Positions 1 through 64,000 of a stretch of DNA of 64,000 nucleotides are shown here, one piece after another; the stretch's first letter is position 1; each line of letters starts with the position of its first letter. Made by a program: the position numbers and the translations under genes. The stretch comes from Acidobacteriota bacterium (GTDB lineage Bacteria > Acidobacteriota > CAIWXX01). The notes under the pieces were generated by a model that was given only the letters and a program-made list of their open reading frames with translations, had not been told where the DNA came from and made no database searches. The DNA is taken from contig JBFMAF010000024.1 in the NCBI GenBank assembly GCA_040755995.1, forward strand, positions 224,001-288,000. Direction: 5' to 3'.

Positions 1-2
1 GG

Positions 3-929
3 GGCAGGATCTGGGTGGAGAGCGAAGGTGTGCCCGGCCGCGGCTCGACGTTCAACTTCACAATCGTCGCGGAGTGGGCCGCTGTGGACAAGGCGAGTCC
101 ACTGGGCATGCCGCACCCGGCACTTGCTTCACGGCGGCTGCTCATCGTCGAGGACAACGACAGCTGCCGCGGGATCCTCGCCGCGCAGTGCAGACTTTGG
201 GGGCTGCACGTCCAGGAAGCGGCTTCCGTCGCGGCGGCGCTGGAGAAGGCCAACGGCAGCGAGCCGCCGGACGCGGTGCTGGTCGACGTGAGCCTGCCCG
301 AGCCCGATGCCCTGGTTCGGCTATCGGATATCAGCAGCATGGCAGGCCCCCATGCGATGCCGCTGATACCGATGGTCCCGATGGGGCGCCGCAAAACCGA
401 CGCCCATGCCCCGCGCGATCAGCGGGCACTGTCAAAGCCCGTGAAGGCCTGGGCGCTCCAACAGGCTCTGCTTCAGGTCTTCAGTCCGGCGGCACCGCCG
501 CCCAGGACCCACAGAACGCCCGCGGCCGCGCCGGCCCCCGCAGCGGGCCGCCCATTGCGGATCCTGCTTGCCGATGACAACGAGGTGACGCGCAAACTCG
601 TACTGATTCTGCTCCAACGACTCGGATACGCGGCGGATGTAGCGGCGGACGGGAAGGAGGTCATCGAGGCGCTGGAGAGGCAGGACTACGACGTGATTCT
701 CATGGACGTGCAGATGCCGAAAATGGACGGATTCGAAGCGACTCGCCGCATCCGCTCCGAGGCGCGTTGCAACCCGTACGTGATCGCGATGACCGCCCGC
801 GCGATGCGGGGGGATCGGGAGCTGTGTCTGAGCGCGGGGATGGACGACTACCTGAGCAAGCCCATACGGCTCGAGAAGCTCCGCACCTCACTAGAGAGGG
901 CGGCCGAGAAGGGACAAGGCAAGGCGTAG
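3..929 (+). CDS. Hybrid sensor histidine kinase/response regulator, C-terminal part (5' truncated by window edge)
   Basis: End of HATPase (GRIWVESEGVPGRGSTFNF), then two receiver domains (LLIVEDND; ILLADDN..ILMDVQMPKMDG..YLSKP). Confidence 0.92.
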   Translation, partial: GRIWVESEGVPGRGSTFNFTIVAEWAAVDKASPLGMPHPALASRRLLIVEDNDSCRGILAAQCRLWGLHVQEAASVAAALEKANGSEPPDAVLVDVSLPEPDALVRLSDISSMAGPHAMPLIPMVPMGRRKTDAHAPRDQRALSKPVKAWALQQALLQVFSPAAPPPRTHRTPAAAPAPAAGRPLRILLADDNEVTRKLVLILLQRLGYAADVAADGKEVIEALERQDYDVILMDVQMPKMDGFEATRRIRSEARCNPYVIAMTARAMRGDRELCLSAGMDDYLSKPIRLEKLRTSLERAAEKGQGKA

Positions 930-1045
930 AGAGTAGAGAGTGGCGGTGGGGCGCCGGCGCCGCGCCACAAACTTGACTCGATCGCAACATTTTTTCGCCT
1001 CAAGGCCGCCACGCCTTTTCCGGGAGTGCCCCCGCAAAAGGTGGC

Positions 1046-1978
1046 TCACTCCATTCGTAGCCGGTCCCGGGCGCGTTCCACGATCTGAAGGGCGACGTCC
1101 AGGGCCCGCCGGGCCTCGATGGCTGTGCACGTCTCTACGCGGCGTGTAGCGATCGAGTCGAGGAACGCCGAGAACTGCACCTTGAGCGGTTCGTCTCTGG
1201 CTACCTCCAATGGGCTCAGCGAGATTGTCGGCCCCTGTTCCTGTCGTACTAGACGATATACCTCGCCCGCCTGCGCCTGGTAGTCCAGAGATATGTAGGC
1301 GTCGGGCTGGAAGACACGGACCTTCCGGATCTTGTCCTTGGAAACTCGGCTGGCCGTGACGTTGGCCACACAGTGATCGAACTCGAGACGGGCGTTGCAG
1401 ATGTCGATCCTCCGGCTGAGGATGGGGACTCCGACCGCCCGCACCTCCCGCGGCATCGCTCTGACCATCGAGAGCACGATGTCGATGTCGTGGATCATGA
1501 GATCGGTGACGACGTCGATGTCCAGGCTCCGTTTCACGAACGTTCCGAGGCGGTGGATTTCTATGAATCGCGGTTCCCTGACCAGATGAAGCGCCGCGGT
1601 CACCGCGGGGTTGAAACGTTCCAGGTGTCCGACCTGCAGCACGCGACCGCTGCGCTCGGCCGCCTCGATCAGGATGTCGGCCTCTGAAAGTGTTCCGGCA
1701 ATGGGCTTCTCCATCAAGCAGTCGATGCCGGACTCCAGCAGAGCCCTTCCCGTGCTCAGGTGGCTTTCGGTCGGCACCGCTACGACCGCGGCATCGACCT
1801 GTCCGATCACTTCTCGAGCTTCGGCCGACCATCGAGCGCCGTGCCGCTCCGCCACCTCCCGCGCCCGTTCGACATTCGTATCGACCACGGTATGGAGCAC
1901 GCAGCCCGGAGCACCGGCCACTACACGAGCGTGCTCCTTCCCGATATGGCCTGCGCCGACTACTGCTACCTTGGTCAT
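1046..1978 (-). CDS. Gfo/Idh/MocA oxidoreductase, probable GnnA-like UDP-GlcNAc 3-dehydrogenase
   Basis: VVGAGHIG Rossmann motif, EKP motif, GHLERFNPA, DLMIHDID; directly downstream of lpxA-lpxI; start taken at ATG 1978. Confidence 0.85.
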   Translation of the reverse strand: MTKVAVVGAGHIGKEHARVVAGAPGCVLHTVVDTNVERAREVAERHGARWSAEAREVIGQVDAAVVAVPTESHLSTGRALLESGIDCLMEKPIAGTLSEADILIEAAERSGRVLQVGHLERFNPAVTAALHLVREPRFIEIHRLGTFVKRSLDIDVVTDLMIHDIDIVLSMVRAMPREVRAVGVPILSRRIDICNARLEFDHCVANVTASRVSKDKIRKVRVFQPDAYISLDYQAQAGEVYRLVRQEQGPTISLSPLEVARDEPLKVQFSAFLDSIATRRVETCTAIEARRALDVALQIVERARDRLRME

Positions 1979-2002
1979 TACCTGCCGTTCAGGCAAATCG
2001 TC

Positions 2003-2815
2003 TCAAGGCGACACGCCGATGACTGCGACGCTCTCTTTGTCCGCCCGTTTGACGACCCTGTCCTTGTCGAAGATGAGAGTGCGGCCGGCCTCGATCGCCA
2101 GGACCCTCGACCTGGTGTGCGCCATGACGTCTATGGTGTCGAGCCCGCAGACCGGGACATCGAAGCGGAAATCCTGGGCGGGCTTGCCGAGCTTGACCAC
2201 CACTGCGCCGGCACCACACAGCTTCGCTGCCCGCCGGATAGTCTCGTCAGTCCCCTCCATGGCCTCCACCGCCACGCATGCGCCAGCTTTCACCACGACC
2301 GTCTGGCCCAGGTCCAGGCGGGTCAGCTCGCGTGCGATCTTGATCCCGTATTCGACCGACTTCATTTCATCAGCTGTGGGTCTCGCCCTGGTAATGTTGC
2401 CCTTGGGTGCCAGAAGGTCCTTCAGAAAGACGGTCGAGTCGACGAGCTTGATTCCCTCCTCGTCGAGCACCTCGGCCACCGCGCCGATGATCGAATCCGT
2501 GTTCTTCTGGCGCAACCTCATCAGGACGGAAACAAGCTTGAGGTCGGGCTTGATCGAGCTGAAAATCGATCGGTGCTGCACCTTGCCGGCCATGATGGCT
2601 CGCCGCACGCCGGCTGCGTTGAAGATCCGGATGAGCTTGCTCAGCTCTCCGAGTCCAACCATGTGGAACTCGTCGGCCACGTCGCGCAGGGACTCGGTCG
2701 CTTCTCCCTGAATGCCGACGACGAGGACGCCGTGACCGCTGGCGCGGGCCTCCTTTGCGACCAGCACGGGGAACTGGGAGGCCCCGGCGATGATCCCGAT
2801 CTTCTCCGGCGGCAC
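2003..2815 (-). CDS. lpxI: UDP-2,3-diacylglucosamine pyrophosphatase LpxI
   Basis: GIIAG..FP N-terminus, DLGQTVVV, AVEAMEGTD, QDFRFDVP motifs; follows lpxA. Confidence 0.92.
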   Translation of the reverse strand: MPPEKIGIIAGASQFPVLVAKEARASGHGVLVVGIQGEATESLRDVADEFHMVGLGELSKLIRIFNAAGVRRAIMAGKVQHRSIFSSIKPDLKLVSVLMRLRQKNTDSIIGAVAEVLDEEGIKLVDSTVFLKDLLAPKGNITRARPTADEMKSVEYGIKIARELTRLDLGQTVVVKAGACVAVEAMEGTDETIRRAAKLCGAGAVVVKLGKPAQDFRFDVPVCGLDTIDVMAHTRSRVLAIEAGRTLIFDKDRVVKRADKESVAVIGVSP

Positions 2816-3627
2816 TAGTCCCCGCCTTCGCCACCCGCCCGCGTGTACGTGCCGCGTCTGCTCGTGCGTATGAAGTGCACCAGGTAGTCGACTTCAGGAT
2901 CCCCGGCCAGCTCACCTTCGATCTGATCGACCGCCTGCCGGGTGTTCAGGCCCGGCTGCAGCAGTCTGCGGAACGCCCTCTGCAGCGCAATAATGGACTC
3001 TGGTGAGAAGCTCTTTCGCCGGAGGCCGAGCGCATTCGGACCGTAGCAGCGCGTGCTGCGCGCGCCGACGGTCTTGGAGTAGGGCAGGACGTCCTTGGTG
3101 ATCACCGAGTAGCCGCCGATGAAGCAATGTCTTCCCAGGCGGCAGAATTGGTGGACTCCACAAAAGGCGCCCAGCGTCACGTGGTCCTCGATTTCGACGT
3201 GGCCCGCCAGCGTCGCGGCGTTCGCGAGGATGCAGTGGTTGCCCACGTGGCAGTCGTGGGCGATGTGAGCATAGGCCATCAGGAAATTGTCATCACCAAG
3301 CGATGTGACGCCCCCGCCGCCCTTTGTGCCCCGGTTCACCGTGACAAACTCGCGCAGGACATTTCTGTTGCCGATGCGGATCACGGTCATTTCACCGGCG
3401 TACTTAAGGTCCTGCGGAGGACCACCGATTGAGACGAACGCCGAGATGCGGTTGTCCTCGCCGATCTCGGTCCAGCCTTCGATATTCACGTGGGGACCGA
3501 TCTGGGTGCCCGCCCCGATCTTCACATTCTCGCCGATCGTGGTGAACGGCCCGATGGCAACCCCCTCGGCTACTTGCGCGGCCGGGTGGACCGCCGCAAG
3601 GCGGTCGATACAACTAGTCTCGATCAC
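2815..3627 (-). CDS. lpxA: Acyl-ACP--UDP-N-acetylglucosamine O-acyltransferase
   Basis: Hexapeptide repeats, PQDLKY, REFVTVNRGT, AHIAHDC. Confidence 0.96.
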   Translation of the reverse strand: MIETSCIDRLAAVHPAAQVAEGVAIGPFTTIGENVKIGAGTQIGPHVNIEGWTEIGEDNRISAFVSIGGPPQDLKYAGEMTVIRIGNRNVLREFVTVNRGTKGGGGVTSLGDDNFLMAYAHIAHDCHVGNHCILANAATLAGHVEIEDHVTLGAFCGVHQFCRLGRHCFIGGYSVITKDVLPYSKTVGARSTRCYGPNALGLRRKSFSPESIIALQRAFRRLLQPGLNTRQAVDQIEGELAGDPEVDYLVHFIRTSRRGTYTRAGGEGGD

Positions 3628-3668
3628 GGCTGCTCCTGGGAAATGAAGTGCCCATCCGGCCGATTCGA

Positions 3669-4112
3669 TCAGATGTCCACCAGGGTCGACATGAACTCGG
3701 CCTCAGCCGCAAGCTGGTCGCCGACGAACGCCTCCCCCTTCATCTTGCAGAATCGAGCTTTCAGCTTGAGCACCTGGCACTGGATGCGGAGCTGATCGCC
3801 GGGCTCGACCGGTCTCCTGAATCGCGCTCCGTCAATGCCCGTGAAGTACACCAGCTTGTTGGCGCGTTCTTTGATTGTTCCGATGAGAAGAATCGCCCCG
3901 ACCTGGGCCATCGACTCGATGATCAGCACGCCCGGCATGACGGGCTTCACGGGGAAGTGCCCCTGGAAGAACGCCTCGTTGTACGTGACGTTCTTGATCC
4001 CTACGATCCGCTTCTCTTCTTCGAACTCGAGGATTCGGTCGACGAGGAGAAATGGGTAACGATGAGGAAGGCGATCCAGAATCGCCTTGATGTTCAGAAT
4101 CTGCTGTTCCAC
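3669..4112 (-). CDS. fabZ: 3-hydroxyacyl-ACP dehydratase FabZ
   Basis: LPHRYPFLLVD, FFQGHFP..PVMPGVLIIESMAQ. Confidence 0.97.
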   Translation of the reverse strand: MEQQILNIKAILDRLPHRYPFLLVDRILEFEEEKRIVGIKNVTYNEAFFQGHFPVKPVMPGVLIIESMAQVGAILLIGTIKERANKLVYFTGIDGARFRRPVEPGDQLRIQCQVLKLKARFCKMKGEAFVGDQLAAEAEFMSTLVDI

Positions 4113-4136
4113 CCTCGAAACTCCTCCCGTCCCAGG

Positions 4137-4688
4137 CTACTTAGGCTGAGGTGGAGTAGCTGCCTCGGGCTTGGTCTCCTGATCAAGGAGCCTGATGATC
4201 TCGTCGGAGACGTCGAGGGACTCATCCGAGACGATGATTCCGGACCGGTTCTTGTCGAATACGAGCGCGTAACCGTTCTCACGCGCGAACTTTTCGATAA
4301 GAGGCAGCACTTTCAGGTTGACCTGTCGCAGGCCCTCCTCCTTCATGTCGTCGAGCTCGGCCTGCGCATCCTCCTGCAGCCGGCGCAGGTTCGTCGCCTT
4401 CTGTTCGACCTCCTTCTCCATCTTCATCCGCGCCTCGTCGTTGAGCGTCAGTGACTGGGTCTGAAGCTTGTTGCGCAGATCGTTGACCTCCTTCGTGACG
4501 GCATCGATTTCGCTCTGTTTCGAAGCCTGGAACTTGTTGAGCTTCTCCAACAGCTTCTTCCCTTCGACCGATCCTCGGATCACCACCTCCGCATCCACCA
4601 CACCCGTCTTCCCCGTCACCGCCTGCGCAGATGCTCCGTAAGCGCACGCGGCCACAATCATGAATGCCAGCGTAATTCTCTTCAACAT
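4137..4688 (-). CDS. skp: OmpH/Skp periplasmic chaperone
   Basis: Signal peptide, GVVD start, long coiled coil, GYALVFD..LDVSDEII end; upstream of fabZ. Confidence 0.88.
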   Translation of the reverse strand: MLKRITLAFMIVAACAYGASAQAVTGKTGVVDAEVVIRGSVEGKKLLEKLNKFQASKQSEIDAVTKEVNDLRNKLQTQSLTLNDEARMKMEKEVEQKATNLRRLQEDAQAELDDMKEEGLRQVNLKVLPLIEKFARENGYALVFDKNRSGIIVSDESLDVSDEIIRLLDQETKPEAATPPQPK

Positions 4689-5041
4689 CTCAGCTCATGC
4701 TCCTCTCATTCGTCATACATTGCGAACACGGAACCGCCCGTCGCGGCGTATTATACGGAAAACAGGTTTCCGAGGGAAGACCTGGACGGGCCCAGCGTGC
4801 GTACCGGCTCTGGGGGCGGTGGCCATGGCTTCTACCTCGTACCCATGGACCGCGCTCGTGCCGCCACCCGAGAAGTACGGCTCGGAAAAGGGCACGGGTA
4901 CGACTCGATAGCGGCGGCCAAGCCCTGCCGCAAGTCCGTTGAGAGCCCATCTCGATATCTCGATCGCGTGCCTTGACGCCGAGCAGAAATTCACTCAGAA
5001 TTAGGTGCTTAGGATTCGCTGCCGCTCAGCTAGGAGGAACT

Positions 5042-5626
5042 GTGCTGGACAAACTCATGACGACCGAAGAGCTGGTCAAGTATCTAAATCTCGACCTCAG
5101 AACGATTTATGGATTCATCAAGAACAGGAAGATACCGGCTATAAAGATTGGCCGCGAGTGGCGATTCCGGAAACGGGACATCGACCAGTGGCTCGACGAA
5201 CACCGCGTGGTGCCGCTCAAGCCCCAGATGGTCAAGTGGAAGGTGCTGGTGGTCGATGAGGAGGAAGATATCCGGAACATCGTCAGCCGCACCCTCTCCA
5301 GAGCGGGCTACGAAGTCGAAGTGGCTTCCGACGGCGAGAGCGCAATCGAGCTCCTCAAGAAGAACTTCTACCACGTCCTCTTCACCGAGATTGGGCTGCC
5401 CGGGATCGGAGGCATCGAGCTGATAGAGGAAGGGCGCAAGTACCATCCGGATCTGCACGTCGTCATACTCACCGGCGCGCCGACCATGGAGAGCGCCATG
5501 GAGGCGGTCAACCTGGCCTGCTCCGGCTACCTCACCAAGCCCTTGAACGACATCAACGAAGTTGTCACGGCGGTGAACAACGCGGTCAAGTCCATCGGAC
5601 GGTCAGAGAAAGAGCAGGAAGGGTAG
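5042..5626 (+). CDS. Excisionase-type HTH (HTH_17) fused to atypical receiver domain
   Basis: LMTTEELVKYL..TIY..IPAIKIGREWRFRKRDIDQWL then VLVVDEE..FTEIGLP..YLTKP; AGGAGG RBS before GTG 5042. Confidence 0.88.
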   Translation: MLDKLMTTEELVKYLNLDLRTIYGFIKNRKIPAIKIGREWRFRKRDIDQWLDEHRVVPLKPQMVKWKVLVVDEEEDIRNIVSRTLSRAGYEVEVASDGESAIELLKKNFYHVLFTEIGLPGIGGIELIEEGRKYHPDLHVVILTGAPTMESAMEAVNLACSGYLTKPLNDINEVVTAVNNAVKSIGRSEKEQEG

Positions 5627-5673
5627 GATAGGTTCCTCGGTCGCGCGATCGACGTGCGGGTGAGGGGTGGCCC

Positions 5674-6327
5674 GTGCCCATACGCCGGTTTCCAGACCCG
5701 CGCGAAGCGAACCCGGACGGGATAGTCGCCCTCGGCGGCGATCTTCATCCCGAGTCGCTCATCCTCGCATACCAGTCCGGCATCTTCCCATGGCCGATCG
5801 GAGGCTATCCGCTGGTCTGGTTCAGCCCCGACCCGCGCGCGATACTCCGGTTCGATGAGATCCACGTTCCGCGGCGCCTCGCGCGGGTCCGGCGCCTCAA
5901 GCCGTACCGGCTGACTATCGATGGGGACTTCGACGGAGTGATCCGCGCCTGCGCGCGGGTCCACGCGGAGCGCTCGGACGGCACGTGGATTCTGCCGGAG
6001 ATGATCGAGGCGTACACCCGATTGCATTGGCTTGGGCACGCACACAGTGTCGAGGCTAGATCTGGAGGCGGGCTGGTCGGAGGCATCTACGGCGTCGACG
6101 CCGGTGGAGCCTTCGCGGCAGAGAGCATGTTCTACACGGCCCCGAACGCGTCCAAGCTCGCTCTGCTCCACCTTATCGAGCACCTCTCGAGCCGCGGGCT
6201 CGAGTGGCTGGACATCCAGGTAATGACGCCCCACATGGCACGGTTCGGAGCCCGCGAGATCCCGCGCGATGATTTCCTGCGAATGCTCGCCGAGAGCCGG
6301 GCCCGCGGTTTGAAGCTCTTCGGGTAG
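5674..6327 (+). CDS. aat: Leucyl/phenylalanyl-tRNA--protein transferase
   Basis: GGDL..AY..GIFPW, WFSPDPR, GHAHSVE, AESMF, NASKLAL. Confidence 0.95.
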   Translation: MPIRRFPDPREANPDGIVALGGDLHPESLILAYQSGIFPWPIGGYPLVWFSPDPRAILRFDEIHVPRRLARVRRLKPYRLTIDGDFDGVIRACARVHAERSDGTWILPEMIEAYTRLHWLGHAHSVEARSGGGLVGGIYGVDAGGAFAAESMFYTAPNASKLALLHLIEHLSSRGLEWLDIQVMTPHMARFGAREIPRDDFLRMLAESRARGLKLFG

Positions 6328-6429
6328 GAGGCGCCGGCCTAGGCCGAGTCCGCACCCAGGTGGTGGTGGGCCTGGGAGGGGGTGAGGCGGCCCCGCCGCG
6401 CGATCAGCAGCCCGGGCCGGCCCACGCAC

Positions 6430-6458
6430 TTGAATCCCGTCTGCCGGCGCATTATGAT
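6430..6458 (+). promoter_or_regulatory. Sigma70-type promoter of the Phd/YefM-RelE TA operon
   Basis: TTGAAT (6430) - 17 bp - TATGAT (6453), followed by AAAGGAGG RBS. Confidence 0.7.
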
Positions 6459-6497
6459 GACTAATATTCGGGTCAACCCGAAAGGAGGTCGTTGATC

Positions 6498-6767
6498 ATG
6501 AGGACTCTCTCTTTATCGGAAGCGAAGATGAAGCTCAGCAGCCTCGTCGACGAGATCCACGATCGGGACGAGGAGTTCGTGATCACTAGAAAGGGACGGC
6601 CGGCGGCGGTTCTGGTCAGCCCGCAGGAGTTCGAGAGCTGGAAGGAAACGGAGGCCGTTCGCGCCGATGCCAATCTCATGGCCGAGGTCCGGAAAGGCCT
6701 GGCTGCCCTCAAGCGGCGCGGCGGGAAGCTCTACACGCTCGATGAGCTCTTCCTCGGCCGGAGCTGA
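6498..6767 (+). CDS. Type II TA antitoxin, Phd/YefM family
   Basis: SLSEAKMKLSSLVD..VITRKGRPAAVLVS..ESWKET. Confidence 0.92.
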   Translation: MRTLSLSEAKMKLSSLVDEIHDRDEEFVITRKGRPAAVLVSPQEFESWKETEAVRADANLMAEVRKGLAALKRRGGKLYTLDELFLGRS

Positions 6768-6770
6768 TGC

Positions 6771-7055
6771 ATGCGGCGTGTCCGTATCCCGGCCGGCATT
6801 GCGGAGCTCGTGCGGGGCCTGCACCCGGAGCTGAAGCGAAAGGTACGCTCAGCACTGGATGAGATCCTGAGGCATCCGGACGGGGGCAAGGCGCTCAAGC
6901 AGGATCTCGCGGGTCTGAGGAGCTGGCGTCTGGGGCGCATTCGGATCATCTACCGAGAGCAGGGGACCGATGTGGTGGATGTGGTAGCTATCGGCCCACG
7001 ACGGACGATCTACGAAGAGACGATCAGGCTGATCCGGCGGGCCGGCCATCAATGA
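6771..7055 (+). CDS. Type II TA toxin, RelE/ParE family
   Basis: 94 aa, GKALKQDLAGLRSWRLGRIRIIY..VVAIGPRRTIY; 3 nt after antitoxin. Confidence 0.9.
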   Translation: MRRVRIPAGIAELVRGLHPELKRKVRSALDEILRHPDGGKALKQDLAGLRSWRLGRIRIIYREQGTDVVDVVAIGPRRTIYEETIRLIRRAGHQ

Positions 7056-7080
7056 GCCTGGTGGCCGCCTGGTGCCGCTC

Positions 7081-7848
7081 TCACACGAAGAACGGGCCGA
7101 CCGCCTCGTATCGGCTTGCGACGTAGATCGGGAAGGGGCTGCCCAGGACGCTCCTGTGCTCGTCCATCGCCACGGACGGCTCGTTGTTCTCCCCCGAAAG
7201 ATGCGACAGGCATGCCCACTTCATCCGGCGTCCCGCCGAGCTCCTGAGCAGCTCGGCTGCCTCTATATTCGAGATGTGGCCGCGGGGCCCCACGATCCGC
7301 CGCTTGAGCCAATCGGGGTAGGATCCTCGCTCGAGCATCTCCGGGTCATAGTTGCTCTCGATGAAGACGGCGTCCAGGGAGGAGACGACGCCCGGAAGCT
7401 CGTAGAAGACGTGCCCGAGGTCGGTGAGGATGCCGAGTCGTTTCCCACAGGCTTCGATGACGCAGGCGACTCCGTCGGCCCCGTCGTGCGGCGTGGGAAC
7501 GGTCTCCACTCGCACCGAGCCGAATTGCAGCGCCTGACCGGCGCGGAAGAACTGCACACGATCGACCTGGCCCAGCGCACACCGTTCGGAGGCTGCGTGG
7601 AGTGTGGCTCGTGTCAGAAAGACGGGCAGGCCGAACTTGCGTTGAAACACGCCCAGGCGGCTCGCGTGGTCTGCGTGATCGTGCGTGATCAAGAGGGCGT
7701 CAACGTCGTGGATGCTGCGGCCATGCATTGACAGGCGCTGCTCGGCCTGCCGGCCGCTGATCCCGGCGTCGACGAGAAGTCGCGTGCCGGCGGCTTCGAC
7801 GTAGATGCAGTTGCCGCTGCTGCCCGACTGCAGGGCGATCGCGACCAT
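7081..7848 (-). CDS. MBL-fold metallo-hydrolase (YycJ/WalJ-like)
   Basis: SGSSGN, LVDAG, THDHADH, TPHD, TDLG, ESNYD, GHISN; GGAGGA RBS before ATG 7848. Confidence 0.9.
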   Translation of the reverse strand: MVAIALQSGSSGNCIYVEAAGTRLLVDAGISGRQAEQRLSMHGRSIHDVDALLITHDHADHASRLGVFQRKFGLPVFLTRATLHAASERCALGQVDRVQFFRAGQALQFGSVRVETVPTPHDGADGVACVIEACGKRLGILTDLGHVFYELPGVVSSLDAVFIESNYDPEMLERGSYPDWLKRRIVGPRGHISNIEAAELLRSSAGRRMKWACLSHLSGENNEPSVAMDEHRSVLGSPFPIYVASRYEAVGPFFV

Positions 7849-8022
7849 GTCTCCTCCGAAGTGACGCAGGTGATGCTGTGTTGTCATCTGACTCACGCGA
7901 CATTGTATCATCCGTGGCGGACGCGCGGAGATCTGAACGGAGCGGCTCGCAGACGACCAAGGCGTCGAACGCAACGGCGATGCCACCAGACTATCCGAGG
8001 CCGGCCGGCCCGCCCGCCGGGG

Positions 8023-8051
8023 TTGACAGGTCCGCCGGGCGCTTCTAATCT
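8023..8051 (+). promoter_or_regulatory. Sigma70-type promoter of the GTPase gene
   Basis: TTGACA (8023) - 17 bp - TAATCT (8046), 21 nt before ATG 8073. Confidence 0.65.
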
Positions 8052-8072
8052 TCTCCTAGAGGAACGGTTCGC

Positions 8073-9059
8073 ATGCCTGCTAATCTGTCGCCCGAATACA
8101 AGGCCGCCGACGCGCGTTTCAGGCAAGCTGTGACACCCGACGAGAAGCTCGAGGCGTTGCAGGAGATGCTCGCTACCATCCCCAAGCACAAGGGCACGGA
8201 GAAGATGCAGGCGGACCTCAAGAAGCGCATCGCCCGGATGAAGCTGGAAGAGGAGCAGCGGGAGAAGCATGGCAAGCGCGGCGGGCAGTTTCGTGTGGAG
8301 AAGCAAGGGGCGGGGCAGGCCGTGCTGGTGGGCTTCCCAAACGTTGGCAAGTCGTCGCTGGTCGCGGCGATGACGAATGCGCACCCCGAGGTGGCCGACT
8401 ACCCGTTCACAACGCACCTGCCCGGTCCGGGTATCATGCCGTTCGAGAACGTGCAGCTTCAGCTGGTGGACACGCCCCCGCTGACGGAGGACATCATGGA
8501 GCCCTGGCTGCCCGATCTGGTCCGGCGCGCTGACATCGCTCTGCTGGTGGTGGACGCCGGGAGCGATGATGCACTGGAGCAGGTGGAGATGGTGCGGAAG
8601 CGATTCGCGGCGATGCACGTCGACCTCACGAGCCGCGACCCCGGCGGCACGGACAGGCAGCATCTTCATCGCCGCACCCTGCTAGTCGCGAACAAGTCGG
8701 ATGCGGCCGGCGCGGAGGATCGGTTGGAGATTCTGCGCGAGATGTGCGGCGCCGAATTCACGATCCTTACGGTCTCGGCAAAGACGGGCCACGGCCTGGA
8801 GGACTTCCGGCGAAGCGTCTGGGAATTCATGGAAAAGATCCGCGTCTACACGAAGGTGCCGGGCAAGAAAGCGGACAAGGGCCAGCCATACGTGCTGCAG
8901 CGAGGCAGCACGGTTCTGGATCTCGCGTCTTCGATTCACAAGGACTTCGTGGCCGGCCTGAAGTCCGCGCGCATCTGGGGATCGGGCAGCCACGACGGCC
9001 AGCAAGTCTCCCGCGACCACGTCCTGAGCGAGGGGGACATCGTGGAACTGCACCTCTGA
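8073..9059 (+). CDS. OBG-family DRG-like GTPase with C-terminal TGS domain
   Basis: PKHKGTEK N-terminal motif, GFPNVGKS, YPFTT, DTPP, NKSD, VSA, TGS (RVYTK..IHKDF..ARIWG..HVL.EGDIVE). Confidence 0.9.
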   Translation: MPANLSPEYKAADARFRQAVTPDEKLEALQEMLATIPKHKGTEKMQADLKKRIARMKLEEEQREKHGKRGGQFRVEKQGAGQAVLVGFPNVGKSSLVAAMTNAHPEVADYPFTTHLPGPGIMPFENVQLQLVDTPPLTEDIMEPWLPDLVRRADIALLVVDAGSDDALEQVEMVRKRFAAMHVDLTSRDPGGTDRQHLHRRTLLVANKSDAAGAEDRLEILREMCGAEFTILTVSAKTGHGLEDFRRSVWEFMEKIRVYTKVPGKKADKGQPYVLQRGSTVLDLASSIHKDFVAGLKSARIWGSGSHDGQQVSRDHVLSEGDIVELHL

Positions 9060-9100
9060 GCGGCACGCGGGCCTGAGCTCGATCCCAGGGCTCACAGCCG

Positions 9101-9919
9101 TCATTGGGAGCTCACGGCGTCACGCGATTGCACGTCTGCGATCGAATCCAGCGGAGCCTGAGCGCGAGCGACCAATAGCTCCTCCAGTCTCAGCGCGGAT
9201 GGGTATTGATCGAGATGAAGACCCTGTGCGAGGAATCGTTCGAACCCGCCGCCGGCCTTCTCGGGCTCACCGCTGCATTTTTCACTCACACTGTCCAGCA
9301 CCCACCTCAGCACCGAAACGGCCTGTTCGGGTTCCTGTGCCAGGCCCAGCTCTCCGATCATTGCGCCCAGGGCATCGAGCGCCTCGAGCTTGACCTGCCC
9401 GGGTCCCATCGCGGCGAGGAAGCTCGTGAGTCCGATCAGGAGATCCCTGAAGTCCTCCAGCACCTGTCCGAACCATCCGTGCTCTCGCCACTCCACACGG
9501 TCCACCGTCTCGAACCAGGCACGGAATGATCGAGCCGGCAGGACCAACGGTTGCACCCTGGCCTGGTCGGTGCTCATCCCCGCTGCAATGTCGGTGGCCT
9601 TGAACAGGAGACGGCTCCAGAGGTTCGCATAGAACTGCTGCATCGGCGGTCCGAAGATGCAGCGCAGGAGGAACTCCCGGTCAGGCGACATCTTGATCCC
9701 CGTGTAGATTGCCTGGACCAGCGACTCGAGGACCGCCGCGCGACTGCCAGCGTCGCGAGAGCGTTCGACGGCCTGGAGCAGGTGCTGGATCGCTTCCTGG
9801 ATCGGACGCATCTCCGCCGGAAGCTCCAGGAACCAGCTAATACCATCCCTGACGCCCTGCACGTCGCCGGCAGAGGCGGCCGTCATGAGATCCCGCGGTG
9901 TCAGCATGAGTGTCGTCAT
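9101..9919 (-). CDS. Hypothetical all-helical protein (272 aa), preceded by the shared promoter motif
   Basis: GGAGGAGG RBS before ATG 9919, amphipathic helical pattern, no domain recognised. Confidence 0.65.
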   Translation of the reverse strand: MTTLMLTPRDLMTAASAGDVQGVRDGISWFLELPAEMRPIQEAIQHLLQAVERSRDAGSRAAVLESLVQAIYTGIKMSPDREFLLRCIFGPPMQQFYANLWSRLLFKATDIAAGMSTDQARVQPLVLPARSFRAWFETVDRVEWREHGWFGQVLEDFRDLLIGLTSFLAAMGPGQVKLEALDALGAMIGELGLAQEPEQAVSVLRWVLDSVSEKCSGEPEKAGGGFERFLAQGLHLDQYPSALRLEELLVARAQAPLDSIADVQSRDAVSSQ

Positions 9920-9978
9920 CGCAAGTCCTCCTCCAGAGGGCGAACCCGTTCGACCTGAGGGCGCCCTCATAATAGGTA

Positions 9979-10005
9979 GATTTGGCGAACAGGCCACATC
10001 TTGCG
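9979..10005 (-). promoter_or_regulatory. Putative ECF promoter motif, copy 1
   Basis: Plus strand gatttggcgaacaggccacatcttgcg; 60 nt upstream of ATG 9919; A-tract upstream on minus strand. Confidence 0.7.
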
Positions 10006-10215
10006 TCCTCTGGCGAAAATTTTTTTCAGGCACCGGGCTCTGATCCGAGGGGTCCGTCACTCACCAGGCGGGAGGCGCTGGACACTGACACACGGAGACG
10101 CGGAGAGGAGGACCGGCTTCGCCTTCGCCTTGCCGCCACTTGAATTCCGGCCGCCCGCCTGCTAAGAATAATGCACGTCCCGGGTTCGTTTCGCTGGCGC
10201 CGATAACTGGGGGGG

Positions 10216-13200
10216 ATGATCGCGATGGAGGAGGGCTGCTCTCGCTCTGCACCCCCACACCGCCGGGCGAGGGCTCGGGTGCCTACCCAGGTGTGCTGTG
10301 GATCGGCCTTGTTGGCTGTGCTCGGTTCGCAGTCCGCCGATCTCTCGTCTCGGGCGCCCCGCGCCATTCATGTTGGAGAGACGCTTGAGGCGGAGATCGC
10401 GGACCCAGAACACGCCCGCCTCCGGCCTTCTTTGGGCCCAGGGCACCGGTTCATTTTCGACGGCAGGGCAGGGCAGAGGCTGACCATCGGCGTGGAGTCA
10501 TTCGAGTTCGATTCGTATCTGATTCTTTTCGACCCGGCAGGCCGCGAGATCGCATTCAGCGATGACAGCGCCGGTTTCTCCAACGCGTGCATTCGGAGGC
10601 AGCTCCCCGCGGACGGCGAGTATCTGCTTGTCGTCTGCGGCGCGACCGCTGATCACCTCGGGACGTACTGGCTCACGGTACGAGAACGCGATCACGAGCC
10701 GGATTACAGTGAGCGGGCAGCGACTGCGTACTACCGTCGAGGACTGGCATGGGCATCAAGCCGCGGGAGCCGGCGCGCCGAGAGCTTCCTCAATCTGGTC
10801 ATGGGCAGGTACTATCGCGAGCGCGGGCGCTGGGGGCAGGCGGAGGACTGCTATGCCCGGAGTCGCGCCGCGGCCCAGACAGCCGATCTTGAGGTCGCGT
10901 TGTGCGCGGCCGCAATCGAACGCGGCAGGCTGATGACTCAGCGCATGCGCTATGACGCGGCCATCCGGGAGTTGCTGCGCGCACTAAGGCTGAGCGCCTC
11001 GCTGCGCGCGGCTGAAGACGCGCAGGCACAGGCCTACGCGCAGATAGGTGACATTTATCGGTCCATCGGTCGCTCCCCCGTTGCTTCCGTCTGGTACCGC
11101 AAAGCCGCAGAAGCGACATCTCCCGACGGCCCGGCTTCGACCCGAGCCAGGGTTTATTCGTCCCTGTTCAAGTCATCACTTACATCCGACAGGGACGAAG
11201 CATTCGGGTATGCGAAGTCGTGCCTTGCGATGCGAGATGCAGTTGATCCCGTGCAGCGTGTCACGATCACCGCCGATTGGGCGCGTGTGGAAGGCGCGAG
11301 GGGGCAGCCAGAGGAAGCCCTCAGATTGGCCGAAGAGGTGTGTCGCGCAGCGCGTTCGCTCGGCTGCCGGGACATCGAGATCTCCGCGCTCTCACTTGAG
11401 AGCCTGATCGCTTGGTCTCTGCGCGACATGGATGGGACCATCAAGGCCGCCCGATCCGCCGCCGCCCTAGCTCGGCCGGAAGACGAAGATTCCGGGTCCC
11501 TTCGCGTCGCGCTCCAGATGCAAGCGAGCGGCGAGATGCTCCGGGGCGACTACCAGGCGGCCCTTGCGTCGTGCCTTAAGGCGCTCCCACTAGTGGAGCG
11601 AGGCTGGGAACGTGAGCCCGTTCCTGAAGTGCGGCAGGGCTATGCGTCGCAGACGAGGGGGCTTTGCACCCAAATCATAAGATGTCTGGCCGCTCTGAAT
11701 GCACAGGAGCCGAAGACGGGACATGCTCGCATGGCCTTTGATTTCGCTGAGCGCACCAGATGCCGGTCGTTGCTCGAGGAATTGCACCGTGACGAGTTCG
11801 AGCGTCAGGGGATGCGCGCAGCGCTCGAAGCTGAACAGACGCCACTGATGGTGCGCCTGTCCGCCCTCAGCCGTCAGCTCGCAGTCGCTCGTAGTGACGA
11901 TATGAGCGATCAGGGATTGCTGGACCGGCTGGAGGAAGATCGCGCGAGGCTCGTGGCGCAGCGTATGCTTTTGGAGGCGAGATGGAATGGGCACAGTACT
12001 TGCGAGAGGGCGAATTTGCCGGTCCCGCTGACCTGTGACCAGCTACAGTCAGGCTTCCTGCGGCAGCGGCCCAATACCGCCATCCTCGTCTACCAGCTGG
12101 GCGTCAAAGAGAGCTTCCTTTTCCTTCTCAGCCGGAGCGACGTGCGCCTCCTCACTCTGCCGGACTGGAACTGCATCGGTGGGCTCGTCAGGCAATGGCG
12201 TTCCGCCATCGTCCAACAGCTTCGCTCAGATGCCGGTGACGTGCTTCAGGTGCGCCACTACGAGGATATCGCTCACAAGCTCTATGCGACATTGGTGCAG
12301 CCGGTGGCGGACCACATACGAGGAAGAGATCTGGTTTTCGTCGCCGATGGAGTCCTGCACGAATTGGCGTTCGAGAGTCTCGTCACGTCCAGAGCTGATG
12401 ATGCGAGCAGCTATGCCGGCCTTCGTTATCTGGTTGAGGACCACGCGATCACCTATGCTCCGTCCGTCACGATTCTGGTCGAGGCCGAGCGCAGGGCAAA
12501 CGTGCGGCCTCCACCCGCCAGGAATCTGCTGCTGGTGGGCGACGCGGTGTTCACACCGGATGATCCCCGCGCCGGTGTTCCCCCGTCTACGCCGTCCGTG
12601 AGCTCCAACACGGGAGCAGGCAGAAGGGCGATGGCACTTCGTGCCGGCATCGGGAGGCTGCCGGCAACACGTCAAGAGGTCCTGGGCATCTCGGAGCTGG
12701 CCGAGAAGAGCAGTTGGCATTCGACACTCTGGATGGGATTCGACGCGGCGGAAGGAAGGCTCAAGACCACGCGGCTGTCGCAATTCCGCATCGTGCACTT
12801 CGCGACTCATGCAACCGCAGACCCAGTGGACGGCGAGTTCTCGGGCATCCTCCTTTCGTATGATCGCGACTCCTCGGACGAGGACGGGCTCCTTTCCGCT
12901 GCTGAGGTGAGAAGCCTGGATCTCGATGCCGAACTTGTCGTGCTCAGCGGCTGTTCCACGGCCGCGGGCCAGCGGACAGGCGCTGAGGGAGTAATTGGGC
13001 TGAGTCGCGAGTTCATGATCGCCGGGGCTGAGCGCGTGTGCGCATCGCTTTGGGATGTCGAAGACGGGTCCACACAGCGGCTAATGGGCACCCTATATGG
13101 ACACCTCCTCTCCAGAGGCGACCCCCCGGGTTTCGCGTTGCGGCAGGTGAAGATCGAACTCCTGTCCGCTGGTCTCTCACCCAGTCGCTGGGCCGCCTTC

Positions 13201-13221
13201 GTCTTGGCGGGAGCGCTGTAG
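10216..13221 (+). CDS. PPC-domain/TPR/CHAT caspase-like protease
   Basis: PPC-like domain (FDGRAGQRLTI..FDSYLILFDP.G..IAFSDD), TPR-like helices, AFDFAERTRCRSL, CHAT motifs DGVLHELAF, HFATHA (His), VLSGCST (Cys), SLWDV, WAAF. Confidence 0.93.
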   Translation: MIAMEEGCSRSAPPHRRARARVPTQVCCGSALLAVLGSQSADLSSRAPRAIHVGETLEAEIADPEHARLRPSLGPGHRFIFDGRAGQRLTIGVESFEFDSYLILFDPAGREIAFSDDSAGFSNACIRRQLPADGEYLLVVCGATADHLGTYWLTVRERDHEPDYSERAATAYYRRGLAWASSRGSRRAESFLNLVMGRYYRERGRWGQAEDCYARSRAAAQTADLEVALCAAAIERGRLMTQRMRYDAAIRELLRALRLSASLRAAEDAQAQAYAQIGDIYRSIGRSPVASVWYRKAAEATSPDGPASTRARVYSSLFKSSLTSDRDEAFGYAKSCLAMRDAVDPVQRVTITADWARVEGARGQPEEALRLAEEVCRAARSLGCRDIEISALSLESLIAWSLRDMDGTIKAARSAAALARPEDEDSGSLRVALQMQASGEMLRGDYQAALASCLKALPLVERGWEREPVPEVRQGYASQTRGLCTQIIRCLAALNAQEPKTGHARMAFDFAERTRCRSLLEELHRDEFERQGMRAALEAEQTPLMVRLSALSRQLAVARSDDMSDQGLLDRLEEDRARLVAQRMLLEARWNGHSTCERANLPVPLTCDQLQSGFLRQRPNTAILVYQLGVKESFLFLLSRSDVRLLTLPDWNCIGGLVRQWRSAIVQQLRSDAGDVLQVRHYEDIAHKLYATLVQPVADHIRGRDLVFVADGVLHELAFESLVTSRADDASSYAGLRYLVEDHAITYAPSVTILVEAERRANVRPPPARNLLLVGDAVFTPDDPRAGVPPSTPSVSSNTGAGRRAMALRAGIGRLPATRQEVLGISELAEKSSWHSTLWMGFDAAEGRLKTTRLSQFRIVHFATHATADPVDGEFSGILLSYDRDSSDEDGLLSAAEVRSLDLDAELVVLSGCSTAAGQRTGAEGVIGLSREFMIAGAERVCASLWDVEDGSTQRLMGTLYGHLLSRGDPPGFALRQVKIELLSAGLSPSRWAAFVLAGAL

Positions 13222-13277
13222 ACGCCTGCGGCGACACAGCCTCCACTCGATGCCGTCTCGGTTGATCACCGGTCGCG

Positions 13278-13466
13278 TCAGGGCTTGCTGGGACTACAGC
13301 AGTCCGCCCCGAACAGACAACAATCGTCGTCCAGCGTCATGGGTGGGTTGATTGTGCGCACTCCCGCTTGGTTGTGCTGCAAGGGGCTTGGTGACGGCGT
13401 CCACGCTGGCGAAGCCAGCAGAAGTGTACCCAGCAGTCCCAGAATGATCCATCGTACTACCGACAT
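13278..13466 (-). CDS. Small secreted cysteine-rich peptide (62 aa)
   Basis: AAGGAGGA RBS before ATG 13466; signal peptide MSVVRWIILGLLGTLLLASPA; C-terminus DDDCCLFGADCCSPSKP; shared promoter motif upstream. Confidence 0.75.
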   Translation of the reverse strand: MSVVRWIILGLLGTLLLASPAWTPSPSPLQHNQAGVRTINPPMTLDDDCCLFGADCCSPSKP

Positions 13467-13579
13467 GGTTTCCTCCTTGTTGAATGAATGCCGTTGACCG
13501 ATCGCCTCGGCCGGCGGCGGTTGTGTTGTTTGACCGTGTTCCACCTGTAACCGTTGTTCATGTCCCTTCACCAAAGGAT

Positions 13580-13606
13580 GATTTGGCGAGAAGGGCACAT
13601 CTTGCG
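13580..13606 (-). promoter_or_regulatory. Putative ECF promoter motif, copy 2
   Basis: Plus strand gatttggcgagaagggcacatcttgcg, 24/27 identical to copy 1; A-tract upstream on minus strand. Confidence 0.72.
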
Positions 13607-13663
13607 TGCGGAGCATAGTTTTTTTTCCAAGGCGTCGCGCGGGTGCTGGCGACCTCACAACGT

Positions 13664-13813
13664 CTGCCGCTGAAGGGCACTCTCCGAGTGCTGCTCGATG
13701 GCAAGGAAGCAGACCTGATCGAGGAAGTGAAGCCGCTTCGGGACCGCCTCCACGAGCTCCGATCCCGCATCGCGCCGCACAGTCGCACCACCGTCCTGGA
13801 TCTGGCCGGCGAG
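13664..13813 (+). pseudogene. Remnant of DUF3368-type PIN-domain gene (C-terminal fragment)
   Basis: GTLRVLLDGKEADLIEEVKPLRDRL..SRIAP..VLDLAGE resembles the DUF3368 C-terminal pattern GTLGVLL.AK..GLI..VKP.LD.L..AGE; N-terminal part absent. Confidence 0.6.
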
Positions 13814-13934
13814 CCTGTAGCCGGGTCAGTGCGGGCCGCTTCGCGACCACCACACCAGCGGGCCGCCGTCCGCTGTTTCGGGGTTACGGCTGCGGACGAG
13901 GATGATGGATGGACTTGCTCCGGGCCGATCTCGC

Positions 13935-13962
13935 TGATATCATAATGGAGAGTATGATATCA
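13935..13962. promoter_or_regulatory. Perfect inverted repeat, probable TA operator
   Basis: TGATATCATA-N8-TATGATATCA, 23 nt before the antitoxin ATG. Confidence 0.75.
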
Positions 13963-13985
13963 AGGACACGGGGGAGGCAACTGGG

Positions 13986-14225
13986 ATGCGCACGATCATC
14001 ACTCTCGCGCCGGAAGACAAGGCGTGGCTCGACCGGGTGGCACGACAGCGTCACGTCCCGATGACTCGGATCGTCGCCCAGGCAGTCAAGGAGCTTCGAC
14101 GTGAATGGAGCTTTCTCGATCAGGATTTCGACCAGATACTTGACGAGACACGCGGCATCTGGAAACGAGCTGGCGGATTGACCTACCAGCGAATGCGCCG
14201 GGCCGAATGGGACAGGCGACAATGA
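13986..14225 (+). CDS. Ribbon-helix-helix (CopG-like) antitoxin, VapB-type
   Basis: MRTIITLAPEDKAWLDRVARQRHVPMTRIVAQAV; ATGA overlap with PIN toxin. Confidence 0.85.
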   Translation: MRTIITLAPEDKAWLDRVARQRHVPMTRIVAQAVKELRREWSFLDQDFDQILDETRGIWKRAGGLTYQRMRRAEWDRRQ

Positions 14226-14590
14226 GGCTGCTGCTCGATTCAGTGATCGTCATCGACCACTTCAACGGAGTCTCGAATGCTACAGCGTACCTCGCTGCCG
14301 TGCGAACGGAGGCTGCCGTGTCGGTGATAACTCGAGCGGAGGTCCTGGCGGGGCTCGATGACCTCGCTGCAGTCAAGGCCCAGCGTCTCCTCGACTGCTT
14401 CCCCACGCTGCCCATCGACAGAGAGGCGGCAGACCTCGCTGCGAGTCTCCGGCGCAGCCACCACTGGAGGCTCCCCGACGCATTTCAGGCTGCGCTCGCG
14501 CTCAGACACGGGCTCCTCCTCGTGACCCGGAACACGAAGGACTTCCCGCCTTCCAAGCACCGCTTCGTCCTCGTGCCGTATCGACTGTAG
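14222..14590 (+). CDS. vapC: PIN-domain toxin, VapC family
   Basis: LLDSVIVID, SVITRAEVL.G, LPDAFQAA.A, LVTRNTKDF. Confidence 0.92.
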   Translation: MRLLLDSVIVIDHFNGVSNATAYLAAVRTEAAVSVITRAEVLAGLDDLAAVKAQRLLDCFPTLPIDREAADLAASLRRSHHWRLPDAFQAALALRHGLLLVTRNTKDFPPSKHRFVLVPYRL

Positions 14591-17500
14591 GTGTCCGGAG
14601 GATGCCCGCTCCGATCCAGCGAGCAGGAGCGTGGTCGCGCACGCAGCGGGTACCGCAGACGGGGCACGGAGGTGTGGACGCGGTCGTCGGCTGCCTGGAC
14701 CCGCCATGCACGTCCTCGCAGTTGTGCGACATCTCATTCTCGCCCCGGGCGCCGGTCACGACTCTGACTATGCTGAAGGTCGCGTCGCTTTCGTCCCACG
14801 GATCCTTGTCCAGGTCGCTCACTCGTGTGAGACAGTTCGTAGATGTCGGAGTCACGACCGGCCACTGGCAACTTCCCGTGTTGACGATTCCCGCCTTGAT
14901 CCGGCTCCAACTCTGCCCGTTGTTCCGAGAAATGTCAACGTTCACATTCCGCACGTTGCCGCCGGTCGTCCAGGCGATCGTTGCCGTCGTTCCCACCTTG
15001 AGCTGCTCGCCTCCGTTCGGCGATGTCACCGTGATGCTCGGCCGGATCGAGAACGGCTCCTTCGTCTCGCCGCAGAACTTCATGTTCGCAGCATCGCTCA
15101 CCCGCAGATAGCACTCCGCGGCCTCCGGCTCCGTCACGATCCAACTCAGGCTTCCCTCGTTCGTGTAGGTCGTGTTCTTCGGGTCGATGTGCTTCCAGTC
15201 GCCGCCATCCCGCTTGATCTGTATCTTCACGTTCTTCGGCGTCCCGGACGGGCTCCACTTGATCGTGTAGCTCTTCCCGTTCCTCAGCACATCGCCGCCC
15301 ACCGGCTTCTTGATCGTGAAGCCGTCGTTGATCGGGAACTTCGCATCGGAGGTGTCGGCTGTGACACCGCCGGCGTCTTTGATCTCGATCAGGCATTCGG
15401 TCGACGCTGGGCCCGTGACCGGCCATGGCAGCTCGCCGCTATTGGGCACCGATTCGCGCCCCGGATGCAACGACTCCGAGTAAGGCGCCTTCCCGGTGCG
15501 GCTCAGCGAGACCTTCACGTTCTGAATCCGAGTCATGTCGCCGGGGTTCCACTTGATGGTCTGCTTCGTCCCGATCGTTAGCCCGTCGTTCTTCCCATTC
15601 GGCCATTCCACCTTGATCACCATCTGCTGCGGCACGATCGAGAATGGCTTGCTCATGGCCGACGGATCGGCGTCCCCTGGATCTTGGATACGGACGCGCC
15701 AGCCGTCCCCAGAAAGGCCCTCGGGCACCGGCGGCACCTCGCACAGATAGTGCCCGCTGTTCTCGCAGGATGGCACGACTTCGATCGTCTCCAGATCGTG
15801 GTCGGGCAGGTTCTTGATGAGGTCGATCCTCACGTGTTGGCACAGCGACACGCTCGTGGCCACCCACTCGATCCTGTACTTGTTGCCGACACCAAGCAGC
15901 TCTCCTCCTTCGGGTCTGGTCACTCTCAGAGTCGCTGGCGCGGCCACGATGCGGAAGTGCTCGTCGCTCTCGTCCTTCACGCCAGCCGTGATCTCCTCCA
16001 CGCGGATCCGGTACGCGTTGCCCGGCGCGTCGTCAACAATCCACCGGCAGGAAGTCACATAGCCCTTCTCTGCAATGGGCCGCACGCGCTCCGGGCTGCT
16101 AGAGTCGTCCACAAGAGAGATCCTCAGTCCCTTGCCGCTCGCGAAGTGTCCGGTCAGCTCCCAGCTGATCATCACCTCGGTGCCCGCCTGAAATGTCTGC
16201 CGTTCCAGCTCGGTGTTGTGTGGGGGCACCCTGCCGCCGTTGGGATAGAGGACCTTGATGGCTCGATTCGACGGCTCGATCGTGAACGTGCCATCGCTCA
16301 GATCCTGTGTGTCTTCATTCCCGGTGTGAATCCGTATCAGGCACTGCTCGGATGGCGCGTTCGGCACGCTCCACTTGAACGACTTGCTCTTCGGATCGAG
16401 CGCGTTGGCTCCGTCCACCGCCTTCCAGTTGGTCCCGTTGTCTGTGGAGTACTTGATCGCCATCGTCTGCGTGCCGAAGTCACCATCGGCGATCCACACG
16501 ATGTTGTGCTCGGTGAGCGCTTCCCAGTGCTCACCGCCGTTCGGCTCACGCACGGTGAGCTTCTTCTGGACGATCGAGAACGGCGCATCGCTCGTGTCTT
16601 CCTCGGGCCCGGCCGTGTTGCTGATGCGGATGTAGCATCTCCCGGCGGCGGTGTCGGCAGTCCACTTGCACTGGCGTGCGGCCGCGTCGAAGGATGACTT
16701 GATGACCTTGATCTGAGTCGCGTTGCCCACCGAGATGAGCAGCTCGATACGCACCGTGGCGATGTTCGACGTGGCTCGCCACTTGATGGTGGTGGACTTC
16801 CCCACGATAAGCGCTTCGCCTCCGTTGGGGTACTCCACCACGATCTCGCCGGTCACAACGGTGCCCTGCGGAGACCTGTCCGTCTTGAGACGCATCCCGC
16901 GATCGTCGTAGAGGTAGCTCGCAAGGAGCGGCAGCTCTGCCGTGCCCGCGTCCGGTGTCGTGTCGCCGTCCATCTCGGCCAGCAAGCTCGACATGTCGCT
17001 GCCCGCCTCCGCATTCATCTTCCGCACCTCCGCGAGGCGGTTCTGATTGTCCCAGACATACTGGTAGACGCCGTCGGACTTGAGATTGCCGCGGCCGTCA
17101 TAGGGCAGGCCGATGATCTGGTTCTTCCCGTTGAAGGTCTGCACCAAGGGCGAGCTCGTGCCCTCGGTGATCTGCCGGGCATTTCCCAGTCCGTCATACT
17201 GGTAGGCGATCGACGGCACTCGGCCGGCGCTGTTCGGAGTGTACTCCACCTTGGTCAGCCGGTTCAGGTCGTCGTACTCGAAGGTCGCGTCGAGCTGGGG
17301 ATTGGTGTCGGTGATCGACGTGATGTTGTAGTTGCCGTCATAGCCGTATACAGCGCGATAGAGGTTCTTCGTGGAATTTGCGAGCCGGGCACTGCCCAGG
17401 TGACCTGTCTTGAGGTAGGCGGCGGTGAACGTGGTCCCGTTGGCGAACCCGATGCTGGTCGGCTGCTTGTAGTCCGCATAAAGCGCAGAGTCGACGATGC

Positions 17501-19298
17501 GCGCGCCGTTGCGCCTCACGCTGTCCGGGGCGTCGAAGCCGGTATTCGTGTACGTGATCCTCTGGCCATCCGGGTAGACGACTGCGCTGAGGTTGTTGCT
17601 GGCATCATGCTCGTACGCCAGCGTCTTTGCAGACATTCCCGGGATAGTGAGCGTCTCATGCTCGACAGACCCCAGCGGATTGTACGAGATGCCGGTCCGC
17701 TTCCACCCCTTCGTCGCGCTCTCGACCGAGCGGAGCGTCCCGTCGCCCGGGTCGTAGCCATAGTTCAGGTCATCGTCCCCGGAATTCAGGGTCTTGAGCT
17801 GGTTGAAAGTGTTGTAGCCGTAGTTGATTGCGGTGGTCGCCCAGACCTTCCGTTCGAGGTTGCCCGTGGTGGGGCTGTACGTGTAGCTGATCGTCCCGGT
17901 TTCCGGGTGGCTCTCGCTGGTGACATTGTCCATGCCGTCGTGGGAGTACCTCTGGGTCCGGCCGCCGCTGAGGTCGGCCCGCAGAAGCCGCCCGATGTCG
18001 TCATAGTAGTACGCCGTGGAGACGCCATTCGGTTCGGTGGTGAGCGTGATGCGGCCGGGCAGGCCGTCGTACCGGTATTTCCAATGCTTGCCGTTCGCGT
18101 CTGTCACATCCTTGAGGCCGTTCTCGAGACTCACGATCGTGGTCTTGTTCCGGGGGTCCGTGGTCTGCACAACGTCGCCGGCTTGATTGTAGATATAGCT
18201 GTAGACGTCCAGCGGGTCGGTGCTGCCCCTGGATTCCGCAACCACCCGGCCCTCCTTGTCCAGCTCCTTCCTGTACTGGAGCGTGGTGCCGGTCTTGAGG
18301 TCTTTCTCCGTGTGCCCAAGGGCGCGCCCGAGACCATCCCAGTACTTGACGATCTGCTTCTGCTCCTGAGTGACGGTTGCGCTTCTGCCGTTCTCGGCCC
18401 ATCGCACCGTGATGTTGGCGAACTGCCCGGGCATAGTGACGTCGGTCACGCGGCCCAGGTTGTCGTAGGAGAAGCCCATCGTCCCGCCGTGCTGATTGGT
18501 TTCCGTCAGAATCGAGCTGTCGTGCGGGCTGATGGTTCTACTGAATACGGTGAACCCATCCTGCCATTTCAGAAGCGACTGCACTCCGTGGTCGTACTTC
18601 GCGATCTGTTTGCCGGCGGAGCCCGGGAGGTCCGTCGTGATCGTGATCAGTGCCGGATTCGCCAGCTGGTTCTCGTAGCCCCAGGTAAGCCAGTTCCCTG
18701 ACCCCACCCACCGCTCGACCTGCGTGACGGCGCCCGTTGGGAAGTCGTACGTCGACTTCGTCTCCTTGAGCTTCCCCGACGATCCGGTCGTCGTCTGGTT
18801 ACTGACGTATGAGAGCATGTAGCTGTCTTTGAACCTCTGGTCGCTCTCGAATGCGTAGCTGTATGTGTCTGTGTAGCTGGCCGCGTGGGGGCCCGTGCCG
18901 CTCGAGTGCGTGATCGATGTGGGGAGCCCGCGCTCGTACGGCCCGGTGCGGTCGTAATAGTATGCGTCGATCGTGGTCTGAGCCGGAAGCGTTGTGCGCT
19001 TCACGCTCCTTCTGAGAGGAACCCATATGGGCGCACACTCGTTGAGATGATTGATATCGCCGATCACGTACCTCTGCCAGCCGTACCACTCATGATAGCT
19101 CGTGTCCCCGTACCACTTCTCCGTGATCACAGGGTCCAGCGTGACGTCGCCGGGCAGACCGTATTTGGCGTAGGCCTTCTGTGTGGCCGGTCCGGTCACA
19201 ACTACCGTGTCATCTCCTGCCAGGTTGAATCCTGGATACTCGTAGCTCCATTCCGCGGTCTCGCCCTCGCCATCGACGATGGCCCTCCGCCATACCAC
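14502..19298 (-). CDS. YD/RHS-repeat protein with seven C-terminal PNGGE Ig-like repeats; apparently lacks N-terminus and RHS core end (frame open to 19697)
   Basis: Many YD-type repeats (YDNLGRV, YDDIGRL, YDDLNRL, YDGRGNL, YDDRGMR) then 7 ~95-aa units starting P(N)GGE-like and ending SD..F(S/T)I-like; GTG 19298 after GGGGA is a tentative start. Confidence 0.85.
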   Translation of the reverse strand: MVWRRAIVDGEGETAEWSYEYPGFNLAGDDTVVVTGPATQKAYAKYGLPGDVTLDPVITEKWYGDTSYHEWYGWQRYVIGDINHLNECAPIWVPLRRSVKRTTLPAQTTIDAYYYDRTGPYERGLPTSITHSSGTGPHAASYTDTYSYAFESDQRFKDSYMLSYVSNQTTTGSSGKLKETKSTYDFPTGAVTQVERWVGSGNWLTWGYENQLANPALITITTDLPGSAGKQIAKYDHGVQSLLKWQDGFTVFSRTISPHDSSILTETNQHGGTMGFSYDNLGRVTDVTMPGQFANITVRWAENGRSATVTQEQKQIVKYWDGLGRALGHTEKDLKTGTTLQYRKELDKEGRVVAESRGSTDPLDVYSYIYNQAGDVVQTTDPRNKTTIVSLENGLKDVTDANGKHWKYRYDGLPGRITLTTEPNGVSTAYYYDDIGRLLRADLSGGRTQRYSHDGMDNVTSESHPETGTISYTYSPTTGNLERKVWATTAINYGYNTFNQLKTLNSGDDDLNYGYDPGDGTLRSVESATKGWKRTGISYNPLGSVEHETLTIPGMSAKTLAYEHDASNNLSAVVYPDGQRITYTNTGFDAPDSVRRNGARIVDSALYADYKQPTSIGFANGTTFTAAYLKTGHLGSARLANSTKNLYRAVYGYDGNYNITSITDTNPQLDATFEYDDLNRLTKVEYTPNSAGRVPSIAYQYDGLGNARQITEGTSSPLVQTFNGKNQIIGLPYDGRGNLKSDGVYQYVWDNQNRLAEVRKMNAEAGSDMSSLLAEMDGDTTPDAGTAELPLLASYLYDDRGMRLKTDRSPQGTVVTGEIVVEYPNGGEALIVGKSTTIKWRATSNIATVRIELLISVGNATQIKVIKSSFDAAARQCKWTADTAAGRCYIRISNTAGPEEDTSDAPFSIVQKKLTVREPNGGEHWEALTEHNIVWIADGDFGTQTMAIKYSTDNGTNWKAVDGANALDPKSKSFKWSVPNAPSEQCLIRIHTGNEDTQDLSDGTFTIEPSNRAIKVLYPNGGRVPPHNTELERQTFQAGTEVMISWELTGHFASGKGLRISLVDDSSSPERVRPIAEKGYVTSCRWIVDDAPGNAYRIRVEEITAGVKDESDEHFRIVAAPATLRVTRPEGGELLGVGNKYRIEWVATSVSLCQHVRIDLIKNLPDHDLETIEVVPSCENSGHYLCEVPPVPEGLSGDGWRVRIQDPGDADPSAMSKPFSIVPQQMVIKVEWPNGKNDGLTIGTKQTIKWNPGDMTRIQNVKVSLSRTGKAPYSESLHPGRESVPNSGELPWPVTGPASTECLIEIKDAGGVTADTSDAKFPINDGFTIKKPVGGDVLRNGKSYTIKWSPSGTPKNVKIQIKRDGGDWKHIDPKNTTYTNEGSLSWIVTEPEAAECYLRVSDAANMKFCGETKEPFSIRPSITVTSPNGGEQLKVGTTATIAWTTGGNVRNVNVDISRNNGQSWSRIKAGIVNTGSCQWPVVTPTSTNCLTRVSDLDKDPWDESDATFSIVRVVTGARGENEMSHNCEDVHGGSRQPTTASTPPCPVCGTRCVRDHAPARWIGAGILRTPTVDTARGRSGAWKAGSPSCSGSRGGARV

Positions 19299-20215
19299 GC
19301 GCGATCCCCATGGTCCGCTCTTACCACCGCGGTGAGCTCCGCGCGCTCGGGGCTCATCGCCACAATCGACAACAAGCACGCGACGCCGTCGAAATGCTCC
19401 TCCGGGTGGAACCTGAACGAAAGCCTCCCAGGCGCCGACTGTCTCACCGAATACGGCCCGGCCGTGGCTCCGGGCTCCGCGCTTGCGATGGCCAGCACAC
19501 GGTCGTCGTAGATCACATCGAACGACCCATACGACGGCCACACGCGCGCAGCGACGATCACACGCACGGAGAACTCCTCGCCTGCGGCCGTCTGGATCTT
19601 GCGCGGATCGAAGGCAACCGCCGCTCGCGCTGGAAGAACGTTTTGTACACTCGGCGCCGCGGTCGTCGGGACTGAAGGGGCCGGTGGGCTCGCACATCTC
19701 CGCTCCTCTGCGAGCACCGCTCCAGCACGCCCTCCGGCCGGCGCACCACCGCCAGCGACGGCCTCGAGTGGCTCCTCCATCGCTCGCAAGCGGATGGCGG
19801 CAATCTGGCGCTTCAAGAGGCCATGATCGTTGAAGGGATCCGTGCGGACGGCTTGCGCATACGCCTGGTATGCAGCCGCAAGCTGCTCCGAGCGCTCCAG
19901 CTCTTCGCCGCGCGCAATCAGAGCCTCCGCTCGCTGGGCGATGGCGGAAGCCAGAGCGGCCGAGTACTTCGGATCGCCTGGATCATGCTTCAGAGCTTCC
20001 TGCAGATACCCGATTGCATCCTCGTGCTGTTCAGCACGTTGCGCTCGCATCCCACTGTTGTAAGCACGCGACGCCGCGCACCCCGCGCTCGCGAGGAGCG
20101 CGAGTATCGTCAGCATGCACAAGCGGATACGGCGTCTTCTGGCAGATCCACCCGTGCCGCTGGGCCTCGCCGCGGACCTTTCGGCTCTCCCTACCCCTTC
20201 TGTCACCTCAGTCAC
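19202..20215 (-). CDS. Lipoprotein with TPR N-terminus and cohesin-like C-terminal domain
   Basis: Lipobox ILALLASAGC, TPR-like helices (AIGYLQEALKHDP; AYAQAVRTDP), Pro/Ala linker, cohesin-like strands (GEEFSVRV..FDVIYDDRVL); GTG 20215 after GAGGGG. Confidence 0.7.
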   Translation of the reverse strand: MTEVTEGVGRAERSAARPSGTGGSARRRRIRLCMLTILALLASAGCAASRAYNSGMRAQRAEQHEDAIGYLQEALKHDPGDPKYSAALASAIAQRAEALIARGEELERSEQLAAAYQAYAQAVRTDPFNDHGLLKRQIAAIRLRAMEEPLEAVAGGGAPAGGRAGAVLAEERRCASPPAPSVPTTAAPSVQNVLPARAAVAFDPRKIQTAAGEEFSVRVIVAARVWPSYGSFDVIYDDRVLAIASAEPGATAGPYSVRQSAPGRLSFRFHPEEHFDGVACLLSIVAMSPERAELTAVVRADHGDRAWYGGGPSSMARARPRNGATSIQDSTWQEMTR

Positions 20216-20233
20216 ATGTCCCCTCATATATAT

Positions 20234-20260
20234 AGTTTCGCGAGAAGGCCAATTCTCGCC
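20234..20260 (-). promoter_or_regulatory. Putative ECF promoter motif, copy 3 (degenerate)
   Basis: Plus strand agtttcgcgagaaggccaattctcgcc, 19/27 identical to copy 2; just upstream of the lipoprotein/RHS unit. Confidence 0.5.
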
Positions 20261-20854
20261 GGAGAAACAAAAAGAACTTTCCTGAGCAGAATCTGCAGCC
20301 GAAATTTGGCCCAGGGAATGGGCGCGCTTGTGGGAGGAAACGCCGGACTGTGCACTACCACTTGGCGCTAAGTTATGCATGACTATCATCTCCATCGCAC
20401 ACGATACAATATAGTACTTGTGGAGACCTTTGTCAAATGCGATAAAGGCGCCCCGCGCAAGTTAGCACCATAGGGCGTATCGGCCTTTCGCTCCGCTGGT
20501 CGTGGGGGCTAATTCATAAATTAGGTTGCCAGCGGGCAACGACAACCATATACAACACTGTAGGTTCATTGTGGCTACCAATCATTCGGACGCTAGCCAT
20601 CTTCTCCTCCTGCAGGAATACGCGCAAAATACTACAACGCAGTCCGAGAACCTGTGACACGAATCACACGGGAAGGCGTCTGCGACCCACATTCATGGCC
20701 CTCGCGACGGCCCCCGATGATGGGGTTTCGCATCCGCGGTAGGGCGGCTCCCCGTGTCGACCCAGCGCAGATACTCCGGAGTCTACTCCTGATGCCGCGT
20801 GAGAAGATCGCTGAGGTACTGGTGCGAGTTCGCTGAATTCGGCAAGCAGTGCCT

Positions 20855-21649
20855 TCAGCTCGTCGATCGTTCGATTATCGCCTTCAGTCTCTCCGCCTGC
20901 CTCCGTAGCTCGCCGTTCGAATCGATGATCTTGCGGAGCTCGTCGAGTGCAGCATCGGGCTTGTTCGCGCCCAGGTATGCCAACGCCAGATAGTATCGAG
21001 CGCGTTCGAGAGACATTCCGGCGCTCGTTTCTGCGGCACGCTTCAACGGCCCAATTGCATCCGCGGCCTGACCCATGAGCACAAGAGAGACGCCCTGGTA
21101 GAAGTGCGCCTCAGCGTTCTCCGGGTCCAGCCTGGCTGTCACCTCCAGCTGTTTCGACGCGGACGCGTAGTCTTGTTTCAGGTACGAGGCCATGCCTTCA
21201 TCGAATGCCTCCCAGCCGCCGGCACCACGAAGCACTGGGCGGCTTGCTGGAGGTACATAGGCCGCCTTGGGCACGACCATCCCGGTCCAGAGCCTGGTCT
21301 CAGATCCTGATCCGCGGCCTGACAAGACGAAGTATGCTGTCACCGCCCCGCCGGCGACCAACAGAACGGAGGCTGCCAGTAGCGCCGCCCGCCCGCGCCA
21401 GGCCCATGCTGGCGGCATCCTTTGCGGCAGATCGACGGCTGGAATCTGCTCTGCCCGCGCTGCGCCGCGTAGCACGGCCTGGCGATGATTTCGCAGGGTC
21501 GCCATATGGGGGGCCATCGCGAACACCTCTTCGTGACAGTACGCGCATTCCCACATGTGATCGACGAAGGCCTCGCGCTCACCCTCGTCCAGCATGCCCA
21601 GCTCATAGCGGGTTATCAGCCGACCGACTGCAGGGTCAGTACATTTCAT
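20855..21649 (-). CDS. Zinc-finger (ZAS) anti-sigma factor with TM helix and extracytoplasmic TPR domain
   Basis: HxxxCxxC (HMWECAYC), TM segment ALLAASVLLVAGGAVTAYFVL, TPRs (AHFYQGVSL; ARYYLALAYL); downstream of ECF sigma. Confidence 0.88.
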   Translation of the reverse strand: MKCTDPAVGRLITRYELGMLDEGEREAFVDHMWECAYCHEEVFAMAPHMATLRNHRQAVLRGAARAEQIPAVDLPQRMPPAWAWRGRAALLAASVLLVAGGAVTAYFVLSGRGSGSETRLWTGMVVPKAAYVPPASRPVLRGAGGWEAFDEGMASYLKQDYASASKQLEVTARLDPENAEAHFYQGVSLVLMGQAADAIGPLKRAAETSAGMSLERARYYLALAYLGANKPDAALDELRKIIDSNGELRRQAERLKAIIERSTS

Positions 21650-21726
21650 AGGTCACTCCCTTCCTCTGGATCGAGAACCGCGATCTGTGCTGAAACGGCC
21701 TCTGCTCGGTCCCGGCACTATCGTCA

Positions 21727-22281
21727 TCATTGCGGCCTCCCAGAGAGTATCTCCCGCAGCGCCTTGCGGCACCGAAGCAGCCATTCGTCAACGCGGGCTC
21801 TCGGGGCCCCCAGACTCTCAGCCAGCTCCCGCACGCTCACCCCCTCGCATATTGCGAGAAGCAGCGCCCGGCACCGAGGCCTGCTCTCGCCCAGAAGCTC
21901 GATGGCGCGCCGGACTGCGGGGTACATCAGCGCGGCCTCGATCTGGGGCTCCTGCGACCTGCCCCGGTCAACGGACTCTGGATCGCCAGAATGCAGCTCC
22001 ACCTGTCGCCTCTTCCTTTGCCTCTCATAGTAGTAGTAATTGCCTATGATGTTTCGGAGCACAGCATCGGTATACTCCAGCAGCCCTTGGCGTGTCTGGA
22101 TTTCCGAGAAGTGCTCCTGGACCACCATCAATGTGTCATGTACGACGTCCTCTAAATCTCCCTCACTTACTTTAGATTTGGCGAGAAAGCGGTATCTTGC
22201 GCGCAAATACAAAAAAAGTTTCTCCCGGGCCTCCGGGTCGCCCGCCCGCGCCAGGTAGAAAAGGTCGGCGATCCTACCCAT
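21727..22281 (-). CDS. ECF RNA polymerase sigma-70 family factor
   Basis: ARAGDPEAREKLF, LEDVVHDTL, region 2 (VLRNIIGNYY), region 4 (CRALL..EGVSVRELAESLG..VDEWLLRCRKALR). Confidence 0.9.
   Translation of the reverse strand: MGRIADLFYLARAGDPEAREKLFLYLRARYRFLAKSKVSEGDLEDVVHDTLMVVQEHFSEIQTRQGLLEYTDAVLRNIIGNYYYYERQRKRRQVELHSGDPESVDRGRSQEPQIEAALMYPAVRRAIELLGESRPRCRALLLAICEGVSVRELAESLGAPRARVDEWLLRCRKALREILSGRPQ
22175..22201 (-). promoter_or_regulatory. Putative ECF promoter motif, copy 4, internal to the sigma CDS
   Basis: Plus strand gatttggcgagaaagcggtatcttgcg, 22/27 identical to copy 2 with all mismatches in the spacer; T7 tract upstream on minus strand. Confidence 0.68.
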
Positions 22282-22612
22282 CGCAAGTCTGCTCTGTGGT
22301 CATCGCGTCTGATCTACCCTCCAGCAGGCCGGGGACCAGCGACTCCAACGGCGCTCCCGGGAGGCCGCAGCGGCGGCGGCGGACGCTCTCCTGTTCACAG
22401 CATTCCTCGGGGCATGGACAACGGCCGTATTCTAGCACCACTCGCGTGCCCCTGGTCGAACGAGCCTCGCCTCCTGGTCATCCTCGCTCCGGGCTGTTGG
22501 GGCCTGCTGCGGCGCATTGACAAGTGCGGCACATCTCTGGGAATCTAGGGACTGCAGGCGCGACTGGAGGTGTCGTTTGGAATCTGCGAGGTCGGGGCCC
22601 ACGCCGGAGGAC

Positions 22613-23491
22613 ATGCAGGCCGTCTCCGCGCGCCGTGAGCTGCGCCTTGCCCTCGCCTTCATGGTCCTCATCTGGGGAGCCGGCTACACCGTCGTCAAGG
22701 TCACGCTCCTGGAAATCGCACCCGCTAACATCGCCGCTGCGCGGGTATTGATCGCAACGCTCAGTCTGTTCCTGGTGCTCCGCGCGTCGGGCCGCAACGC
22801 CCGACTCGATATCCGCGCGGTCCCTATGATGGTGCTTCTCGGCTTCACGGGTGTCGCAGCAAACCAGCTTCTGTTCGTCGTCGGGCTGAACCTCACGGTC
22901 CCCTCTCATTCCTCGCTCGTCATCGCCACCGGTCCGGTCTGGGTGCTCCTGCTGGCGGTGGTGTTCCTGGACGAGCGGATCGGGCCGCAGAAGATCGCCG
23001 GCATCGTCCTGTCGTTCGCAGGGGTCGCCGCGCTCACCGTCCACTCCGACTTCAGCTTCGACCCGCATTATCTCGCAGGCGATCTCATCACCATGAGCGG
23101 CTCGTTCTCATTCGCGATCTTCACCGTCATCGGCAGGAAGACTGTACAGCGCTACGGAGTCCTGAAGTCCACGGCGTACTCGCATCTCTGCGGTGCACTG
23201 CTGCTTCTGCCCTTCGCCCTCATCATCCGGACTCCGAACCCGCGCCCCCTCACGGGTGTGGGCCTCTTCGGAGTGCTCTACCTCGCCATCCTCTCCTCCA
23301 CCGTCGCCTACCTCATCTTCAACCGCGGGCTGCGCGACCTTGGAGCCAGCAGCGTCGCGATCCTTAACTACTTCCAACCGCTCCTCGCGATCCTGATCTC
23401 GATCGCACTCGGCCAGGAGCCTCTCACGGCTCAGGTTTTCGCCGGCGGCGCCATGATCCTGGCCGGGATCTTTCTGGCGGAACGAGCCTGA
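22613..23491 (+). CDS. DMT/EamA family transporter
   Basis: Two EamA repeats, ~10 TM helices, IWG..; GGAGG RBS before ATG 22613. Confidence 0.92.
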   Translation: MQAVSARRELRLALAFMVLIWGAGYTVVKVTLLEIAPANIAAARVLIATLSLFLVLRASGRNARLDIRAVPMMVLLGFTGVAANQLLFVVGLNLTVPSHSSLVIATGPVWVLLLAVVFLDERIGPQKIAGIVLSFAGVAALTVHSDFSFDPHYLAGDLITMSGSFSFAIFTVIGRKTVQRYGVLKSTAYSHLCGALLLLPFALIIRTPNPRPLTGVGLFGVLYLAILSSTVAYLIFNRGLRDLGASSVAILNYFQPLLAILISIALGQEPLTAQVFAGGAMILAGIFLAERA

Positions 23492-23493
23492 AC

Positions 23494-23952
23494 ATGAAGT
23501 TTCTCGCCGACTCCATGCTCGGTCGCCTCGCCCGATGGCTCCGCTTCGCCGGCATCGACTGCGCCTACCAGCCCAATCGGCGCGACGAGCCATTCCTGTC
23601 GCGCGCTCGCGCCGAAGGCCGGTTCATCCTCACACTCGATCGCGATCTCGCGGCCAAGGCCGGCTCGCTCGGCTTGCTCCTGCGGGCGTCGAACTACCTG
23701 GAGCAGCTTCGCGAGGTCTTCAAGAAGTTCCATCTGAGCGCCTGCCAGGCGCTCACACGGTGCGCCAACTGCAACGCCCCGCTCGCGCGCGTCGCGCGCG
23801 AGGACGTCTTCGCGCGCGTCCCGGCGCGAGTCTACGAGACAGCTCCCGCCTTCTACCTGTGTACCGGTTGCAGTCGCGTCTACTGGCCCGGCACTCACGC
23901 CGCGTCGATCGAGGAGCGAATCCGGCTTGCCTGCCAGCCCCCGCGCGAGTGA
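23494..23952 (+). CDS. Mut7-C RNase domain protein (DUF82-like)
   Basis: KFLADSMLGRLARWLR..G.D, ILT.D, RC..CN..L, FY.C..C.RVYWPGTH. Confidence 0.92.
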   Translation: MKFLADSMLGRLARWLRFAGIDCAYQPNRRDEPFLSRARAEGRFILTLDRDLAAKAGSLGLLLRASNYLEQLREVFKKFHLSACQALTRCANCNAPLARVAREDVFARVPARVYETAPAFYLCTGCSRVYWPGTHAASIEERIRLACQPPRE

Positions 23953-24055
23953 ATCCGGGCCGCTGATTGTGCCCCCCTCATCGCGTCTCCGCGTCGGATC
24001 GTGTAACGCCCACGGGCAGCCGCGGCAGCGCCCGACCCGGGCTACTGGAGCAGGG

Positions 24056-24553
24056 CTATTGGTACTCCGGGTTGGCCGGTACGAGGACGCGGAGCGAAAG
24101 CGAAGCGCTGGCGACGACCTTTCCGTCGCGGTTACGGAGCATCAGGCGGACGGAGTAGTTGCCCGGCTGATAAAAGTAGAAGTCGTTGCTGAACTCCCTC
24201 ACCATGGTGCTGGGCTGCGTCTGGTCCGCACACGGGCGGCTTCGGATCGATTTGTTGGTCTCGCGGTTGGTGAAGGTTTCGTACTGACGTTCGTACACCC
24301 ACTCTTCGGTCAGGCAATGGAGCGCCGGATCGGTGTCGGAGCCCCCTTCGAGCTTCGCCGTGATCGCGAATCGAGCCGGCGCGAAGAGGTTCTTCGAGCT
24401 CGACTCCATCTTGAGTTTCACCTTGTCGGCTGCTCCGACAGGCGCGGCGGCCGGAGGCAGAGCGAGTCCCACGGCCAGCAAAACCGGCCATCGTCTGGGC
24501 CCGCCGCGCCGGGTCCGTTGACTCGCCGGCCGCCCGTCCCCTACACTGTTCAA
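24056..24553 (-). CDS. Hypothetical exported protein, possible PKD/Ig-like fold (start uncertain)
   Basis: Signal-like RRWPVLLAVGLALPPAAAPVGA, beta-rich body ending QPGNYSVRLML. Confidence 0.55.
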   Translation of the reverse strand: MNSVGDGRPASQRTRRGGPRRWPVLLAVGLALPPAAAPVGAADKVKLKMESSSKNLFAPARFAITAKLEGGSDTDPALHCLTEEWVYERQYETFTNRETNKSIRSRPCADQTQPSTMVREFSNDFYFYQPGNYSVRLMLRNRDGKVVASASLSLRVLVPANPEYQ

Positions 24554-24766
24554 TCTAGGCTCCGCGCGAGTGCATGAAGCGAAGGCGAGATCTGTGCATG
24601 TCTGACTGCCGACCATGGATCGATTCTACATGGTCCACCGAGGATTCTCAAACCACTCTCTACGCGAGGCGCGGTCAACGCAGCCTGGCATGGTTCAAAG
24701 GCCCGAGGCCGCGCCTCGCTGGTACTGTTGGACGGGGCGCCAGGATTCTGATGGAATAGGAACGGC

Positions 24767-25672
24767 ATGGAGAGACCAGGCTTGTTCGGGAAGCTGAAGG
24801 CGGGGCTGCAACGCAGCCGGGAGAAGGTAAAGGCATCAGTCGGGAGTCTCTTCGCAGGGCCCCGCAGGTTGGACCAGGCGTTTTTTGATGAGTTGGAGGA
24901 GCAGCTCATAGCGGCGGATGTGGGCGCGACTGCCTCGTCTCGCCTCGTGGCGGCGCTGCGTCAGAAGAAGTACGCCTCCGCGGACGAGGTGCTGGTGGAG
25001 CTGAAGCGCGAGATGGCGGCACTGCTCCTGCCCGCGCGGCCTCCGCAGGGGCCGCCGCCCCGATTGGTGATGTTCGTCGGCGTGAACGGCAGCGGCAAGA
25101 CGACGACGGTCGCCAAGGTGGGCCGGCTCTTGAAGGAGCAGGGATCGAGTGTTCTGCTCGTGGCGGCCGACACGTTTCGCGCGGCGGCGGGCGAGCAGAT
25201 CGAGATTTGGGCCGATCGCCTGGGCCTGCCGATCGTCCGGCAGGCTGCCGGAGCTGACCCGGCCGCGCTCGTCTACGACGGAATCAAGGCGGCCGAGGCG
25301 CGCGGGGCCGACTACATCCTCATCGACACGGCCGGCAGGATGCAGACGAAGAAGCATCTGATGGCGGAGCTCGGGAAGATGCGCCGCATCGCCTCTCGCG
25401 AGCTCCCCGGGGCGCCTCATGCCACCCTGCTTGTGCTCGACGCGACGGTCGGTCAGAACGGCCTGGTGCAGTGCCGCGAGTTCGGCCAGGCCGTGCCGCT
25501 CTCGGGCATCGTGCTCACCAAGGCGGACGGGACCGCGCGGGGAGGGATCGTGTTTTCCGTAGCCGAGGAGCTGCACCTTCCCGTAGAATACATAGGAGTA
25601 GGCGAGAAGGCAGAGGACCTGCTCCCGTTCTCGCCGGAGGGATTTGTGGAGGCGTTGTTTGAAAGCAGATAG
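24767..25672 (+). CDS. ftsY: SRP receptor FtsY (NG domain only)
   Basis: GVNGSGKTTT, DTFRAAA, DTAGR, DATVGQNG, TKADGTARGG. Confidence 0.96.
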   Translation: MERPGLFGKLKAGLQRSREKVKASVGSLFAGPRRLDQAFFDELEEQLIAADVGATASSRLVAALRQKKYASADEVLVELKREMAALLLPARPPQGPPPRLVMFVGVNGSGKTTTVAKVGRLLKEQGSSVLLVAADTFRAAAGEQIEIWADRLGLPIVRQAAGADPAALVYDGIKAAEARGADYILIDTAGRMQTKKHLMAELGKMRRIASRELPGAPHATLLVLDATVGQNGLVQCREFGQAVPLSGIVLTKADGTARGGIVFSVAEELHLPVEYIGVGEKAEDLLPFSPEGFVEALFESR

Positions 25673-26792
25673 AACATCGTTGAGTTTCGATGAACGGATG
25701 ATGGCCGAGGCGCTTCGCCTGGCGAAGAAGGGCGAGGGGCAGGTCAGTCCCAATCCGCTGGTCGGAGCCGTGGTCGTGAAGAACGGCGAGGTGATCGCCA
25801 GAGGCTACCATCGGCGCGTTGGTGAACCGCACGCCGAGGTGATTGCGCTCGCGCAGGCCGGCGACCAGGCCCGCCAGTCGACCCTCTACGTGACGCTGGA
25901 ACCGTGCGCTCACCAGGGCCGAACGCCGCCGTGCGTCGATGCCATCATCAAGGCCGGAGTCGGGCGCGTGATCGCCGCCTTCCAGGACCCGAACCCGCTG
26001 GTCAACGGCGCGGGTTTCAAGCGACTGCGTGAGGCGGGGATCACTGTCGAGAAGGGCTGCCTGGAGCAGAAGGCGCGCGAGCTGAACGAAGTCTTCTTCA
26101 CGTTCACGACGCGGCGCCGCCCGTTCCTGATCGCAAAGGTGGCGATGAGCCTGGACGGCAAGATGGCCACCGCCACGGGCGAGTCCCGCTGGATCAGCGC
26201 CGGCGTGTCGCGGCACATGTCATTCAAACTCCGGCGGAGCGTAGACGCGATAATGGTCGGAGTCAACACGATCCTGGCTGACGACCCGCAGCTTCTCCGC
26301 GGACCCATCCGCGGACTGACGCTCCGCCCATTCACGCGCGTCATCCTCGACACCGAGCTTCGCACGCCGCCCTGGGCGAAGATCCTCAAGACCGCGCGGG
26401 CGCACCCGGTGCTGATATGTTGCGGGAGGAAGACCAATCCCAGGAGGCGCGTGGCGCTCGAGGGCAAGGGCGCAACTATCGTCCCGTGCAAGGAGCGCGG
26501 CGGGCGAGTCGACCTGGTTGCGGCCTGCGAGGATCTCGCCCGGCGCGAGATCGCTTCGGTGGTGATGGAAGGAGGCGCGGAGGTGCTGGGCACCGCGTTC
26601 GACCAGGGGCTGATCGACAAGGTCGTCTTCTTCATCGCGCCAAAAATCATCGGGGGCTCGCGCGCCCTCTCGCCTGTGGCCGGACGGGGCGCGCACCTGA
26701 TGAGCGACGCGATCCAGATTGCCGACGCGCGCTGGATGCGGTCCGGCTCCGACATCGTCGTCGTGGGTCACCCGAGGTACGGCGGGCGCTGA
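25659..26792 (+). CDS. ribD: Bifunctional riboflavin deaminase/reductase RibD (start approximate)
   Basis: SPNPLVGAV, HAE, TLEPC.H.GRTPPC, SLDGK, EGG. Confidence 0.96.
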   Translation: MKADRTSLSFDERMMAEALRLAKKGEGQVSPNPLVGAVVVKNGEVIARGYHRRVGEPHAEVIALAQAGDQARQSTLYVTLEPCAHQGRTPPCVDAIIKAGVGRVIAAFQDPNPLVNGAGFKRLREAGITVEKGCLEQKARELNEVFFTFTTRRRPFLIAKVAMSLDGKMATATGESRWISAGVSRHMSFKLRRSVDAIMVGVNTILADDPQLLRGPIRGLTLRPFTRVILDTELRTPPWAKILKTARAHPVLICCGRKTNPRRRVALEGKGATIVPCKERGGRVDLVAACEDLARREIASVVMEGGAEVLGTAFDQGLIDKVVFFIAPKIIGGSRALSPVAGRGAHLMSDAIQIADARWMRSGSDIVVVGHPRYGGR

Positions 26793-27424
26793 TGTTTTCC
26801 GGTATAATAGAGGCCGTGGGAAGCCTGGAATCGCTGGTGCGAACAGGCGCGGGCGCGCGGATGATCGTAGACGTCAGAGCGCTCGCGGTTCTACCCGCCC
26901 CCGGCGACAGCGTCGCCGTCGACGGGGCGTGTCTCACGGTGGAGCAGGTGAAGGGCACAAGGGTGGAGCTCGCGCTTTCGGAGGAGACGTTGCAGAAGAC
27001 GCGTTTCGCCGCCCTGCGGCGCGGCGCACGGCTGAACATCGAGCGGGCTGTGCGCGCGGACCAGGCGCTGCACGGGCACATCGTCACGGGGCACGTCGAC
27101 GGGATGGCGGATGTCGTCCGGGTGCAGCGCGGGCACGATTCTACGGTCGTAGAATTTTCGGTCGATCGACGCTTCGAGACGATGATCGTTCCGAAGGGAT
27201 CGGTCGCAATCAACGGGGTGAGTCTGACGGTGGCTTCGCTCTCGGGTCGGGCCTTTTCGGTGGCGCTGGTGCCCTACACGCTGCGCAACACCAACCTCCC
27301 CGACCTCTCGACGGGGGACAGGGCGCATTTCGAGGCGGACATCATCGGTAAGTACGTGCTGCGGTATCTGAGCACGCTGCCCATCACCCGGGACGATTTG
27401 CGGGAAAGGGGATTCGACGGTTAA
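26792..27424 (+). CDS. ribE: Riboflavin synthase (alpha chain)
   Basis: [42 protein letters not shown]. Confidence 0.96.
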
Positions 27425-28635
27425 TGGGTGCATCGGTATTCAACACGATTGAAGAGGCCCTGGAGGACTTCAAGAAGGGCAAGGTCATCATCATCTGCGA
27501 TGACGAGGACCGTGAGAACGAAGGGGATCTGGCGCTGGCGGCCGAGAAGGTGACCCCCGAGATCATCAATTTCATGGCCAAGCATGGGCGCGGGTTGATC
27601 TGCATGCCGATGATGTCGGAGCGGCTCGACGAGCTCCGGATACCGCTGATGGTCTCCGACAACACCTCCCCTTACCAGACTGCGTTCTGCGTCAGTATCG
27701 AGGGCAAGAAGAGGGTTACCACAGGCATCTCGGCGTACGACCGGGCGCAAACGATCCTGACGGCGATCGATCCGGCCACACAGCCGGGCGACCTGAGCCG
27801 GCCCGGGCACATGTTCCCGCTGCGCGCGCGGCGCGGAGGGGTTCTCGAACGGGCCGGGCAGACGGAGGCTGTGATCGACATGTGCCGGATCGCGCGCATG
27901 TATCCGGCCGGGGTCATCTGCGAGGTGATGAACGAGGACGGCACGATGGCGCGCGTGCCGCAGCTGCGCGTTTTTGCGGAACATCACAAGGTCAAGATGA
28001 TCACAGTCGCGGACCTGATCAAGTACCGGATGCGCAACGAGACGATCGTGAGGCCGGTGGCGGAGGCGAAGCTGCCCACCAAGACCGGCCTCTTTGCGAT
28101 CAAGGTATTCGAGAACATCGTCAGCCATGAGACTCACATCGCGCTGGTGATGGGCGACCTTGCCGGCGCCGGGCCGGTGCTCGTGCGAGCCCACAGCCAG
28201 TGCCTGACTGGGGACGTCTTCATGTCGGCGCGGTGCGACTGCGGCGACCAGCTCAGGAAGGCGATGGAGGCGATAGGGAAGGAGGGCCGCGGCGTGATCT
28301 TGTACATGAGCCAGGAGGGTCGTGGCATCGGGCTCGTGAACAAGATCAAGGCCTATCACCTGCAGGACAACGGGGTGGACACGGTCGAGGCCAACGAGCA
28401 TCTGGGCTTCAAGCCCGACCAGCGCGACTACGGTGTCGGCGCGCAAATCCTGCGCAGCCTCGGCGTTACGCACATGCGCCTGCTCACCAACAATCCTCGC
28501 AAGTTTGTCGCGATGGAGGGCTACGGGCTGAAGATCGTCGAGCGGGTGCCGATAGAGATCCCACCGTCGGATGCGACGAGGAAGTACCTGAAGACCAAGA
28601 AAGAGAAGCTCGGTCACTTGCTGTCGAAGGTGTAG
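27424..28635 (+). CDS. ribBA: DHBP synthase/GTP cyclohydrolase II
   Basis: [40 protein letters not shown]. Confidence 0.97.
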
Positions 28636-28636
28636 C

Positions 28637-29485
28637 GTGGGCGAAGGCGAAGCGGCTCTCGATGTAGAAGACGTACGGAGGAAGATCCAGCTGGAGCGCC
28701 CGCTGAAGCGGCGGGAGCTGCTCGAGAGCTTCAGCTCGCAGGCGGGCGAAGAGATCGACCGGCTGATCATGTCGTTCATCGACGACCCGTCGCCTGATGT
28801 GAGAAGGGCGGTTGTGGCAATGATGCGCCGGCGCGGATTCGAGAACAAGGATTTCTACGAGCGCGCGGCGCAGGATCACAGCGATGCGGTGAAGCGATCG
28901 GCCGAGGCGGCGCTGAAGAGCCTCGATAAGCTTCGCGAGCGCCAGCAGAGTCTCTCGTGGCAGGTCTTCCGCCGCGTCCCTACCGGCGGGGCCGAGCGGA
29001 CCAAGGACGAGGGGCATTTCAGCCGCTCGCTGCAGGCCCGAGACAAGCAGACGCGGCTGGAGGCGATCCAGAGGCTGGGGGCGGTGGAGACGCCTTGGGC
29101 CAACGAGCTGCTGCTGCGCGCGCTGACCGACGAGAGCTGGACGAATCGAATGGCGGCGGTGCAGATCCTTTCGAGGCGCAAGGACCTCGACGTCGAGGTG
29201 CTCCACCAGCTGCTCCACGATCAGCTCTGGTTTCTGCGGGCCTCAGCCGTCGAGATCCTCGGTCGCCGCGGCGACCAGGCTTCAACAGAGAAGATGACCG
29301 GCCTGGTGAAGGACTCGAACGTGGACGTTCGCCTGGCGCTGGCCGAGGCCCTGGGGCGCATCGGCGGCGCGGCCGCGGCCAAGCTTCTCGAGTTTCTGCT
29401 CCAGGATCCGAACTACACGGTGCGCGTGACGGCCCAGAACGCGATGAGCAACATCAGAAAACGTCACCAGGAGAAGGCTCAATGA
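28637..29485 (+). CDS. HEAT/PBS-lyase repeat protein
   Basis: Repeated L.D....VR..A...LG units. Confidence 0.85.
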   Translation: MGEGEAALDVEDVRRKIQLERPLKRRELLESFSSQAGEEIDRLIMSFIDDPSPDVRRAVVAMMRRRGFENKDFYERAAQDHSDAVKRSAEAALKSLDKLRERQQSLSWQVFRRVPTGGAERTKDEGHFSRSLQARDKQTRLEAIQRLGAVETPWANELLLRALTDESWTNRMAAVQILSRRKDLDVEVLHQLLHDQLWFLRASAVEILGRRGDQASTEKMTGLVKDSNVDVRLALAEALGRIGGAAAAKLLEFLLQDPNYTVRVTAQNAMSNIRKRHQEKAQ

Positions 29486-29543
29486 TCTGCCACTCTCCAC
29501 TCTCAACTCCCCACTCTCCACTGTGCCCACCGCGGGTGGTCGC

Positions 29544-30026
29544 ATGACAGAAGACCTGAGCCGCGGCGAGCAGATCCTCCAGCGAACGACACTCTTCCAG
29601 GGGCTGGACAACGACGAGATCGCCGGCATTCTGATGATCGGCGAAGTCAAGAACTACAATGCGGGCGCGGTGATTTTCGTGGAAGGGGCCCGGCCCGATC
29701 GCTTCTACGTGATTTACGACGGGCAGGTGCGCATAAGCAAGGTGGTGGAGGGGATGGGCGAAGAGGCCCTGGCGATTCTCAACGCCGGCGAATTTTTCGG
29801 AGAAATGGCGCTGATCGAGCAGGACTGCCAACGCTCGGCCCACGCGATCGCCCACACGGACGTCCGCCTGATGGAAGTGCCGATACCCGCGATGCTGGAG
29901 CTCCTCGACAACGACAAGGCGCTGGCCTACAAGTTTCTCTGGAACTTCTGCCGAACGCTCTCGCGCCGCCTGCGCGAAACCAGCGGCAAGATCTCCTCGC
30001 TGTTCTTCCTGTCCATGCACAGCTGA
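29544..30026 (+). CDS. Stand-alone cyclic nucleotide-binding domain protein
   Basis: LFQGL, IFVEG, FYVI..G.V.ISK, GEFFGEMAL..RSAHA. Confidence 0.9.
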   Translation: MTEDLSRGEQILQRTTLFQGLDNDEIAGILMIGEVKNYNAGAVIFVEGARPDRFYVIYDGQVRISKVVEGMGEEALAILNAGEFFGEMALIEQDCQRSAHAIAHTDVRLMEVPIPAMLELLDNDKALAYKFLWNFCRTLSRRLRETSGKISSLFFLSMHS

Positions 30027-30217
30027 GCTCCAGAGACCGGCCTGACGTCGGCCGCGTGTCGCAGGGCAGTTGTCAGTCGACAGCCGACGGTTGTCAGCGC
30101 AGAGTTGCCAGCTTGCAGGCCAGGCCCGCTTGGCGGTTGTGTACCGGATGAGACTCCGGACGCTCGTGCGTGAAACTGACAACCGACAACCGCCAACCGG
30201 TAACATGTTGATTCCGG

Positions 30218-30245
30218 TTGACATTCTGATATCATGAAGTAAAAT
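30218..30245 (+). promoter_or_regulatory. Sigma70-type promoter of the ffh-rpsP operon
   Basis: TTGACA (30218) - 16 bp - TAAAAT (30240). Confidence 0.65.
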
Positions 30246-30296
30246 GCCCAGTTGCCCTTGGTGTGCACGGGCAGGGTAATACCGGAGTAGGCATAG

Positions 30297-31625
30297 TTGC
30301 TCGAAGGATTGTCGGAGAAATTTCAGCGGATAATCAAGAAGATCCGCGGGGAAGGCACCCTCACTGAAGCCAACATGGAGGAGGCTCTGCGCGAAGTGCG
30401 CCTGGCACTCCTCGAGGCCGACGTCAACGTGCGCGTCGTGAAGGATTTCGTCGAGCGCGTGAGGGAGAAGGCGAAGGGTCAGGAAGTCATACTGAGCCTC
30501 TCGCCTGCCCAGCAGCTCATAAAGATCATCCACGCCGAGCTGGTCCAGCTGCTCGGAGGAGGCGGCGAGGCCGGCCGCGGACGCGACACCATTTCGCTCA
30601 AGGAATTCCCTTCAGTCCTCATGCTGGTCGGGCTGCAGGGCTCGGGCAAGACAACCACTGCCTGCAAGCTGGCGCTCCACCTGAGCAAACGCGGCCGCAC
30701 GGCCTTGCTCACCTCGACCGACCTCCAACGCCCGGCGGCGCGCGAGCAGCTCAAGATACTCGCCGCACAACTTGCGCTCCCCTACTACGAAGGCACCGCC
30801 TCGACCGGCGTCGGCCTCGGCCGCGAGTGCGTCCAGCAGGGCCGGCTCAAAGGCTACAATCCTGTCATCATCGACACGGCCGGCAGGCTCCACATCGATG
30901 ACACGCTCATGAACGAGCTTGTCGAGATGCGCGACGCGCTGCGCCCGACAGAGATCCTGTTCGTCGCCGACAGCATGACCGGGCAGGACGCCGTGCGCAG
31001 CTCGCAGGCGTTCAACGAACGCCTCAACCTCACCGGCGTTATCCTCACCAAGCTCGACGGCGACAGCCGCGGCGGCGCGGCGCTCTCGGTGCGCGAAGTC
31101 GCCGGCAAGCCGATCAAGTTCGCCGGCACAGGCGAGAAGCCGGGCGACTTCGAGGTGTTCCAGCCGGAGCGTATGGCGTCGAGAATATTGGGCATGGGCG
31201 ACGTCCTGGGCCTCATAGAGAAGGCCGAAGAGACCATCACGGCGAAGGAGGCCGAGAAGCTGCAGGAGAAGCTCCGGCGCAACGCCTTCACCCTCGACGA
31301 CATGCTCGACCAGATCAGACAGATCAAGAAAATGGGCTCCCTTGGCGAGATCCTGAAGATGCTACCCGGAGGCATGCGGCTTCCGGCGGACATGGATCTC
31401 GACGACGGGCAGCTGCTGCATACCGAGGCCATCATCCAGTCGATGACGCCGCTCGAACGCGAGAACCCGTCGGTGATCGACGGCAGCCGGCGGCGCCGGA
31501 TCGCAACCGGCAGCGGGCGTCCCGTACAGGAAATCAACCAGCTGCTGCGCTCGTTCGCCGAGATGAAGAAGATGATGAAACGCGCTCGCCTCGGGAAGCG
31601 CATGGGCAATTTACTACGAATGTAG
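30297..31625 (+). CDS. ffh: Signal recognition particle protein Ffh
   Basis: ALLEADV, GLQGSGKTTT, DTAGR, TKLDGDSRGG, RILGMGD, Met-rich M domain. Confidence 0.97.
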   Translation: MLEGLSEKFQRIIKKIRGEGTLTEANMEEALREVRLALLEADVNVRVVKDFVERVREKAKGQEVILSLSPAQQLIKIIHAELVQLLGGGGEAGRGRDTISLKEFPSVLMLVGLQGSGKTTTACKLALHLSKRGRTALLTSTDLQRPAAREQLKILAAQLALPYYEGTASTGVGLGRECVQQGRLKGYNPVIIDTAGRLHIDDTLMNELVEMRDALRPTEILFVADSMTGQDAVRSSQAFNERLNLTGVILTKLDGDSRGGAALSVREVAGKPIKFAGTGEKPGDFEVFQPERMASRILGMGDVLGLIEKAEETITAKEAEKLQEKLRRNAFTLDDMLDQIRQIKKMGSLGEILKMLPGGMRLPADMDLDDGQLLHTEAIIQSMTPLERENPSVIDGSRRRRIATGSGRPVQEINQLLRSFAEMKKMMKRARLGKRMGNLLRM

Positions 31626-31650
31626 AGCATACACTAGCGACGGAGGCACC

Positions 31651-31887
31651 ATGGTTACCATCAGACTCAAGCGGCTCGGGCGCAAGAAAACGCCCTTCTA
31701 TCGGATCGTCGTCGTCGAACGGCGCCAGAGTCGGGCGGGCAGGGTTCTCGAGACCCTCGGACACTACGACCCACTCCCGGCTACCCCAGCCGTCGAGCTC
31801 GATCGCGAGCGCGCCACCTACTGGATCTCCAAGGGAGCAGGCGTGTCCCCGACGGTGAGAACCCTTCTGGCTACGCGACAGGCCTAG
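31651..31887 (+). CDS. rpsP: 30S ribosomal protein S16
   Basis: IRLKRLGRKKTPFYRIVV. Confidence 0.97.
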   Translation: MVTIRLKRLGRKKTPFYRIVVVERRQSRAGRVLETLGHYDPLPATPAVELDRERATYWISKGAGVSPTVRTLLATRQA

Positions 31888-32011
31888 CGGCACCGGCTGG
31901 GCATGGCGCCGGCGCCGCCGGCGCCAGGCTCTTTTTCGAATAGAGGCGAGTGTTCTGCCCCACGTCGGGCAAGCGGATTCTCTTTTTCGGCGCTAAATCA
32001 GGAGGCCAGCC

Positions 32012-32242
32012 ATGAAGGAATTGTTGGAGCTCATTGCGAAGCAACTGGTTGACAATCCGGACAAGGTCTCTGTGACGGAAGTGGGCGGCGAGCAGACGAC
32101 TGTGCTGGAGCTGAGGGTGGCTCAACAGGACCTGGGCAAGGTCATCGGCAAGCAGGGCCGGACGGCGCATGCGATCCGCACAATTCTGAACGCCGCAGGA
32201 ATGAAGGTGAAGAAGCGGTTTGTGCTGGAAATCCTGGAGTAG
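32012..32242 (+). CDS. khpA: KH-domain RNA-binding protein KhpA
   Basis: [25 protein letters not shown]; between rpsP and rimM. Confidence 0.95.
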
Positions 32243-32326
32243 CAGAGAGTCACGGGCGACCGCCGGGACGACGCCCATAGCGAGCAGCTGTTGTCTTTCG
32301 GAGGCCGCCAGGCAGGCGGAACGGTG

Positions 32327-32854
32327 ATGCGACCCGACCGAGTCACTCTGGCCAAGGTGCGTCGCCCGCAGGGGCTCGGTGGCGAGCTCCGCCTCGACGT
32401 TTGCACGGATTTCCCCGAGCATCTGCGCACGTTGAAGGAGGCCCTGTTGGAACGGCCGGACGGCCGCGTGGAGCCAGTGCGGATCGAATCAGTACGCCCA
32501 GTGCGCGACGGCGTTGTACTGAAGACGTCTGCGGCGTCCTCGATCGAGGAGGCGCGGGGGCTCGTTGGGGCCGAGCTGTGCGTCCCCCGCGATCAGGCGT
32601 GGCCGCTGCCCGAAGGGCATCACTATATCTTCGATCTGATAGGCTGTTCGGTGTTCGTGGATGGAGGCGAACGAGTCGGGAGTGTGAGCAGTGTGGAGGT
32701 CGTGCCGACTTCCATGTTGCGAGTGGAATCGGCCGCGGGCCATCGCGAAGTACTCATCCCGTTTTGCGACACCATCTGCTATCGAGTCGAGCCCGAGCGC
32801 GGTGAGATCTGGATTCGACCTCCTGAAGGACTGCTTGATCTCAATGCGGTTTGA
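32327..32854 (+). CDS. rimM: 16S rRNA processing protein RimM
   Basis: PQGLGGELR, YIFDLIG, VLIPF, PPEGLLD. Confidence 0.92.
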   Translation: MRPDRVTLAKVRRPQGLGGELRLDVCTDFPEHLRTLKEALLERPDGRVEPVRIESVRPVRDGVVLKTSAASSIEEARGLVGAELCVPRDQAWPLPEGHHYIFDLIGCSVFVDGGERVGSVSSVEVVPTSMLRVESAAGHREVLIPFCDTICYRVEPERGEIWIRPPEGLLDLNAV

Positions 32855-33599
32855 CATTCTCACTATCTTCCCCGAGTTCTTCGCCGGACCGATTGGGGGA
32901 GGGCCCTTCTCATGTGGGCTCCTCAAGCGGGCCATTTCGGCCGGGCTGGTTTCCGTGCACGTCCACAACCTGCGGGATTGGGCCGAGGGGCCTCACCGGC
33001 AGGTGGATGATACGCCGTATGGCGGCGGGCCGGGGATGGTGATGAAGGTCGAACCGATCTGCCGCGCAATCGAGGCAATACGGGCCATGGCTGATCCCCC
33101 GGTGGTCGCGTTGCTTTCGGCGCAGGGGCGGCTCTTCGATCAGACGACCGCCTCTCGCTATCGGGCGGCAGGCCGTCTGGTGCTGATCTGCGGTCGCTAC
33201 GAGGGTGTCGATCGGCGTGTGGCGGACATGGTCGTGGACGAGGAGCTGTCGGTGGGTGATTTCGTGCTCGCCGGCGGCGAGATTGCCGCGCTGAACGTGA
33301 TCGAATCCGTTTCGCGGCTGGTGCCTGGCGCGGCGGGCAACCCGGAGTCGGTGGAGTCGGAGAGCTTCACGCGCGGGCTTCTGGACTATCCGCAATATAC
33401 GCGGCCGGCCGACTTCAACGGCTGGCGCGTGCCCGAGGAGCTGCTGTCGGGGCACCATGCGCGTATCGAGAGGTGGCGAAGGGAGGCGGCGCTGGAGCTG
33501 ACTCGACGCAACCGGCCGGATCTCTATCTGAAGCTCGCCGGAGACCCGGAGCGTCGCGAGGAGGTGTCGAGGAGGCGGGGCGAGGGCCATTTCGTGTAG
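32844..33599 (+). CDS. trmD: tRNA (guanine37-N1)-methyltransferase
   Basis: [44 protein letters not shown]. Confidence 0.96.
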
Positions 33600-33667
33600 A
33601 ATCTGGAATCGTCTCGCGAGCCCGAGGAGCGAACCGGTCAGGAGAGGGTCAGGAAAGGAGAACACAG

Positions 33668-34078
33668 ATGCAACTTGCCAAGACATACGAGGAGTCGCGG
33701 CTGAAGGACCGGCAGGTGCCGGACTTCAGAGCCGGTGACACCGTCAAGGTTCATGTCAAGGTGAAAGAGGGTGAAAAGGAAAGAATACAGGCGTTCGAGG
33801 GAGTTGTGATAGCACGGCGGAGAGCGGGCCTGTCATCCACGTTCACCGTGAGGAAGGTTTCATTCAGGGTTGGAGTCGAACGGATATTCCCGCTTTACTC
33901 CCCCAACATCGACAAGATCGATGTGATCAAGCGAGGCGCCGGCAAGCGTGCGCGCTACTACTACCTGCGGAAGCTGCAGGGCAAGGCGGCCCGGTTGAAG
34001 GAGAAGCGGATTGTGCGGGCGGGCGCGTCGAGCGCGTCGAGCGCGGGGGCCGAGACGCATGTCGCGGGGGAGAAATAG
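33668..34078 (+). CDS. rplS: 50S ribosomal protein L19
   Basis: [32 protein letters not shown]. Confidence 0.97.
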
Positions 34079-34184
34079 CGACGCTAGATCTCGCTCCGCA
34101 GATGGTAGAAACGCGGTGTAGTCGTTCAGGGAGAGAGCAGACACGGTGACGCGGTGAAGGGGTGCGGCGGGGAGTAGGGGAGGA

Positions 34185-34817
34185 ATGGCGCGTAGAAGTC
34201 GCTGCGGTCTCGCTCTTGAAGAGGAGCTCCATCGCCAGGGCTTCCGGCGTGTCGCCGGAGTGGACGAGGTTGGCCGCGGTGCTCTCTTCGGGCCGGTCGT
34301 CGCCGCTGCGGTCATCATTGACGGCCCTGCGCACCCCGCCCTCGACGACAGCAAGCTCCTCACCCCCGCCGCCCGCAAGGAGCTTGCGCTATGGGTCATG
34401 AAGCGGACGAGGTTCGCGGTGGCCAGCGCGAGTGTGGCGGAGATCGACCGGTACAACATTCGAATCGCCACGTTCGAGGCCATGACGCGGGCGCTCCGCC
34501 TTCTCGACCCTGCGCCCGACTTCGTCCTCGTCGACGGGTATCCGATTTCCCGCCTGGACCTGCCGCAGGAGGGTGTGATCGGAGGCGACAGAACCTCCGC
34601 ATCCATCGCCGCGGCCTCCATCGTCGCCAAGGTCATGCGCGATCATCTGATGAGACTGTATGCCGAAAGGTTCCCGTGCTATAATCTGGGCCAAAACAAG
34701 GGATATGGGTCTGTGATGCACAAGGAGGCAATCCAGAGGTTCGGATTGACCGAACATCACCGCCGGTCGTTCTGCGGGTCGCTGGACAATCGACAACTGG
34801 CGCTCGGCTACGCGTGA
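34185..34817 (+). CDS. rnhB: Ribonuclease HII
   Basis: GVDEVGRG, DSK, VDG, SIAAASIVAKV.RD, KGYG, HRRSF. Confidence 0.96.
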   Translation: MARRSRCGLALEEELHRQGFRRVAGVDEVGRGALFGPVVAAAVIIDGPAHPALDDSKLLTPAARKELALWVMKRTRFAVASASVAEIDRYNIRIATFEAMTRALRLLDPAPDFVLVDGYPISRLDLPQEGVIGGDRTSASIAAASIVAKVMRDHLMRLYAERFPCYNLGQNKGYGSVMHKEAIQRFGLTEHHRRSFCGSLDNRQLALGYA

Positions 34818-34824
34818 GACGACA

Positions 34825-37800
34825 ATGGCCGTCAATCGAGAGAAGATAAACAAGAACGCCGAGAAGCACATCAAGGCCGGGCGGCTCGAGGCCGCGATCT
34901 CCGAGTACCTGATTCTTCTCAAGGAGAATCCGAAAGACTGGCAGACTCGGAACCAGGTCGGCGACCTGTATGCCCGGCTGGGGAAGGTGAGAGAGGCCGT
35001 CCATCACTGGACGGAGATGGCCGAGTTCTACGCGCAGGACGGCTTCCTCCTGAAAGCCATCGCCATGTACGGCAAGGTCAGGCGAATCGATCCGAATAAC
35101 CTGAACATAGTCCTGAAGCTCGCTGATCTGAATGCGAAACAGGGCCTGATCAACGACGCGCGCGACCTGTACGTCGATGTCGCGGGCCAGTTCCAGACGC
35201 AAGGCAAGATCGATGACGCGCTGAATGTTTACAGGCGCATCGTCGACATCGATCGCGACAACATCAAAATCCGGATCAAGCTTGCAGAGCTTTACGCCAA
35301 AGAGAAGATGATGGCGGAGGCTGTCGAGGAGTTCACGCGAGCCGCCGAGGAGCTCCAGCGACGCGGGCAGACCGAGGAGTGCGTACAGGTCCTGAACCAG
35401 GCCATGGCCATGGATCGCGGCAACCCTCAGGCCGTTCTGGCACTGGCCAAGGTAATGTCCAACGCAGGCCAGCAGAAGGAGGCCCTGCACGCCGTCGAAG
35501 AGGCGCTGCAAGCCAACGCGAACTCACCGCTCCTTCTCAAGTTCCTCGGCGAGACGTATCTCAAAGCTCAGGACTTCGGCAACGCAGAGAAATTCTACAA
35601 GCGCCTGGTGGAGACCGACCCGACAGAAACCCAGAATCTGCTCGCGCTGGGCCAGCAGTACCTCAAGCGCAATCAACTCGAACGCGCACTCGACCTCTTC
35701 GAGCCGGTCGTCAATGTGCTGGTCAAACAGCGTGAAGGCGAGAAGGCCATCGGACTGCTGCGCACCATTCTGAACGTCAGCTCGAGCCACATCCCGACCC
35801 TCAGGAAGCTCGTCGATATTTACCAGACTTTCAAACAGCGTACGAACCTCATCGCCGCGCTCAGTTCTCTCTCGGATGCGCTGTATGCCTCAGGCGACAG
35901 CCAGGCCGCGCTGGCTGCCATGCAGCAGGTGATCGACCTCGACCCGGAGAACTACTCACATCGCGAGAAGCTGGTGAAGATCCAGGGCGAGAAAGAGGCA
36001 CAGGCCCCGCAGGCGCCCGCGGCCGCCGGCCGTCCGTCCGCCGCGCCGGTCGAGGCACCCGAGGTCGAGAGGCCTCTCCCGCCGAGGCCGCCCGCGCGAC
36101 CCAAGCCCCCTCGACTGGACACGGACGAAGGCGTCCCGGCCCAGGTACTCGAGTACCTCACCGAGGCCGATGTCTTCACGCGCTACAACCTCGTCGACAA
36201 GGCCCTGGAACAACTTCTCGCAGCGATCAAGCTCGATCCGCGCAACTGCCGCGCACACACCCACCTGCGCGAGATCTACCAGGAGAAAGGGTACATCCCA
36301 GAGGCCATCGCAGAGAGCATCACGGTTTCGGAGATACTGCAGGAGCAGGGGGAGATCGACGCGGCGCGAGAGGTTCTCATGGAGGCGTCGCAACTCGATC
36401 CGACCTCCGCGCCGCTGCGGTCGCGAATGGAGGCGCTCGAGCGCGGAGCCGCTCCGCCTCCGGAACCTGCGCGCGCCCGGGCCAAACCCGGCGCTGCGCC
36501 GCCGGCCGCCAGGCCCGCCAAGGCGGCCAGGGTGGAAGAGGAGGAGGAGTTTGAGATAGACCTGACGCTGCTGGAGGCGGTGGAGCAGCCGGAGGAGCCC
36601 TCGCGGCTCCTGAGAGAAGTCGAGGAGGTGAAGGAGGAGGAGCCCGCCACGGCCGCGCTCCCGCCGGAGGACTTCGTCGAGGCGATTGACGAGGTGCCCG
36701 AGCTGGTGGATGAGATCGGCACCGGGGCCGCCGTCTCGGAATTCGAACAGACGATTCGTACGAGCCGCGAAGCGGTGGAAGCCAGACGGGAGGAAGAAGA
36801 GGTCGGGCTGCTGGACGAGTTCGGACCCGGGGCGGAAGGAGCTGCCGCCGAAGTGATCGAGCTGCCGGAAGAACCGGTCGAGATCGAGCCGGCACTGGCG
36901 GAGGGCCCCGAGGAAGTGGCAGCGCTGGAAATGCCGGAGCTGGTGGAGGAAGAACGACTTGAGGTCGAGGAGCGCCCGGTGTTCGGGGAGCCTCAGGAGG
37001 TCGAGATGCCGGAGATCGACCTCGAAGCGCTTGCGCTGGAGGTCGAGGCAGCGCCGAAGCCTGGGAAGCCCGCGGCGCCGCCGCCACCGGTGGCACCTCT
37101 GGCACCGCCCGCCGTAGCGAAGCCCGCCGTGCCGCCGACACCAGTGGCGCCTCCGGCACCGCCCGCAGTGGTGAGACCCGCGGCGCCGCCAACACCGATG
37201 GTGCCTCCGGCACCGCCCGCTGTAGTGAAGCCCGCCGTGCCGCCCGCGCCGGTCGCGCCACCGAAACCGCCTGTGCGCGCGCCCGTTGCGCAACCTCCTG
37301 TGGTGGCCAAGCCGGCGCCACCGCCACCCATCGTGAAGGCGCCGATCCCGGAAATCACGCCGCCGCGCCCGCCAGTCGTCCAGCGACCGATGCCAACGCC
37401 TCCCCCGCCCGTGGCCAGGCCCACGCCGTCTTTCGCAGAGGACATCCCGGAGTTGCGTGACCTCATCGAAGAGGTCGCGCGGCTGAACGTGCATCTGGAG
37501 CCGCCCAGGCCGCCTGCGAGTGCGCCGCCGCCTCCTCCCGTCGCGCCGGTTCCGCCGGTGGTGACGAGACCGCCGGAGATAATGGCGGCGAAGCCGCCCG
37601 TGAGGCTGGGCACGGAGGCTCCGCTGACTCTGGACGAGGTTCTGCTGGAGGACATTGCGGAGCTGGAAGCAATCGTGAAGGATGCGGCCAAGGGTTTGCA
37701 GCCGAGGCCCGCAGGAGTTGCGCGGGGGCCGGCAGGAATTGCAGAAGAAGAAGCGGCCGATTTGATCTCGACATTGGATGAGATCGAGGAGGTTGGGGAG

Positions 37801-38556
37801 GTTGAGGCGGCGGAGGTGATGGCGGCTGACCTCTCGCAAGCGCCGATCGCCCCCGGCCTCGAGGAAGCGCTCGCGGGAGCTCCGGCCGTCCGCGAAGAGG
37901 TGCCCACGCTGGACCTGGAAGACAGGGTCGACATCACCGCCGTGACGATGGCACCTCCGGAGCCGGCGGCGCGGATCGAGGCGGCTGCCGAGCCGGAGAA
38001 ATTCTTCGATCTGGGTAGCGAGCTCGAGGCGGACCTGCTGAAGGCCGAGGCGGTGAGGGCGGCTGGCGAGGGGGAGATCGTCACAGACGAGAGCCAGTCG
38101 TACCAGGAGAAGAGCCTGGAGGAGCTCTTTACGGAATTCAAGCGCGGGATTGACAAGCAGCTCGGCGAAGAGGATTTCGACACGCGCTACAATCTTGGGA
38201 TCGCCTACAAGGAAATGGGGCTGATCGACGAGGCCATCGGGCAATTCCAGATCGCGGCTCGCGACCCGACGAAGTTTCTCGAGTGCTGCTCGCTGCTCGG
38301 CCTCTGTTTCCTCGAGAAAGGTATGCCCAAGCAGGCTGTGTCGTGGTTGAAGAAGGGGATCGAATCGCCCGGTCATAAAGACGAGGAGTACCAGGGACTC
38401 CGCTACGATCTCGGGTTGGCCTATGAGCAGTGCGGCGAGTATGGCAAGGCGATGGAGGCTTTCCGTGATGTCTTCGGATTCAATGCGAACTACAGGGCGG
38501 TAGGGGAGAAGATCAAGGAACTCGAGGCCCATCTGGCTCGAAGCAAACGGTCGTGA
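34825..38556 (+). CDS. Large TPR protein with acidic/Pro-rich linker (SgmX-like architecture)
   Basis: N-terminal TPR array, Glu- and Pro-rich middle, C-terminal TPRs with DTRYNLGIAYKEMGLIDEAI. Confidence 0.85.
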   Translation: MAVNREKINKNAEKHIKAGRLEAAISEYLILLKENPKDWQTRNQVGDLYARLGKVREAVHHWTEMAEFYAQDGFLLKAIAMYGKVRRIDPNNLNIVLKLADLNAKQGLINDARDLYVDVAGQFQTQGKIDDALNVYRRIVDIDRDNIKIRIKLAELYAKEKMMAEAVEEFTRAAEELQRRGQTEECVQVLNQAMAMDRGNPQAVLALAKVMSNAGQQKEALHAVEEALQANANSPLLLKFLGETYLKAQDFGNAEKFYKRLVETDPTETQNLLALGQQYLKRNQLERALDLFEPVVNVLVKQREGEKAIGLLRTILNVSSSHIPTLRKLVDIYQTFKQRTNLIAALSSLSDALYASGDSQAALAAMQQVIDLDPENYSHREKLVKIQGEKEAQAPQAPAAAGRPSAAPVEAPEVERPLPPRPPARPKPPRLDTDEGVPAQVLEYLTEADVFTRYNLVDKALEQLLAAIKLDPRNCRAHTHLREIYQEKGYIPEAIAESITVSEILQEQGEIDAAREVLMEASQLDPTSAPLRSRMEALERGAAPPPEPARARAKPGAAPPAARPAKAARVEEEEEFEIDLTLLEAVEQPEEPSRLLREVEEVKEEEPATAALPPEDFVEAIDEVPELVDEIGTGAAVSEFEQTIRTSREAVEARREEEEVGLLDEFGPGAEGAAAEVIELPEEPVEIEPALAEGPEEVAALEMPELVEEERLEVEERPVFGEPQEVEMPEIDLEALALEVEAAPKPGKPAAPPPPVAPLAPPAVAKPAVPPTPVAPPAPPAVVRPAAPPTPMVPPAPPAVVKPAVPPAPVAPPKPPVRAPVAQPPVVAKPAPPPPIVKAPIPEITPPRPPVVQRPMPTPPPPVARPTPSFAEDIPELRDLIEEVARLNVHLEPPRPPASAPPPPPVAPVPPVVTRPPEIMAAKPPVRLGTEAPLTLDEVLLEDIAELEAIVKDAAKGLQPRPAGVARGPAGIAEEEAADLISTLDEIEEVGEVEAAEVMAADLSQAPIAPGLEEALAGAPAVREEVPTLDLEDRVDITAVTMAPPEPAARIEAAAEPEKFFDLGSELEADLLKAEAVRAAGEGEIVTDESQSYQEKSLEELFTEFKRGIDKQLGEEDFDTRYNLGIAYKEMGLIDEAIGQFQIAARDPTKFLECCSLLGLCFLEKGMPKQAVSWLKKGIESPGHKDEEYQGLRYDLGLAYEQCGEYGKAMEAFRDVFGFNANYRAVGEKIKELEAHLARSKRS
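37069..37284 (+). repeat. Four ~54-bp in-frame tandem repeats (18-aa Pro-rich units)
   Basis: Units start at 37069, 37123, 37177, 37231 (PA.PP.P..P..PPAV.K/R); the fourth diverges at its end. Confidence 0.8.
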
Positions 38557-38822
38557 GTCCCACCTGGGCGCTCTACTCGTACATCATCTGCTCGTACGCA
38601 GCAGGCATAGTGCTGTGCCTCGCTCCATGGTCCACCCTCTGGGACCACAACTACTTCGTCGAGCTCCTGGGGATTCGCGACACGATTGCGAGCGGCTGGG
38701 TGCGCGGCGCCATCAGCGGGCTGGGGGCGGTGAACCTGATGCTGGCCATCCGATCGATTCTCTCGATCTCGAAGCTCCCGGCCAAGACGACCGATGCCGG
38801 GCAACATGAAATCGAGGTGTGA
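38553..38822 (+). CDS. Small membrane protein
   Basis: GTGA overlap with TPR gene; TM segments, PWS.LWDHNYF, VRGAISGLG.VNL. Confidence 0.7.
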   Translation: MSPTWALYSYIICSYAAGIVLCLAPWSTLWDHNYFVELLGIRDTIASGWVRGAISGLGAVNLMLAIRSILSISKLPAKTTDAGQHEIEV

Positions 38823-38823
38823 G

Positions 38824-39576
38824 GTGCTATCCACGAATCGCTTGACATTCCGGGAGGTGCGAGCAGCGCTGTTTCGCACGAAGCACGGGTTCTTCCTGTT
38901 GTTCGGCGCTCTCTTCGGCGGCATCCCAACGGTGATTTCCGTCTTCTTCGCGATCGGCATGCTCAATGAACGTGCGATCCTGCGGGACGGGCATCCGGCC
39001 ACGGCGACGGTCAAGGGAAAGCATATCAGCTCGGACAGCGACAGCACCTCGTACTACGTCGTATACGAGTTCCGGGCGGCGAACGGGCGGACGTACGGAG
39101 GCCAGAGGAGTGCCGACAATCGAACCTACTACGCGACAGACGAGGGCTCGAGATTCACTCTGTACTACTCGCCCGAGGACCCGTTCGACATAGCGATCCC
39201 CGGCCACCCCGCCATGCCGTGGTGGGTCCTGCTGTTCCTGTCGCTGTTCATGGTCGTCGGAGGCACCCTCGCGTACTTCGGCGTGCGAGGTCTGCGGTCG
39301 AAACTACGCACATTCGGTTCCGGGCTTCAGGCTACGGCCAAGAATCTCGGCGTGCGCGAGGACCCGTCGATGCGCGTGAACAACAGGCCGTGCCGGTCGA
39401 TCGAGTTCTCCTTCAACGACTTTCAGGGCCGCTCCTACACATGCCGGTCCAGCTTCCTCAGCGACAAGATGCTCGCGTCGATCGAGGGCATGGAAGAGGT
39501 CCCCATCGTCTATCTGCCCGATCGCCCCGAAGAAGCCGACCTGGACCTCGACCGCCTCGCCGAGCGCGGCCTCTGA
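38824..39576 (+). CDS. DUF3592-like membrane protein (start approximate)
   Basis: Two TM + OB-like units (YYVVYEF..G..Y; YSPEDP; IVYLPDRP). Confidence 0.72.
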   Translation: MLSTNRLTFREVRAALFRTKHGFFLLFGALFGGIPTVISVFFAIGMLNERAILRDGHPATATVKGKHISSDSDSTSYYVVYEFRAANGRTYGGQRSADNRTYYATDEGSRFTLYYSPEDPFDIAIPGHPAMPWWVLLFLSLFMVVGGTLAYFGVRGLRSKLRTFGSGLQATAKNLGVREDPSMRVNNRPCRSIEFSFNDFQGRSYTCRSSFLSDKMLASIEGMEEVPIVYLPDRPEEADLDLDRLAERGL

Positions 39577-39614
39577 CCAAGGAAGCATGCGAGTCCGCTC
39601 TGCCCGCCCCCGGC

Positions 39615-39639
39615 GTAGAGAGTGGAGAGTAGAGAGTGG
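39615..39639 (+). repeat. Intergenic heptamer tandem repeat AGAGT(G/A)G; related copies at 926-943 and 29490-29522 (reverse)
   Basis: gtagagagtggagagtagagagtgg; similar arrays just after stop codons elsewhere in the window. Confidence 0.7.
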
Positions 39640-39749
39640 ACAGCTTTCGCGTGACTGGGACGCATCGCGCCAAGACTTGACCGGATCGCGAGAGGTTTCT
39701 TTCACGTCAAGCCATTCTAGATCGGACGAACGAGAGGAGGTACTGAGAG

Positions 39750-40922
39750 ATGGGCAAGCCGTCATCCTATCGCGAAGTTGTCTTCCGGCCGACACTCTGG
39801 AACAGGATCGAGGCCGAGGCGAAGCGACGGAGCGAGGGCGGGCAACCGCCTTACATGCTGCACATCGGCGATACTTGGCTGGATCTGCCGAAGGAGCTTT
39901 TCGAGCCGCTCGAGTATGAGCCCTGGGCCCAGATGCTCTCGCGCTACGGCTCGACTCAGGGACAGATCGAGCTCCGCGATCGACTCGCGACCAAGCTGAG
40001 ATTGAGGAACCGGCTCCCGGTGCAGGGGCCCGAGCAGGTTCAGATCACCTACGGCGCCACCGGCGGGCTCTTTCTCGTGCTGCACGGAATCCTCGAGAAG
40101 GACAGCGAAGTGCTGACGCTGTGCCCGTTCTGGCCGATCCTGCGGACACTGGCCGCCTGGGCGAACGTACGGCTGATCGAAGTGCCGTTCTTCGATCGCA
40201 TCACCACGGCTGCAGACGAGGTGGACATCGAGGCGATCCTGCGGCCGTTTCTGACCGACAGGACATCAGCCGTCTACTTCAACTACCCGAACAATCCCTG
40301 CGGCGTGTTCCTCCGACCCGGGCATCTCGAGCAGATCGCGCGCTTCGCCGCGAAGAACGACCTGTGGATCATCTCGGACGAGGCATACGAGGATTTCGTC
40401 TGGGTCGATGAACCATTCGTAAGCACAGGGGCGCTCCCGGGCGCGTTCGACCGTACGATCTCCGTGTTCACCTTCTCCAAGAGCTACGCCGCAGCCGGGC
40501 TGCGCCTTGGCTGCATCACCGGCCAGCTCGGCGTCGTGGCCACGCTCAATCCGCTCAACGTCGCCACCGGTTACGAACCCGGTCGCCTGGCGCAGGTCCA
40601 GTGGATTCGCGCGCTGGAGCGCCACGATGCCATCGTGAGCAGGCTGAGGCAGGCATACCGCGATGGGCTGCGCGCGGTGGAAACGAATCTTAAGGTGCCC
40701 TACTTGAGGCCCGAGGGCTCCTTCTACGTGTTCGTCGACCTTCGCGAAAGGTGGAAGGGACTGGACGAGTCGCAGAAGATGAGCAGGATGATCGAGGCAG
40801 GTGTCGTCCTGGCTCCTGGCGAAGCATTCGGAGCCGCCTACGACGGATGGGCGCGGTTCTGCTACACGGCTCTGCCGCCGGAAGAGATAGGCAAGGCCGC
40901 GCAGCGCGTTAACCGGCTCTAG
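39750..40922 (+). CDS. PLP-dependent aminotransferase class I/II
   Basis: NYPNNPCG, SDEAYEDF, FSKSYAAAGLRLG, PG.AFG. Confidence 0.92.
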   Translation: MGKPSSYREVVFRPTLWNRIEAEAKRRSEGGQPPYMLHIGDTWLDLPKELFEPLEYEPWAQMLSRYGSTQGQIELRDRLATKLRLRNRLPVQGPEQVQITYGATGGLFLVLHGILEKDSEVLTLCPFWPILRTLAAWANVRLIEVPFFDRITTAADEVDIEAILRPFLTDRTSAVYFNYPNNPCGVFLRPGHLEQIARFAAKNDLWIISDEAYEDFVWVDEPFVSTGALPGAFDRTISVFTFSKSYAAAGLRLGCITGQLGVVATLNPLNVATGYEPGRLAQVQWIRALERHDAIVSRLRQAYRDGLRAVETNLKVPYLRPEGSFYVFVDLRERWKGLDESQKMSRMIEAGVVLAPGEAFGAAYDGWARFCYTALPPEEIGKAAQRVNRL

Positions 40923-40944
40923 ACTTCCTCCGGAGGCGATCGGC

Positions 40945-41754
40945 ATGGAGCGAAAGATCGGATTCGCACAATTCGAACCCAGGTTCGGCGAAACGGATGC
41001 AAACCTGCGGGCGGTGGAGCGGCTGGCGGCGGAGGCCGCGGGCGCGGACCTGCTTGTGTTCCCGGAGCTCGCGGTCTCCGGCTACGAGTTCGTCGATCGC
41101 GATGAGCTCTTGTCGCTGGCCGAGCCATTCGGCGACGGGCCGACCTCGGTGCTCGCCAGGTCGTTGGCGATCTTGCACAACGCGGCGCTCGTCATCGGCT
41201 ATCCGGAGAGCTGCGGCGAAATGTTATACAATTCGTGCGTCATCGCTACACCCGACGGGCGGCTCGCGAACTATCGCAAGACGCATCTCTTCTCGCGCGA
41301 GACGGTCATGTTCGCGCGCGGAGAGGCCCCGCCTCCGGTCGTGCAGACGCCGGCCGGCCGAGTGGGCGTGATGGTTTGTTTCGACTGGGTGTTTCCAGAG
41401 GCCTCTCGAATTCTGGCGCTTGCCGGCGCCCAGATCATTGCGCATCCTTCCAACCTGGTGCTCCAGTTCTGCCAGCGCGTCATGTTCGCGAGGAGTGTCG
41501 AGAACGCCGTCTACTCGATCACTGCGAATCGGATCGGTACCGAGTCGCGAGCCGGCCGGACGTTGACGTTCACCGGGGCCAGCCAGATACTGAGTCCCCA
41601 AGGGGAGCTCCTGGCGCAGGCCCCGACCGACGCCGAATGCGTATCGATCGTGACCTCCGACATCTCGCGTGCAGACGACAAGCGAATGACCGAGTGCAAC
41701 GACCTGCTCGCCGACCGGCGCGTGGAGCTTTACGGAACTCTGCTGGATAGATGA
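40945..41754 (+). CDS. Carbon-nitrogen hydrolase (nitrilase family)
   Basis: Catalytic triad motifs FPE, YRKTHL, VCFDW.FPE. Confidence 0.93.
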   Translation: MERKIGFAQFEPRFGETDANLRAVERLAAEAAGADLLVFPELAVSGYEFVDRDELLSLAEPFGDGPTSVLARSLAILHNAALVIGYPESCGEMLYNSCVIATPDGRLANYRKTHLFSRETVMFARGEAPPPVVQTPAGRVGVMVCFDWVFPEASRILALAGAQIIAHPSNLVLQFCQRVMFARSVENAVYSITANRIGTESRAGRTLTFTGASQILSPQGELLAQAPTDAECVSIVTSDISRADDKRMTECNDLLADRRVELYGTLLDR

Positions 41755-41890
41755 AGGGGCCGTGCACAGCGCGGCTGACGCAGTGACACGGGGACGCGGA
41801 GAGGCGGAGACGTGGTGACCCGAAGATGCGCAAGCAGGGCCGCTGGATGCCGATTCATGCCGTGTGACTCCATGCTACAATAAGGGCGTC

Positions 41891-42586
41891 ATGAAGGTTC
41901 TACTCTTCAACCTCCCGCGTCATCTCGACGCCCTCCGCGCGGGCCTGCTGGCGCGCCCGCCGTTCGCCGTCGAGGAGGTCTCGAGGGCGGGCGAGCTGCT
42001 ACGCCGTCTGGAATCGACTCAGTTCGGGATGGTCATAATGAACCTGCCGGGCGACGGAATCGACATAGAACAAATCCTGCCTGTGATTCGATCGAGGGGT
42101 ATCCCGAGTGCGCGTTGCATTCTGATGTTGCTTGTGCCGGAGGCGCATCTGGAGGCGCGGCGGCCGCTGCTGAGCAGGGGAGTCAACGCGCTGCTTTCCG
42201 CGGCGGCGCAGACCGATGAGCTGGAGGCTGCCATAGCCCGGCAGATCGAGGTGGCGCCGAGGGTGAACGCCCGTGTCATGGTGCGCGTCAAGGCCAGGGT
42301 TCAGCTGGGTCAGGCGTCGTTCATCTTCCAAACGGTGAACGTCTCGGCCACAGGGATGTTCCTTGCCTGTGCCACCACTCTCCCGGTGGACTCCTTCTTC
42401 AGCTTCGAGCTGGTGCTGCCCGGCACATCGACACCTCTCGTCGGTGAGGCCCGTGTGGTGCGCCACGCTGCACACGGACGCGAAAGCTCGCTGGGCATGG
42501 GGACAAGCTTCACATCCCTGCGGCACGATGGCCGCCAGATACTTCAGAACTTCCTGGACAAGGCGCTGGCGGCGTCCTCCCGTTAG
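41891..42586 (+). CDS. Degenerate receiver domain fused to PilZ domain
   Basis: REC-like N-terminus lacking acidic residues; PilZ RVNAR and NVSATG motifs. Confidence 0.8.
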   Translation: MKVLLFNLPRHLDALRAGLLARPPFAVEEVSRAGELLRRLESTQFGMVIMNLPGDGIDIEQILPVIRSRGIPSARCILMLLVPEAHLEARRPLLSRGVNALLSAAAQTDELEAAIARQIEVAPRVNARVMVRVKARVQLGQASFIFQTVNVSATGMFLACATTLPVDSFFSFELVLPGTSTPLVGEARVVRHAAHGRESSLGMGTSFTSLRHDGRQILQNFLDKALAASSR

Positions 42587-42589
42587 GAA

Positions 42590-43669
42590 CTACAGACCGC
42601 GTCGGAAGCGCTTCGCGCGGCGCGCTTCGTCCCCGGGTAGGGCACCACCGGCGATGCCTCCTCGCGGAATGGTCTGCCACCGGATCGCAGCCGGCCTTCG
42701 CAGTGCATTCATGCGACCACGCAGCAACACCTCGATCAAGACGGCGGCGAGCTTGTCCGGATTGTGACGGATGAGCTCCTTCTGACTGATCAAGCCTCCG
42801 GCGATGACCTCGTACTGAAGCTGTGAGACCTCGTCCCGGGAGAACGTGACGAGATCCTGGTCCTGCCTGCGATACCTTCGAAGCAGCGATGCCGACGGGC
42901 GCCCGGTGTTCACGATGACCACGTCGATTACGCCCCGGCCCACATATCGTTCCATCTCGCTGACGAACGTGCGGACGGTGAACCCGTCGGTCTCGCCGGG
43001 CTTCGTCATTACATTGACCACGTATACGACGGTGGCGCGGGCCCGGCGCAGCGCCTCCGGAATGCCTTTCACCAGAAGGTTCGGGACGATGCTCGTATAC
43101 AGATCCCCTGGGCCGATCACTACCAGATCGGCCTGCTGGATGGCCTGCAGCGCGTCGCGTGTGGCCCGCGCCGCCGGCTGCAGCGCGACGCTCGATATGG
43201 GGTCGCCCTTGCCACGCGCGTCGATCCGTCCTTCGCCGTGGATCCTGCGGCCATTCTTCAGCGTCGCCACGAGGTGGGCGTCGGTCGTCGTCACCGGCAC
43301 GACCTTGCCGCGGATCGCCAGGATCTGCGCGGCCTCCTTGAGCGCCTCCGTGAAGTCGCCTGTGACCCCGACCAGGCCCGCCAAGAGGAGGTTGCCGAGC
43401 ACGTGCCCCTTGAGTTTGCCCTTCGGGAAACGATAAGTGAAGAGGTCTCGCATGAGCTGCGGCGATCCGGAGAGTGCAATCAGCGCCGGCCGAACGCTGC
43501 CGGGAGGCAGGATGCCGAGCTCGGTGCGAAGAGCGCCGGTGGAGCCTCCCGAATCGGCCATAGACACGACCGCAGTCAGGTCGATCGGGTACTTCTTCAG
43601 CCCCGTCAGGACGACATACGTACCGGTCCCACCGCCCATCACCACGACCCGAGACAACATCCTTCGCAT
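42590..43669 (-). CDS. yvcK: YvcK/UPF0052 (gluconeogenesis factor/GlmR) family protein
   Basis: GGGTG, D.GGSTG.LR, GH..GNL, GPGDLYTSIVPNL, TKPGET. Confidence 0.9.
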   Translation of the reverse strand: MRRMLSRVVVMGGGTGTYVVLTGLKKYPIDLTAVVSMADSGGSTGALRTELGILPPGSVRPALIALSGSPQLMRDLFTYRFPKGKLKGHVLGNLLLAGLVGVTGDFTEALKEAAQILAIRGKVVPVTTTDAHLVATLKNGRRIHGEGRIDARGKGDPISSVALQPAARATRDALQAIQQADLVVIGPGDLYTSIVPNLLVKGIPEALRRARATVVYVVNVMTKPGETDGFTVRTFVSEMERYVGRGVIDVVIVNTGRPSASLLRRYRRQDQDLVTFSRDEVSQLQYEVIAGGLISQKELIRHNPDKLAAVLIEVLLRGRMNALRRPAAIRWQTIPRGGIAGGALPGDEARRAKRFRRGL

Positions 43670-43881
43670 CTCTGGCAGTCTACCGAAGACAGGGCCGGAG
43701 CTCAATCCCAGGCACATCGCGGCGTCACGGCCGCGATTCGGCGGCGCGCTCCGAGGCTCACCTGATGCGGCAGGAACAGGGGACTGCGGGCGAGGTTGAA
43801 TGCCGCCACCCTGGGATTGTACGATCTAGTAGCGCGAGCGTGAACGAGAGGGATTGAAGTAACCAACAGGAGGGTGGGCTC

Positions 43882-44523
43882 ATGGCCATAGACCCGAGGC
43901 GTCGTCAGAAGCAACTGGCGCGGAAAGCGGCCAAGCGAAAGGCGGTCCTGCAGAAGCGAGCGAAGGCAGCCGGAGGGCAAGCAGCGCTTCTCCGACAGAT
44001 CGCACTCGCCCCCATCTACGAGTGTCTCGTGCCCAGGCAGCTTTTCGAAATCGGGATCGGGGATGTCATCCTGAGCCGGAGGCTGGCGGATGGGAGCCTC
44101 ATGGTGTCGATCTTCCTCGTCGATGTCTTCTGTCTGGGCGTCAAGAGCGCATTGGTGGCCGTAACCTCGCCGGCGGACTACCGGGAGAAAGTATCCGCGA
44201 TGAGCGCCAACGAGGTGCTGGAACCGGTCGCACCGGAATACCTGAGGCGGCTTGTTGAAGAAGCGGTCGAGTACGCGGGGGGCCTCGGAATCCCGCCGCA
44301 CCCAGACTACCGCGAGGCAGCTGCCCTCTTCGGGAACATCGACGCTACTGCGTGTGACGAGACCTTCGAGTTCGGCTACCAGGGGAAGCCGATGTTCGTG
44401 AACGGACCGCATGACAGCCCGGCGTTCTGCAACAGAGTCCTGCAGACACTGAGGGAGCGGCTCGGCGACGATGGATTCCACTTCATGCTGGGTGGCCCTG
44501 AGGATGGGACGGCCTGCTACTAG
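43882..44523 (+). CDS. Conserved hypothetical protein
   Basis: AGGAGG RBS; basic N-terminus, FLVDVFCLGVK, PHPDY, GKPMFVNGPHD; coding-like composition. Confidence 0.75.
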   Translation: MAIDPRRRQKQLARKAAKRKAVLQKRAKAAGGQAALLRQIALAPIYECLVPRQLFEIGIGDVILSRRLADGSLMVSIFLVDVFCLGVKSALVAVTSPADYREKVSAMSANEVLEPVAPEYLRRLVEEAVEYAGGLGIPPHPDYREAAALFGNIDATACDETFEFGYQGKPMFVNGPHDSPAFCNRVLQTLRERLGDDGFHFMLGGPEDGTACY

Positions 44524-44993
44524 TAGAGGCAGGCCGTGACGGTTGGTCCCGGCTTAGCGGCTGAGACCGCCCTGCTCGACGCGCGGCCTATGACAGGAGA
44601 ACGATCTGGGACTGCCGTTCGACGGTCTGGCCATCAGCCATTCGTACGGACCCGCGGGGCCTGCTGCGAGTGGCGAGGATCGCGACGGCACCCGCATGAG
44701 GTGACCGGAACACGCCAGCGCTGAATGCGGGAGCCGCCGAGCGGCGGCCTTCACCCGCTACCACCGCCGCGGGCTGTCGGCCCCTGTCGCGCATCGCCAC
44801 GCACCCCGCTTCAAAGAGACAGCCAAGCGACGCAGTGCGTCATGCGCGGCAGCAAAGGCGAACCCGTGTTGTCCGCGCGCCCGGCGCTCTGTATAATGAT
44901 CGCATGGATCGTCGTGCAGCTGGCGGCCCAGGCCGTGCGTCCGAGGCACTGCCGTCGCTGCCGCTCAACCGGTGCGCAAAGGGAGACCAGGCG

Positions 44994-45221
44994 GTGCACG
45001 GCCGGCACGATCGGGCTCTTGACGTTCTCTCGGACTTGCTCGCCACCCCGGCGCCCGACCGGGAACGGAGGATAGCCAAGCTGGCCAAGCCCATGTTGGT
45101 GCGGCTGCTGGCCATAGCTATCCGGGACAGCGAGCGGGAGAAGACAGAGCTGAAAGACGAGGTCGATTGCGTGAGCCGGCGCCTCAAGGCGGTCGAGACG
45201 CCGGGTGCGAAGGAGCAGTGA
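44994..45221 (+). CDS. Small hypothetical coiled-coil protein (start uncertain)
   Basis: GGGAG RBS before GTG 44994; TGATG coupling to kinase gene. Confidence 0.4.
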   Translation: MHGRHDRALDVLSDLLATPAPDRERRIAKLAKPMLVRLLAIAIRDSEREKTELKDEVDCVSRRLKAVETPGAKEQ

Positions 45222-46741
45222 TGAGCGAGCAAGAGACTGTGCCGGACCCGCGGACGGGAACCGGCGCTGCCAGCCTGGCCGGGCAGGTGATAGACGGATT
45301 CCAGGTCGAGTCGCTGCTCGGAGCCGGAGGAATGGGCGAAGTCTGGAAAGCGCGAGATGCGCGCCTGGACCGGCACGTGGCTTTGAAGATCGTCGCGGAA
45401 CCGTACGCCCGCGATCGCGAGTTCCGCGCGCGTTTCGAGCGGGAAGCTCGCGCAGCCTCGGCTCTGAACCACCCGAACGTCGCGCAGGTCTACTCGTTCG
45501 GTGAGTACTCCGGCCGTCCTTACTACGCGATGGAGTACGTCGAGGGCCAGTCGCTCGCCGACATCCTGAAGCAACAGGGGCGCATCTCCGGACTGAAGTG
45601 CCTCGAATACCTGGCTCAGGCGTGCGCGGGGCTGCGAGCTGCGCTGGAGAAGGGGATCGTGCACCGAGACATCAAGCCGGCCAATCTCATGCTGGATCCG
45701 AAGGGCTTTGTGAAGATTGTTGATTTCGGCCTCGCGAGGCGCATGGCCGACCCATCCACGATCACCAGGACGGACGCTGTGATCGGCACGCCGAACTACA
45801 TGTCGCCGGAGCAGGCGGTGGCTGCCGAGGTGGACCACCGTTCGGACATCTACTCGCTGGGAGCCACCTTCTATCACCTGTTCGCTGGTGAGCCTCCGTT
45901 CGAAGCCCCCACCCCCATCGCCCTCATAATGAAACACGTCGAAGAGCCTCTCCGCCCTCTGAAGCAGTGCAATCCCAGGGTGCCGACGCCGGTCTGCAGC
46001 ATCATAGAGAAGATGATGTCGAAACGTCCCGACGACCGGTACCAGGACTATGACGAGCTGCTGGCGGACATCGGCCGTGCGGAGGCGGGGAAGAGCGTGG
46101 TCGACGCCACCGGGGCGATGGAGCCACAGGTCCGTGCGATGGAGCCGAGCCTGCCGCGGGCTCTCCCTTCGCGCGGTCAGTGGATTCCTGTGGCGCTGAT
46201 CGGAGCTCTGGCTCTGTTGCTCGCGCTGCTTGCGCTGGAGCGCATGGGGATTCTGGGATTCTCGTTCATGGGATCATCGCGCGAGGGCCGGTCCACCAGC
46301 CAGCCCGTCCCTGCGTCGTCTGAAGGTGGATTGCGCTCCGGGTCTGGCGCCGCATCTCCAGCCGGGCCCGGCAGTGTCGCCGGAGGCAAGGAGGGGGCCG
46401 GTGGCATACCCTGGCCGTTCAACCAGATCGAGGAGGGAACGGTCGCTTATCAATCTGCCATGCGCGCGAAGACGCTCGCCAGCATGAAACGCCTGTCCAC
46501 ATTGATCGCAATGTACACGTCCGAACGGGGTATGCCGTTGTTGGACGTCGCGGAACTGAGAAGCGTCGACGAGGGGTATGCATATGGTCTCAAGGATGGC
46601 TGGGGCGGGGACATCAGGTACGAGCGCATGGGGGAGCTGGGGTATCGCCTCGTCTCGCCCGGGCCGGACGGCAGCCTCGGCACCGGCGACGATATCATCC
46701 TCGAGAGCCCGAGCGGCGGTGCGGCTCGGGTGCGGGGGTGA
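45221..46741 (+). CDS. Hanks-type Ser/Thr protein kinase with TM and C-terminal GspG-like domain
   Basis: GAGGMGEV, VALK, HRDIKPAN, DFG, GTPNYMSPE; TM; C-terminus DGWGGDIRY..YRLVSPGPDGSLGTGDDI. Confidence 0.92.
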   Translation: MSEQETVPDPRTGTGAASLAGQVIDGFQVESLLGAGGMGEVWKARDARLDRHVALKIVAEPYARDREFRARFEREARAASALNHPNVAQVYSFGEYSGRPYYAMEYVEGQSLADILKQQGRISGLKCLEYLAQACAGLRAALEKGIVHRDIKPANLMLDPKGFVKIVDFGLARRMADPSTITRTDAVIGTPNYMSPEQAVAAEVDHRSDIYSLGATFYHLFAGEPPFEAPTPIALIMKHVEEPLRPLKQCNPRVPTPVCSIIEKMMSKRPDDRYQDYDELLADIGRAEAGKSVVDATGAMEPQVRAMEPSLPRALPSRGQWIPVALIGALALLLALLALERMGILGFSFMGSSREGRSTSQPVPASSEGGLRSGSGAASPAGPGSVAGGKEGAGGIPWPFNQIEEGTVAYQSAMRAKTLASMKRLSTLIAMYTSERGMPLLDVAELRSVDEGYAYGLKDGWGGDIRYERMGELGYRLVSPGPDGSLGTGDDIILESPSGGAARVRG

Positions 46742-46767
46742 GCCGGCTGTCCGCGCCTGTCAGAAGG

Positions 46768-49137
46768 TCAGGGACTGAGGCGGCGCCAGGAGCCCTGGCC
46801 GTCGAGCTCGATCGACACCGCGCCGCTGAGATCAGTGCGAAGAACAGTGGCACGGTCGCCACGGAATGCTGCCACGACCGCAGGATTCGGCAGGTTCCAC
46901 GGATTGCCTTGCCCGGCTGAAATCACGACCACTTGCGGCCGTACGGCCGCCTGGAAACCGGCGGTCAGGTTCGACTTGCTCCCGTGATGCGGGCACTTCA
47001 GCAGCGTCGAGCGCATCGACAGGCCCGATTCCATAATGTCCTGGATACCTCGGGTCTCAATGTCTCCGGGCAGCAGCGCGGAGCTCTCGCCGAAGGTCAA
47101 TCTGAGGACGAGCGAGTCGTCGTTCCGGACCTTTGCATGCCGCTCGCGGCCGGCCGGACCCAGGACTTCGATCAGCACGGAACCGATACTGATCCGGTCG
47201 CCACGCGCAAGCTGCCTGACGGCGGTAGGCGCGGGAACAGCTCGACGAAACCGCGCGTAGAACGGGTCATCCAGGGGGTTGATCCCTTCCCAGACCTGAT
47301 CGACGCGGAAATTGGATACTATGTAGCGCAGGCCGTTGATGTGATCGGCGTGTGCGTGGGAGACGACGACGTAGTCGATTCGGGCGAAGCCGCGGTGGAA
47401 CAGGTATGGAGCCACGACGCTGGCGCCGAAGTCGAACGAATCGTCGTAGTTCCCGCCGCCATCCACAAGCATCCGCTCGCCGGTCGGAAATTCTACAAGC
47501 GTAGAATCGCCCTGGCCGACGTCGATGAATGTGAACCGGAGCCCGCGCGGAGGGAAGGTGAAGGGCCACGAGACGGAGAGAACGAACGTGAGCGCGATGG
47601 CCGAGAAGAGCGCGTAGCGCGCGATGCGGCGGCGGAACGGTACGAGCGATGCGATCAGCAGCGCGTAGAACGCCCAGATGACAAAGGCAGGGGAAGATGG
47701 CACGCGATACGAGACGATGGACGGAAAGGGGACGGCGTTCGAGAGCGCGAGGAAAAGCTGCGCTGCAAGCGAGATGAGCTTGCCGGTCCAGAGGCTGAGA
47801 TGGACGGAGACGTAGCTCGCCAGGTAGAACACGAGGCCGAGGCCGAGGATCAGGCCGGAGAGCGGTATGGCCGCGTAGTTCAGAGCGAGCCCGCAGAGGG
47901 TGACTCGATTGAAGTGATAGGCGAGGTAGGGGGCGAGGCCCAGCGTCGTCGAGAGGTTCACGGAAGTGAGGCTCCGGAACCAGCCCGCGCGTCCCTCCGT
48001 CCTGGCGATGGCTGTGATCCGTGGCACGAATACCACCAGGACGGCCGTGGCGAGGAAGGTAAGCTGGAAGCCGTAATCATACACGGCAGATGGGGACGCA
48101 GCCACCGTCAGCAGCAGCGCAATCGCCAGGGTGTTCATGAGCTGATGGTCACGGTACAGCAAGCGCCCCGCCAGGTAGACGGTGATCATCAGGAAGGAGC
48201 GAACCACCGACGGCTCGAATTCCACCATTGCGGCATACAACAGCATCGCCACGAATACCAGGACGATCACGATGCGCTCGGGAAGGCGGAGCACTCTCAG
48301 GAACATGAATAGAAACAGAGCGAACACGGCGAAGTTGCCGCCCGAGATGGCCAGCAGGTGATAAAGCCCCGAGCGCCGCATCGATTCCTGCACATCCTGC
48401 GGGAGACGCTCGCGTTCACCCAGGATCAGAGCAGCCGCAAGGTCTCCGGCTGCCACGCCGCGGGTGTTGATTCCCGCCAGACGACCAGCGAAGTCCTGCC
48501 GGATCTGCGCAGCCAGCCGCCGGAGGCTCCAGCCGCCGTCCGCTACTTTCCGCACGAGCGCCGGGCTCTTCGTATACCCTCGGTGATGGATCGACTCAGA
48601 TTTCAGATACGCGGCCTGGTCGAACGCACCAGGATTCCGAAACCCACCTGTCTCGAATACCCTCGCCGCAAACTCGACACGGTCGCCGGGCAGCAGCAGA
48701 GGGAGCGCCTCACCAGTCTGACTGTGTGGAATGGAGAGACGGAGGTTGAACTGGAGCCCGATCCGCGTATCTCTCCCGATCTCCATACTGTCTACGGCCA
48801 CGTCGAGCTGGTAGCGGTCGGGCAGCGGGCGCGGGAGGCGCAAAACGGTGCCCGTCATGTCGACGTATTCGGTGCGCGTCGCGCCGAGCAGCCCCGGTGA
48901 GAGCAAATGCGCCGAATAGGCCGCATCCTGCTCCAGACGATTGAGCCCCCCTGCAGGAATGAGTGCCGCCGAGGCGAGCATCGCCGCGAGCGCCACTCTG
49001 TCACGGCGGTAGCAGAGGATACCGACGCCCAGCACGGCCGCCGCCGCGAGCGCCAGCAGCCACATCGGAGCCGCCTCGGGGATCACCCAGGTGCCGGTCA
49101 AGAGCGCGATTGCGGGCAACAGCAGCGGCTGCTTCAC
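46768..49137 (-). CDS. comEC: DNA uptake channel ComEC/Rec2
   Basis: OB/DUF4131 region, GLYHLLAISG, GFQLTF, MBL domain (DVGQGD, SHAHADH, PHHGS); start approximate. Confidence 0.94.
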   Translation of the reverse strand: MKQPLLLPAIALLTGTWVIPEAAPMWLLALAAAAVLGVGILCYRRDRVALAAMLASAALIPAGGLNRLEQDAAYSAHLLSPGLLGATRTEYVDMTGTVLRLPRPLPDRYQLDVAVDSMEIGRDTRIGLQFNLRLSIPHSQTGEALPLLLPGDRVEFAARVFETGGFRNPGAFDQAAYLKSESIHHRGYTKSPALVRKVADGGWSLRRLAAQIRQDFAGRLAGINTRGVAAGDLAAALILGERERLPQDVQESMRRSGLYHLLAISGGNFAVFALFLFMFLRVLRLPERIVIVLVFVAMLLYAAMVEFEPSVVRSFLMITVYLAGRLLYRDHQLMNTLAIALLLTVAASPSAVYDYGFQLTFLATAVLVVFVPRITAIARTEGRAGWFRSLTSVNLSTTLGLAPYLAYHFNRVTLCGLALNYAAIPLSGLILGLGLVFYLASYVSVHLSLWTGKLISLAAQLFLALSNAVPFPSIVSYRVPSSPAFVIWAFYALLIASLVPFRRRIARYALFSAIALTFVLSVSWPFTFPPRGLRFTFIDVGQGDSTLVEFPTGERMLVDGGGNYDDSFDFGASVVAPYLFHRGFARIDYVVVSHAHADHINGLRYIVSNFRVDQVWEGINPLDDPFYARFRRAVPAPTAVRQLARGDRISIGSVLIEVLGPAGRERHAKVRNDDSLVLRLTFGESSALLPGDIETRGIQDIMESGLSMRSTLLKCPHHGSKSNLTAGFQAAVRPQVVVISAGQGNPWNLPNPAVVAAFRGDRATVLRTDLSGAVSIELDGQGSWRRLSP

Positions 49138-49247
49138 GGTCCCGGAGTGTAGCACACCTCGTATCCGCAGGCACGATTCGGGTATAATCGCCCGAGCAGA
49201 GGGCTGAGCCCCTGACACTGCTCTTATACTGTCGAAAGGAGATCTGA

Positions 49248-49712
49248 ATGAAAGGCAATGACAGGCTGATTCAAGTCCTGAACGCGCTGCTCGCAGACGA
49301 GCTTACCGCCATCAATCAGTACATGGTGCATTCCGAAATGTGCGCGAATTGGGGATACGAGAAGCTGCATGAGCACTTCGAGAAGCGCGCCGTCGATGAG
49401 ATGAAGCACGCCGAGAAGCTCATCGGAAGAATCCTGTTCCTGGAAGGCATTCCGGTCGTCTCGCAGTTGAACATGGTCCGCATCGGACCGGATGTTCCCA
49501 AAATGCTGTCAAACGATCACGAGGCGGAGGAAGGGGCGATCAAGGCTTACAACGAGGCTATCAGGCTCGCAGGCGAAGTGCCCGACTTCGCCACGCGAGA
49601 GATCCTCGAGCACATCCTGGACGACGAGGATCGCCACATCGACGAGATCGAGGCACTTCAGGACCAGATCTCGCAAATGAGTCTGCAGGTCTTCCTGAGC
49701 AGGCAGATCTAG
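49248..49712 (+). CDS. bfr: Bacterioferritin
   Basis: MKG..ELTAINQY..H, DEMKHAE.LI.RILFLEG.P, EDRH. Confidence 0.96.
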   Translation: MKGNDRLIQVLNALLADELTAINQYMVHSEMCANWGYEKLHEHFEKRAVDEMKHAEKLIGRILFLEGIPVVSQLNMVRIGPDVPKMLSNDHEAEEGAIKAYNEAIRLAGEVPDFATREILEHILDDEDRHIDEIEALQDQISQMSLQVFLSRQI

Positions 49713-49732
49713 ATCGGCGACCATACAGCGCG

Positions 49733-51085
49733 TCATGCACCGGGTCTACTCGTCGAATCCGTCGTGGACTCATGACGCGCCGTATCCTCCGGTCTGAGCA
49801 CCGCCATCGCCTCCAGGTGGTGCGTCTGCGGGAACATGTCGAAGGCCCGTAGATCGACCAGCTGGAAGCCGGACGCACGAAGGCGGCCGAGATCTCGGGC
49901 CAGGGTCGACGGCTCGCAGGAGAAGTACACAAGCAAGGGCGGCCGCATCGACCCCAGGTACTCGATGAGGGACCCATCCGATGCGAGTCCCGCACGTGGA
50001 GGGTCCACTACGACGACATCGGGTGACCCCGTCATGCCAGGGTCACGCAGAGAGGCGCACACATCGACCGCCAGGAACCGAAGGCCGCCCATGCCGGCGG
50101 CCTCCGCAGCATCGCGTGCCAGACGTATCGCATCTGCGTTCTCTTCGACTCCGACAACCGTCTCGAATCGATCGCCGAGGTGCTGGGTGAAGAAACCGGC
50201 GCCACAGTACAGATCCAGCGCCAGCCTGCCCGATGTCGGCAGCACGGCATCCAGGGCATCGAGAAGCGCCTGGTGCATGAAGCGGTTCGCCTGGAAGAAG
50301 CAGGTGGGCGATGCGAGGTAGGCGTGGCGCCCGACCCGCAACACAGCCCGGTCCTTGCCTGCCCGCTGCACGATGCGGTGAGCAGACCTGCCACCCGCGT
50401 CGCGAACAATGCCGACCCCGGCGCACCCGGGGATCCGAGCCAGATCTCGCACCAGTCCAGTGGGCGGTTCCCGATCCGTGCGCAGCCAGAGCAAAACCCC
50501 TTCGTCTGTCGACAGCGCGTCGATCTCGCCCATGCGGCCGAGCGCCCGCGTCTCAAGAGTGCATTTCAGATGCGGCAGGCAGGCGTTGAGCGGCTCGACC
50601 AGCAGCAGGCACCTCTCGACCGCGCAGACGACACGACTTCGATTGCGATAGAACCCGATATCGAGCCGACCCCCTGGCCACGCCGCCTTCAACGTCGCGC
50701 GAATGCGATAGCCGAATTCGGGCGAACGGACGACCGTCACGGGCCCATGCCAGTCGACACGCCCGACCCGGCGAAGCGTCTCGAGCAGCGCTCCTCCCTT
50801 GATTTCAATCTGGTACGCGTAATCTGCATGCTGTAGATCGCATCCGCCGCAGTCGCCATAGTAGGGGCACGGAGCCTCCCGGCGATGTGGATTCGGCTCG
50901 AGCAGATGCTCGGCCCGGGCCCACTTCACACCCTTCTCCTGATACGTCTTGCGCACCTCGATCGTCTCATCAGGCAGAACGAAGGGGACCAGGACGGTTT
51001 CGCCGGTGAGCGGCTGGCGCGCCAGCCCATAGCCCCCAGCGACGACCTTCTCGACCCGCAGCCTCAGCGCAGCGGCTCCTGCCAT
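49733..51085 (-). CDS. rlmD: 23S rRNA m5U methyltransferase (RlmD family)
   Basis: TRAM domain, CPYYGDCGGC, FFQAN, DLYCGAG, DPPRAG, YFSC.P.TLARD, DMFPQTHHLE. Confidence 0.93.
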   Translation of the reverse strand: MAGAAALRLRVEKVVAGGYGLARQPLTGETVLVPFVLPDETIEVRKTYQEKGVKWARAEHLLEPNPHRREAPCPYYGDCGGCDLQHADYAYQIEIKGGALLETLRRVGRVDWHGPVTVVRSPEFGYRIRATLKAAWPGGRLDIGFYRNRSRVVCAVERCLLLVEPLNACLPHLKCTLETRALGRMGEIDALSTDEGVLLWLRTDREPPTGLVRDLARIPGCAGVGIVRDAGGRSAHRIVQRAGKDRAVLRVGRHAYLASPTCFFQANRFMHQALLDALDAVLPTSGRLALDLYCGAGFFTQHLGDRFETVVGVEENADAIRLARDAAEAAGMGGLRFLAVDVCASLRDPGMTGSPDVVVVDPPRAGLASDGSLIEYLGSMRPPLLVYFSCEPSTLARDLGRLRASGFQLVDLRAFDMFPQTHHLEAMAVLRPEDTARHESTTDSTSRPGA

Positions 51086-51894
51086 GCGAAGCCCACAGTG
51101 ACGCCGTAGCAGAAGCTGTTCTCGTTGAGCCCCTTGCTGATCCCCAGGTCGAACACGAAGTTCCTCCGGCGGACTCGGGCCCCGACGAGCGCGTTGTGCA
51201 CGTCGTCGGCCCCGGGATCGCCCGGGCCGGCCCGGCCGGACAGCTCGATCAGCGGGCTGACCTTACTACGGTTGTAGACAAGCGCCACGCCATAGCGGAA
51301 CAGGTCGTTCTGTGAGCGCGGTGCCTGCGGATTGTCGATGATCACGAATCCGGAGTTGAGATGCAGCTCGAAGCGTCGACCGACCCAGCTCGCGAGCACG
51401 TCCGCGCGAAAGTCCATCGAATTGATGCCGAGGTCGTAAAGATCCTTGGTTGTGGGCAGGCGAACGCCGGCGCGAAGCGCCATGGAGGTGGAATCGAGCA
51501 GCCGTGGGATTTGGAACTTGACCGAGAGTGTCGAGTCACCCGCATCCCAATGGTCGCGTGTGATGTCGTGGAGAAGCAACGGCACGCGAAGCTCGACCTC
51601 CACATTGTCCGCGACCCCATACGAGACGCCCGTGTCGAGAAGCAGAAGCTCATCGATCTTCACGCGGCCGAACGGGAGGTAGAGTTGGTCAAGGTAGGTC
51701 GCACCGGATTCGACCCGCAGGATGCCACGCGGCAGGCCGGACGCGGACTCCACTTGAATGAAAGGGCGGTCCTGGCCGCAGGCGGATCGAGCCAAGCCGA
51801 AACAGGCTGCCAGTACTCCCAGAGCGGCCGCGACCCTTGGCCTGCGGGCGCCCGCACGGCCCATGATCACTGTCGATCGCTCATTATTGGTCAT
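51064..51894 (-). CDS. Hypothetical exported beta-barrel-like protein
   Basis: Signal peptide, alternating amphipathic strands, YGVTVGFAW near C-terminus; overlaps neighbouring genes as an operon. Confidence 0.65.
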   Translation of the reverse strand: MTNNERSTVIMGRAGARRPRVAAALGVLAACFGLARSACGQDRPFIQVESASGLPRGILRVESGATYLDQLYLPFGRVKIDELLLLDTGVSYGVADNVEVELRVPLLLHDITRDHWDAGDSTLSVKFQIPRLLDSTSMALRAGVRLPTTKDLYDLGINSMDFRADVLASWVGRRFELHLNSGFVIIDNPQAPRSQNDLFRYGVALVYNRSKVSPLIELSGRAGPGDPGADDVHNALVGARVRRRNFVFDLGISKGLNENSFCYGVTVGFAWQEPLR

Positions 51895-52591
51895 CGAGTC
51901 TGAATCGGTCTGACGAGACCGGCACGTTCAGCTGCAAGTTGCGGTACTCGCACCGCTCGTACAGCCTGTCGGGCTGGTCGTAGATCTCGATGCCGACGGG
52001 GAGCTTGTTTGCGCGGTCCACGGTGACGACGGCACGTGCACAGGAGTAAGCCGGTCGGGCCTCCCGGAACTCCAGCTGCAGTTGTATGCAGGGCATCTTC
52101 TCCCAATACTCAAGCACAGTTTGCATTGTCACTTCATTGCGTTCGAGGCCGCGCTTGCAGTTCTCGCCCACGATCTCGATCATGCGTCCGATACCCACGT
52201 CGGTCACGGGATGGTGGTTGCCCTGCAAGGCGCGCGGGTCGTCAGGCTGGAGAGAGAAAGGAAGGAAGCTCAGGAGGCCACCGCGGCGCCCGCGGAGTCT
52301 GCCCTTGTACTGTCCTGCCACGTAGACGATTTCCTGCCCCTTGAACCTCTCGCCGATCCATTTCATGTACACCTTGAACGGTTTCTGGAACACGAGCTCT
52401 ATCGTCTCTTCGGGAGCCATTTCGCTATCCAGGCGCTCCTGCTTGATCAGCGTGGCCGTGTAAGAGTCAACCGCGTCGTACGCCGTTGCCATCTCGGCCA
52501 GAACCTTCGCCGGCTGGGGCGGCCTTTCGGCCGCATGGGCGAGCGAGGCCGCGAGAACGAGCGCGACCGTGCAGATGATGACCTTCTTCAT
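51884..52591 (-). CDS. DUF1571-like exported protein (LolA-like)
   Basis: Signal peptide, YTATLIKQER, KPFKVYMKW, GQE.VYV.G, HPVTDVGIG. Confidence 0.75.
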   Translation of the reverse strand: MKKVIICTVALVLAASLAHAAERPPQPAKVLAEMATAYDAVDSYTATLIKQERLDSEMAPEETIELVFQKPFKVYMKWIGERFKGQEIVYVAGQYKGRLRGRRGGLLSFLPFSLQPDDPRALQGNHHPVTDVGIGRMIEIVGENCKRGLERNEVTMQTVLEYWEKMPCIQLQLEFREARPAYSCARAVVTVDRANKLPVGIEIYDQPDRLYERCEYRNLQLNVPVSSDRFRLDDQ

Positions 52592-52807
52592 CCGGTGCAT
52601 TCTATACAGCGCGTCGTAAGTCCACAATAGGTCACAATCCTGCGGCCTCGCCTTTGCATTGGTGAACGTGGACGATCCTTGTCTGCTGCATCGTTAAGTT
52701 GCCAGCCCGGCATAACCGCCCTTGCACCTCGATCCGAGTGTCCATATGCTCTGCGGGTGGGCAGTGGACAGCCGATGCGAATGAGACGGGTGCGAGAGGA
52801 GAGTGTC

Positions 52808-53707
52808 GTGGCACCAACGGCGTCGCCCGCTCTGCTGATCGCCGATCTCGACCACACGCTCTGGGACTGGGCGTCTTTCATCGTCCCGTCGCTCAGGGCG
52901 ATGGTCGCGTCGATCGAGGGATCGACCTGTTATTCGTGCCGATTCATCCTTCGCGCGCTCCGGCAGACCTACCAGGAGCACGGCACCGTCGAGTACGCGT
53001 TTGCTTTGCAGGAGTCGGCCATCTGGAGGCGGTGGGTGCGCGATCGTCGCGGGACGTTGGACGAGTTCTTACGGGAGGTGGTGGACCCGGCGAGCGCCGC
53101 GTTTGCGAGTGAGCGCCGGGCGCGGCTCGCCGCCTACCCCGGCGTTCACGCCACGCTACACCGGCTGAAGCAGCAGTCGGTGCGGGTCGCCGGCCTGACC
53201 GACGCGCCGGCGTTCCCCGCCGAACAACGGCTCAAATACTGCGGACTCGACGACTGCTTCGACGCCCTCTATGCGCTCAAGAACTACCACATACCGCGAA
53301 GCCCGTCGGGGCAGTGGCGGGTCAAGCCGGAGATCCTGCGGCGCATGCGCTCGGGCCACTACCGTTCCATGGTGCCGCGCGTCGTGCAGATCCCTGCGCG
53401 CCATCAGAAGCCTGACCCGCGGGGCGTCCTGCGAATCTTACGGGACTTCGACGTCCGTCCCCACCGTGCGATCTACCTGGGCGACTCGCTCCACAAGGAT
53501 GGTGGCGCCGCGCGCGCCGCCGGCGTGCGCTTCGTCTGGGCGCGCTACGGAACGCACCTGAGCGACGAGCTCTTGGAGGAGCTCTCGTTGTACACGCCGG
53601 CCGAGGTGCGCCGCCGCAACTGCAGTCCGCAGGCAGGCGAGACACACAGGCGATCGGAGATCGAGTGCTTCGCGGACATCCTGCGGGAGCTGGATTCGCT
53701 GCGCTGA
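52808..53707 (+). CDS. HAD-family hydrolase (start approximate)
   Basis: DLDHTL motif I, LTD, KPDP, YLGDSLHKD. Confidence 0.85.
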   Translation: MAPTASPALLIADLDHTLWDWASFIVPSLRAMVASIEGSTCYSCRFILRALRQTYQEHGTVEYAFALQESAIWRRWVRDRRGTLDEFLREVVDPASAAFASERRARLAAYPGVHATLHRLKQQSVRVAGLTDAPAFPAEQRLKYCGLDDCFDALYALKNYHIPRSPSGQWRVKPEILRRMRSGHYRSMVPRVVQIPARHQKPDPRGVLRILRDFDVRPHRAIYLGDSLHKDGGAARAAGVRFVWARYGTHLSDELLEELSLYTPAEVRRRNCSPQAGETHRRSEIECFADILRELDSLR

Positions 53708-53827
53708 TAGTAGACGGGGCAGGCAAGGCGGAGCCTGCAGGGGAGCGCCACGTTCGATGGGTCGCCCGCTGGCGGGCCGACGGGCCGACGCTGGCGGATC
53801 TCAATCCGCCGAATCGGTGCTAGAATA

Positions 53828-53905
53828 CGGAGAGCGAGACGTGTGACGGGCTTGCAGGGCAAGGTGATCGCTCCGCTTGATCTGGTTCAGGAGATTGAGA
53901 AATGA
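53828..53905 (+). pseudogene. 3' remnant of a PIN-like toxin gene
   Basis: Frame ending at TGA 53905 reads RRARRVTGLQGKVIAPLDLVQEIEK*, with ATGA overlap into the next gene; no recognisable upstream part. Confidence 0.45.
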
Positions 53906-54111
53906 TTACCGAATTGAAACCGTTGGTGGAAATCAATCGGCAGGGCATTCGCTTGCTGTACCAGGAGTTAGGCGTCGTGAATGCAGTCAGATTCCTCAGA
54001 CAATTCACGGCCGGCTTCGGCGATTACACCAGAGAACGCGAAGTCCTGTTCAGGACAAGGACGCTTGAAGAGATTGTGGCTGAAATAGAAAAGCAGCGCC
54101 CATCGTCCTAA
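53902..54111 (+). CDS. Small conserved protein, antitoxin-like partner of PIN toxins
   Basis: AGGAG upstream; GIRLLYQELGVVNAVRFLRQF..G.GDYTRER pattern; lower GC than flanks. Confidence 0.7.
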   Translation: MITELKPLVEINRQGIRLLYQELGVVNAVRFLRQFTAGFGDYTREREVLFRTRTLEEIVAEIEKQRPSS

Positions 54112-54309
54112 CATGTGCGACCGGGGAGGCGGAGTTTGCAACCAACCATGCTCTTGCGTGCGCGTCTGCAGGCCGCATTGCGTTTCTCGCTGCCATACCC
54201 GTGCCCGACCAACGCCGGGAACGGGCACGGGTAACGGTACGGGTCCGAAGGTGCATCTTAAGTTTCTTCCGCACGCGGCCCATTCTGCCGATGTACAGCC
54301 CGCACCTCC

Positions 54310-55905
54310 ATGCCCGCACGAGCGAAGCTGATCGTTTTCAGGGCGCTGGACCTGCTGGCCAGTGTCTGCAGCATCGCCTCGGTGTTGCTGCTGGTGCTCC
54401 CCGACATCGACGTGCCTGTCGCCGGCGGCTTCGTACGACTCGCAGGGCCGAGGAATCAGTTTCTGGTCGCCCTTTGGTGCGTCATCGCGATGCGCAGCCT
54501 GGTACCATCCAAGCGACCCTGGATCTTCTCTGTTGCAGACCGGATCGCTGCGTCCGTGGGATCGGGACGGGCGACAGTTCTATTCCTGATCGCCGCAGGC
54601 TGGCTGCTCTCGCTGGTATTCTACGGGAGGGGGGCGGTGATCGAGGGGGATGGCGCATATTACTATGCGTTTCTGCGCTCCTCGCTGATGGACCGGGACC
54701 TCAACTTCCGGAATGAGTTGGGGTACTATGCCAGCCAGTCGGATTCGGTCTCCGACTGCGAGGTCAACGGCGCCACAGGGTTGGTCAGCAACCCGTTCTC
54801 TATCGGACCCGCAATCCTATGGTCGCCGTTTTTTCTCATTGGACATGGGTATGCCTGGACGACGGGAGCCGCAGTCGATGGGTACTCCGCGCCGTACGAG
54901 GCCGCGGTCATTCTCGGAACGCAGGTATACGCCGCACTGGGTATTCTGCTTACGATGGGAGTGGTCCGGCGGGTGGTTGGCGCTCACGCTCCCTTGTGGT
55001 CGGTGCTTGGATTGTGGCTGGCCTCCCCGCTCGTGGAGTACTTCAGGTTTGCAGCTTCCATGTCCCACGCGCACTCTGTGTTCGCCGTATCGCTCTTCCT
55101 GTATCTGTATGTGAAGGTGGAGAGCGACCAGAGGCCGAGGGACTGGATTGCGCTGGGCATCGCCGGGGGTCTGGTGTTTCTCGTCCGCTGGCAGGATGCG
55201 ACTTTCTGTCTCTTGCCACTTGTGGCGCTGTTTCGCGGAAAGCGACTGCGCGACGCAGTTGCTGACGGGTACCTCTACGCCGGCTCGTTCTTCCTCGTGG
55301 CCCTTCCACAGCTGATGGTGTTCAAGGTCCTGTACGGCGGATGGGTGACCGTGCCCCAAGGAAGCGGCTTCGTCGGCATTCTGCCCCGGTACATCTGGCA
55401 TGTCCTCTTCTCGACCAACCACGGCCTCCTCACGTGGCATCCGGTTTTCGTCCTCTGTCTCGGGGGACTCGCATGGGGGGCGGCGCGACGACTGCGGCAA
55501 CACCGGCTGCTCCTGGTCGGTCTCCTCCTCCAGCTCTACGTCAACGCCAGCATCACGCAATGGTGGGCGGGGCATAGCTTCGGCGCCAGGCGATTCCTCG
55601 GTTGCTTTGCGCTCTTCGCAGTCGGCATCGCGACCACCATGAACTGGAGGGCCCTGCAGGGGCGACGAGGTCACGCGGTGATCTTCGCGTTGTGCGTTCT
55701 CAACTACGCCCTGTGGCAGACCTGGAAGAGTGGCCTGCTTCCACCAGAAGGGCTGGTGTCGATATCAGAATTCGTGGGAGCCGTCCTCGGAGGTGCTACA
55801 TCAATAGGTGCCAAGACAGCAGCCACCATCGTAGGCATCGGGCTTTTGGCCCTCGGGGACGGGCCGACGAGGCAACAAGGGTGGAGGAACGAGGAGCTCC
55901 AGTAA
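54310..55905 (+). CDS. GT-C-type (PMT-like) integral membrane glycosyltransferase
   Basis: GDG.YYY..LRS...D.DL.F.NE, many TMs, LVRWQD, HGLL.W.P, WW.G.SFGARRF. Confidence 0.75.
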   Translation: MPARAKLIVFRALDLLASVCSIASVLLLVLPDIDVPVAGGFVRLAGPRNQFLVALWCVIAMRSLVPSKRPWIFSVADRIAASVGSGRATVLFLIAAGWLLSLVFYGRGAVIEGDGAYYYAFLRSSLMDRDLNFRNELGYYASQSDSVSDCEVNGATGLVSNPFSIGPAILWSPFFLIGHGYAWTTGAAVDGYSAPYEAAVILGTQVYAALGILLTMGVVRRVVGAHAPLWSVLGLWLASPLVEYFRFAASMSHAHSVFAVSLFLYLYVKVESDQRPRDWIALGIAGGLVFLVRWQDATFCLLPLVALFRGKRLRDAVADGYLYAGSFFLVALPQLMVFKVLYGGWVTVPQGSGFVGILPRYIWHVLFSTNHGLLTWHPVFVLCLGGLAWGAARRLRQHRLLLVGLLLQLYVNASITQWWAGHSFGARRFLGCFALFAVGIATTMNWRALQGRRGHAVIFALCVLNYALWQTWKSGLLPPEGLVSISEFVGAVLGGATSIGAKTAATIVGIGLLALGDGPTRQQGWRNEELQ

Positions 55906-55955
55906 GGCGCGGATGCTTCGCTGGCTGATGGGCTCGACTGGTCGGTAGCAGAGGT

Positions 55956-58295
55956 CTAGCGCATTGGAGTTGAGAGATCCTTTGCCGAAATGACCTCGAT
56001 CTCGGTGATGACCCATGGCACGGTGGGATCCTTGGCCAGCTGCTTCAGGCGGATTGACTGCACGAATTGCGGTGGGAGCACAATGGTCATGGGCATCTCT
56101 CGTGGGTTGCTCAATGCAGCTCGGAAGGCCAGCGGGGCGGCGGACCCCAACCACACACTCTTCCAAACTCGCCCGTCCACCGGTACCTCGACCCGCACCT
56201 TGCGTGGGAAGGCTGTCGCGTACCGACCGAGATACAACCTGATCCCCGTGACCTCCGTCAGCTGCGCCAACTGCACTGTCATCTGCTCCGAGCCGGTCTG
56301 AGAAGCCCCGATGAAGCAGGGGGAATGGACATCGCCATCGTGGATTGCGCGAAGCGAATCAGCGGTCGGCAGGACCTTGATTGAGGCGATCTCGGCAGGC
56401 GTGCCAAAGACGGGATGGTCGGTGGGTGGTCCGTGGCGCAGGAGATAGAGGCTGTCAGACTGACTGTTTGAAACATGGATGACATCAGGGCGGCCGGACG
56501 CGTACCGCAGGATCTCGCCCGCGGAATCCATCCCCCGGTGGATCAAGATATACACCGGTCCAATCGAGGCCAGCTCACTCAGCATATCCGGATCGCGTCT
56601 CTTCAAGCCGACCCTCAACGCGGCATAGTGCGGAGGGAAGTACCCGCCGTAGCCGTTCACCACGGGGTGGCCGTGCGACATCCCCCGGTACATCGCCGCA
56701 CAATCCGCCTCCACCGGGCCAATTGGCAGCTCCAGAACGGGCGTCTGCGGTGACGGGAGCCGATCGAGCAGCTCGCAGGCAACAGGAGTGGGGCTGAGCG
56801 GCAGTGCGCCGATCCAACCATCTGCCATCAACCCGACCCCACAGAGAAGGAACAGGAGCGTCGGTCGGACACGCAACCGCAACCGCAGATCCCGGAAGGC
56901 AATACCGGCTGATGCAGCGAGACACAGGACTACAACCATCCAGAACCTGGCGGGAACACGGACGGAGGAGAAGCCCGGCAGCAGCATGAGCTTGGCGTAT
57001 GGTGCGCCGTCCCAGATTGGCATCGAGCAAAATCGGGCTGTTGGCCCAAGCGACATCAAGAAGGCGAACGCTGCACTTGATAGGTAGAATCCTGCTACCG
57101 AGCGACGCCGGTAGGCAGCGGCAAAGGTGCCAGAGGTTACCGCGAGAGCGAGCAGTGCGAAGAAGGCGTGCCCCAGCTCCTTGTCAATGCGAGAGACGCT
57201 GATCCACACTCCCGCCACTCCGAGCCGCCACGGGCCCCAGATGGCAACCGACAGCGCCGTCAGTGAAAACAACAGGGATGTAGCCGCGAAGACTGTCCTG
57301 AGCACTCTCATGGGCGATTCCTGCCGAGCTCCGGCCCCGCGAGAAACAACCAGGATTCCCCATACGACCACTGCTCCGAGGACGGCGCCCGGGAAGAGGG
57401 CTGTCTCCAGATCGGTCGGCCGGAGTATCCTGCTCCAGATGGTCAAATCCGGTGAGACACCGAGCACCGAAACGATGTCTGCGCTGAACCGGCGGATCTC
57501 ACCAATCTCCCTTGTTAGACCCAGCGTCTGTTGCACGCGAAGGTATCCAAAGAGAACGGGCAGAAGTGGGACGGCCCCCATGGCCCACGCCGCACCAATC
57601 CGCACGAATGCCCGCGGATTCCTCACCGGGTCGGCAAACCACAGGATCCATAGAAGGACGAGAATGGAGAAGTAGAACAGGTAGTACCCGCAGGAAAGTG
57701 CTTGCATCAGCCATGCGAGGCCAAAGAGGAACAGCCAACGCGCCCGAGGCACTTGCATATAGCGATGCAAGCATGCCAGCGCGACCGGCGCCCAGTATGC
57801 GGACAACACCTGTATGTGTCCTATCTGGGCGGCTCTGTACGGGGCAAACCCGTAAGCCAAACCTGCAATGACGGATGCCACGTGATCTCTAGTCAAACAG
57901 AAGCAGAGCAGGTGGGCGGCGATGGCGGATAGGGCGAAGGAGATCAAGAAGGCGAGGTTGTACGCGAGTACCGGTGTTCCACCCAGCCACTGAACAGGAG
58001 TCGTGATCACAGATATCCCCAGCAAGTGCTCGGCGAGAGCCAGGCTGCCACGCAGGGGGAAGAACGACGGGGCATTCCACCAATCGGTGGTCAAGGGCAC
58101 TGTGCGAGAATTCCACCAGAGGATCCACGTATTCAAGCCGGGATCGATCGGGTCCGATGGCAGATGAGTGTGCAAGTGTAAGAGGAGGGGCGAAGTCCAG
58201 ACGATCGCCAAAGCCACGTAGATCAGTAATGCGAGCGTGACAGGCGCCGACACCCGCATCCGGTCCCGGGCCGTCTCAGCGCGGTGCAGCTCCAT
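55956..58295 (-). CDS. YfhO-like/GT-C membrane protein with C-terminal discoidin-like domain
   Basis: DPGLNTWILWWN, AYN, FAPYR, R.PARF, VNGYGGY.P, C-terminal beta-sandwich ending W.ITEIEV. Confidence 0.72.
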   Translation of the reverse strand: MELHRAETARDRMRVSAPVTLALLIYVALAIVWTSPLLLHLHTHLPSDPIDPGLNTWILWWNSRTVPLTTDWWNAPSFFPLRGSLALAEHLLGISVITTPVQWLGGTPVLAYNLAFLISFALSAIAAHLLCFCLTRDHVASVIAGLAYGFAPYRAAQIGHIQVLSAYWAPVALACLHRYMQVPRARWLFLFGLAWLMQALSCGYYLFYFSILVLLWILWFADPVRNPRAFVRIGAAWAMGAVPLLPVLFGYLRVQQTLGLTREIGEIRRFSADIVSVLGVSPDLTIWSRILRPTDLETALFPGAVLGAVVVWGILVVSRGAGARQESPMRVLRTVFAATSLLFSLTALSVAIWGPWRLGVAGVWISVSRIDKELGHAFFALLALAVTSGTFAAAYRRRSVAGFYLSSAAFAFLMSLGPTARFCSMPIWDGAPYAKLMLLPGFSSVRVPARFWMVVVLCLAASAGIAFRDLRLRLRVRPTLLFLLCGVGLMADGWIGALPLSPTPVACELLDRLPSPQTPVLELPIGPVEADCAAMYRGMSHGHPVVNGYGGYFPPHYAALRVGLKRRDPDMLSELASIGPVYILIHRGMDSAGEILRYASGRPDVIHVSNSQSDSLYLLRHGPPTDHPVFGTPAEIASIKVLPTADSLRAIHDGDVHSPCFIGASQTGSEQMTVQLAQLTEVTGIRLYLGRYATAFPRKVRVEVPVDGRVWKSVWLGSAAPLAFRAALSNPREMPMTIVLPPQFVQSIRLKQLAKDPTVPWVITEIEVISAKDLSTPMR

Positions 58296-58828
58296 GGCTC
58301 GTGGATTATACATAGGAGTGCCTTGGGAAGCACGGGGCGGTGGGCGACGTTGCCGCGAGGATCGGGCCATGCCTTGTGCGGTTGGCACCGGGCCGCGAGC
58401 CTATCGAACCGGACTCGCGAAGTGGCTGTAGCCTGTCTGTTCAGGGACCAGTGCGCGGCAGCCCTGCCGCTCCTGGCACAGGGCACCACAGCTCGCGGCG
58501 TAGCCAGGGATCTTGGGATTCCCGAACGGACGTGGCACCACTGCATCTCACGGTTCTGAAGCTCCATCGAGGCGTGAGCGCCAGGGCGGCGGGCTCGTAA
58601 TGGGTCAGCAGCGAGTGCCTGGTGCTGACAGTTCGGGAGAGTCTGCGGGAGTCGGTCCGAAGTCCGCGGTGACTGCGATCCTAATGTACTTCCTGGTCGC
58701 CATGTTCAGACCGCCGAACCGCGAGAGCACCGGTGTGCCAACCTGCGCGGGTTGGGCAACGTCGCGCGGGCGCGCCGAAAGCGATCTCGATGTCTCTCGA
58801 TGTCGCGAACGCGTGGAGACTCCCGACG

Positions 58829-59305
58829 CTAGAACCCGAATCGCTTCTTTATCGCGTCCAGCTGCTTCAGGTGGTTGGCGTCGTGCGCGGCAAGGCGCTC
58901 CGCGGCCACCTGGATCGTGTAGTTCTGCACCTCTGGGTGCCTGCCGGGCCGCAGCCACTCCTTCTCCTTCAGCTTCTTCAGCAGGTCCGTCGTCTTCTTG
59001 CGCGCCGTTATGAACTTCTGCAGATTCTCGTCGAAGTCCTCTTCGATGTGATCCGTCGCCGCCCACGCATCCGTATCATAGAGCTGGATCTGGGGGTTGT
59101 CGGTTGTGAGCATCGCCTTGATACGAGAGAGCGCGACGGGCTCGAAGGCGGCCAGATGAGCGACTATCTCCTTGATGCTCCACTTCTTCTCCTCCGGTCT
59201 CACCCGCAGCTGCGCCTCCGAAAGGCCGTCCGTCATGTTCCGCAGCTTCTCGATCGTGTGCACCAGGTCGCCGGTAGTCTTCTTCTGGTCCTGAGTCTTC
59301 GACAT
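58829..59305 (-). CDS. DinB family protein
   Basis: WSIKEIVAHL, HDANHLKQL; GGAGG RBS. Confidence 0.9.
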   Translation of the reverse strand: MSKTQDQKKTTGDLVHTIEKLRNMTDGLSEAQLRVRPEEKKWSIKEIVAHLAAFEPVALSRIKAMLTTDNPQIQLYDTDAWAATDHIEEDFDENLQKFITARKKTTDLLKKLKEKEWLRPGRHPEVQNYTIQVAAERLAAHDANHLKQLDAIKKRFGF

Positions 59306-59409
59306 GACCTACCTCCGTCGCATAGAGTATCACAAAACGGGCCCATGGCAGACAAGCCCGAGCGGCTGCGCCGCCCGCATCCTCGGGTGCAAGACATTCA
59401 CCCAGCACA

Positions 59410-60777
59410 TCAGGCCAGCAATTCCTTGAGCTTGATGGCGAGGCCTCCGAAGGCTCCGTTCGAGAGAATGACCACAGCATCGTTGGCACCCGCACTCGAC
59501 GCAATCGCCCGAGCGATCTCGTCGATGTCGGGGATGTAAGCAGCCTCGCGTCCGGTCTGTGCGATTGCGGAGGCGACGGCCGCCGGGTCGAGGGCTGCGG
59601 CGACGCGGCTCGACTGGAACACCGGCCCGATGATGACCCTGTCGGCGTCTTGAAACGCCTCCGGCATCTTCTCCTGAAACACCTTCATCCGCATCGACCA
59701 GCTCCGCGGCTCGAATACGGCCCATATCCGCCGCCCCGGCAGGCTCTCGCGCAACGCTCGCAGGGTTGCGGCGATGGCAGTGGGGTGATGAGCGAAATCG
59801 TCGTATACGAGCAGGCCGCCCGCGCACTTCACAAGCAGCTCCTGACGGCGATGCACCCCGGCAAACATCGGGAGCAGCTCGGCAAGTCGATCGAACGGCA
59901 CGCCGTACTCGTGCGCCGCCAGAATGCAGCCGGTGCTATTGACGATGTTGTGCATGCCGATCAGCCAGGTTCTGAAACGGCCCGGAACCCGAGAGATGGC
60001 GAAGGAACGCATTCCATTGGGTTCCACGCACACGTCGAGCGGGCTGTGGTCTCCGGCGCTCGTCCCGAAGCTGATCACCTCGCATCGTGCCTTGCTCCTG
60101 ATGCGGCCGACACCCGCGCCGTGTGCATACATGACGAGCCTTCCGTTAGCAGGGATCACGTTGACCAGGCGTTCGAATGCCAGCAGGTAGCTGTCAAGAT
60201 CCTTGTAGATGTCCGCATGGTCGTATTCCACGTCGTTGAGCAATACCAGCCAGGGCCTGTAGTGAAGGAACTTGGGGCCCTTGTCGAAAAACGCCGTGTC
60301 GTACTCGTCGCCCTCGACCACGAACGGCTCGCCATGGCCCACCTGCGCGCCGCAGCGGAAGTCCAGCGGGATGCCGCCGACCAGGAAGCCCGGATCGAGG
60401 TCCTGGAGGAGCCATGCGAGCAGAGCCGAGCACGTCGTCTTCCCGTGCGTTCCGGCGACCACAGCCGTGCGACGGTTCTCGAGGAACAGCTCCTTCAGCA
60501 CCTCCGCCTGGCTCCGGAACGGAATGCGACGCGCGAGTACCTCCTCCAGTTCCTCATTCCCGCGCGATATCGCGTTCCCTACTACTACCAGATCCGGACT
60601 CCCTAAGTTCACCGGGTCGTACACATCTGCGAACGGAATCCCCTCCTCTTCGAGCAGCTCTCTCATGGGTGAGTAGACGCCCTGGTCCGAGCCGGTGACG
60701 TCGTGGTCGATGTCGCGCAGCAACACCGCGAGGTGTGCCATGGCGGTGCCGCCGATGCCAAGCAGGTGGTATCGCAC
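59410..60777 (-). CDS. mpl: Murein peptide ligase Mpl
   Basis: GIGGTAM, GNAISRGN.E, GTHGKTT, EGDEYDTAFFDK, DDFAHHPTAI, EPRS, SNG.FGG. Confidence 0.93.
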   Translation of the reverse strand: MRYHLLGIGGTAMAHLAVLLRDIDHDVTGSDQGVYSPMRELLEEEGIPFADVYDPVNLGSPDLVVVGNAISRGNEELEEVLARRIPFRSQAEVLKELFLENRRTAVVAGTHGKTTCSALLAWLLQDLDPGFLVGGIPLDFRCGAQVGHGEPFVVEGDEYDTAFFDKGPKFLHYRPWLVLLNDVEYDHADIYKDLDSYLLAFERLVNVIPANGRLVMYAHGAGVGRIRSKARCEVISFGTSAGDHSPLDVCVEPNGMRSFAISRVPGRFRTWLIGMHNIVNSTGCILAAHEYGVPFDRLAELLPMFAGVHRRQELLVKCAGGLLVYDDFAHHPTAIAATLRALRESLPGRRIWAVFEPRSWSMRMKVFQEKMPEAFQDADRVIIGPVFQSSRVAAALDPAAVASAIAQTGREAAYIPDIDEIARAIASSAGANDAVVILSNGAFGGLAIKLKELLA

Positions 60778-60810
60778 GTCAAATGCCCGAGCCGCGCGGC
60801 GATCGCCGCA

Positions 60811-61038
60811 TCATCCGCCCGAGTATATCGGCGCGATGACCACGCGGTCTCCGTCGCCGATCATGTCTTGAAGCTTGATGCCGTGGCCGTTGCGGAGCAC
60901 GATCTTGGGCTGGTCCGCATTCAGATTCAGCCCCGCAACGAGCGTCTCGGCCGAGACAGGGGCATCGAAATCCATGTCCTTCTCGCTGAACCCTCCCTGG
61001 TAGATGTAGGGTCCTATCAGTTTTACGAATACTCTCAT
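60811..61038 (-). CDS. MoaD/ThiS family sulfur carrier
   Basis: 75 aa ubiquitin-like, C-terminal SGG; downstream of the AOR-family gene. Confidence 0.88.
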   Translation of the reverse strand: MRVFVKLIGPYIYQGGFSEKDMDFDAPVSAETLVAGLNLNADQPKIVLRNGHGIKLQDMIGDGDRVVIAPIYSGG

Positions 61039-61062
61039 GTGCCGCTGCAGCCTGCTCGCTCC

Positions 61063-62898
61063 TCACTCGATCCGCGTGAATTTCTCCAGCTCGGCCGCTT
61101 CCTTCTCGAGCCCCAGCTCGCGCATCGTCTTCTTCGTCGGTATGCCTCGGCTGTCATACCCCCGGATGTCGTAGTACTCGTCCAGGAGTTTCTCGTACTT
61201 TTCCATCTCGAGTATCTTCCCGGCGATCGGGCCGTCCGTGTCCGCGTTTGCCGGGTCGAACCAGATCTTGGGTGGATAGTCGGTCGACCGGTCCCAATCC
61301 GGGTATTCCCGCGCCCAGAACGCCTTCATCAGTGCGTAGATCCTGTCGCTCACTTTCCAGAAATCGTCCAGCGTCCAGTTCAGGCCCGTCGCCTTGTTGA
61401 AGTACACGGTGTAGTTGTTCAGATCCCAGCCGAGCTCGATCCACGGGAACCGGCACGACACGATGAACTCGAACAATCCGCCTCGGATGCGCTGCAGGTC
61501 GACTACCTTCTGGGCCTTCTCACGCCCATACGAGTCGCGTGGCGTCTGGTTGATCTCGTACGTGATGACCCAAGCCTCCTTGTGATGGGCCCCGATGGGG
61601 CTGGTGGCGAAAGCGAGCGCCATGCCTGGTATGAACTTGCAGTTGTATGCCGAGATCTCGAGCCCCTTGCATTGCATCGCATAGGCCTCGGAGCCCTTGC
61701 CGATCTTCTGGGCCATGATCCGCGTCCCGTCAGCCAGCAGATCGCCTACACCCTCGCGCAAGGCGGTCATCCGGAGCAGCTCCTTCGCGCGCTCGGCGTC
61801 GCCGAATTTGAAGTCGCCCGCGATCGCGCCATGATCGATCGCATCAGCGTAGAAGCCGAGTACTGCGCCGGCGGAAATCGTGTCCATGCCGTACTCGTCG
61901 CACATCCAGTTGAGCGATGCCATCTGAGCGAGCTCGAAGATCTCGAGGTTGCTGCCGAGCATGCCGACGTTCTCGTAATCGAGCTCCGACTCGTGCCCCT
62001 CCTTGTCGAGCACCGTGATCCCGCATCTCATGGTGCAGTTGGGGCATCCATATGTGGCGACCCGGGCCTCGTCGACCCGCTGGCCGTCGATGCGCCACGC
62101 TTCGGGATGGCGGGTCTTGCGCATGTTGCGAACGGGGAGCGCCGCGACTTCGTTGCACCAGGCCAGCACCCCGGTCGTGCTCTGTCGCGACCAGCCGGTC
62201 TTCTTGTCAAGCGCGCCGACCTTCTTGAGATCGGTCGCGCCGATTTTCTTGAACTCGTCCATCGCAGCCAGCGGGATGTCCTTGGTGCCTTTCACGACAA
62301 TGGCCTTCAGCTTCTTCGATCCCATGACGGCACCGATGCCCGGCCGCCCGCCGGCCCGGCCTTCCAGGCTGCGGATAATCGAGAAGAGGCACTTGTTCTC
62401 GCCCGCCTGACCTATGGTCAGGATGCCGACACCCTTTCCGTGCCTCTTGTAAAGCCATTCGAGGGTATCGTAGGTACCCTTGCCCCAGACCTCATCCGCC
62501 GGCAGGTACTGGACGCGGTCATTCTCGATATAGACGTAGCTCGGCCGGTCGCACGCGCCCTCGAATATCGCCACATCGTAGCCCGCCTTGCGAAGATGCG
62601 ACGTCACGTACGTGCCGAGATTGCCGTCTCCGTAACCGCCCGTGAGCGGAGACCGGGCGGCGACCACCGTCTTGCCCGTGTTCGGGGCGGCGACACCCGA
62701 AATCGGCCCCAGCGCCACGATGAGCTTGTTGTCGGGGCCCAACGGATCGGTTCCAGGCTTCAGCTCGTCCCACAGGATCTTCAGGGCGAAGCCACGCCCC
62801 CCGACCCATTGCGTCGCGAATCTCTCGTCAAAAGTCTCAATACGGTGGCTCTTAGAGGAGAGATCGATGCGAAGTATCTGTCCGATCCAGCCTTTCAT
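61063..62898 (-). CDS. Aldehyde:ferredoxin oxidoreductase family tungstoenzyme (FOR-like)
   Basis: GGRG, SPLTGGYGDGNLG, GAVMGSKKLKA, CxxCxxxC, GMDTIS, GAHHKEAW, RG.D.RGIP. Confidence 0.95.
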   Translation of the reverse strand: MKGWIGQILRIDLSSKSHRIETFDERFATQWVGGRGFALKILWDELKPGTDPLGPDNKLIVALGPISGVAAPNTGKTVVAARSPLTGGYGDGNLGTYVTSHLRKAGYDVAIFEGACDRPSYVYIENDRVQYLPADEVWGKGTYDTLEWLYKRHGKGVGILTIGQAGENKCLFSIIRSLEGRAGGRPGIGAVMGSKKLKAIVVKGTKDIPLAAMDEFKKIGATDLKKVGALDKKTGWSRQSTTGVLAWCNEVAALPVRNMRKTRHPEAWRIDGQRVDEARVATYGCPNCTMRCGITVLDKEGHESELDYENVGMLGSNLEIFELAQMASLNWMCDEYGMDTISAGAVLGFYADAIDHGAIAGDFKFGDAERAKELLRMTALREGVGDLLADGTRIMAQKIGKGSEAYAMQCKGLEISAYNCKFIPGMALAFATSPIGAHHKEAWVITYEINQTPRDSYGREKAQKVVDLQRIRGGLFEFIVSCRFPWIELGWDLNNYTVYFNKATGLNWTLDDFWKVSDRIYALMKAFWAREYPDWDRSTDYPPKIWFDPANADTDGPIAGKILEMEKYEKLLDEYYDIRGYDSRGIPTKKTMRELGLEKEAAELEKFTRIE

Positions 62899-63071
62899 GA
62901 AGCGGCCTCCCTGTGGATGAAGTAGTCATCGTGCATTCAGCCATTGGATACCATATCCAACTTTGGCCGGTCAAGCGCGCACGAAGTCGATTTCGCGAAT
63001 CCCCCGGCCGCGCGAGAGGAGAACGGGTGGTTTTGCCACCGTCGTCGACATTGAGGTATCATGCCGTTGCC

Positions 63072-63710
63072 ATGTCCGAGAACCTCGCTTTCGCAGTCGT
63101 ATGCTTCTCGGCCATCTTTTTCGTCGTGGACCCCATCGCCGCTGTTCCGTTGTTCCTCTCGATCACGACGCAGGATCCTCCGGAAAAGAAGAAGAAGATG
63201 GCGGCGCGGGCCGCGATAGCGGCGTTCCTGGCACTGTCGATCTTCGCCGTCGCGGGCGGGCTGATCTTCAAGGCCTTTGGCATCAGTCTGGCTGCGTTCA
63301 AGATTGCCGGGGGGCTGATGCTCTTCATCATGTCGATTGACATGATGAAGGCCCTGCCTTCGCGCACGCGGTCGTCGGTGGAGGAGCAGGAGGAGGGGAT
63401 AGCGAAAGAGGATGTATCGATCGTGCCGATGGCCATCCCGATGCTGGCCGGGCCGGGGGCCATAGCCACTATCATGGTCCTGATCAGCCGGGCGGCCTGG
63501 CACCCGCTGCGCACGCTATCGGTGTTCGCCGCTATTGCGGTCACCTGTCTGACGGCATGGATGCTGATGCGCTCGGCGGCGATGGCGCATCGGTTCCTGA
63601 GCAAGACCGCGATCCACGTGATCGAGCGCGTGATGGGGCTGCTGTTGTCGGCTGTAGCGGTGGAGTTCGTGATCGGAGGGGTGCGAGACATGCTGCCGAC
63701 GCTGAGATGA
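63072..63710 (+). CDS. marC: MarC family membrane protein
   Basis: VDP, FGIS..AFKIAGG, VPMAIPMLAGPGAI, RVMGLLL. Confidence 0.93.
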   Translation: MSENLAFAVVCFSAIFFVVDPIAAVPLFLSITTQDPPEKKKKMAARAAIAAFLALSIFAVAGGLIFKAFGISLAAFKIAGGLMLFIMSIDMMKALPSRTRSSVEEQEEGIAKEDVSIVPMAIPMLAGPGAIATIMVLISRAAWHPLRTLSVFAAIAVTCLTAWMLMRSAAMAHRFLSKTAIHVIERVMGLLLSAVAVEFVIGGVRDMLPTLR

Positions 63711-63713
63711 GTG

Positions 63714-64000
63714 TCAGCGCAGGCAATCGGCGTTGGAACGTGCCCACATAGTGAAAACGATCAGGTTGTAGAGCGCCTGCGAGTGATCCTGCCGGCCCCT
63801 GAGGTGCCTCTGCCAGAGCTGTCTCCAGGAATGCCGGTCGAACAGAGACTCCGGCGCCTCTTCTATCGCCTGCTCCGCGACGCTCCTCAGCGGTGACCGG
63901 AGCCACTCGGCCATCGGCGCGCCGAAACCGTGCTTCTTGCGATCGATGATGCGGCGCGGGAGGCGGGTCGCCGCCCAGCGTCGCAGGACGTGCTTGCCCC
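63714..64000 (-). CDS. asnB: Asparagine synthase (glutamine-hydrolysing) family, C-terminal part (truncated by window edge)
   Basis: GKHVLRR..LP..IIDRKKHGFGAPMAEWLR..H..G..DHS..LY. Confidence 0.85.
   Translation of the reverse strand, partial: GKHVLRRWAATRLPRRIIDRKKHGFGAPMAEWLRSPLRSVAEQAIEEAPESLFDRHSWRQLWQRHLRGRQDHSQALYNLIVFTMWARSNADCLR

Follow-up and report, generated by a model that had tools for sequence, protein, structure and literature searches.

The closest described system to the locus analysed here is DdvS/DdvA of Myxococcus xanthus, where an ECF sigma factor adjoins a single-pass anti-sigma factor with an N-terminal CHCC zinc-binding domain, and where the anti-sigma factor and a periplasmic TPR-CHAT protease form one protein; its authors report DdvA-like fused forms only in Myxococcota and one Comamonas (PMC11506125). 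In type III-E craspase (Csx29, Csx30, CASP-sigma), a TPR-CHAT protease relieves the inhibition of an ECF-like sigma factor by cleaving the inhibitor; craspase acts in the cytoplasm, is guided by RNA and is attached to Cas7-11, and its Csx30 is soluble and not a ZAS (PMC10028731). In the RseA/DegS/RseP pathway of E. coli sigma-E, a single-pass anti-sigma factor is cut first on its periplasmic side, at site 1, and then by an M50 site-2 protease (PMC10028731, PMC11506125). ECF54 of Actinobacteria has TPR/CHAT proteins, and subtilases too, in its conserved gene context; it is confined to Actinobacteria, comes without an anti-sigma factor and has the predicted promoter GTATCAG / CTCC (Casas-Pastor 2021, PMC7826278).

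Herein we analyse a stretch of 64,000 nucleotides of an Acidobacteriota genome, which we call the window. We give about an even chance to the joint reading that a block in this window represents a conserved four-gene set in rearranged form, comprising an ECF sigma factor, a membrane anti-sigma factor, an exported CHAT protease and a secreted peptide, and that this module would work as a split form of DdvS/DdvA, passing an outside signal to gene expression via a cut in the anti-sigma factor.

The gene block and its products

A previous sequence-only reading had described in this window a block between housekeeping genes with a sigma factor, an anti-sigma factor, a CHAT protease and three minus-strand units under a common motif. 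We found every gene that it named and the common motif in the block, and the flanks are indeed a GTPase gene (8073-9059) and an EamA transporter gene (22517-23491). The genes of the block are:

9101..9919, minus strand: orphan all-helical protein, 272 aa, true start 9919, without family, single copy in the genome
10216..13221, plus strand: TPR-CHAT protease, predicted to be exported, 1001 aa (PF12770, E 9.6e-60)
13278..13466, minus strand: secreted peptide precursor, 62 aa, with signal peptide, variable linker and C-terminal DDCCLFGADCC
13986..14590, plus strand: vapB-like protein (79 aa) and VapC PIN toxin (127 aa) (PIN, E 2.5e-13; VapC models below cut-off)
14502..19298, minus strand: RHS/YD-repeat protein that ends in an array of Kre9/KNH-type Ig-like domains, start uncertain
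19202..20227, minus strand: TPR lipoprotein-like protein, 341 aa, ...LLASAG/C
20855..21649, minus strand: anti-sigma factor, 264 aa, with cytoplasmic CHCC zinc finger, TM, linker and periplasmic three-TPR domain
21727..22281, minus strand: ECF sigma factor, 184 aa (TIGR02937, 57.1 bits, cut-off 42.9; PF07638, 24.9 bits, cut-off 21.1)

The TIGR02937 match covers residues 17-179 of the sigma factor and positions 1-165 of the profile, which places the protein among the ECF (group 4) sigma-70 factors; none of the subfamily models reached its cut-off, and the NF041236 CAS_III-E_sigma model gave 20.5 bits where 100 are required. The genome has exactly two members of this sigma subfamily, on C24 and C36, and C36 holds a second complete set. 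The anti-sigma gene starts 78 nt downstream of the sigma gene, and with an N-terminal H-x3-C-x2-C adjoining a sigma gene its product classes as a ZAS (class I). Its HxxxCxxC/TM/TPR architecture is just as the sequence-only reading had it: the zinc ligands C3, H31, C35 and C38 (H31-x3-C35-x2-C38) are invariant in all 11 relatives, residues 88-109 form the hydrophobic stretch, a conserved and predicted periplasmic linker (PKAxYxP...VLR) lies in the protein, and the C-terminal TPR portion has only about 110 aa. The matches to zf-HC2 (19 bits, cut-off 22.2) and to the anti-sigma model NF052375 stay below cut-off.

The CHAT protease is composed of an N-terminal hydrophobic helix, a beta-sandwich (56-157), a TPR region (166-593) and the CHAT domain (621-999). 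Both catalytic residues are in place: all 11 relatives share His865 and Cys913, and the region around the Cys aligns with the catalytic Cys of separase. As for the 'PPC' domain proposed before the TPRs, PF04151 gives but a weak score (17.9 bits, cut-off 25.9), while the model does show the beta-sandwich. An N-terminal hydrophobic signal or anchor is present in 15 of 15 CHAT relatives, which suggests that the protease is exported to the periplasm. The best PDB fold matches of the predicted structure (pLDDT 80.9) in Foldseek are Csx29 (E 2.3e-14), DdvA (8rw5, E 6.4e-14, 16% identity) and separases, with 8rot_A at E 1.6e-12; phmmer of the CHAT and anti-sigma proteins against PDB sequences found separase and generic TPRs only.

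The orphan protein has HEAT/ARM-like look-alikes in the Atlas at low confidence. The RHS/YD protein matches RHS_repeat (E 3.7e-20), Kre9_KNH (E 2.3e-20) and TIGR01643, and has a 67%-identical paralog on C28; paralogs of the TPR lipoprotein adjoin RHS paralogs on C28, C31 and C51. The vapBC-like pair on the plus strand, which the sequence-only reading had passed over, likely lies outside the module. That reading had also called the circuit CRISPR-independent, and in fact no CRISPR or defence gene was seen among the nine block proteins scanned, with zero of nine matched in a PADLOC search.

The gene set in other genomes and its secreted peptide

The alignment of the sigma factor was used to retrieve 22 loci, three of which are places from genomes G001 and G002. 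Homologues of the sigma factor, the anti-sigma factor and the CHAT protease do co-occur elsewhere: an anti-sigma-like gene adjoins the sigma gene in 19 of the 22 loci and a CHAT gene lies within 10 kb in 14, the common order being sigma, anti-sigma, CHAT with gaps below 100 nt or a 4-nt overlap. The loci with sigma relatives belong to Acidobacteriota, Zixibacteria and Ignavibacteria. Moreover, the pairwise identities of CHAT and anti-sigma proteins correlate (r 0.74 over 55 pairs, which as kin are not independent). Our literature search found no paper on this split sigma/anti-sigma/CHAT form. In the window the arrangement is different from the common order: the CHAT and peptide genes are inverted and separated by 8 kb from the genes for the sigma and anti-sigma factors, and an action on these two factors cannot be taken for granted.

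The peptide had been taken for an output, but it recurs beside CHAT and belongs to the conserved module as its fourth component. Its gene is convergent to the CHAT gene in 10 of 11 close loci, and the relatives have 58-77 aa with a C-terminal CC-x5-CC. The family amounts to at least 50 sequence clusters, CC-x5-CC is invariant in 30 of 30 aligned representatives, and a functional name is absent from all eight clusters looked up; among the small secreted products of soil Acidobacteriota, this class is unexplored. In five distant triads (L036, L037, L039, L042, L043), no CC-x5-CC peptide was found by the criterion of our script. A promoter-like element precedes the peptide gene in the window, L009, L010, G041:C42 and G042; in G002, no motif copy was found beside it.

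The shared promoter-like element

The elements in the window and a further promoter-like site are:

9959..10029, minus strand: type A element upstream of the orphan gene (nhmmer E 8.1e-10)
13560..13630, minus strand: type A element upstream of the peptide gene (nhmmer E 7.5e-12, the best in the genome)
20214..20284, minus strand: type B element, GGAAAG-N16-GGCGAGAA...CTCGCGAAAC..., abutting the lipoprotein ATG (nhmmer E 2.8e-8)
20408..20436, minus strand: sigma-70-like promoter TTGACA-17-TATATT, 11/12 matches, ~150 nt 5' of the type B element
22155..22225, minus strand: type A element in sigma codons ~19-43 (nhmmer E 1.6e-9)

A degenerate 26-mer has three exact matches in the window against 0.04 expected, a number reached in none of 100 shuffles; one precedes the orphan gene, another the peptide gene, and the third falls within the sigma ORF (22175-22200). 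The last of these copies had escaped the sequence-only reading. The claim that one motif serves three minus-strand units holds for the orphan and peptide genes, whereas the lipoprotein/RHS unit is preceded by a different variant (20236-20259; 79% identity over 24 nt), which belongs to the subtype that lies inside the other sigma paralog (C36). Genome-wide there are 17 nhmmer matches and one copy at L009 with a weak E of 1.7, about 18 in total, approximately 11 of type A and 7 of type B, and all point toward the downstream gene. The motif is promoter-like and is not private to the block. The genes that follow are mostly hybrid histidine kinases, pairs of sigma-like factor and protease, and CheW/CheR; the outputs are mainly cytoplasmic signalling proteins, not only secreted or surface proteins as had been proposed.

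The anatomy of the motif would fit an ECF promoter, GAAAC-N16-CGCAAGA, with a conserved leader; ECF targets typically have an AAC-like -35 and a CGT-like -10 at a distance of about 16-17 nt. AA[ACG] stands exactly 16 nt before (C/G)GC(A/G)AG in 19 of 26 aligned copies and is missing at that exact spacing in the other seven; the -10-like box is CGCA or GGCG versus the usual CGT, and the most conserved part, CTCGCCAAATC, falls downstream of the predicted start. In the sigma-internal type A copy, the -35-like GAGAAAC is followed after 16 nt by the -10-like CGCAAGAT and a leader-like block. The stretch of sigma codons 21-43 makes use of rare codons (AGA 0.058, TTA 0.003, AGT 0.056), GC3 drops to 0.33-0.47 at the element versus 0.72 for the sigma gene, and the orthologs in seven other genomes hold the same internal element. 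As a predicted promoter for the anti-sigma gene, the internal element would be comparable to the sigma-E-dependent rseA promoter contained in E. coli rpoE.

One copy of each subtype is embedded in the coding region of its own sigma paralog, and the two subtypes fit the two sigma paralogs of the genome, type A probably belonging to the window sigma and type B to the C36 paralog. Locus-specific variants of the sigma-internal element recur in nearby intergenic copies, in G001:C287 (32 nt identical) and G041:C42. A strict pattern search with the sigma-internal 32-mer of each genome returned that copy only, and a model built from the sequences later found more; in G043, the one Zixibacteria genome searched, no extra copies were found. 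Two other explanations of the element were rejected: dead-duplicate 5' sigma fragments, because the cores are conserved and the flanks are not, and a programmed frameshift (T-tract and hairpin), whose slippery frame is unconserved between the paralogs and which would be meaningless for the intergenic copies.

A working model, its rivals and its known relatives

The circuit first proposed for this block is partly supported: co-occurrence of sigma, anti-sigma and CHAT, the absence of CRISPR genes among the nine block proteins scanned and a promoter-like motif stand, whereas the analogue, the range of the motif, the outputs and the role of the peptide have to be revised. In the revised model, upon a signal the periplasmic CHAT protease would cut the anti-sigma factor in its juxtamembrane linker, a substrate assignment that we infer, and an RseP-type site-2 protease would complete the cleavage and free the sigma factor; an M50/RseP-like gene is encoded on C55. 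The free sigma factor would transcribe from (G/C)AAA(C/A)-N16-CGCAAGAT, followed by the leader CCTTCTCGCCAAATC and GAGGG. Judged from its position, the sigma-internal promoter may yield transcripts of the anti-sigma factor, together with CHAT in the canonical operon, that lack full-length sigma, and this would amount to negative feedback. The peptide is predicted to be a ligand, inhibitor or substrate of the protease. A bolder extension, which we hold rather unlikely, is that the peptide is a self-made extracellular signal whose gene is driven by the sigma factor, and whose binding to the TPR superhelix activates CHAT, or relieves its inhibition, and leads to the anti-sigma cut, with the sigma-internal feedback promoter and two orthogonal sigma/promoter pairs per genome in addition; if true, an ECF sigma factor would here receive its input from a peptide-signalling or quorum circuit that is based on a caspase. 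In the split form, protease, substrate and candidate peptide ligand are separate genes which can be individually expressed, mutated or added, and a regulon readable from DNA in two orthogonal versions offers ready-made reporters. Moreover, a predicted promoter embedded in sigma coding sequence and kept across phyla at the price of rare codons would be an unusual feedback design.

CHAT and peptide may both be outputs, with the anti-sigma factor sensing through its own TPRs and being cut by other proteases, and with CHAT maturing the CC-x5-CC precursor, or cleaving other proteins of the envelope, to yield a secreted product, for instance a signal or bacteriocin-like peptide. The convergent pair of peptide and CHAT kept in the close loci, and in the window kept away from sigma and anti-sigma, speaks for this possibility, as do the promoter-like elements before the peptide gene; also CHAT, lying downstream of the sigma-internal element in the canonical operon, would be sigma-induced. 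We regard it nevertheless as doubtful: the tight order of sigma, anti-sigma and CHAT, overlapping or nearly abutting in three phyla, is what regulators that share a locus with their sigma factor typically show, the one studied relative, DdvA, has its TPR-CHAT fused to the anti-sigma factor (PMC11506125), and the distant triads retain CHAT where the peptide was not found. Still more improbable, in fact the least probable of the alternatives, is a phage-defence regulator with RHS, vapBC and other targets as infection-induced defence or antagonism effectors. DdvA-DdvS does have a CBASS/CRISPR island under its control and can confer protection from a phage (PMC11506125), and the block includes an RHS protein and a VapC toxin; but against this stand the empty PADLOC search, the motif-read targets, for the most part kinases, sigma-like factors and proteins of the chemotaxis type, the vapBC pair on the opposite strand without an element, and the RHS unit paralogs elsewhere, some of which have no element either.

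The element itself could also be the operator of another regulator, or a post-transcriptional leader, overlapping ordinary promoters, the sigma-internal copy being a roadblock or by-product. An imperfect inverted repeat, GC(A/G)AGA-N8-TCTCGC, is present in its core and is a perfect 7+7 in type B, and the block of highest conservation falls downstream of the predicted -10. However, the A3/C18 mismatch of type A is uncompensated and several copies (C3, C32, C33) have lost the repeat, so that the palindrome of a dimeric regulator survives only as a minor rival. An RNA structure was rejected: RNAalifold gave 0 pairs over the 26 copies, and a leader/SD hairpin pairs no better than shuffles (62.8% vs 61.1%, 117/500). 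Ordinary promoters are suggested by the strong sigma-70-like site upstream of the type B copy, which is weak evidence by itself because two such sites were found in the region against 2.6 expected, and by a TnnAGT plus GGGA stretch similar to a -10 with discriminator; the corresponding housekeeping reading, TTGGCC-17-TnnAGT + GGGA, is not favoured, the -10-like hexamer having no A at position 2 and a consensus scan not having called these sites. In addition, each subtype goes with one of the two sigma paralogs, and variants of the element change together with the sigma gene of their locus. We consider an operator or leader unlikely.

The split DdvS/DdvA reading can now be compared with the known systems. 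ECF54 shares the TPR/CHAT context; the present set differs by its ZAS anti-sigma factor, its spread over Acidobacteriota, Zixibacteria and Ignavibacteria and its motif (PMC7826278). To RseA/DegS/RseP it would be alike in the proposed order of cuts, but where DegS is a PDZ serine protease, the enzyme making the site-1 cut here would be a cysteine protease that is caspase-like and carries TPRs. With craspase it would share the relief of sigma inhibition through cleavage by a TPR-CHAT protease, and Csx29 is the best fold match; unlike craspase, the protease here is predicted to be exported, the anti-sigma factor is a membrane ZAS and the block is without a cas gene (PMC10028731). Because of the CHAT export signal and the transmembrane anti-sigma factor, we replace the cytoplasmic Csx29/Csx30, first proposed as the analogue, by the periplasmic DdvA/DdvS (PMC11506125). 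Different from DdvA, the TPR-CHAT here is a separate protein, likewise in 14 related loci, leaving the anti-sigma factor its short TPR portion; a conserved secreted CC-x5-CC peptide is added, the predicted promoter lies within the sigma ORF and not upstream, CBASS/CRISPR control is absent as judged from the nine block proteins and the motif targets, and the sequence similarity of CHAT to DdvA is below phmmer detection. In common with DdvS/DdvA, an ECF sigma gene adjoins that of a single-pass CHCC anti-sigma factor, a large, probably extracytoplasmic TPR-CHAT protease carries a His-Cys dyad and has DdvA as its second-best fold match, an RseP-type gene is present for the second cut proposed there (PMC11506125), and the predicted promoter, with an A-rich -35, 16 nt and a -10 starting with CG, resembles the GTAA-n16-CGT of DdvS promoters (PMC6061681).

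Gene content and conserved linkage

The source genome G000 has 7.7 Mb and 63% G+C, the window being C24:224001-288000, and related records name Acidobacteriota, mostly Blastocatellia. The block lies between a GTPase gene (8073-9059) and an EamA transporter gene (22517-23491).

Genes of the block (window coordinates, strand, description)
9101-9919, minus, orphan helical protein
10216-13221, plus, TPR-CHAT protease, 1001 aa (PF12770, E 9.6e-60)
13278-13466, minus, CC-x5-CC peptide, 62 aa
13986-14590, plus, overlapping genes for a vapB-like protein (79 aa) and a VapC PIN toxin (127 aa)
14502 to about 19298, minus, RHS/YD protein with Ig-like repeats
19202-20227, minus, TPR lipoprotein-like gene
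20855-21649, minus, anti-sigma with H31-x3-C35-x2-C38, a TM segment (residues 88-109) and TPRs
21727-22281, minus, ECF sigma, above threshold along its full length against the ECF superfamily model

The vapBC-like pair sits between the peptide gene and the RHS 3' end, on the opposite strand and without a copy of the promoter-like element described below. The 460-nt gap ahead of the lipoprotein unit holds a terminator-like hairpin 3' of the anti-sigma gene (20524-20547, minus) and, downstream of it, a near-consensus sigma-70-like promoter TTGACA-17-TATATT (20408-20436, minus). At 36001-38000 the window has 2 kb at 70% G+C, as compared with 60-65% in its remainder.

Our results revealed that the sigma, anti-sigma and CHAT genes belong together, their content and linkage being conserved, and the proposal that their homologues co-occur elsewhere was borne out. 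When the anti-sigma and the CHAT protein were each used as query against 41 genomes, their full-length best matches adjoined each other on contigs C36 of the source genome, C287 and C43 of genome G001 and C49 of genome G002; the CHAT query was matched in 25 genomes, a tally which includes one match in the unpublished G025, a genome that no other result depends on. Pfam annotation of 31 neighbouring ORFs identified a sigma, a ZAS/TPR anti-sigma and a CHAT at each of these four places, frequently with a hybrid PAS kinase nearby. Moreover, a sigma-alignment scan of species-representative genomes gave 22 loci, three of them places already found by the two queries, and profile searches of the locus ORFs placed an anti-sigma-like gene next to the sigma in 19; 14 have a CHAT no more than 10 kb away. 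The usual order is sigma, anti-sigma, CHAT on a single strand, the genes being nearly contiguous or overlapping by 4 nt. The CHAT-bearing loci include two from Zixibacteria, two from Ignavibacteria and one from an unclassified bacterium. Of the eight CHAT-less loci, a contig end truncates one, five have Acidobacteriota sigmas that are more distant, and two are chance relatives of actinobacterial origin.

The peptide is the fourth member of the module. With a script retrieving small ORFs that end in CC-x(4-6)-CC, such an ORF was found convergent to the CHAT 3' end in 10 of 11 close loci, and the eleventh (L028, genome G042) has a longer ORF with DCCVAGAPCC downstream of a motif copy; a twelfth CHAT-linked peptide was found in G041:C42, and the script found none in five distant triads. 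In the window, peptide and CHAT are both inverted and 8 kb from sigma and anti-sigma, yet they are still paired. In these peptides a signal peptide is followed by a variable linker and by the consensus DWCCxAGLxCC. Searching 1.84 billion representatives with a profile established the family with 50 proteins at E <=0.001 (49 of 53-79 aa, one of 146 aa); the four Cys are invariant in 30/30 aligned peptides, and the eight clusters looked up are all nameless or "hypothetical protein". The peptide would presumably have a role in the circuit.

A genome-wide element and its predicted targets

The sequence-only reading described a 27-bp motif shared within the block. The motif is real, since a degenerate 26-mer has three exact matches where 0.04 would be expected, but it is not confined to the block. 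In fact, a profile built from 13 copies detected 17 genomic sites with E values from 7.5e-12 to 0.044, besides one further, weak copy (E 1.7) in locus L009, and every site is directed towards a downstream gene. The motif family has two established subtypes, type A (GCAAGAT...CTCGCCAAATC, 11 copies) and type B (GCGAGAA...CTCGCGAAAC, 7 copies).

Aligning 26 copies from six genomes, we found an A-rich box (G/C)AAA(C/A), a T-rich spacer of 16 nt, a second box (C/G)GC(A/G)AGA, and then a conserved CCTTCTCGC(C/G)AAA(T/C) followed by GAGGG near the start codon; in 19/26 copies, exactly 16 nt separate the end of AA[ACG] from the second box. No RNA structure was supported for the shared element. Judged from the alignment, the box spacing resembles that of an ECF promoter, for example the sigma-W promoter TGAAAC-N16-CGTA. 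The motif as first described would then combine a -10 element with a conserved leader at the beginning of the transcript, and the whole element would be a predicted promoter of this sigma. For DdvS, an ECF sigma of Myxococcus xanthus, the promoters reported have the form GTAA-n16-CGT (PMC6061681).

Downstream of motif copies are genes for four hybrid histidine kinases of the PAS/GAF type that also have receiver domains, two sigma-like paralogs with a protease gene after each, CheW with CheR-TPR, an ion channel together with a cadherin-like protein, the orphan, both peptides, the TPR-lipoprotein/RHS units of the window and C51, and a secreted 223-aa protein of no family (G000:C33:59709-60722; L019 3710-4722). 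A near-identical copy of the element before these lipoprotein/RHS units is found where C20 is cut off. The outputs had been proposed to be secreted or surface proteins; this holds for some, but given the kinases, sigma-like genes and CheW/CheR, the predicted outputs are mostly further signalling proteins.

In the window, type A precedes the orphan and peptide genes and type B the lipoprotein/RHS unit. The 223-aa gene is preceded by a tandem of type B and type A, with about 100 nt between the two, which may make it responsive to both sigma paralogs. Units of TPR lipoprotein and RHS/Ig-repeat protein form a multi-copy family in this genome (C28:14345-20985, C31:142389-147099, C51:75460-77721), and type B is found on only some copies (window, C51). 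The sigma-like paralogs (L022, G000:C3:104603-107554; L018, G000:C56:33523-36803) are 58% identical and weakly similar to the window sigma, with type A ahead of each and a large S8 subtilase or Nal1-like protease after; such pairs may act as another layer of switches, each built from a sigma and a protease.

A motif copy embedded in each sigma gene

This sigma subfamily has exactly two members in the genome. Each of the two genes contains one motif copy within its ORF, of type A for the window sigma (22155-22225) and of type B for its C36 paralog; on this reading the lipoprotein/RHS unit, having type B, would answer to the C36 sigma. The region is truly coding, as the N-terminal protein sequence is conserved in five homologues and lies within the ECF model match. 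The codon cost is established too: codons 21-43 use AGA, TTA, AGT, TCT, GTA, AAA and TTT, each rare against 1532 long ORFs of the same genome, and GC3 there is 0.33-0.47 against 0.72 for the whole gene.

The embedded element is also found in sigma orthologs of G001, G002, G041, G042 and two Zixibacteria, and its variants co-vary locally with the sigma-internal copy. For instance, 32 nt are identical between the internal copy of G001:C287 and a copy after the CHAT of that locus, and a second sigma in G041:C42 has the internal variant GGGAGATTT...GGCGAAAT, which recurs, slightly altered, before a CC-x5-CC peptide gene, before an AraC-like-looking gene, and on another contig. In G041, another Blastocatellia genome, the local variant lies ahead of two small proteins that by sequence alone resemble AraC-type HTH regulators (L061, G041:C42:40639; L063, C68:4281). 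Loci L009 and L010 have divergent pairs of copies after CHAT, one arm towards the peptide gene. No copy was found upstream of any sigma gene examined. The internal copy would probably be a sigma-dependent promoter yielding anti-sigma transcripts without full-length sigma, and hence have a feedback role; in canonical operons such transcripts would also cover CHAT.

Protease architecture and known systems

The predicted CHAT fold is confident (pLDDT 80.9, pTM 0.79) and comprises an N-terminal helix, a beta-sandwich (56-157), a TPR superhelix (166-593) and the CHAT domain (621-999); the solved structures it best resembles are Csx29, DdvA and separases. Of the PPC-TPR-CHAT architecture first proposed, TPR, CHAT and both catalytic residues stand, H865 and C913 being invariant in 11/11 relatives, but the PPC match to the beta-sandwich is sub-threshold. 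In the anti-sigma, C3, H31, C35 and C38 are all invariant, and conservation extends to the juxtamembrane linker on the periplasmic side, PKAxYxP...VLR. CHAT would cut this anti-sigma.

A hydrophobic N-terminal signal or anchor is present in 15/15 CHAT partners. The analogy with craspase (Csx29/Csx30) remains apt in its logic (PMC10028731), but compartment and partners differ. ECF54 is an actinobacterial ECF group whose gene neighbourhood includes CHAT genes but no anti-sigma (PMC7826278), whereas the window module has one. Closer is DdvA, described as having a cytoplasmic CHCC domain, a single TM and a periplasmic TPR-CHAT (PMC11506125). A full-text literature search found no paper describing a split form of such a system. 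The module has the same CHCC zinc ligands, single TM and exported TPR-CHAT, but herein anti-sigma and TPR-CHAT are two proteins, while in DdvA they are one.

What the first reader, a model, noticed from the sequence alone, without database searches (positions are those of the whole stretch)
9979..22201. Four copies of a 27-bp motif with ECF promoter geometry
Minus-strand reads are: 10005-9979 CGCAAGAT gtggcctgt TCGCCAAATC; 13606-13580 CGCAAGAT gtgcccttc TCGCCAAATC; 22201-22175 CGCAAGAT accgctttc TCGCCAAATC; and degenerate 20260-20234 GGCGAGAA ttggccttc TCGCGAAACT. All have the same orientation and an upstream A/T tract, and all are followed by TGA(A)GGG 9 nt downstream (7 nt in the degenerate copy). 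GCAAGAT-N16-ATC parallels the sigmaE layout GGAACTT-N16-GTC. In the three best copies the mismatches fall only in the 9-nt spacer, which suggests selection on a binding site. I did not notice the motif outside this block.
Basis: partly seen in the sequence, partly recalled or inferred. Interest (0 to 1): 0.85.

Follow-up and report, generated by a model that had tools for sequence, protein, structure and literature searches.

The report
Sigma genes hiding their own promoters
The repeated DNA motif is real, occurs 11 times in the genome and is likely the promoter read by the neighbouring stress-type sigma factor; one copy lies inside that sigma factor's own coding sequence, where it would switch on its inhibitor rather than itself, and the odd fourth copy matches a second motif written at the same place inside a sister sigma gene.

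Summary
Three exact copies are confirmed. The motif (A: CGCAAGAT-N9-TNNCCAAATC) has 11 copies genome-wide and none in 40 relatives. The 22201 copy lies inside the ECF sigma gene, at codons 27-35 (region 2.1). The 'degenerate' 20260 copy scores at background for A. It is a full-score member of a second motif (B, 7 copies), which sits at the same codons of a paralogous sigma gene. Neither sigma has its motif upstream. Across 92 homologous genes these codons keep rare synonymous forms (Lys35 AAA 56 of 58; Val28 GTA 36 of 40). The intragenic core recurs near the gene in 12 of 44 loci against 0.44 expected (post hoc mask). One clade shows no second copy. Best reading: ECF promoters of sigma/anti-sigma/TPR-CHAT cassettes, with an internal self-promoter that likely drives the anti-sigma (negative feedback, as rseAP3 and PrshA do). 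There are no transcript or binding data. The scan reported this design earlier on other DNA of this genome (e1-9906438, e1-8500496).

The parts
22175..22201 (-). Motif A copy inside the sigma coding sequence (codons 27-35, region 2.1); predicted internal self-promoter, start site predicted at about 22168-22165
   Evidence: maximum score 33.8 bits on a matrix trained without it; synonymous constraint in homologues
13580..13606 (-). Motif A copy, 140 nt ahead of the small secreted peptide gene
9979..10005 (-). Motif A copy, 86 nt ahead of the 272-aa gene of unknown function
20234..20260 (-). Motif B copy (GGCGAGAA-N9-TCGCGAAACT), the motif carried inside the paralogous sigma at G000:C36:197662-198217; an in-frame ATG at 20227 sits at the predicted start site
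21727..22281 (-). ECF sigma factor, 184 aa
   Evidence: Pfam Sigma70_ECF above cut-off; TIGR02937 57.1 bits against cut-off 42.9; family profile aligns to E. coli RpoE 1or7 residues 12-184, E 2.3e-10
20855..21649 (-). Predicted anti-sigma factor: HxxxCxxC zinc site, one hydrophobic segment, TPR-like C-terminus; predicted target of the internal promoter
   Evidence: zf-HC2 and TPR hits below Pfam cut-offs; NCBIfam 'antisigma' 28.7 bits, below cut-off; 40% identical to the C36 partner
10216..13221 (+). TPR-CHAT protease with His-Cys motifs (HFATH, LSGC); no A or B motif in front of it
   Evidence: CHAT E 9.6e-60; sequence; genome scans
13278..13466 (-). 62-aa peptide with a signal-like N-terminus and a CC...CC C-terminus; a counterpart lies behind a motif B copy in the C36 cassette
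   Evidence: no Pfam or NCBIfam hit
9101..9919 (-). 272-aa gene of unknown function behind motif A
   Evidence: no hits in Pfam or NCBIfam; single copy in the genome
19202..20227 (-). TPR lipoprotein-like gene behind motif B, followed by the RHS/Ig-repeat gene 19697-14502 (true start uncertain)
20408..20436 (-). Sigma-70-like promoter match TTGACA-17-TATATT upstream of the motif B site
   Evidence: 11 of 12 matches; 2 found against 1.8 expected, so consensus only

Best explanation
Motif A is likely the promoter read by the ECF sigma at 22281-21727; its copy inside the sigma's own region-2.1 codons would drive the downstream anti-sigma, and the 20260 site is likely the promoter of a paralogous sigma (G000:C36) that carries its own, different motif at the same codons. 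Shown: the sequences, the positions, two distinct motifs each present in one sigma gene, no copy within 500 nt upstream of either sigma, synonymous constraint, and recurrence near homologous sigmas. Inferred: that the sigmas bind these sites and start transcription 7-10 nt after AAATC. Also inferred: released sigma A would switch on about 10 targets (the CC-CC peptide, sensor kinases and response regulators, a CheW/CheR cluster, two further ECF sigma genes) and more anti-sigma, but not itself, which gives a negative-feedback pulse. Release through the TPR-CHAT protease is inferred from gene neighbourhood and the DdvA precedent only.
For: There are 11 A sites with a clear score gap (37.0-46.5 bits self-trained, next 18.5, reversed control maximum 17.2) and 0 of 40 relatives have the pattern. 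Matrices trained without the intragenic copies give those copies the maximum score (A 33.8, B 31.8), while cross-scores are 1.4-10.8. A heads the peptide gene of the window's cassette and B heads the peptide gene of the C36 cassette. In G001 the intragenic 27-mer has an identical copy 5 kb away, after the CHAT gene. In 92 dereplicated homologous genes: Val28 GTA 36 of 40 (other Val columns 0-13%); Lys35 AAA 56 of 58 (Lys57 14 of 51, Lys78 7 of 30, Lys85 9 of 30); Arg29 AGR 60 of 81 (gene background 11%); GC3 minima at codons 35, 28, 36, 29. The 10-base core recurs outside the gene in 12 of 44 loci against 0.44 expected, while the other 169 registers give 125 against 125.5. GTAAG-Nx-[CG]AAAC recurs in 13 of 27 loci at x=15 and in 0-1 at the other 8 spacings. 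An anti-sigma signature follows the sigma directly in 36 of 38 motif-bearing loci against 16 of 35 others. By eye, the -35 half varies with the sigma4 helix. Precedents: rseAP3 in rpoE and PrshA in sigH.
Against: There are no transcript or binding data. An 18-position best-match test over 70 loci showed no peak, and a mononucleotide-background version was not top-ranked (19 of 70 against 5.1, O/E 3.7; codon 78 reached 6.3). The successful mask was chosen after seeing the hits. Only 5 of 18 loci checked show a promoter-like second copy by eye; none of 7 in the 'LKVRTFRCR' clade do. Genome-wide, the GTAAG pattern gave 17 hits against 12 control hits in 5 genomes that I had picked for having a neighbour copy. 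The intragenic A copy alone lacks C at position 29 (10 of 11 have it) and is among the lowest on the downstream part (8.8 bits, range 8.0-18.0), so it may be weak. The predicted internal transcript has a leader of about 516 nt, longer than rseAP3 (228 nt) or PrshA (62-66 nt). The genome has 45 Sigma70_r2 matches, so another sigma could read A. Homologues are related, so their counts are not independent.
Confidence: 0.72

Rival explanations
1. The motifs are ECF promoters, but the intragenic copy acts mainly as a roadblock: holoenzyme bound about 80 nt into the gene damps transcription of the sigma itself, or makes a shortened sigma, rather than supplying anti-sigma.
For: The site is at the 5' end, about 516 nt from the anti-sigma start. 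GTG at codon 38, near the predicted start site, occurs in 28 of 50 motif-bearing genes.
Against: No ATG is conserved downstream (at most 5 of 50 at any codon from 37 to 72), and GTG is the commonest Val codon anyway (44%). The anti-sigma follows directly in 36 of 38 loci. This reading is not exclusive with the best explanation.
Confidence: 0.12
2. The sites are operators of a dimeric repressor or activator (an imperfect palindrome GCGAGAA-N6-TTCTCGC), not promoters.
For: Dyad matches between positions 1-7 and 14-20 are 7 of 7 at 20260, 4-7 of 7 across B sites and 3-6 of 7 across A sites. The spacer is partly conserved in G000. A site inside a gene suits a repressor.
Against: The invariant 3' half (CAAATC, GAAACT) lies outside the dyad. 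All sites are directional, with an A/T tract upstream and a purine run downstream. Positions 16-20 are not conserved in the 13 extragenic GTAAG-class copies. Each motif variant goes with one sigma gene.
Confidence: 0.07
3. The extragenic copies are pieces copied or templated from the sigma gene (gene conversion or RNA-guided targeting), and the intragenic copy is simply the source.
For: G001 has 27 of 27 identical bases including the spacer. B sites share TATATATG.GGGG with the C36 codons.
Against: In 13 intragenic/extragenic pairs, spacer identity to the locus's own gene is 0.328 against 0.322 for permuted pairs (p 0.37); the flanks behave likewise. A-site spacers vary. Copying would not explain rare-codon constraint inside the gene.
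Confidence: 0.04
4. The rare codons serve translation (an AT-rich 5' ramp), and the match to the extragenic motif is incidental; another sigma reads the regulon.
For: The site is near the 5' end; the genome has 45 Sigma70_r2 matches.
Against: The constraint is confined to codons 28-29 and 35-37, not codons 2-15 apart from a milder dip at codon 9 (GC3 0.52). A 33.8-bit match in a 555-nt gene is very unlikely by chance (about 1e-7, my estimate), and it happens twice with two different motifs.
Confidence: 0.05

Closest known systems
rseA P3 of E. coli (PMC8595263; passages read)
   Same: An ECF-dependent promoter inside the sigma's own coding region that drives the anti-sigma transcript.
   Different: rpoE also has an upstream sigmaE-dependent promoter (positive loop); here no upstream self-site was found. 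rseA P3 starts 228 nt before rseA; here the site is at codons 27-35, about 516 nt before the anti-sigma.
PrshA of Corynebacterium glutamicum sigH-rshA (PMC3489674; passages and section 6 read)
   Same: The sigma is transcribed from housekeeping-type promoters, and a SigH-type promoter inside sigH drives the anti-sigma alone: the same circuit logic.
   Different: PrshA starts 62-66 nt before rshA, at the 3' end of sigH. Here the site is in region 2.1, is held by rare codons across several phyla, and differs between two paralogs of one genome. The partner here is a membrane anti-sigma with a CHAT protease nearby.
DdvS/DdvA of Myxococcus xanthus (PMC6061681 passages; PMC11506125 abstract and first part of Discussion)
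   Same: ECF sigma, zinc-binding membrane anti-sigma and TPR-CHAT module. The promoter GTAA-n16-CGT has the same layout as G[CT]AA-N16-CAAA here.
   Different: In DdvA the TPR-CHAT is part of the anti-sigma; here it is a separate gene. DdvS has a DdvS-dependent promoter for the ddvSA operon and controls CBASS and CRISPR genes; the targets here are signalling and secreted proteins. No DdvS chain was recognisable by name among the 19 PDB hits.
CASP-sigma/Csx30/Csx29 of type III-E CRISPR (PMC10028731; passages read)
   Same: A TPR-CHAT protease linked to an anti-sigma and an ECF sigma, with motif copies clustered in the locus.
   Different: No CRISPR effector was seen here; NF041236 scores 20.5 against a cut-off of 100; no intragenic self-site is described in the passages read.
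ECF54 (PMC7826278 supplement, 2 passages, file cut when stored)
   Same: An ECF group encoded near TPR-CHAT proteins and subtilases.
   Different: ECF54 is 100% Actinobacteria; the homologues here are titled Acidobacteriota, Krumholzibacteriota, Eisenbacteria and others.

Membership tests
ECF sigma factor (group IV sigma-70) | sigma2 and sigma4 domains only, under about 200 aa | tested here: met
   184 aa; PF07638 and TIGR02937 above cut-off; family profile aligns to RpoE 12-184
ECF-dependent promoter | bipartite motif with fixed spacing, oriented towards downstream genes | tested here: met
   11 of 11 A sites share one spacing; 10 of 10 non-sigma sites point into a same-strand ORF; only spacer 15 is enriched in homologous loci
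ECF-dependent promoter | canonical AAC (-35) and CGT (-10) cores (as summarised in PMC8103513) | tested here: not met
   The cores are GCAAGAT and CAAATC. That review says later classifications dropped this as a defining feature.
ECF-dependent promoter | sigma-dependent transcription start just downstream | not testable with these tools
Positively autoregulated ECF | cognate promoter upstream of the sigma gene | tested here: not met
   best score in 500 nt upstream is -0.5 bits (sigma A) and -2.7 bits (sigma B)
Internal anti-sigma promoter (rseAP3/PrshA kind) | cognate motif inside the sigma coding sequence, sense strand, anti-sigma downstream | tested here: met
   anti-sigma signature downstream in 36 of 38 motif-bearing loci
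Internal anti-sigma promoter (rseAP3/PrshA kind) | separate anti-sigma transcript that depends on the sigma | not testable with these tools
   needs 5' end mapping or reporters
DdvS/DdvA | TPR-CHAT fused to the anti-sigma | tested here: not met
   the anti-sigma is 264 aa with no CHAT hit; CHAT is a separate 1001-aa ORF
Type III-E CASP-sigma | NF041236 score above cut-off | tested here: not met
   20.5 bits against 100
ECF54 | Actinobacterial ECF next to CHAT, subtilase and carboxypeptidase-regulatory domains | tested here: inconclusive
   CHAT neighbour yes; the taxa of the closest homologues differ; no ECF-group HMM library was available

The most novel reading that the evidence does not exclude
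In this cross-phylum ECF family the DNA that encodes region 2.1 is itself the factor's recognition site. Each sigma gene then spells out its own promoter in its codons and must rewrite those codons whenever its specificity changes. Sitting only about 80 nt into the gene, the site both feeds the anti-sigma and blocks the sigma's own transcription, making a pulse generator. Two such paralogs run orthogonal but cross-wired regulons in this genome.
Probability: 0.25. Interest if true: 0.75.

Novelty: new variant of a known kind. Interest (0 to 1): 0.52.

Why it matters
ECF promoters are usually predicted from DNA upstream of autoregulated sigma genes (PMC7826278, PMC8103513 passages). This family would be scored as 'not autoregulated' and missed, yet its promoter can be read straight from codons 27-35. 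That gives testable promoter-sigma pairs for uncultured lineages, including two close paralogs with cleanly separated motifs in one genome, which is useful for specificity rules and orthogonal switches. It also gives a readout (regulon and reporter) for a little-studied class of sigma/anti-sigma/TPR-CHAT cassettes. The feedback logic itself is already known from rseAP3 and PrshA.

Tried and rejected
The word-index protein search found only the query; the HMMER search gave 504 hits at E<=0.001. The sigma was found at E<=1e-12 in 2 of 400 other genomes of the phylum, both of the same family. The 18-position best-match profile showed no peak and the mononucleotide O/E version was inconclusive. 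A degenerate family-wide pattern was near chance level in 5 genomes (14 hits against 7 control hits). The L033-type motif gave only the intragenic copies in G401 and G402 plus one other hit in G002. Templating of the extragenic sites was not supported. A conserved internal ATG restart was not found. The palindrome is not kept in the GTAAG class. No RNA holder was listed for window 19500-22500. Literature searches for ECF+CHAT+promoter motif, CHAT+ECF+anti-sigma+zf-HC2, intragenic promoter+synonymous+ECF and rshA+internal promoter returned 0 papers. One search returned one listing (PMC3372973), which I did not read. These searches cover open-licence text only. The ECF classification supplement was cut when stored, so unseen parts may describe this group. 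Structure and complex prediction were not run.
Full report
Observation. The four reads are in the sequence as written. The 18-base core CGCAAGAT-N9-TCGCCAAATC has 3 matches in the window at up to 3 mismatches, all exact, against 0.10 expected. Genome-wide there are 6 exact matches, 3 with one mismatch, 3 with two, 6 with three and 83 with four. Eleven sites fit CGCAAGAT-N9-TNNCCAAATC; the reversed control has 0, and 0 of 40 relatives have any. A matrix built on these 11 scores them 37.0-46.5 bits, the next site 18.5 and the best reversed-control site 17.2; the 20260 copy gets 8.5. I call this motif A. All 10 non-sigma copies point into a same-strand ORF, 8 within about 220 nt and 2 at about 420-450 nt. 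By sequence inspection the targets include PAS kinases and response regulators, a CheW/CheR cluster, secreted proteins and two further ECF-like sigma genes (those ORFs were not scanned against family libraries).

Surroundings. The block holds an ECF sigma (22281-21727), a zinc-site/membrane/TPR anti-sigma candidate (21649-20855), a TPR lipoprotein-like gene and an RHS/Ig-repeat gene, a PIN pair, a 62-aa CC-CC peptide, a TPR-CHAT protease (10216-13221) and an unknown 272-aa gene. The third motif copy lies inside the sigma ORF at codons 27-35. That stretch is likely real protein: the family profile aligns from its N-terminal helix onward to E. coli RpoE, and Gly14, Leu26 and Ala34 are invariant in 20 homologues.

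The fourth copy. The genome has one close paralog at C36 (39% identity), in a cassette with anti-sigma, CHAT, peptide and PAS kinase. Its codons at the same position read GGCGAGAA-N9-TCGCGAAACT followed by ATATATATG, as at window 20260. This motif B has 3 exact, 2 one-mismatch and 1 two-mismatch copies, plus 1 promoter-like copy among 4 with three mismatches; the reversed control has 0, 0, 0 and 4. With matrices trained without the intragenic copies, each intragenic copy reaches its own maximum (33.8 and 31.8 bits) and cross-scores are 1.4-10.8. Neither sigma has a site in the 500 nt upstream. The window therefore has three A sites and one B site, and the TPR/RHS unit appears wired to the other sigma. 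At C33 a B and an A site stand 102 nt apart.

Homologues. A profile of the 20 best of 150 listed hits fetched 77 genome loci and 80 metagenome loci (the best 80 of 123); 92 sigma genes remained after dereplication. The closest are titled Acidobacteriota; many others are Krumholzibacteriota, Eisenbacteria and relatives. At the motif codons, Val28 is GTA in 36 of 40 (other Val columns 0-13%) and Lys35 is AAA in 56 of 58 (23-33% at four other Lys columns). Arg29 is AGR in 60 of 81 and Arg37 in 52 of 88 (background 11%; the highest Arg column outside the motif is 44%). GC3 is lowest at codons 35, 28, 36 and 29.

Recurrence tests, in the order run. An 18-position best match over the 70 loci of at least 5 kb showed no peak. 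A 10-base exact core with mononucleotide background gave 19 of 70 against 5.1, not the top register. With a pentamer background and only cells expected below 0.05, the motif register gave 12 of 44 against 0.44, and the other 169 registers 125 against 125.5. In the GTAAG class 11 of 27 loci have an exact second copy (0.13 expected), and 13 of 27 match at spacer 15 against 0-1 at eight other spacers. The mask was chosen, so the spacer and register controls carry the weight, and kin are not independent.

Locus-specific variants follow their own gene. G001 has an identical 27-mer after its CHAT gene, and G401 has its variant only in the gene and 5.5 kb downstream. L023, L025, L030, L033 and L070 show promoter-like copies by eye, but 13 of the 18 loci do not, including all 7 of the 'LKVRTFRCR' clade. 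In 5 hand-picked GTAAG genomes there were 17 hits against 12 controls, two per genome at the sigma locus, so those regulons look small and local. CHAT was confirmed in 20 of 22 hand-picked large neighbouring ORFs. An anti-sigma signature follows the sigma in 36 of 38 motif-bearing and 16 of 35 other loci. By eye, sigma4 helices group with -35 halves (DEWL with GCAAGA, DDR.Y with GCGAGA, Y[VT]ALHRCR mostly with GTAAG); this was not tested on a tree.

Mechanism. Most likely (0.72) the motifs are ECF promoters and the intragenic copy is a self-promoter that supplies anti-sigma, so the factor limits rather than amplifies itself. Binding, start sites and the role of the CHAT protease are inferred. 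In two B sites, including 20227, position 33 is the A of an in-frame ATG. Against the reading: the intragenic A copy lacks the otherwise conserved C29 and the predicted leader is long. Templating was not supported (spacer identity 0.328 against 0.322), a conserved restart codon was not found, and the palindrome is partial and lineage-limited.

Comparison. The circuit is known from rseA P3 and PrshA. The gene set resembles DdvS/DdvA and CASP-sigma but fails their membership tests. Four searches found no paper on this family or on a region-2.1 self-promoter (open-licence text only). I reached the intragenic reading before the look-up (note). The scan's earlier unreviewed notes give the same design on other DNA of this genome, and they supplied the DdvS/DdvA papers. 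Verdict: a real feature and a new variant of a known kind; interest 0.52.

Noticed in passing
window 20436-20408 (-): A near-consensus sigma-70 promoter sits ahead of the motif B site. Paralogs of the TPR lipoprotein gene at G000:C28:14315 and C31:142359 also have TTGACA boxes upstream and no A or B motif.
   Followed up: partly
G000:C3:107555 and C56:36772: Motif A heads two other ECF-like sigma genes, each followed by a long ORF, one of which looks protease-like by eye; this may be a sigma cascade.
   Followed up: no
G000:C33:60697 and 60595 (-): Tandem B and A sites 102 nt apart ahead of one secreted-protein gene: possible dual input.
   Followed up: no
G000:C36:193609 (-) and 193651 (+): Back-to-back divergent B sites share one A/T tract and serve a PAS kinase and the CC-CC peptide; L030 has two similar sites on opposite strands about 300 nt apart.
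   Followed up: partly
window 14502-19697 (-): 1731-aa ORF with RHS/YD repeats followed by several Ig-like (Kre9_KNH) repeats; its mechanical start overlaps the upstream gene by about 500 nt, so the true start is uncertain.
   Followed up: no
window 13986-14590 (+): A small gene plus a PIN-domain gene, like a toxin-antitoxin pair, inserted between the RHS gene and the peptide gene; another such pair by eye at 6492-7055.
   Followed up: no
G000, 12 tblastn hits on 9 contigs: The genome holds about a dozen CHAT-domain genes and further anti-sigma paralogs at C20 and C23.
   Followed up: no
L045, L072, L074, L075, L079, L085, L089, L091, L095 and others: A clade with a 'YRR.YRCR' sigma4 helix has GC-rich codons at the motif position, so it seems to lack the internal site.
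   Followed up: partly

Follow-up and report, generated by a model that had tools for sequence, protein, structure and literature searches.

The ECF sigma factor gene of the window (the whole stretch of 64,000 nt that was analysed; Table 1) contains, inside its own coding sequence, a promoter-like element that is real and non-random and represents a case of conserved dual coding. Comparative evidence makes it likely that this element is a promoter recognised by the very sigma factor encoded there, which would transcribe the downstream anti-sigma gene from within a sigma gene driven by a housekeeping-type promoter, establishing negative feedback. The initial annotation had proposed that the sigma gene carries an internal copy of the likely target promoter of its product, pointing at the anti-sigma gene; comparison with other loci supports this proposal, the copy being both conserved and dual-coded, and the case for the element is stronger than was stated then.

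Table 1. Coordinates of the features discussed, as positions in the window.
Feature	Positions	Strand	Evidence or remarks
ECF sigma factor gene, 184 aa (P0001)	21727..22281	-	TIGR02937, Pfam Sigma70_ECF, RpoE profile alignment
Extended -10-like site TGCTAGAAT, candidate for a housekeeping promoter driving the sigma gene	22429..22437	-	Pattern match, 0.06 expected
A/T tract 5' of the -35 box, UP-element-like, codons E19-L26	22204..22222	-	Common to other copies
Putative -35 box CGCAAGA(T), codons R27-A28-R29-Y30	22194..22201	-	Invariant in 10 other type-A copies
Putative -10 box CAAATC, codons A34-K35-S36	22175..22180	-	Invariant in 10 other type-A copies
Discriminator and predicted start near 22167	22155..22174	-	Inferred from usual ECF spacing
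Predicted anti-sigma gene (P0002), 264 aa: N-terminal C/H/C/C zinc-type domain, hydrophobic stretch, TPR domain	20855..21649	-	
Type-B copy heading TPR gene and RHS gene	20235..20260	-	Matches the internal copy of the paralogous sigma gene
Type-A copy upstream of the Cys-rich peptide gene	13580..13606	-	
62-aa Cys-rich peptide gene, hydrophobic leader, likely target	13278..13466	-	Shine-Dalgarno-like run before ATG
TPR-CHAT (caspase-like) protein gene of the module	10216..13221	+	Pfam CHAT 202.9 bits, TPR_12
Second type-A copy, before a 272-aa gene (9101-9919) without known family	9979..10005	-	

P0001 scored 57.1 bits against TIGR02937 (cut-off 42.9) and matched the Pfam family over residues 2–166, and the family profile matched E. 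coli RpoE end to end over positions 8–173; with an alignment that begins at position 8, the reading frame is truly coding across the element. The protein contains only sigma2 and sigma4 and falls in the size class of around 200 aa, as corresponds to an ECF (group IV) sigma factor, and it reached none of the NCBIfam subfamily cut-offs. Upstream of the gene we did not find a two-box sigma70 match, the extended -10-like match standing alone; a scan of 21 other family loci showed the same pattern, TGnTAnnnT, ahead of the sigma gene in 14, and it precedes both sigma genes of this family in the genome of the window (G000), i.e., the one described here and its paralogue on contig C36. Matrix and pattern scans revealed no copy of the type-A or type-B motifs described below upstream of either of these two genes. 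Applying the Lys56/-11 rule reported in PMC7776599 to P0001 was uninformative, the aligned residue being hydrophobic.

The internal 27-mer (22,201–22,175, minus strand) occupies nt 81–107 of the sigma CDS, spanning codons R27–S36. It is identical at 22 of 27 positions to the copy upstream of the peptide gene (13,606–13,580, minus strand) and at 21 of 27 to the copy at 10,005–9,979 (minus strand), with both boxes exact; recomputing therefore returned the 22/27 identity, the perfect boxes and, as nt 81–107, the approximate location (80–107 nt into the CDS) first given for it. The pattern CGCAAGAT-N9-TCGCCAAATC has six exact matches in the 7.7-Mb genome, and 12 with up to two mismatches. In total, G000 contains 11 clear copies of this motif, designated type A, and the 10 copies other than the internal one stand before genes. 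A 72-column matrix built from these 10 copies, spanning the upstream A/T tract, the boxes and the downstream purine run, gave 58.0 bits for the internal copy, within the range of leave-one-out scores of the 10 others (41.8–68.6), and 19.6 bits for the best non-member in a scan of the genome. The likeness extends beyond the boxes: none of 199,991 random genome windows reached the score of the flanks of the internal copy alone, the upstream flank by itself was equalled by a fraction of 2.5e-5 of random windows, and the downstream flank resembles those of other type-A copies.

The possibility that the element is a chance product of protein constraint was rejected, since none of 200,000 synonymous recodings with a fixed peptide reached 58.0 bits using the codon usage of the genome, nor did any of 200,000 under uniform codon choice. 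Codon adaptation along the sigma gene is minimal over the element (0.35–0.42 vs. 0.54–0.84 in the other 14 windows of the gene), where the early remark had noted atypical codons consistent with dual coding. A crude control over 46 sigma genes from G000, counting gapped-word copies, ranked the gene from the window first, with eight other copies, and the C36 paralogue tied second (four copies) with two unrelated genes. A contig from a relative that spans the sigma gene differs at 59 letters over 21,886–22,283.

G000 contains one paralogous pair, on contig C36 (sigma gene G000:C36:197662, with a product 39% identical to P0001; the anti-sigma factors are 40% identical). At the same codons, the paralogous sigma gene shows a different motif, designated type B, with six other copies, two of which form a divergent pair beside the CHAT and peptide genes of the paralogue's own module; another lies at position 20,260 of the window. 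All 11 type-A and seven type-B copies consist of two boxes at a fixed spacing (7-mer, 14 nt, 5-mer) and face genes. Matrix A dropped from its score on the window gene to 4.1 bits on the C36 paralogue, whereas matrix B scored the paralogue at 74.5 bits and the window gene at 30.9, a value with which some cross-talk may occur. A TPR gene and a gene for a 1,731-aa RHS-repeat protein (20,260–14,502, minus strand) separate the anti-sigma gene from the peptide gene, and one contig from run X1 joins position 20,858 to 13,607, a weak hint that this block could be an insertion; likewise, the type-B site heading it hints that the two paralogous systems might be cross-wired here. A near-consensus sigma70-type site (20,436–20,408, minus strand; 11/12) lies between the anti-sigma gene and this type-B site, and two short ORFs at around 13,900–14,222 (minus strand) and just upstream, which by eye could be an antitoxin and PIN-domain toxin pair, lie in the interval that separates the RHS gene from the peptide promoter. 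Elsewhere in the genome, a type-B and a type-A site (G000:C33:60697 and 60595, minus strand) are arranged in tandem, 102 nt apart, before a single gene for a secreted Cys-rich protein, which we read as a putative target of both paralogues.

The anti-sigma gene starts 78 nt after the sigma gene, and a gene for a C/H/C/C domain protein follows the sigma gene in all 14 core loci aligned; residues C3, H31, C35, and C38 are invariant in these 14 sequences, and P0002 also shows TPR matches. A model of the P0001–P0002 complex scored 0.84 vs. 0.35 for the best control, passing a mark that was reached by 116 of 157 solved pairs and by 2 of 215 mismatched pairs, with a contact agreement between runs of at least 93% and a partner pLDDT of at least 87. 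The model supports binding of the sigma factor by the zinc domain of P0002, with Arg29 and Leu33 among the predicted contacts, and this pass may in part reflect likeness to solved zinc anti-sigma complexes. We found no terminator-like site between the internal element and the anti-sigma gene, whose ribosome site is good (-7.2 kcal/mol); these features, together with its orientation, suggest that the element is aimed at the anti-sigma gene.

Besides the peptide gene, the putative type-A targets include another two ECF-like genes and a number of genes for signalling. Downstream ORFs were examined for nine of the 10 other type-A copies, and the copy at C33:68074 has an ATG just downstream. Three of the type-A copies are overlapped by upstream extensions of ORFs for which a start downstream of the motif is likelier, as judged from a Shine-Dalgarno-like run or from likeness to paralogues. 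The two ECF-like sigma genes (preceded by the sites at G000:C3:107555 and C56:36772, minus strand) are related to each other and each is followed by a large gene, one of them peptidase-like, which could form part of a sigma cascade. The 62-aa peptide contains two Cys-Cys pairs near its end and matched no Pfam or NCBIfam family; similar peptide genes follow the CHAT gene, in convergent orientation, in homologous modules, and a TPR-CHAT-type gene adjoins the sigma/anti-sigma pair in the homologous loci.

A word-index search with P0001 alone retrieved only itself (1 of 416 candidates), while alignment extended the family to 11 proteins and a profile to 21 representatives (E ≤ 1e-30). The related loci are from Acidobacteriota; nine genomes from a 401-genome sample of the phylum had a match, three of which were G000–G002, and this sample contained no further core members. 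The family layout comprises the sigma, anti-sigma and TPR-CHAT genes; beyond the CHAT gene lie a gene for a Cys-rich peptide and a pair of divergent promoters. Using a matrix derived from 16 intergenic sites of G000, we scanned 33 sigma loci, in 11 of which the aligned codons gave a match of 8 bits or more: the window, L001, L065, L067, L069, L070, L074, L075, L081, L087, and L088. The matches in L075 and L081 scored 15.3 and 10.3 bits, and their genomes lack a clear regulon. Within the core family, nine of 14 loci contain the internal copy and five have none. In G001:C287, an identical 23-mer is found inside the sigma gene and at the site after the CHAT gene. A tree, weakly supported along its backbone, suggests an old internal copy that underwent two or more losses.

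Inspection of synonymous positions across the sigma homologues, a check proposed with the initial annotation, was favourable to the element, with rare codons maintained at box positions. In 13 core genes taken without grouping (L070 was left out as a near-copy of L074), Arg29 is encoded by AGA in eight and by AGA or AGG in 12, compared to 20 AGA among 278 other Arg codons; likewise, Lys35 is AAA in nine of nine, vs. 31 of 87 elsewhere. The residue R29 itself is at least 90% conserved. The GC3 over the element is 0.42 in carriers vs. 0.67 elsewhere in their genes, and 0.67 vs. 0.68 in non-carriers, groups that are defined by the motif and hence partly circular; the low GC3 in carriers and not in non-carriers argues against a plain codon effect of the 5' end. 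These data also bear on whether the element might be a relic, that is, an unused master copy from which the target promoters were duplicated or gene-converted, with no present role. The near-identity of internal and local intergenic copies, spacers included, would fit with this, as would the copy retained in L087, whose -35 box no longer fits the likely targets of its clade. Conversely, the rare codons are kept at box positions across genes that are just 30–45% alike, the likeness ends at the boundaries of the element, the copy decayed in the clade where the -35 box changed (see below), and ECF sigma factors would still read a consensus site; we consequently regard a relic as quite improbable.

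The internal boxes vary in concert with the sigma factor. Among six modules, nine module-proximal sites match the internal boxes of their own sigma gene at 105 of 117 bases, which ranked first among the 720 permutations of labels, with the qualification that nine of 14 candidate sites were in register and kept, the five modules with no copy were left out and kin are not independent. The -35 box CAAGA is found with a sigma-4.2 helix containing DEW or DEH (the window, L065, and L070/L074), GCGAGA with DDR(V/L)Y (L001, L067), GAGAGA with TNK (L069), and TGAAACC with KV(R/Q)(V/T)FR, while L088, with a DDRVF helix and a GCAAGA box, goes against this co-variation. As far as these sequences tell, the -35 box tracks the recognition helix of sigma-4, L088 being the exception; from the same co-variation we infer that the internal promoter is cognate. 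The -10 box adopts a SAAAC form family-wide. In the four loci with the KV(R/Q)(V/T)FR helix (L066, L068, L071, L072) the sites after the CHAT gene read TG(A/T)AACC-N14-(S/A)AAAC, with TGAAACC in the same register as the putative -35 box of the window. TGAAAC is the -35 element of described ECF groups (PMC7826278 supplement), and the occurrence of a known ECF -35 in the targets of the sister clade marks the motif of the family as an ECF promoter. That helix residues set the -35 element is, as reported in PMC7776599, established for ECF sigma factors.

This evidence makes it the least probable of the readings considered that the copies are operators for a dimeric regulator, or an RNA element, instead of sigma promoters. 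Types A–C do show a partial symmetry, type B holding a 7-bp inverted repeat, and the spacers are more alike than promoters would require, as with the identical 23-mer from G001. Nevertheless, the symmetry is gone in many copies that preserve both boxes and the 14-nt spacing, the copies face genes, the sister clade has a classical ECF -35, and spacer sequence is described as affecting ECF selectivity (PMC5758882); moreover, five copies displayed no common RNA fold (z from -1.76 to 0.21) and there was no Rfam match in positions 9,000–23,000.

The clade using TGAAACC (L066, L068, L071, L072) is devoid of the internal copy and, in its four loci, has instead a TGnTAnnnT site 25–37 nt before the first Cys codon of the anti-sigma gene (0.07–0.11 expected in each), which is absent before the anti-sigma gene in the window and in six other loci with a strong copy. 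On present sequences, this loss and replacement amounts to one event in one clade. Several observations count against the preferred reading of a self-recognised promoter supplying anti-sigma: in L087 and L088 the internal copy coexists with an intergenic -10, L073 has target-like sites but lacks the internal copy as well as a site ahead of the anti-sigma gene, and the intergenic twins in genomes other than G000 and G001 are few in number and were chosen by hand. Enrichment of a generic pattern was weak, with 6, 3, 5, 12, and 5 matches in genomes G061–G065 vs. 0, 2, 3, 6, and 4 in controls, and two matches vs. one in G002. In a more distant clade (L077, L079, L080, and L083, from genomes G066–G069) Arg29 is replaced by Ile and the aligned DNA reads GAAATA-N14-(S/T)AAAC; three genomes have comparable sites ahead of an orthologous gene (L190, L195, L196). 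A strict pattern for the GAAATA clade had few matches, and a looser one had 6, 8, 3, 4, and 3 vs. 0–2 in controls (2, 0, 1, 0, and 1), many of them inside long ORFs, so that these intergenic sites are only suggestive of a regulon.

In the circuit that we favour, codons 19–42 (region 2.1) would contain a promoter for polymerase carrying this ECF sigma factor, and the sigma gene would be transcribed from the housekeeping-type promoter with no self-activation. The membrane anti-sigma factor would hold the sigma factor until arrival of a signal, probably relayed via the TPR-CHAT protein, with signal-dependent release postulated by analogy with DdvA/DdvS (PMC11506125). Free sigma factor would then fire around ten target promoters and the internal one, whose transcript, starting near 22,167, would lack the sigma start codon and carry the anti-sigma gene after a leader of ~518 nt; anti-sigma would rise with no more sigma being made, and the response would shut down. 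The internal element thus probably makes extra anti-sigma to switch the response off. A leader of this length would be odd if supplying anti-sigma were its sole purpose, since leaders from known internal promoters are of 62–228 nt, and polymerase bound at this point, 115 nt into the gene, may additionally impede transcription from upstream.

Indeed, the main job of a cognate internal promoter could be self-repression, if holoenzyme sitting or firing 80–115 nt into the gene blocked or dislodged polymerase initiated upstream and lowered the amount of full-length sigma mRNA. The far-5' position, fixed in all carriers and some 270 nt from the upstream -10-like site, agrees with this, as does conservation of the copy in a distant clade where the sigma and anti-sigma genes abut; however, the separate -10-like site before the anti-sigma gene in the clade with no copy points to anti-sigma supply, and we deem self-repression as the main role unlikely, the two effects being in any case compatible and not exclusive. 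The internal transcript might also yield a sigma factor truncated to start at around residue 40 or 53, lacking region 2.1, that would serve as a decoy for the anti-sigma factor or block promoters. L065, L069, L070, L074, and L088 have an in-frame ATG or GTG exactly at the predicted start, most carriers have a Met or other start codon 36–42 nt further on, and in the window a three-codon ORF (~22,139–22,126, minus strand), preceded by a purine run, has a stop that overlaps the Met53 codon and could allow stop-start coupling. Conversely, in the window gene there is no start at +1 and no ribosome site for Met53 (+0.4 vs. -7.2 kcal/mol for the anti-sigma gene), L067 has no start before +84, genes devoid of the motif possess the same Met and purine run, and an ATG at +1, also found in intergenic copies, may be part of the promoter consensus. 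The early suggestion of an N-truncated sigma factor consequently found no support for the window gene, where we found no convincing in-frame start preceded by a ribosome site, and such a product appears very improbable.

If the internal element is a self-recognised promoter, the specificity of the sigma factor and its own coding sequence might be locked together: the -35 box would have to be writable around the codon for Arg29, which is nearly invariant and is placed against the anti-sigma factor in the complex model, and this would constrain the promoters that can evolve. We put this forward tentatively, as a possibility that is rather doubtful at present. Each change in the recognition helix would have been accompanied by rewriting of codons 27–36. 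Judging by the register, TGAAACC would be unwritable at these codons unless Arg29 is replaced, and so a shift to it would have led to the death of the internal promoter and to a housekeeping promoter taking over the anti-sigma gene; the distant clade would have given up Arg29 for Ile, reading GAAATA inside the gene and at some intergenic sites. If true, the gene would spell out its own regulon in a place invisible to pipelines that search only upstream. The main ECF surveys search only upstream of the gene or operon, as described for windows of 200 bp (PMC7826278 supplement) and of 150 and 300 bp (PMC7776599), and families such as this one would therefore be scored as non-autoregulated. The family would also provide a naturally occurring set of sigma/promoter pairs in which the boxes are non-canonical (-35 ending in AGA, -10 SAAA(C/T)) and the pairing could be read from a single gene; such pairs could help in deciphering the ECF recognition code and serve as orthogonal switches. 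It would be a clear example of a single sequence simultaneously under selection as protein and as promoter, and would fix the likely regulon of an unstudied split module of sigma, anti-sigma, CHAT protease, and peptide.

The feedback logic itself is not new. The initial annotation had contrasted it with the positive autoregulation usual among ECF operons; the contrast holds, but was overstated, because sigH-rshA and rseA P3 are precedents. In Corynebacterium glutamicum sigH-rshA, the sigma gene is reported to be transcribed from housekeeping promoters only, and a self-read promoter inside it, shown by Northern blot and primer extension and proposed as a fast shut-down, drives only the anti-sigma gene (PMC3489674). 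Its starts lie 62–66 nt before rshA, at the 3' end of the gene, and it is described there as a difference from related actinobacteria (PMC3489674), whereas here the predicted start is in region 2.1, ~518 nt upstream, and the element is conserved in the family and varies with the specificity of the paralogue. Similarly, E. coli rseA P3 is described as a SigmaE-dependent promoter inside rpoE that drives rseA-rseB-rseC with a 228-nt leader (PMC8595263), although rpoE also has an upstream sigmaE promoter, closing a positive loop of which we found no counterpart, and its boxes, position and anti-sigma type are all different. A possible RpoE6-dependent promoter for the anti-sigma gene is likewise reported inside the rpoE6 ORF of Sinorhizobium meliloti rpoE6-ecfR6, an operon of the ECF26 group that is, however, also autoregulated (PMC6180224). 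In addition, a model of the sigmaE network indicates that ordinary operon autoregulation can already give negative feedback (PMC12633294). The closest likeness in components is to DdvS/DdvA from Myxococcus xanthus, with an ECF sigma factor and a membrane anti-sigma factor with a CHCC zinc domain, TPR and CHAT (PMC6061681, PMC11506125). However, in DdvA these domains are fused in a single protein, and ddvS-ddvA is preceded by a self-promoter, GTAA-n16-CGT (PMC6061681, PMC11506125), while here the TPR-CHAT protein is encoded by a separate gene, the 264-aa anti-sigma factor has no CHAT domain, the promoter motif is different, a Cys-rich peptide is a target and the self-promoter is internal; by analogy, the module of the window works like a split form of DdvS/DdvA and is not a member of that group. 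Among the matches listed in the supplement of an ECF classification, CHAT was tied only to ECF54 of Actinobacteria (PMC7826278). The literature covered, largely outside subscription journals, held no account of this sigma family, nor of a self-promoter that keeps a fixed place in the codons of region 2.1 and changes along with specificity. In comparison with these systems, the circuit itself is known, and what is new is its fixed position in region 2.1, the family-wide dual coding and the co-variation with specificity.
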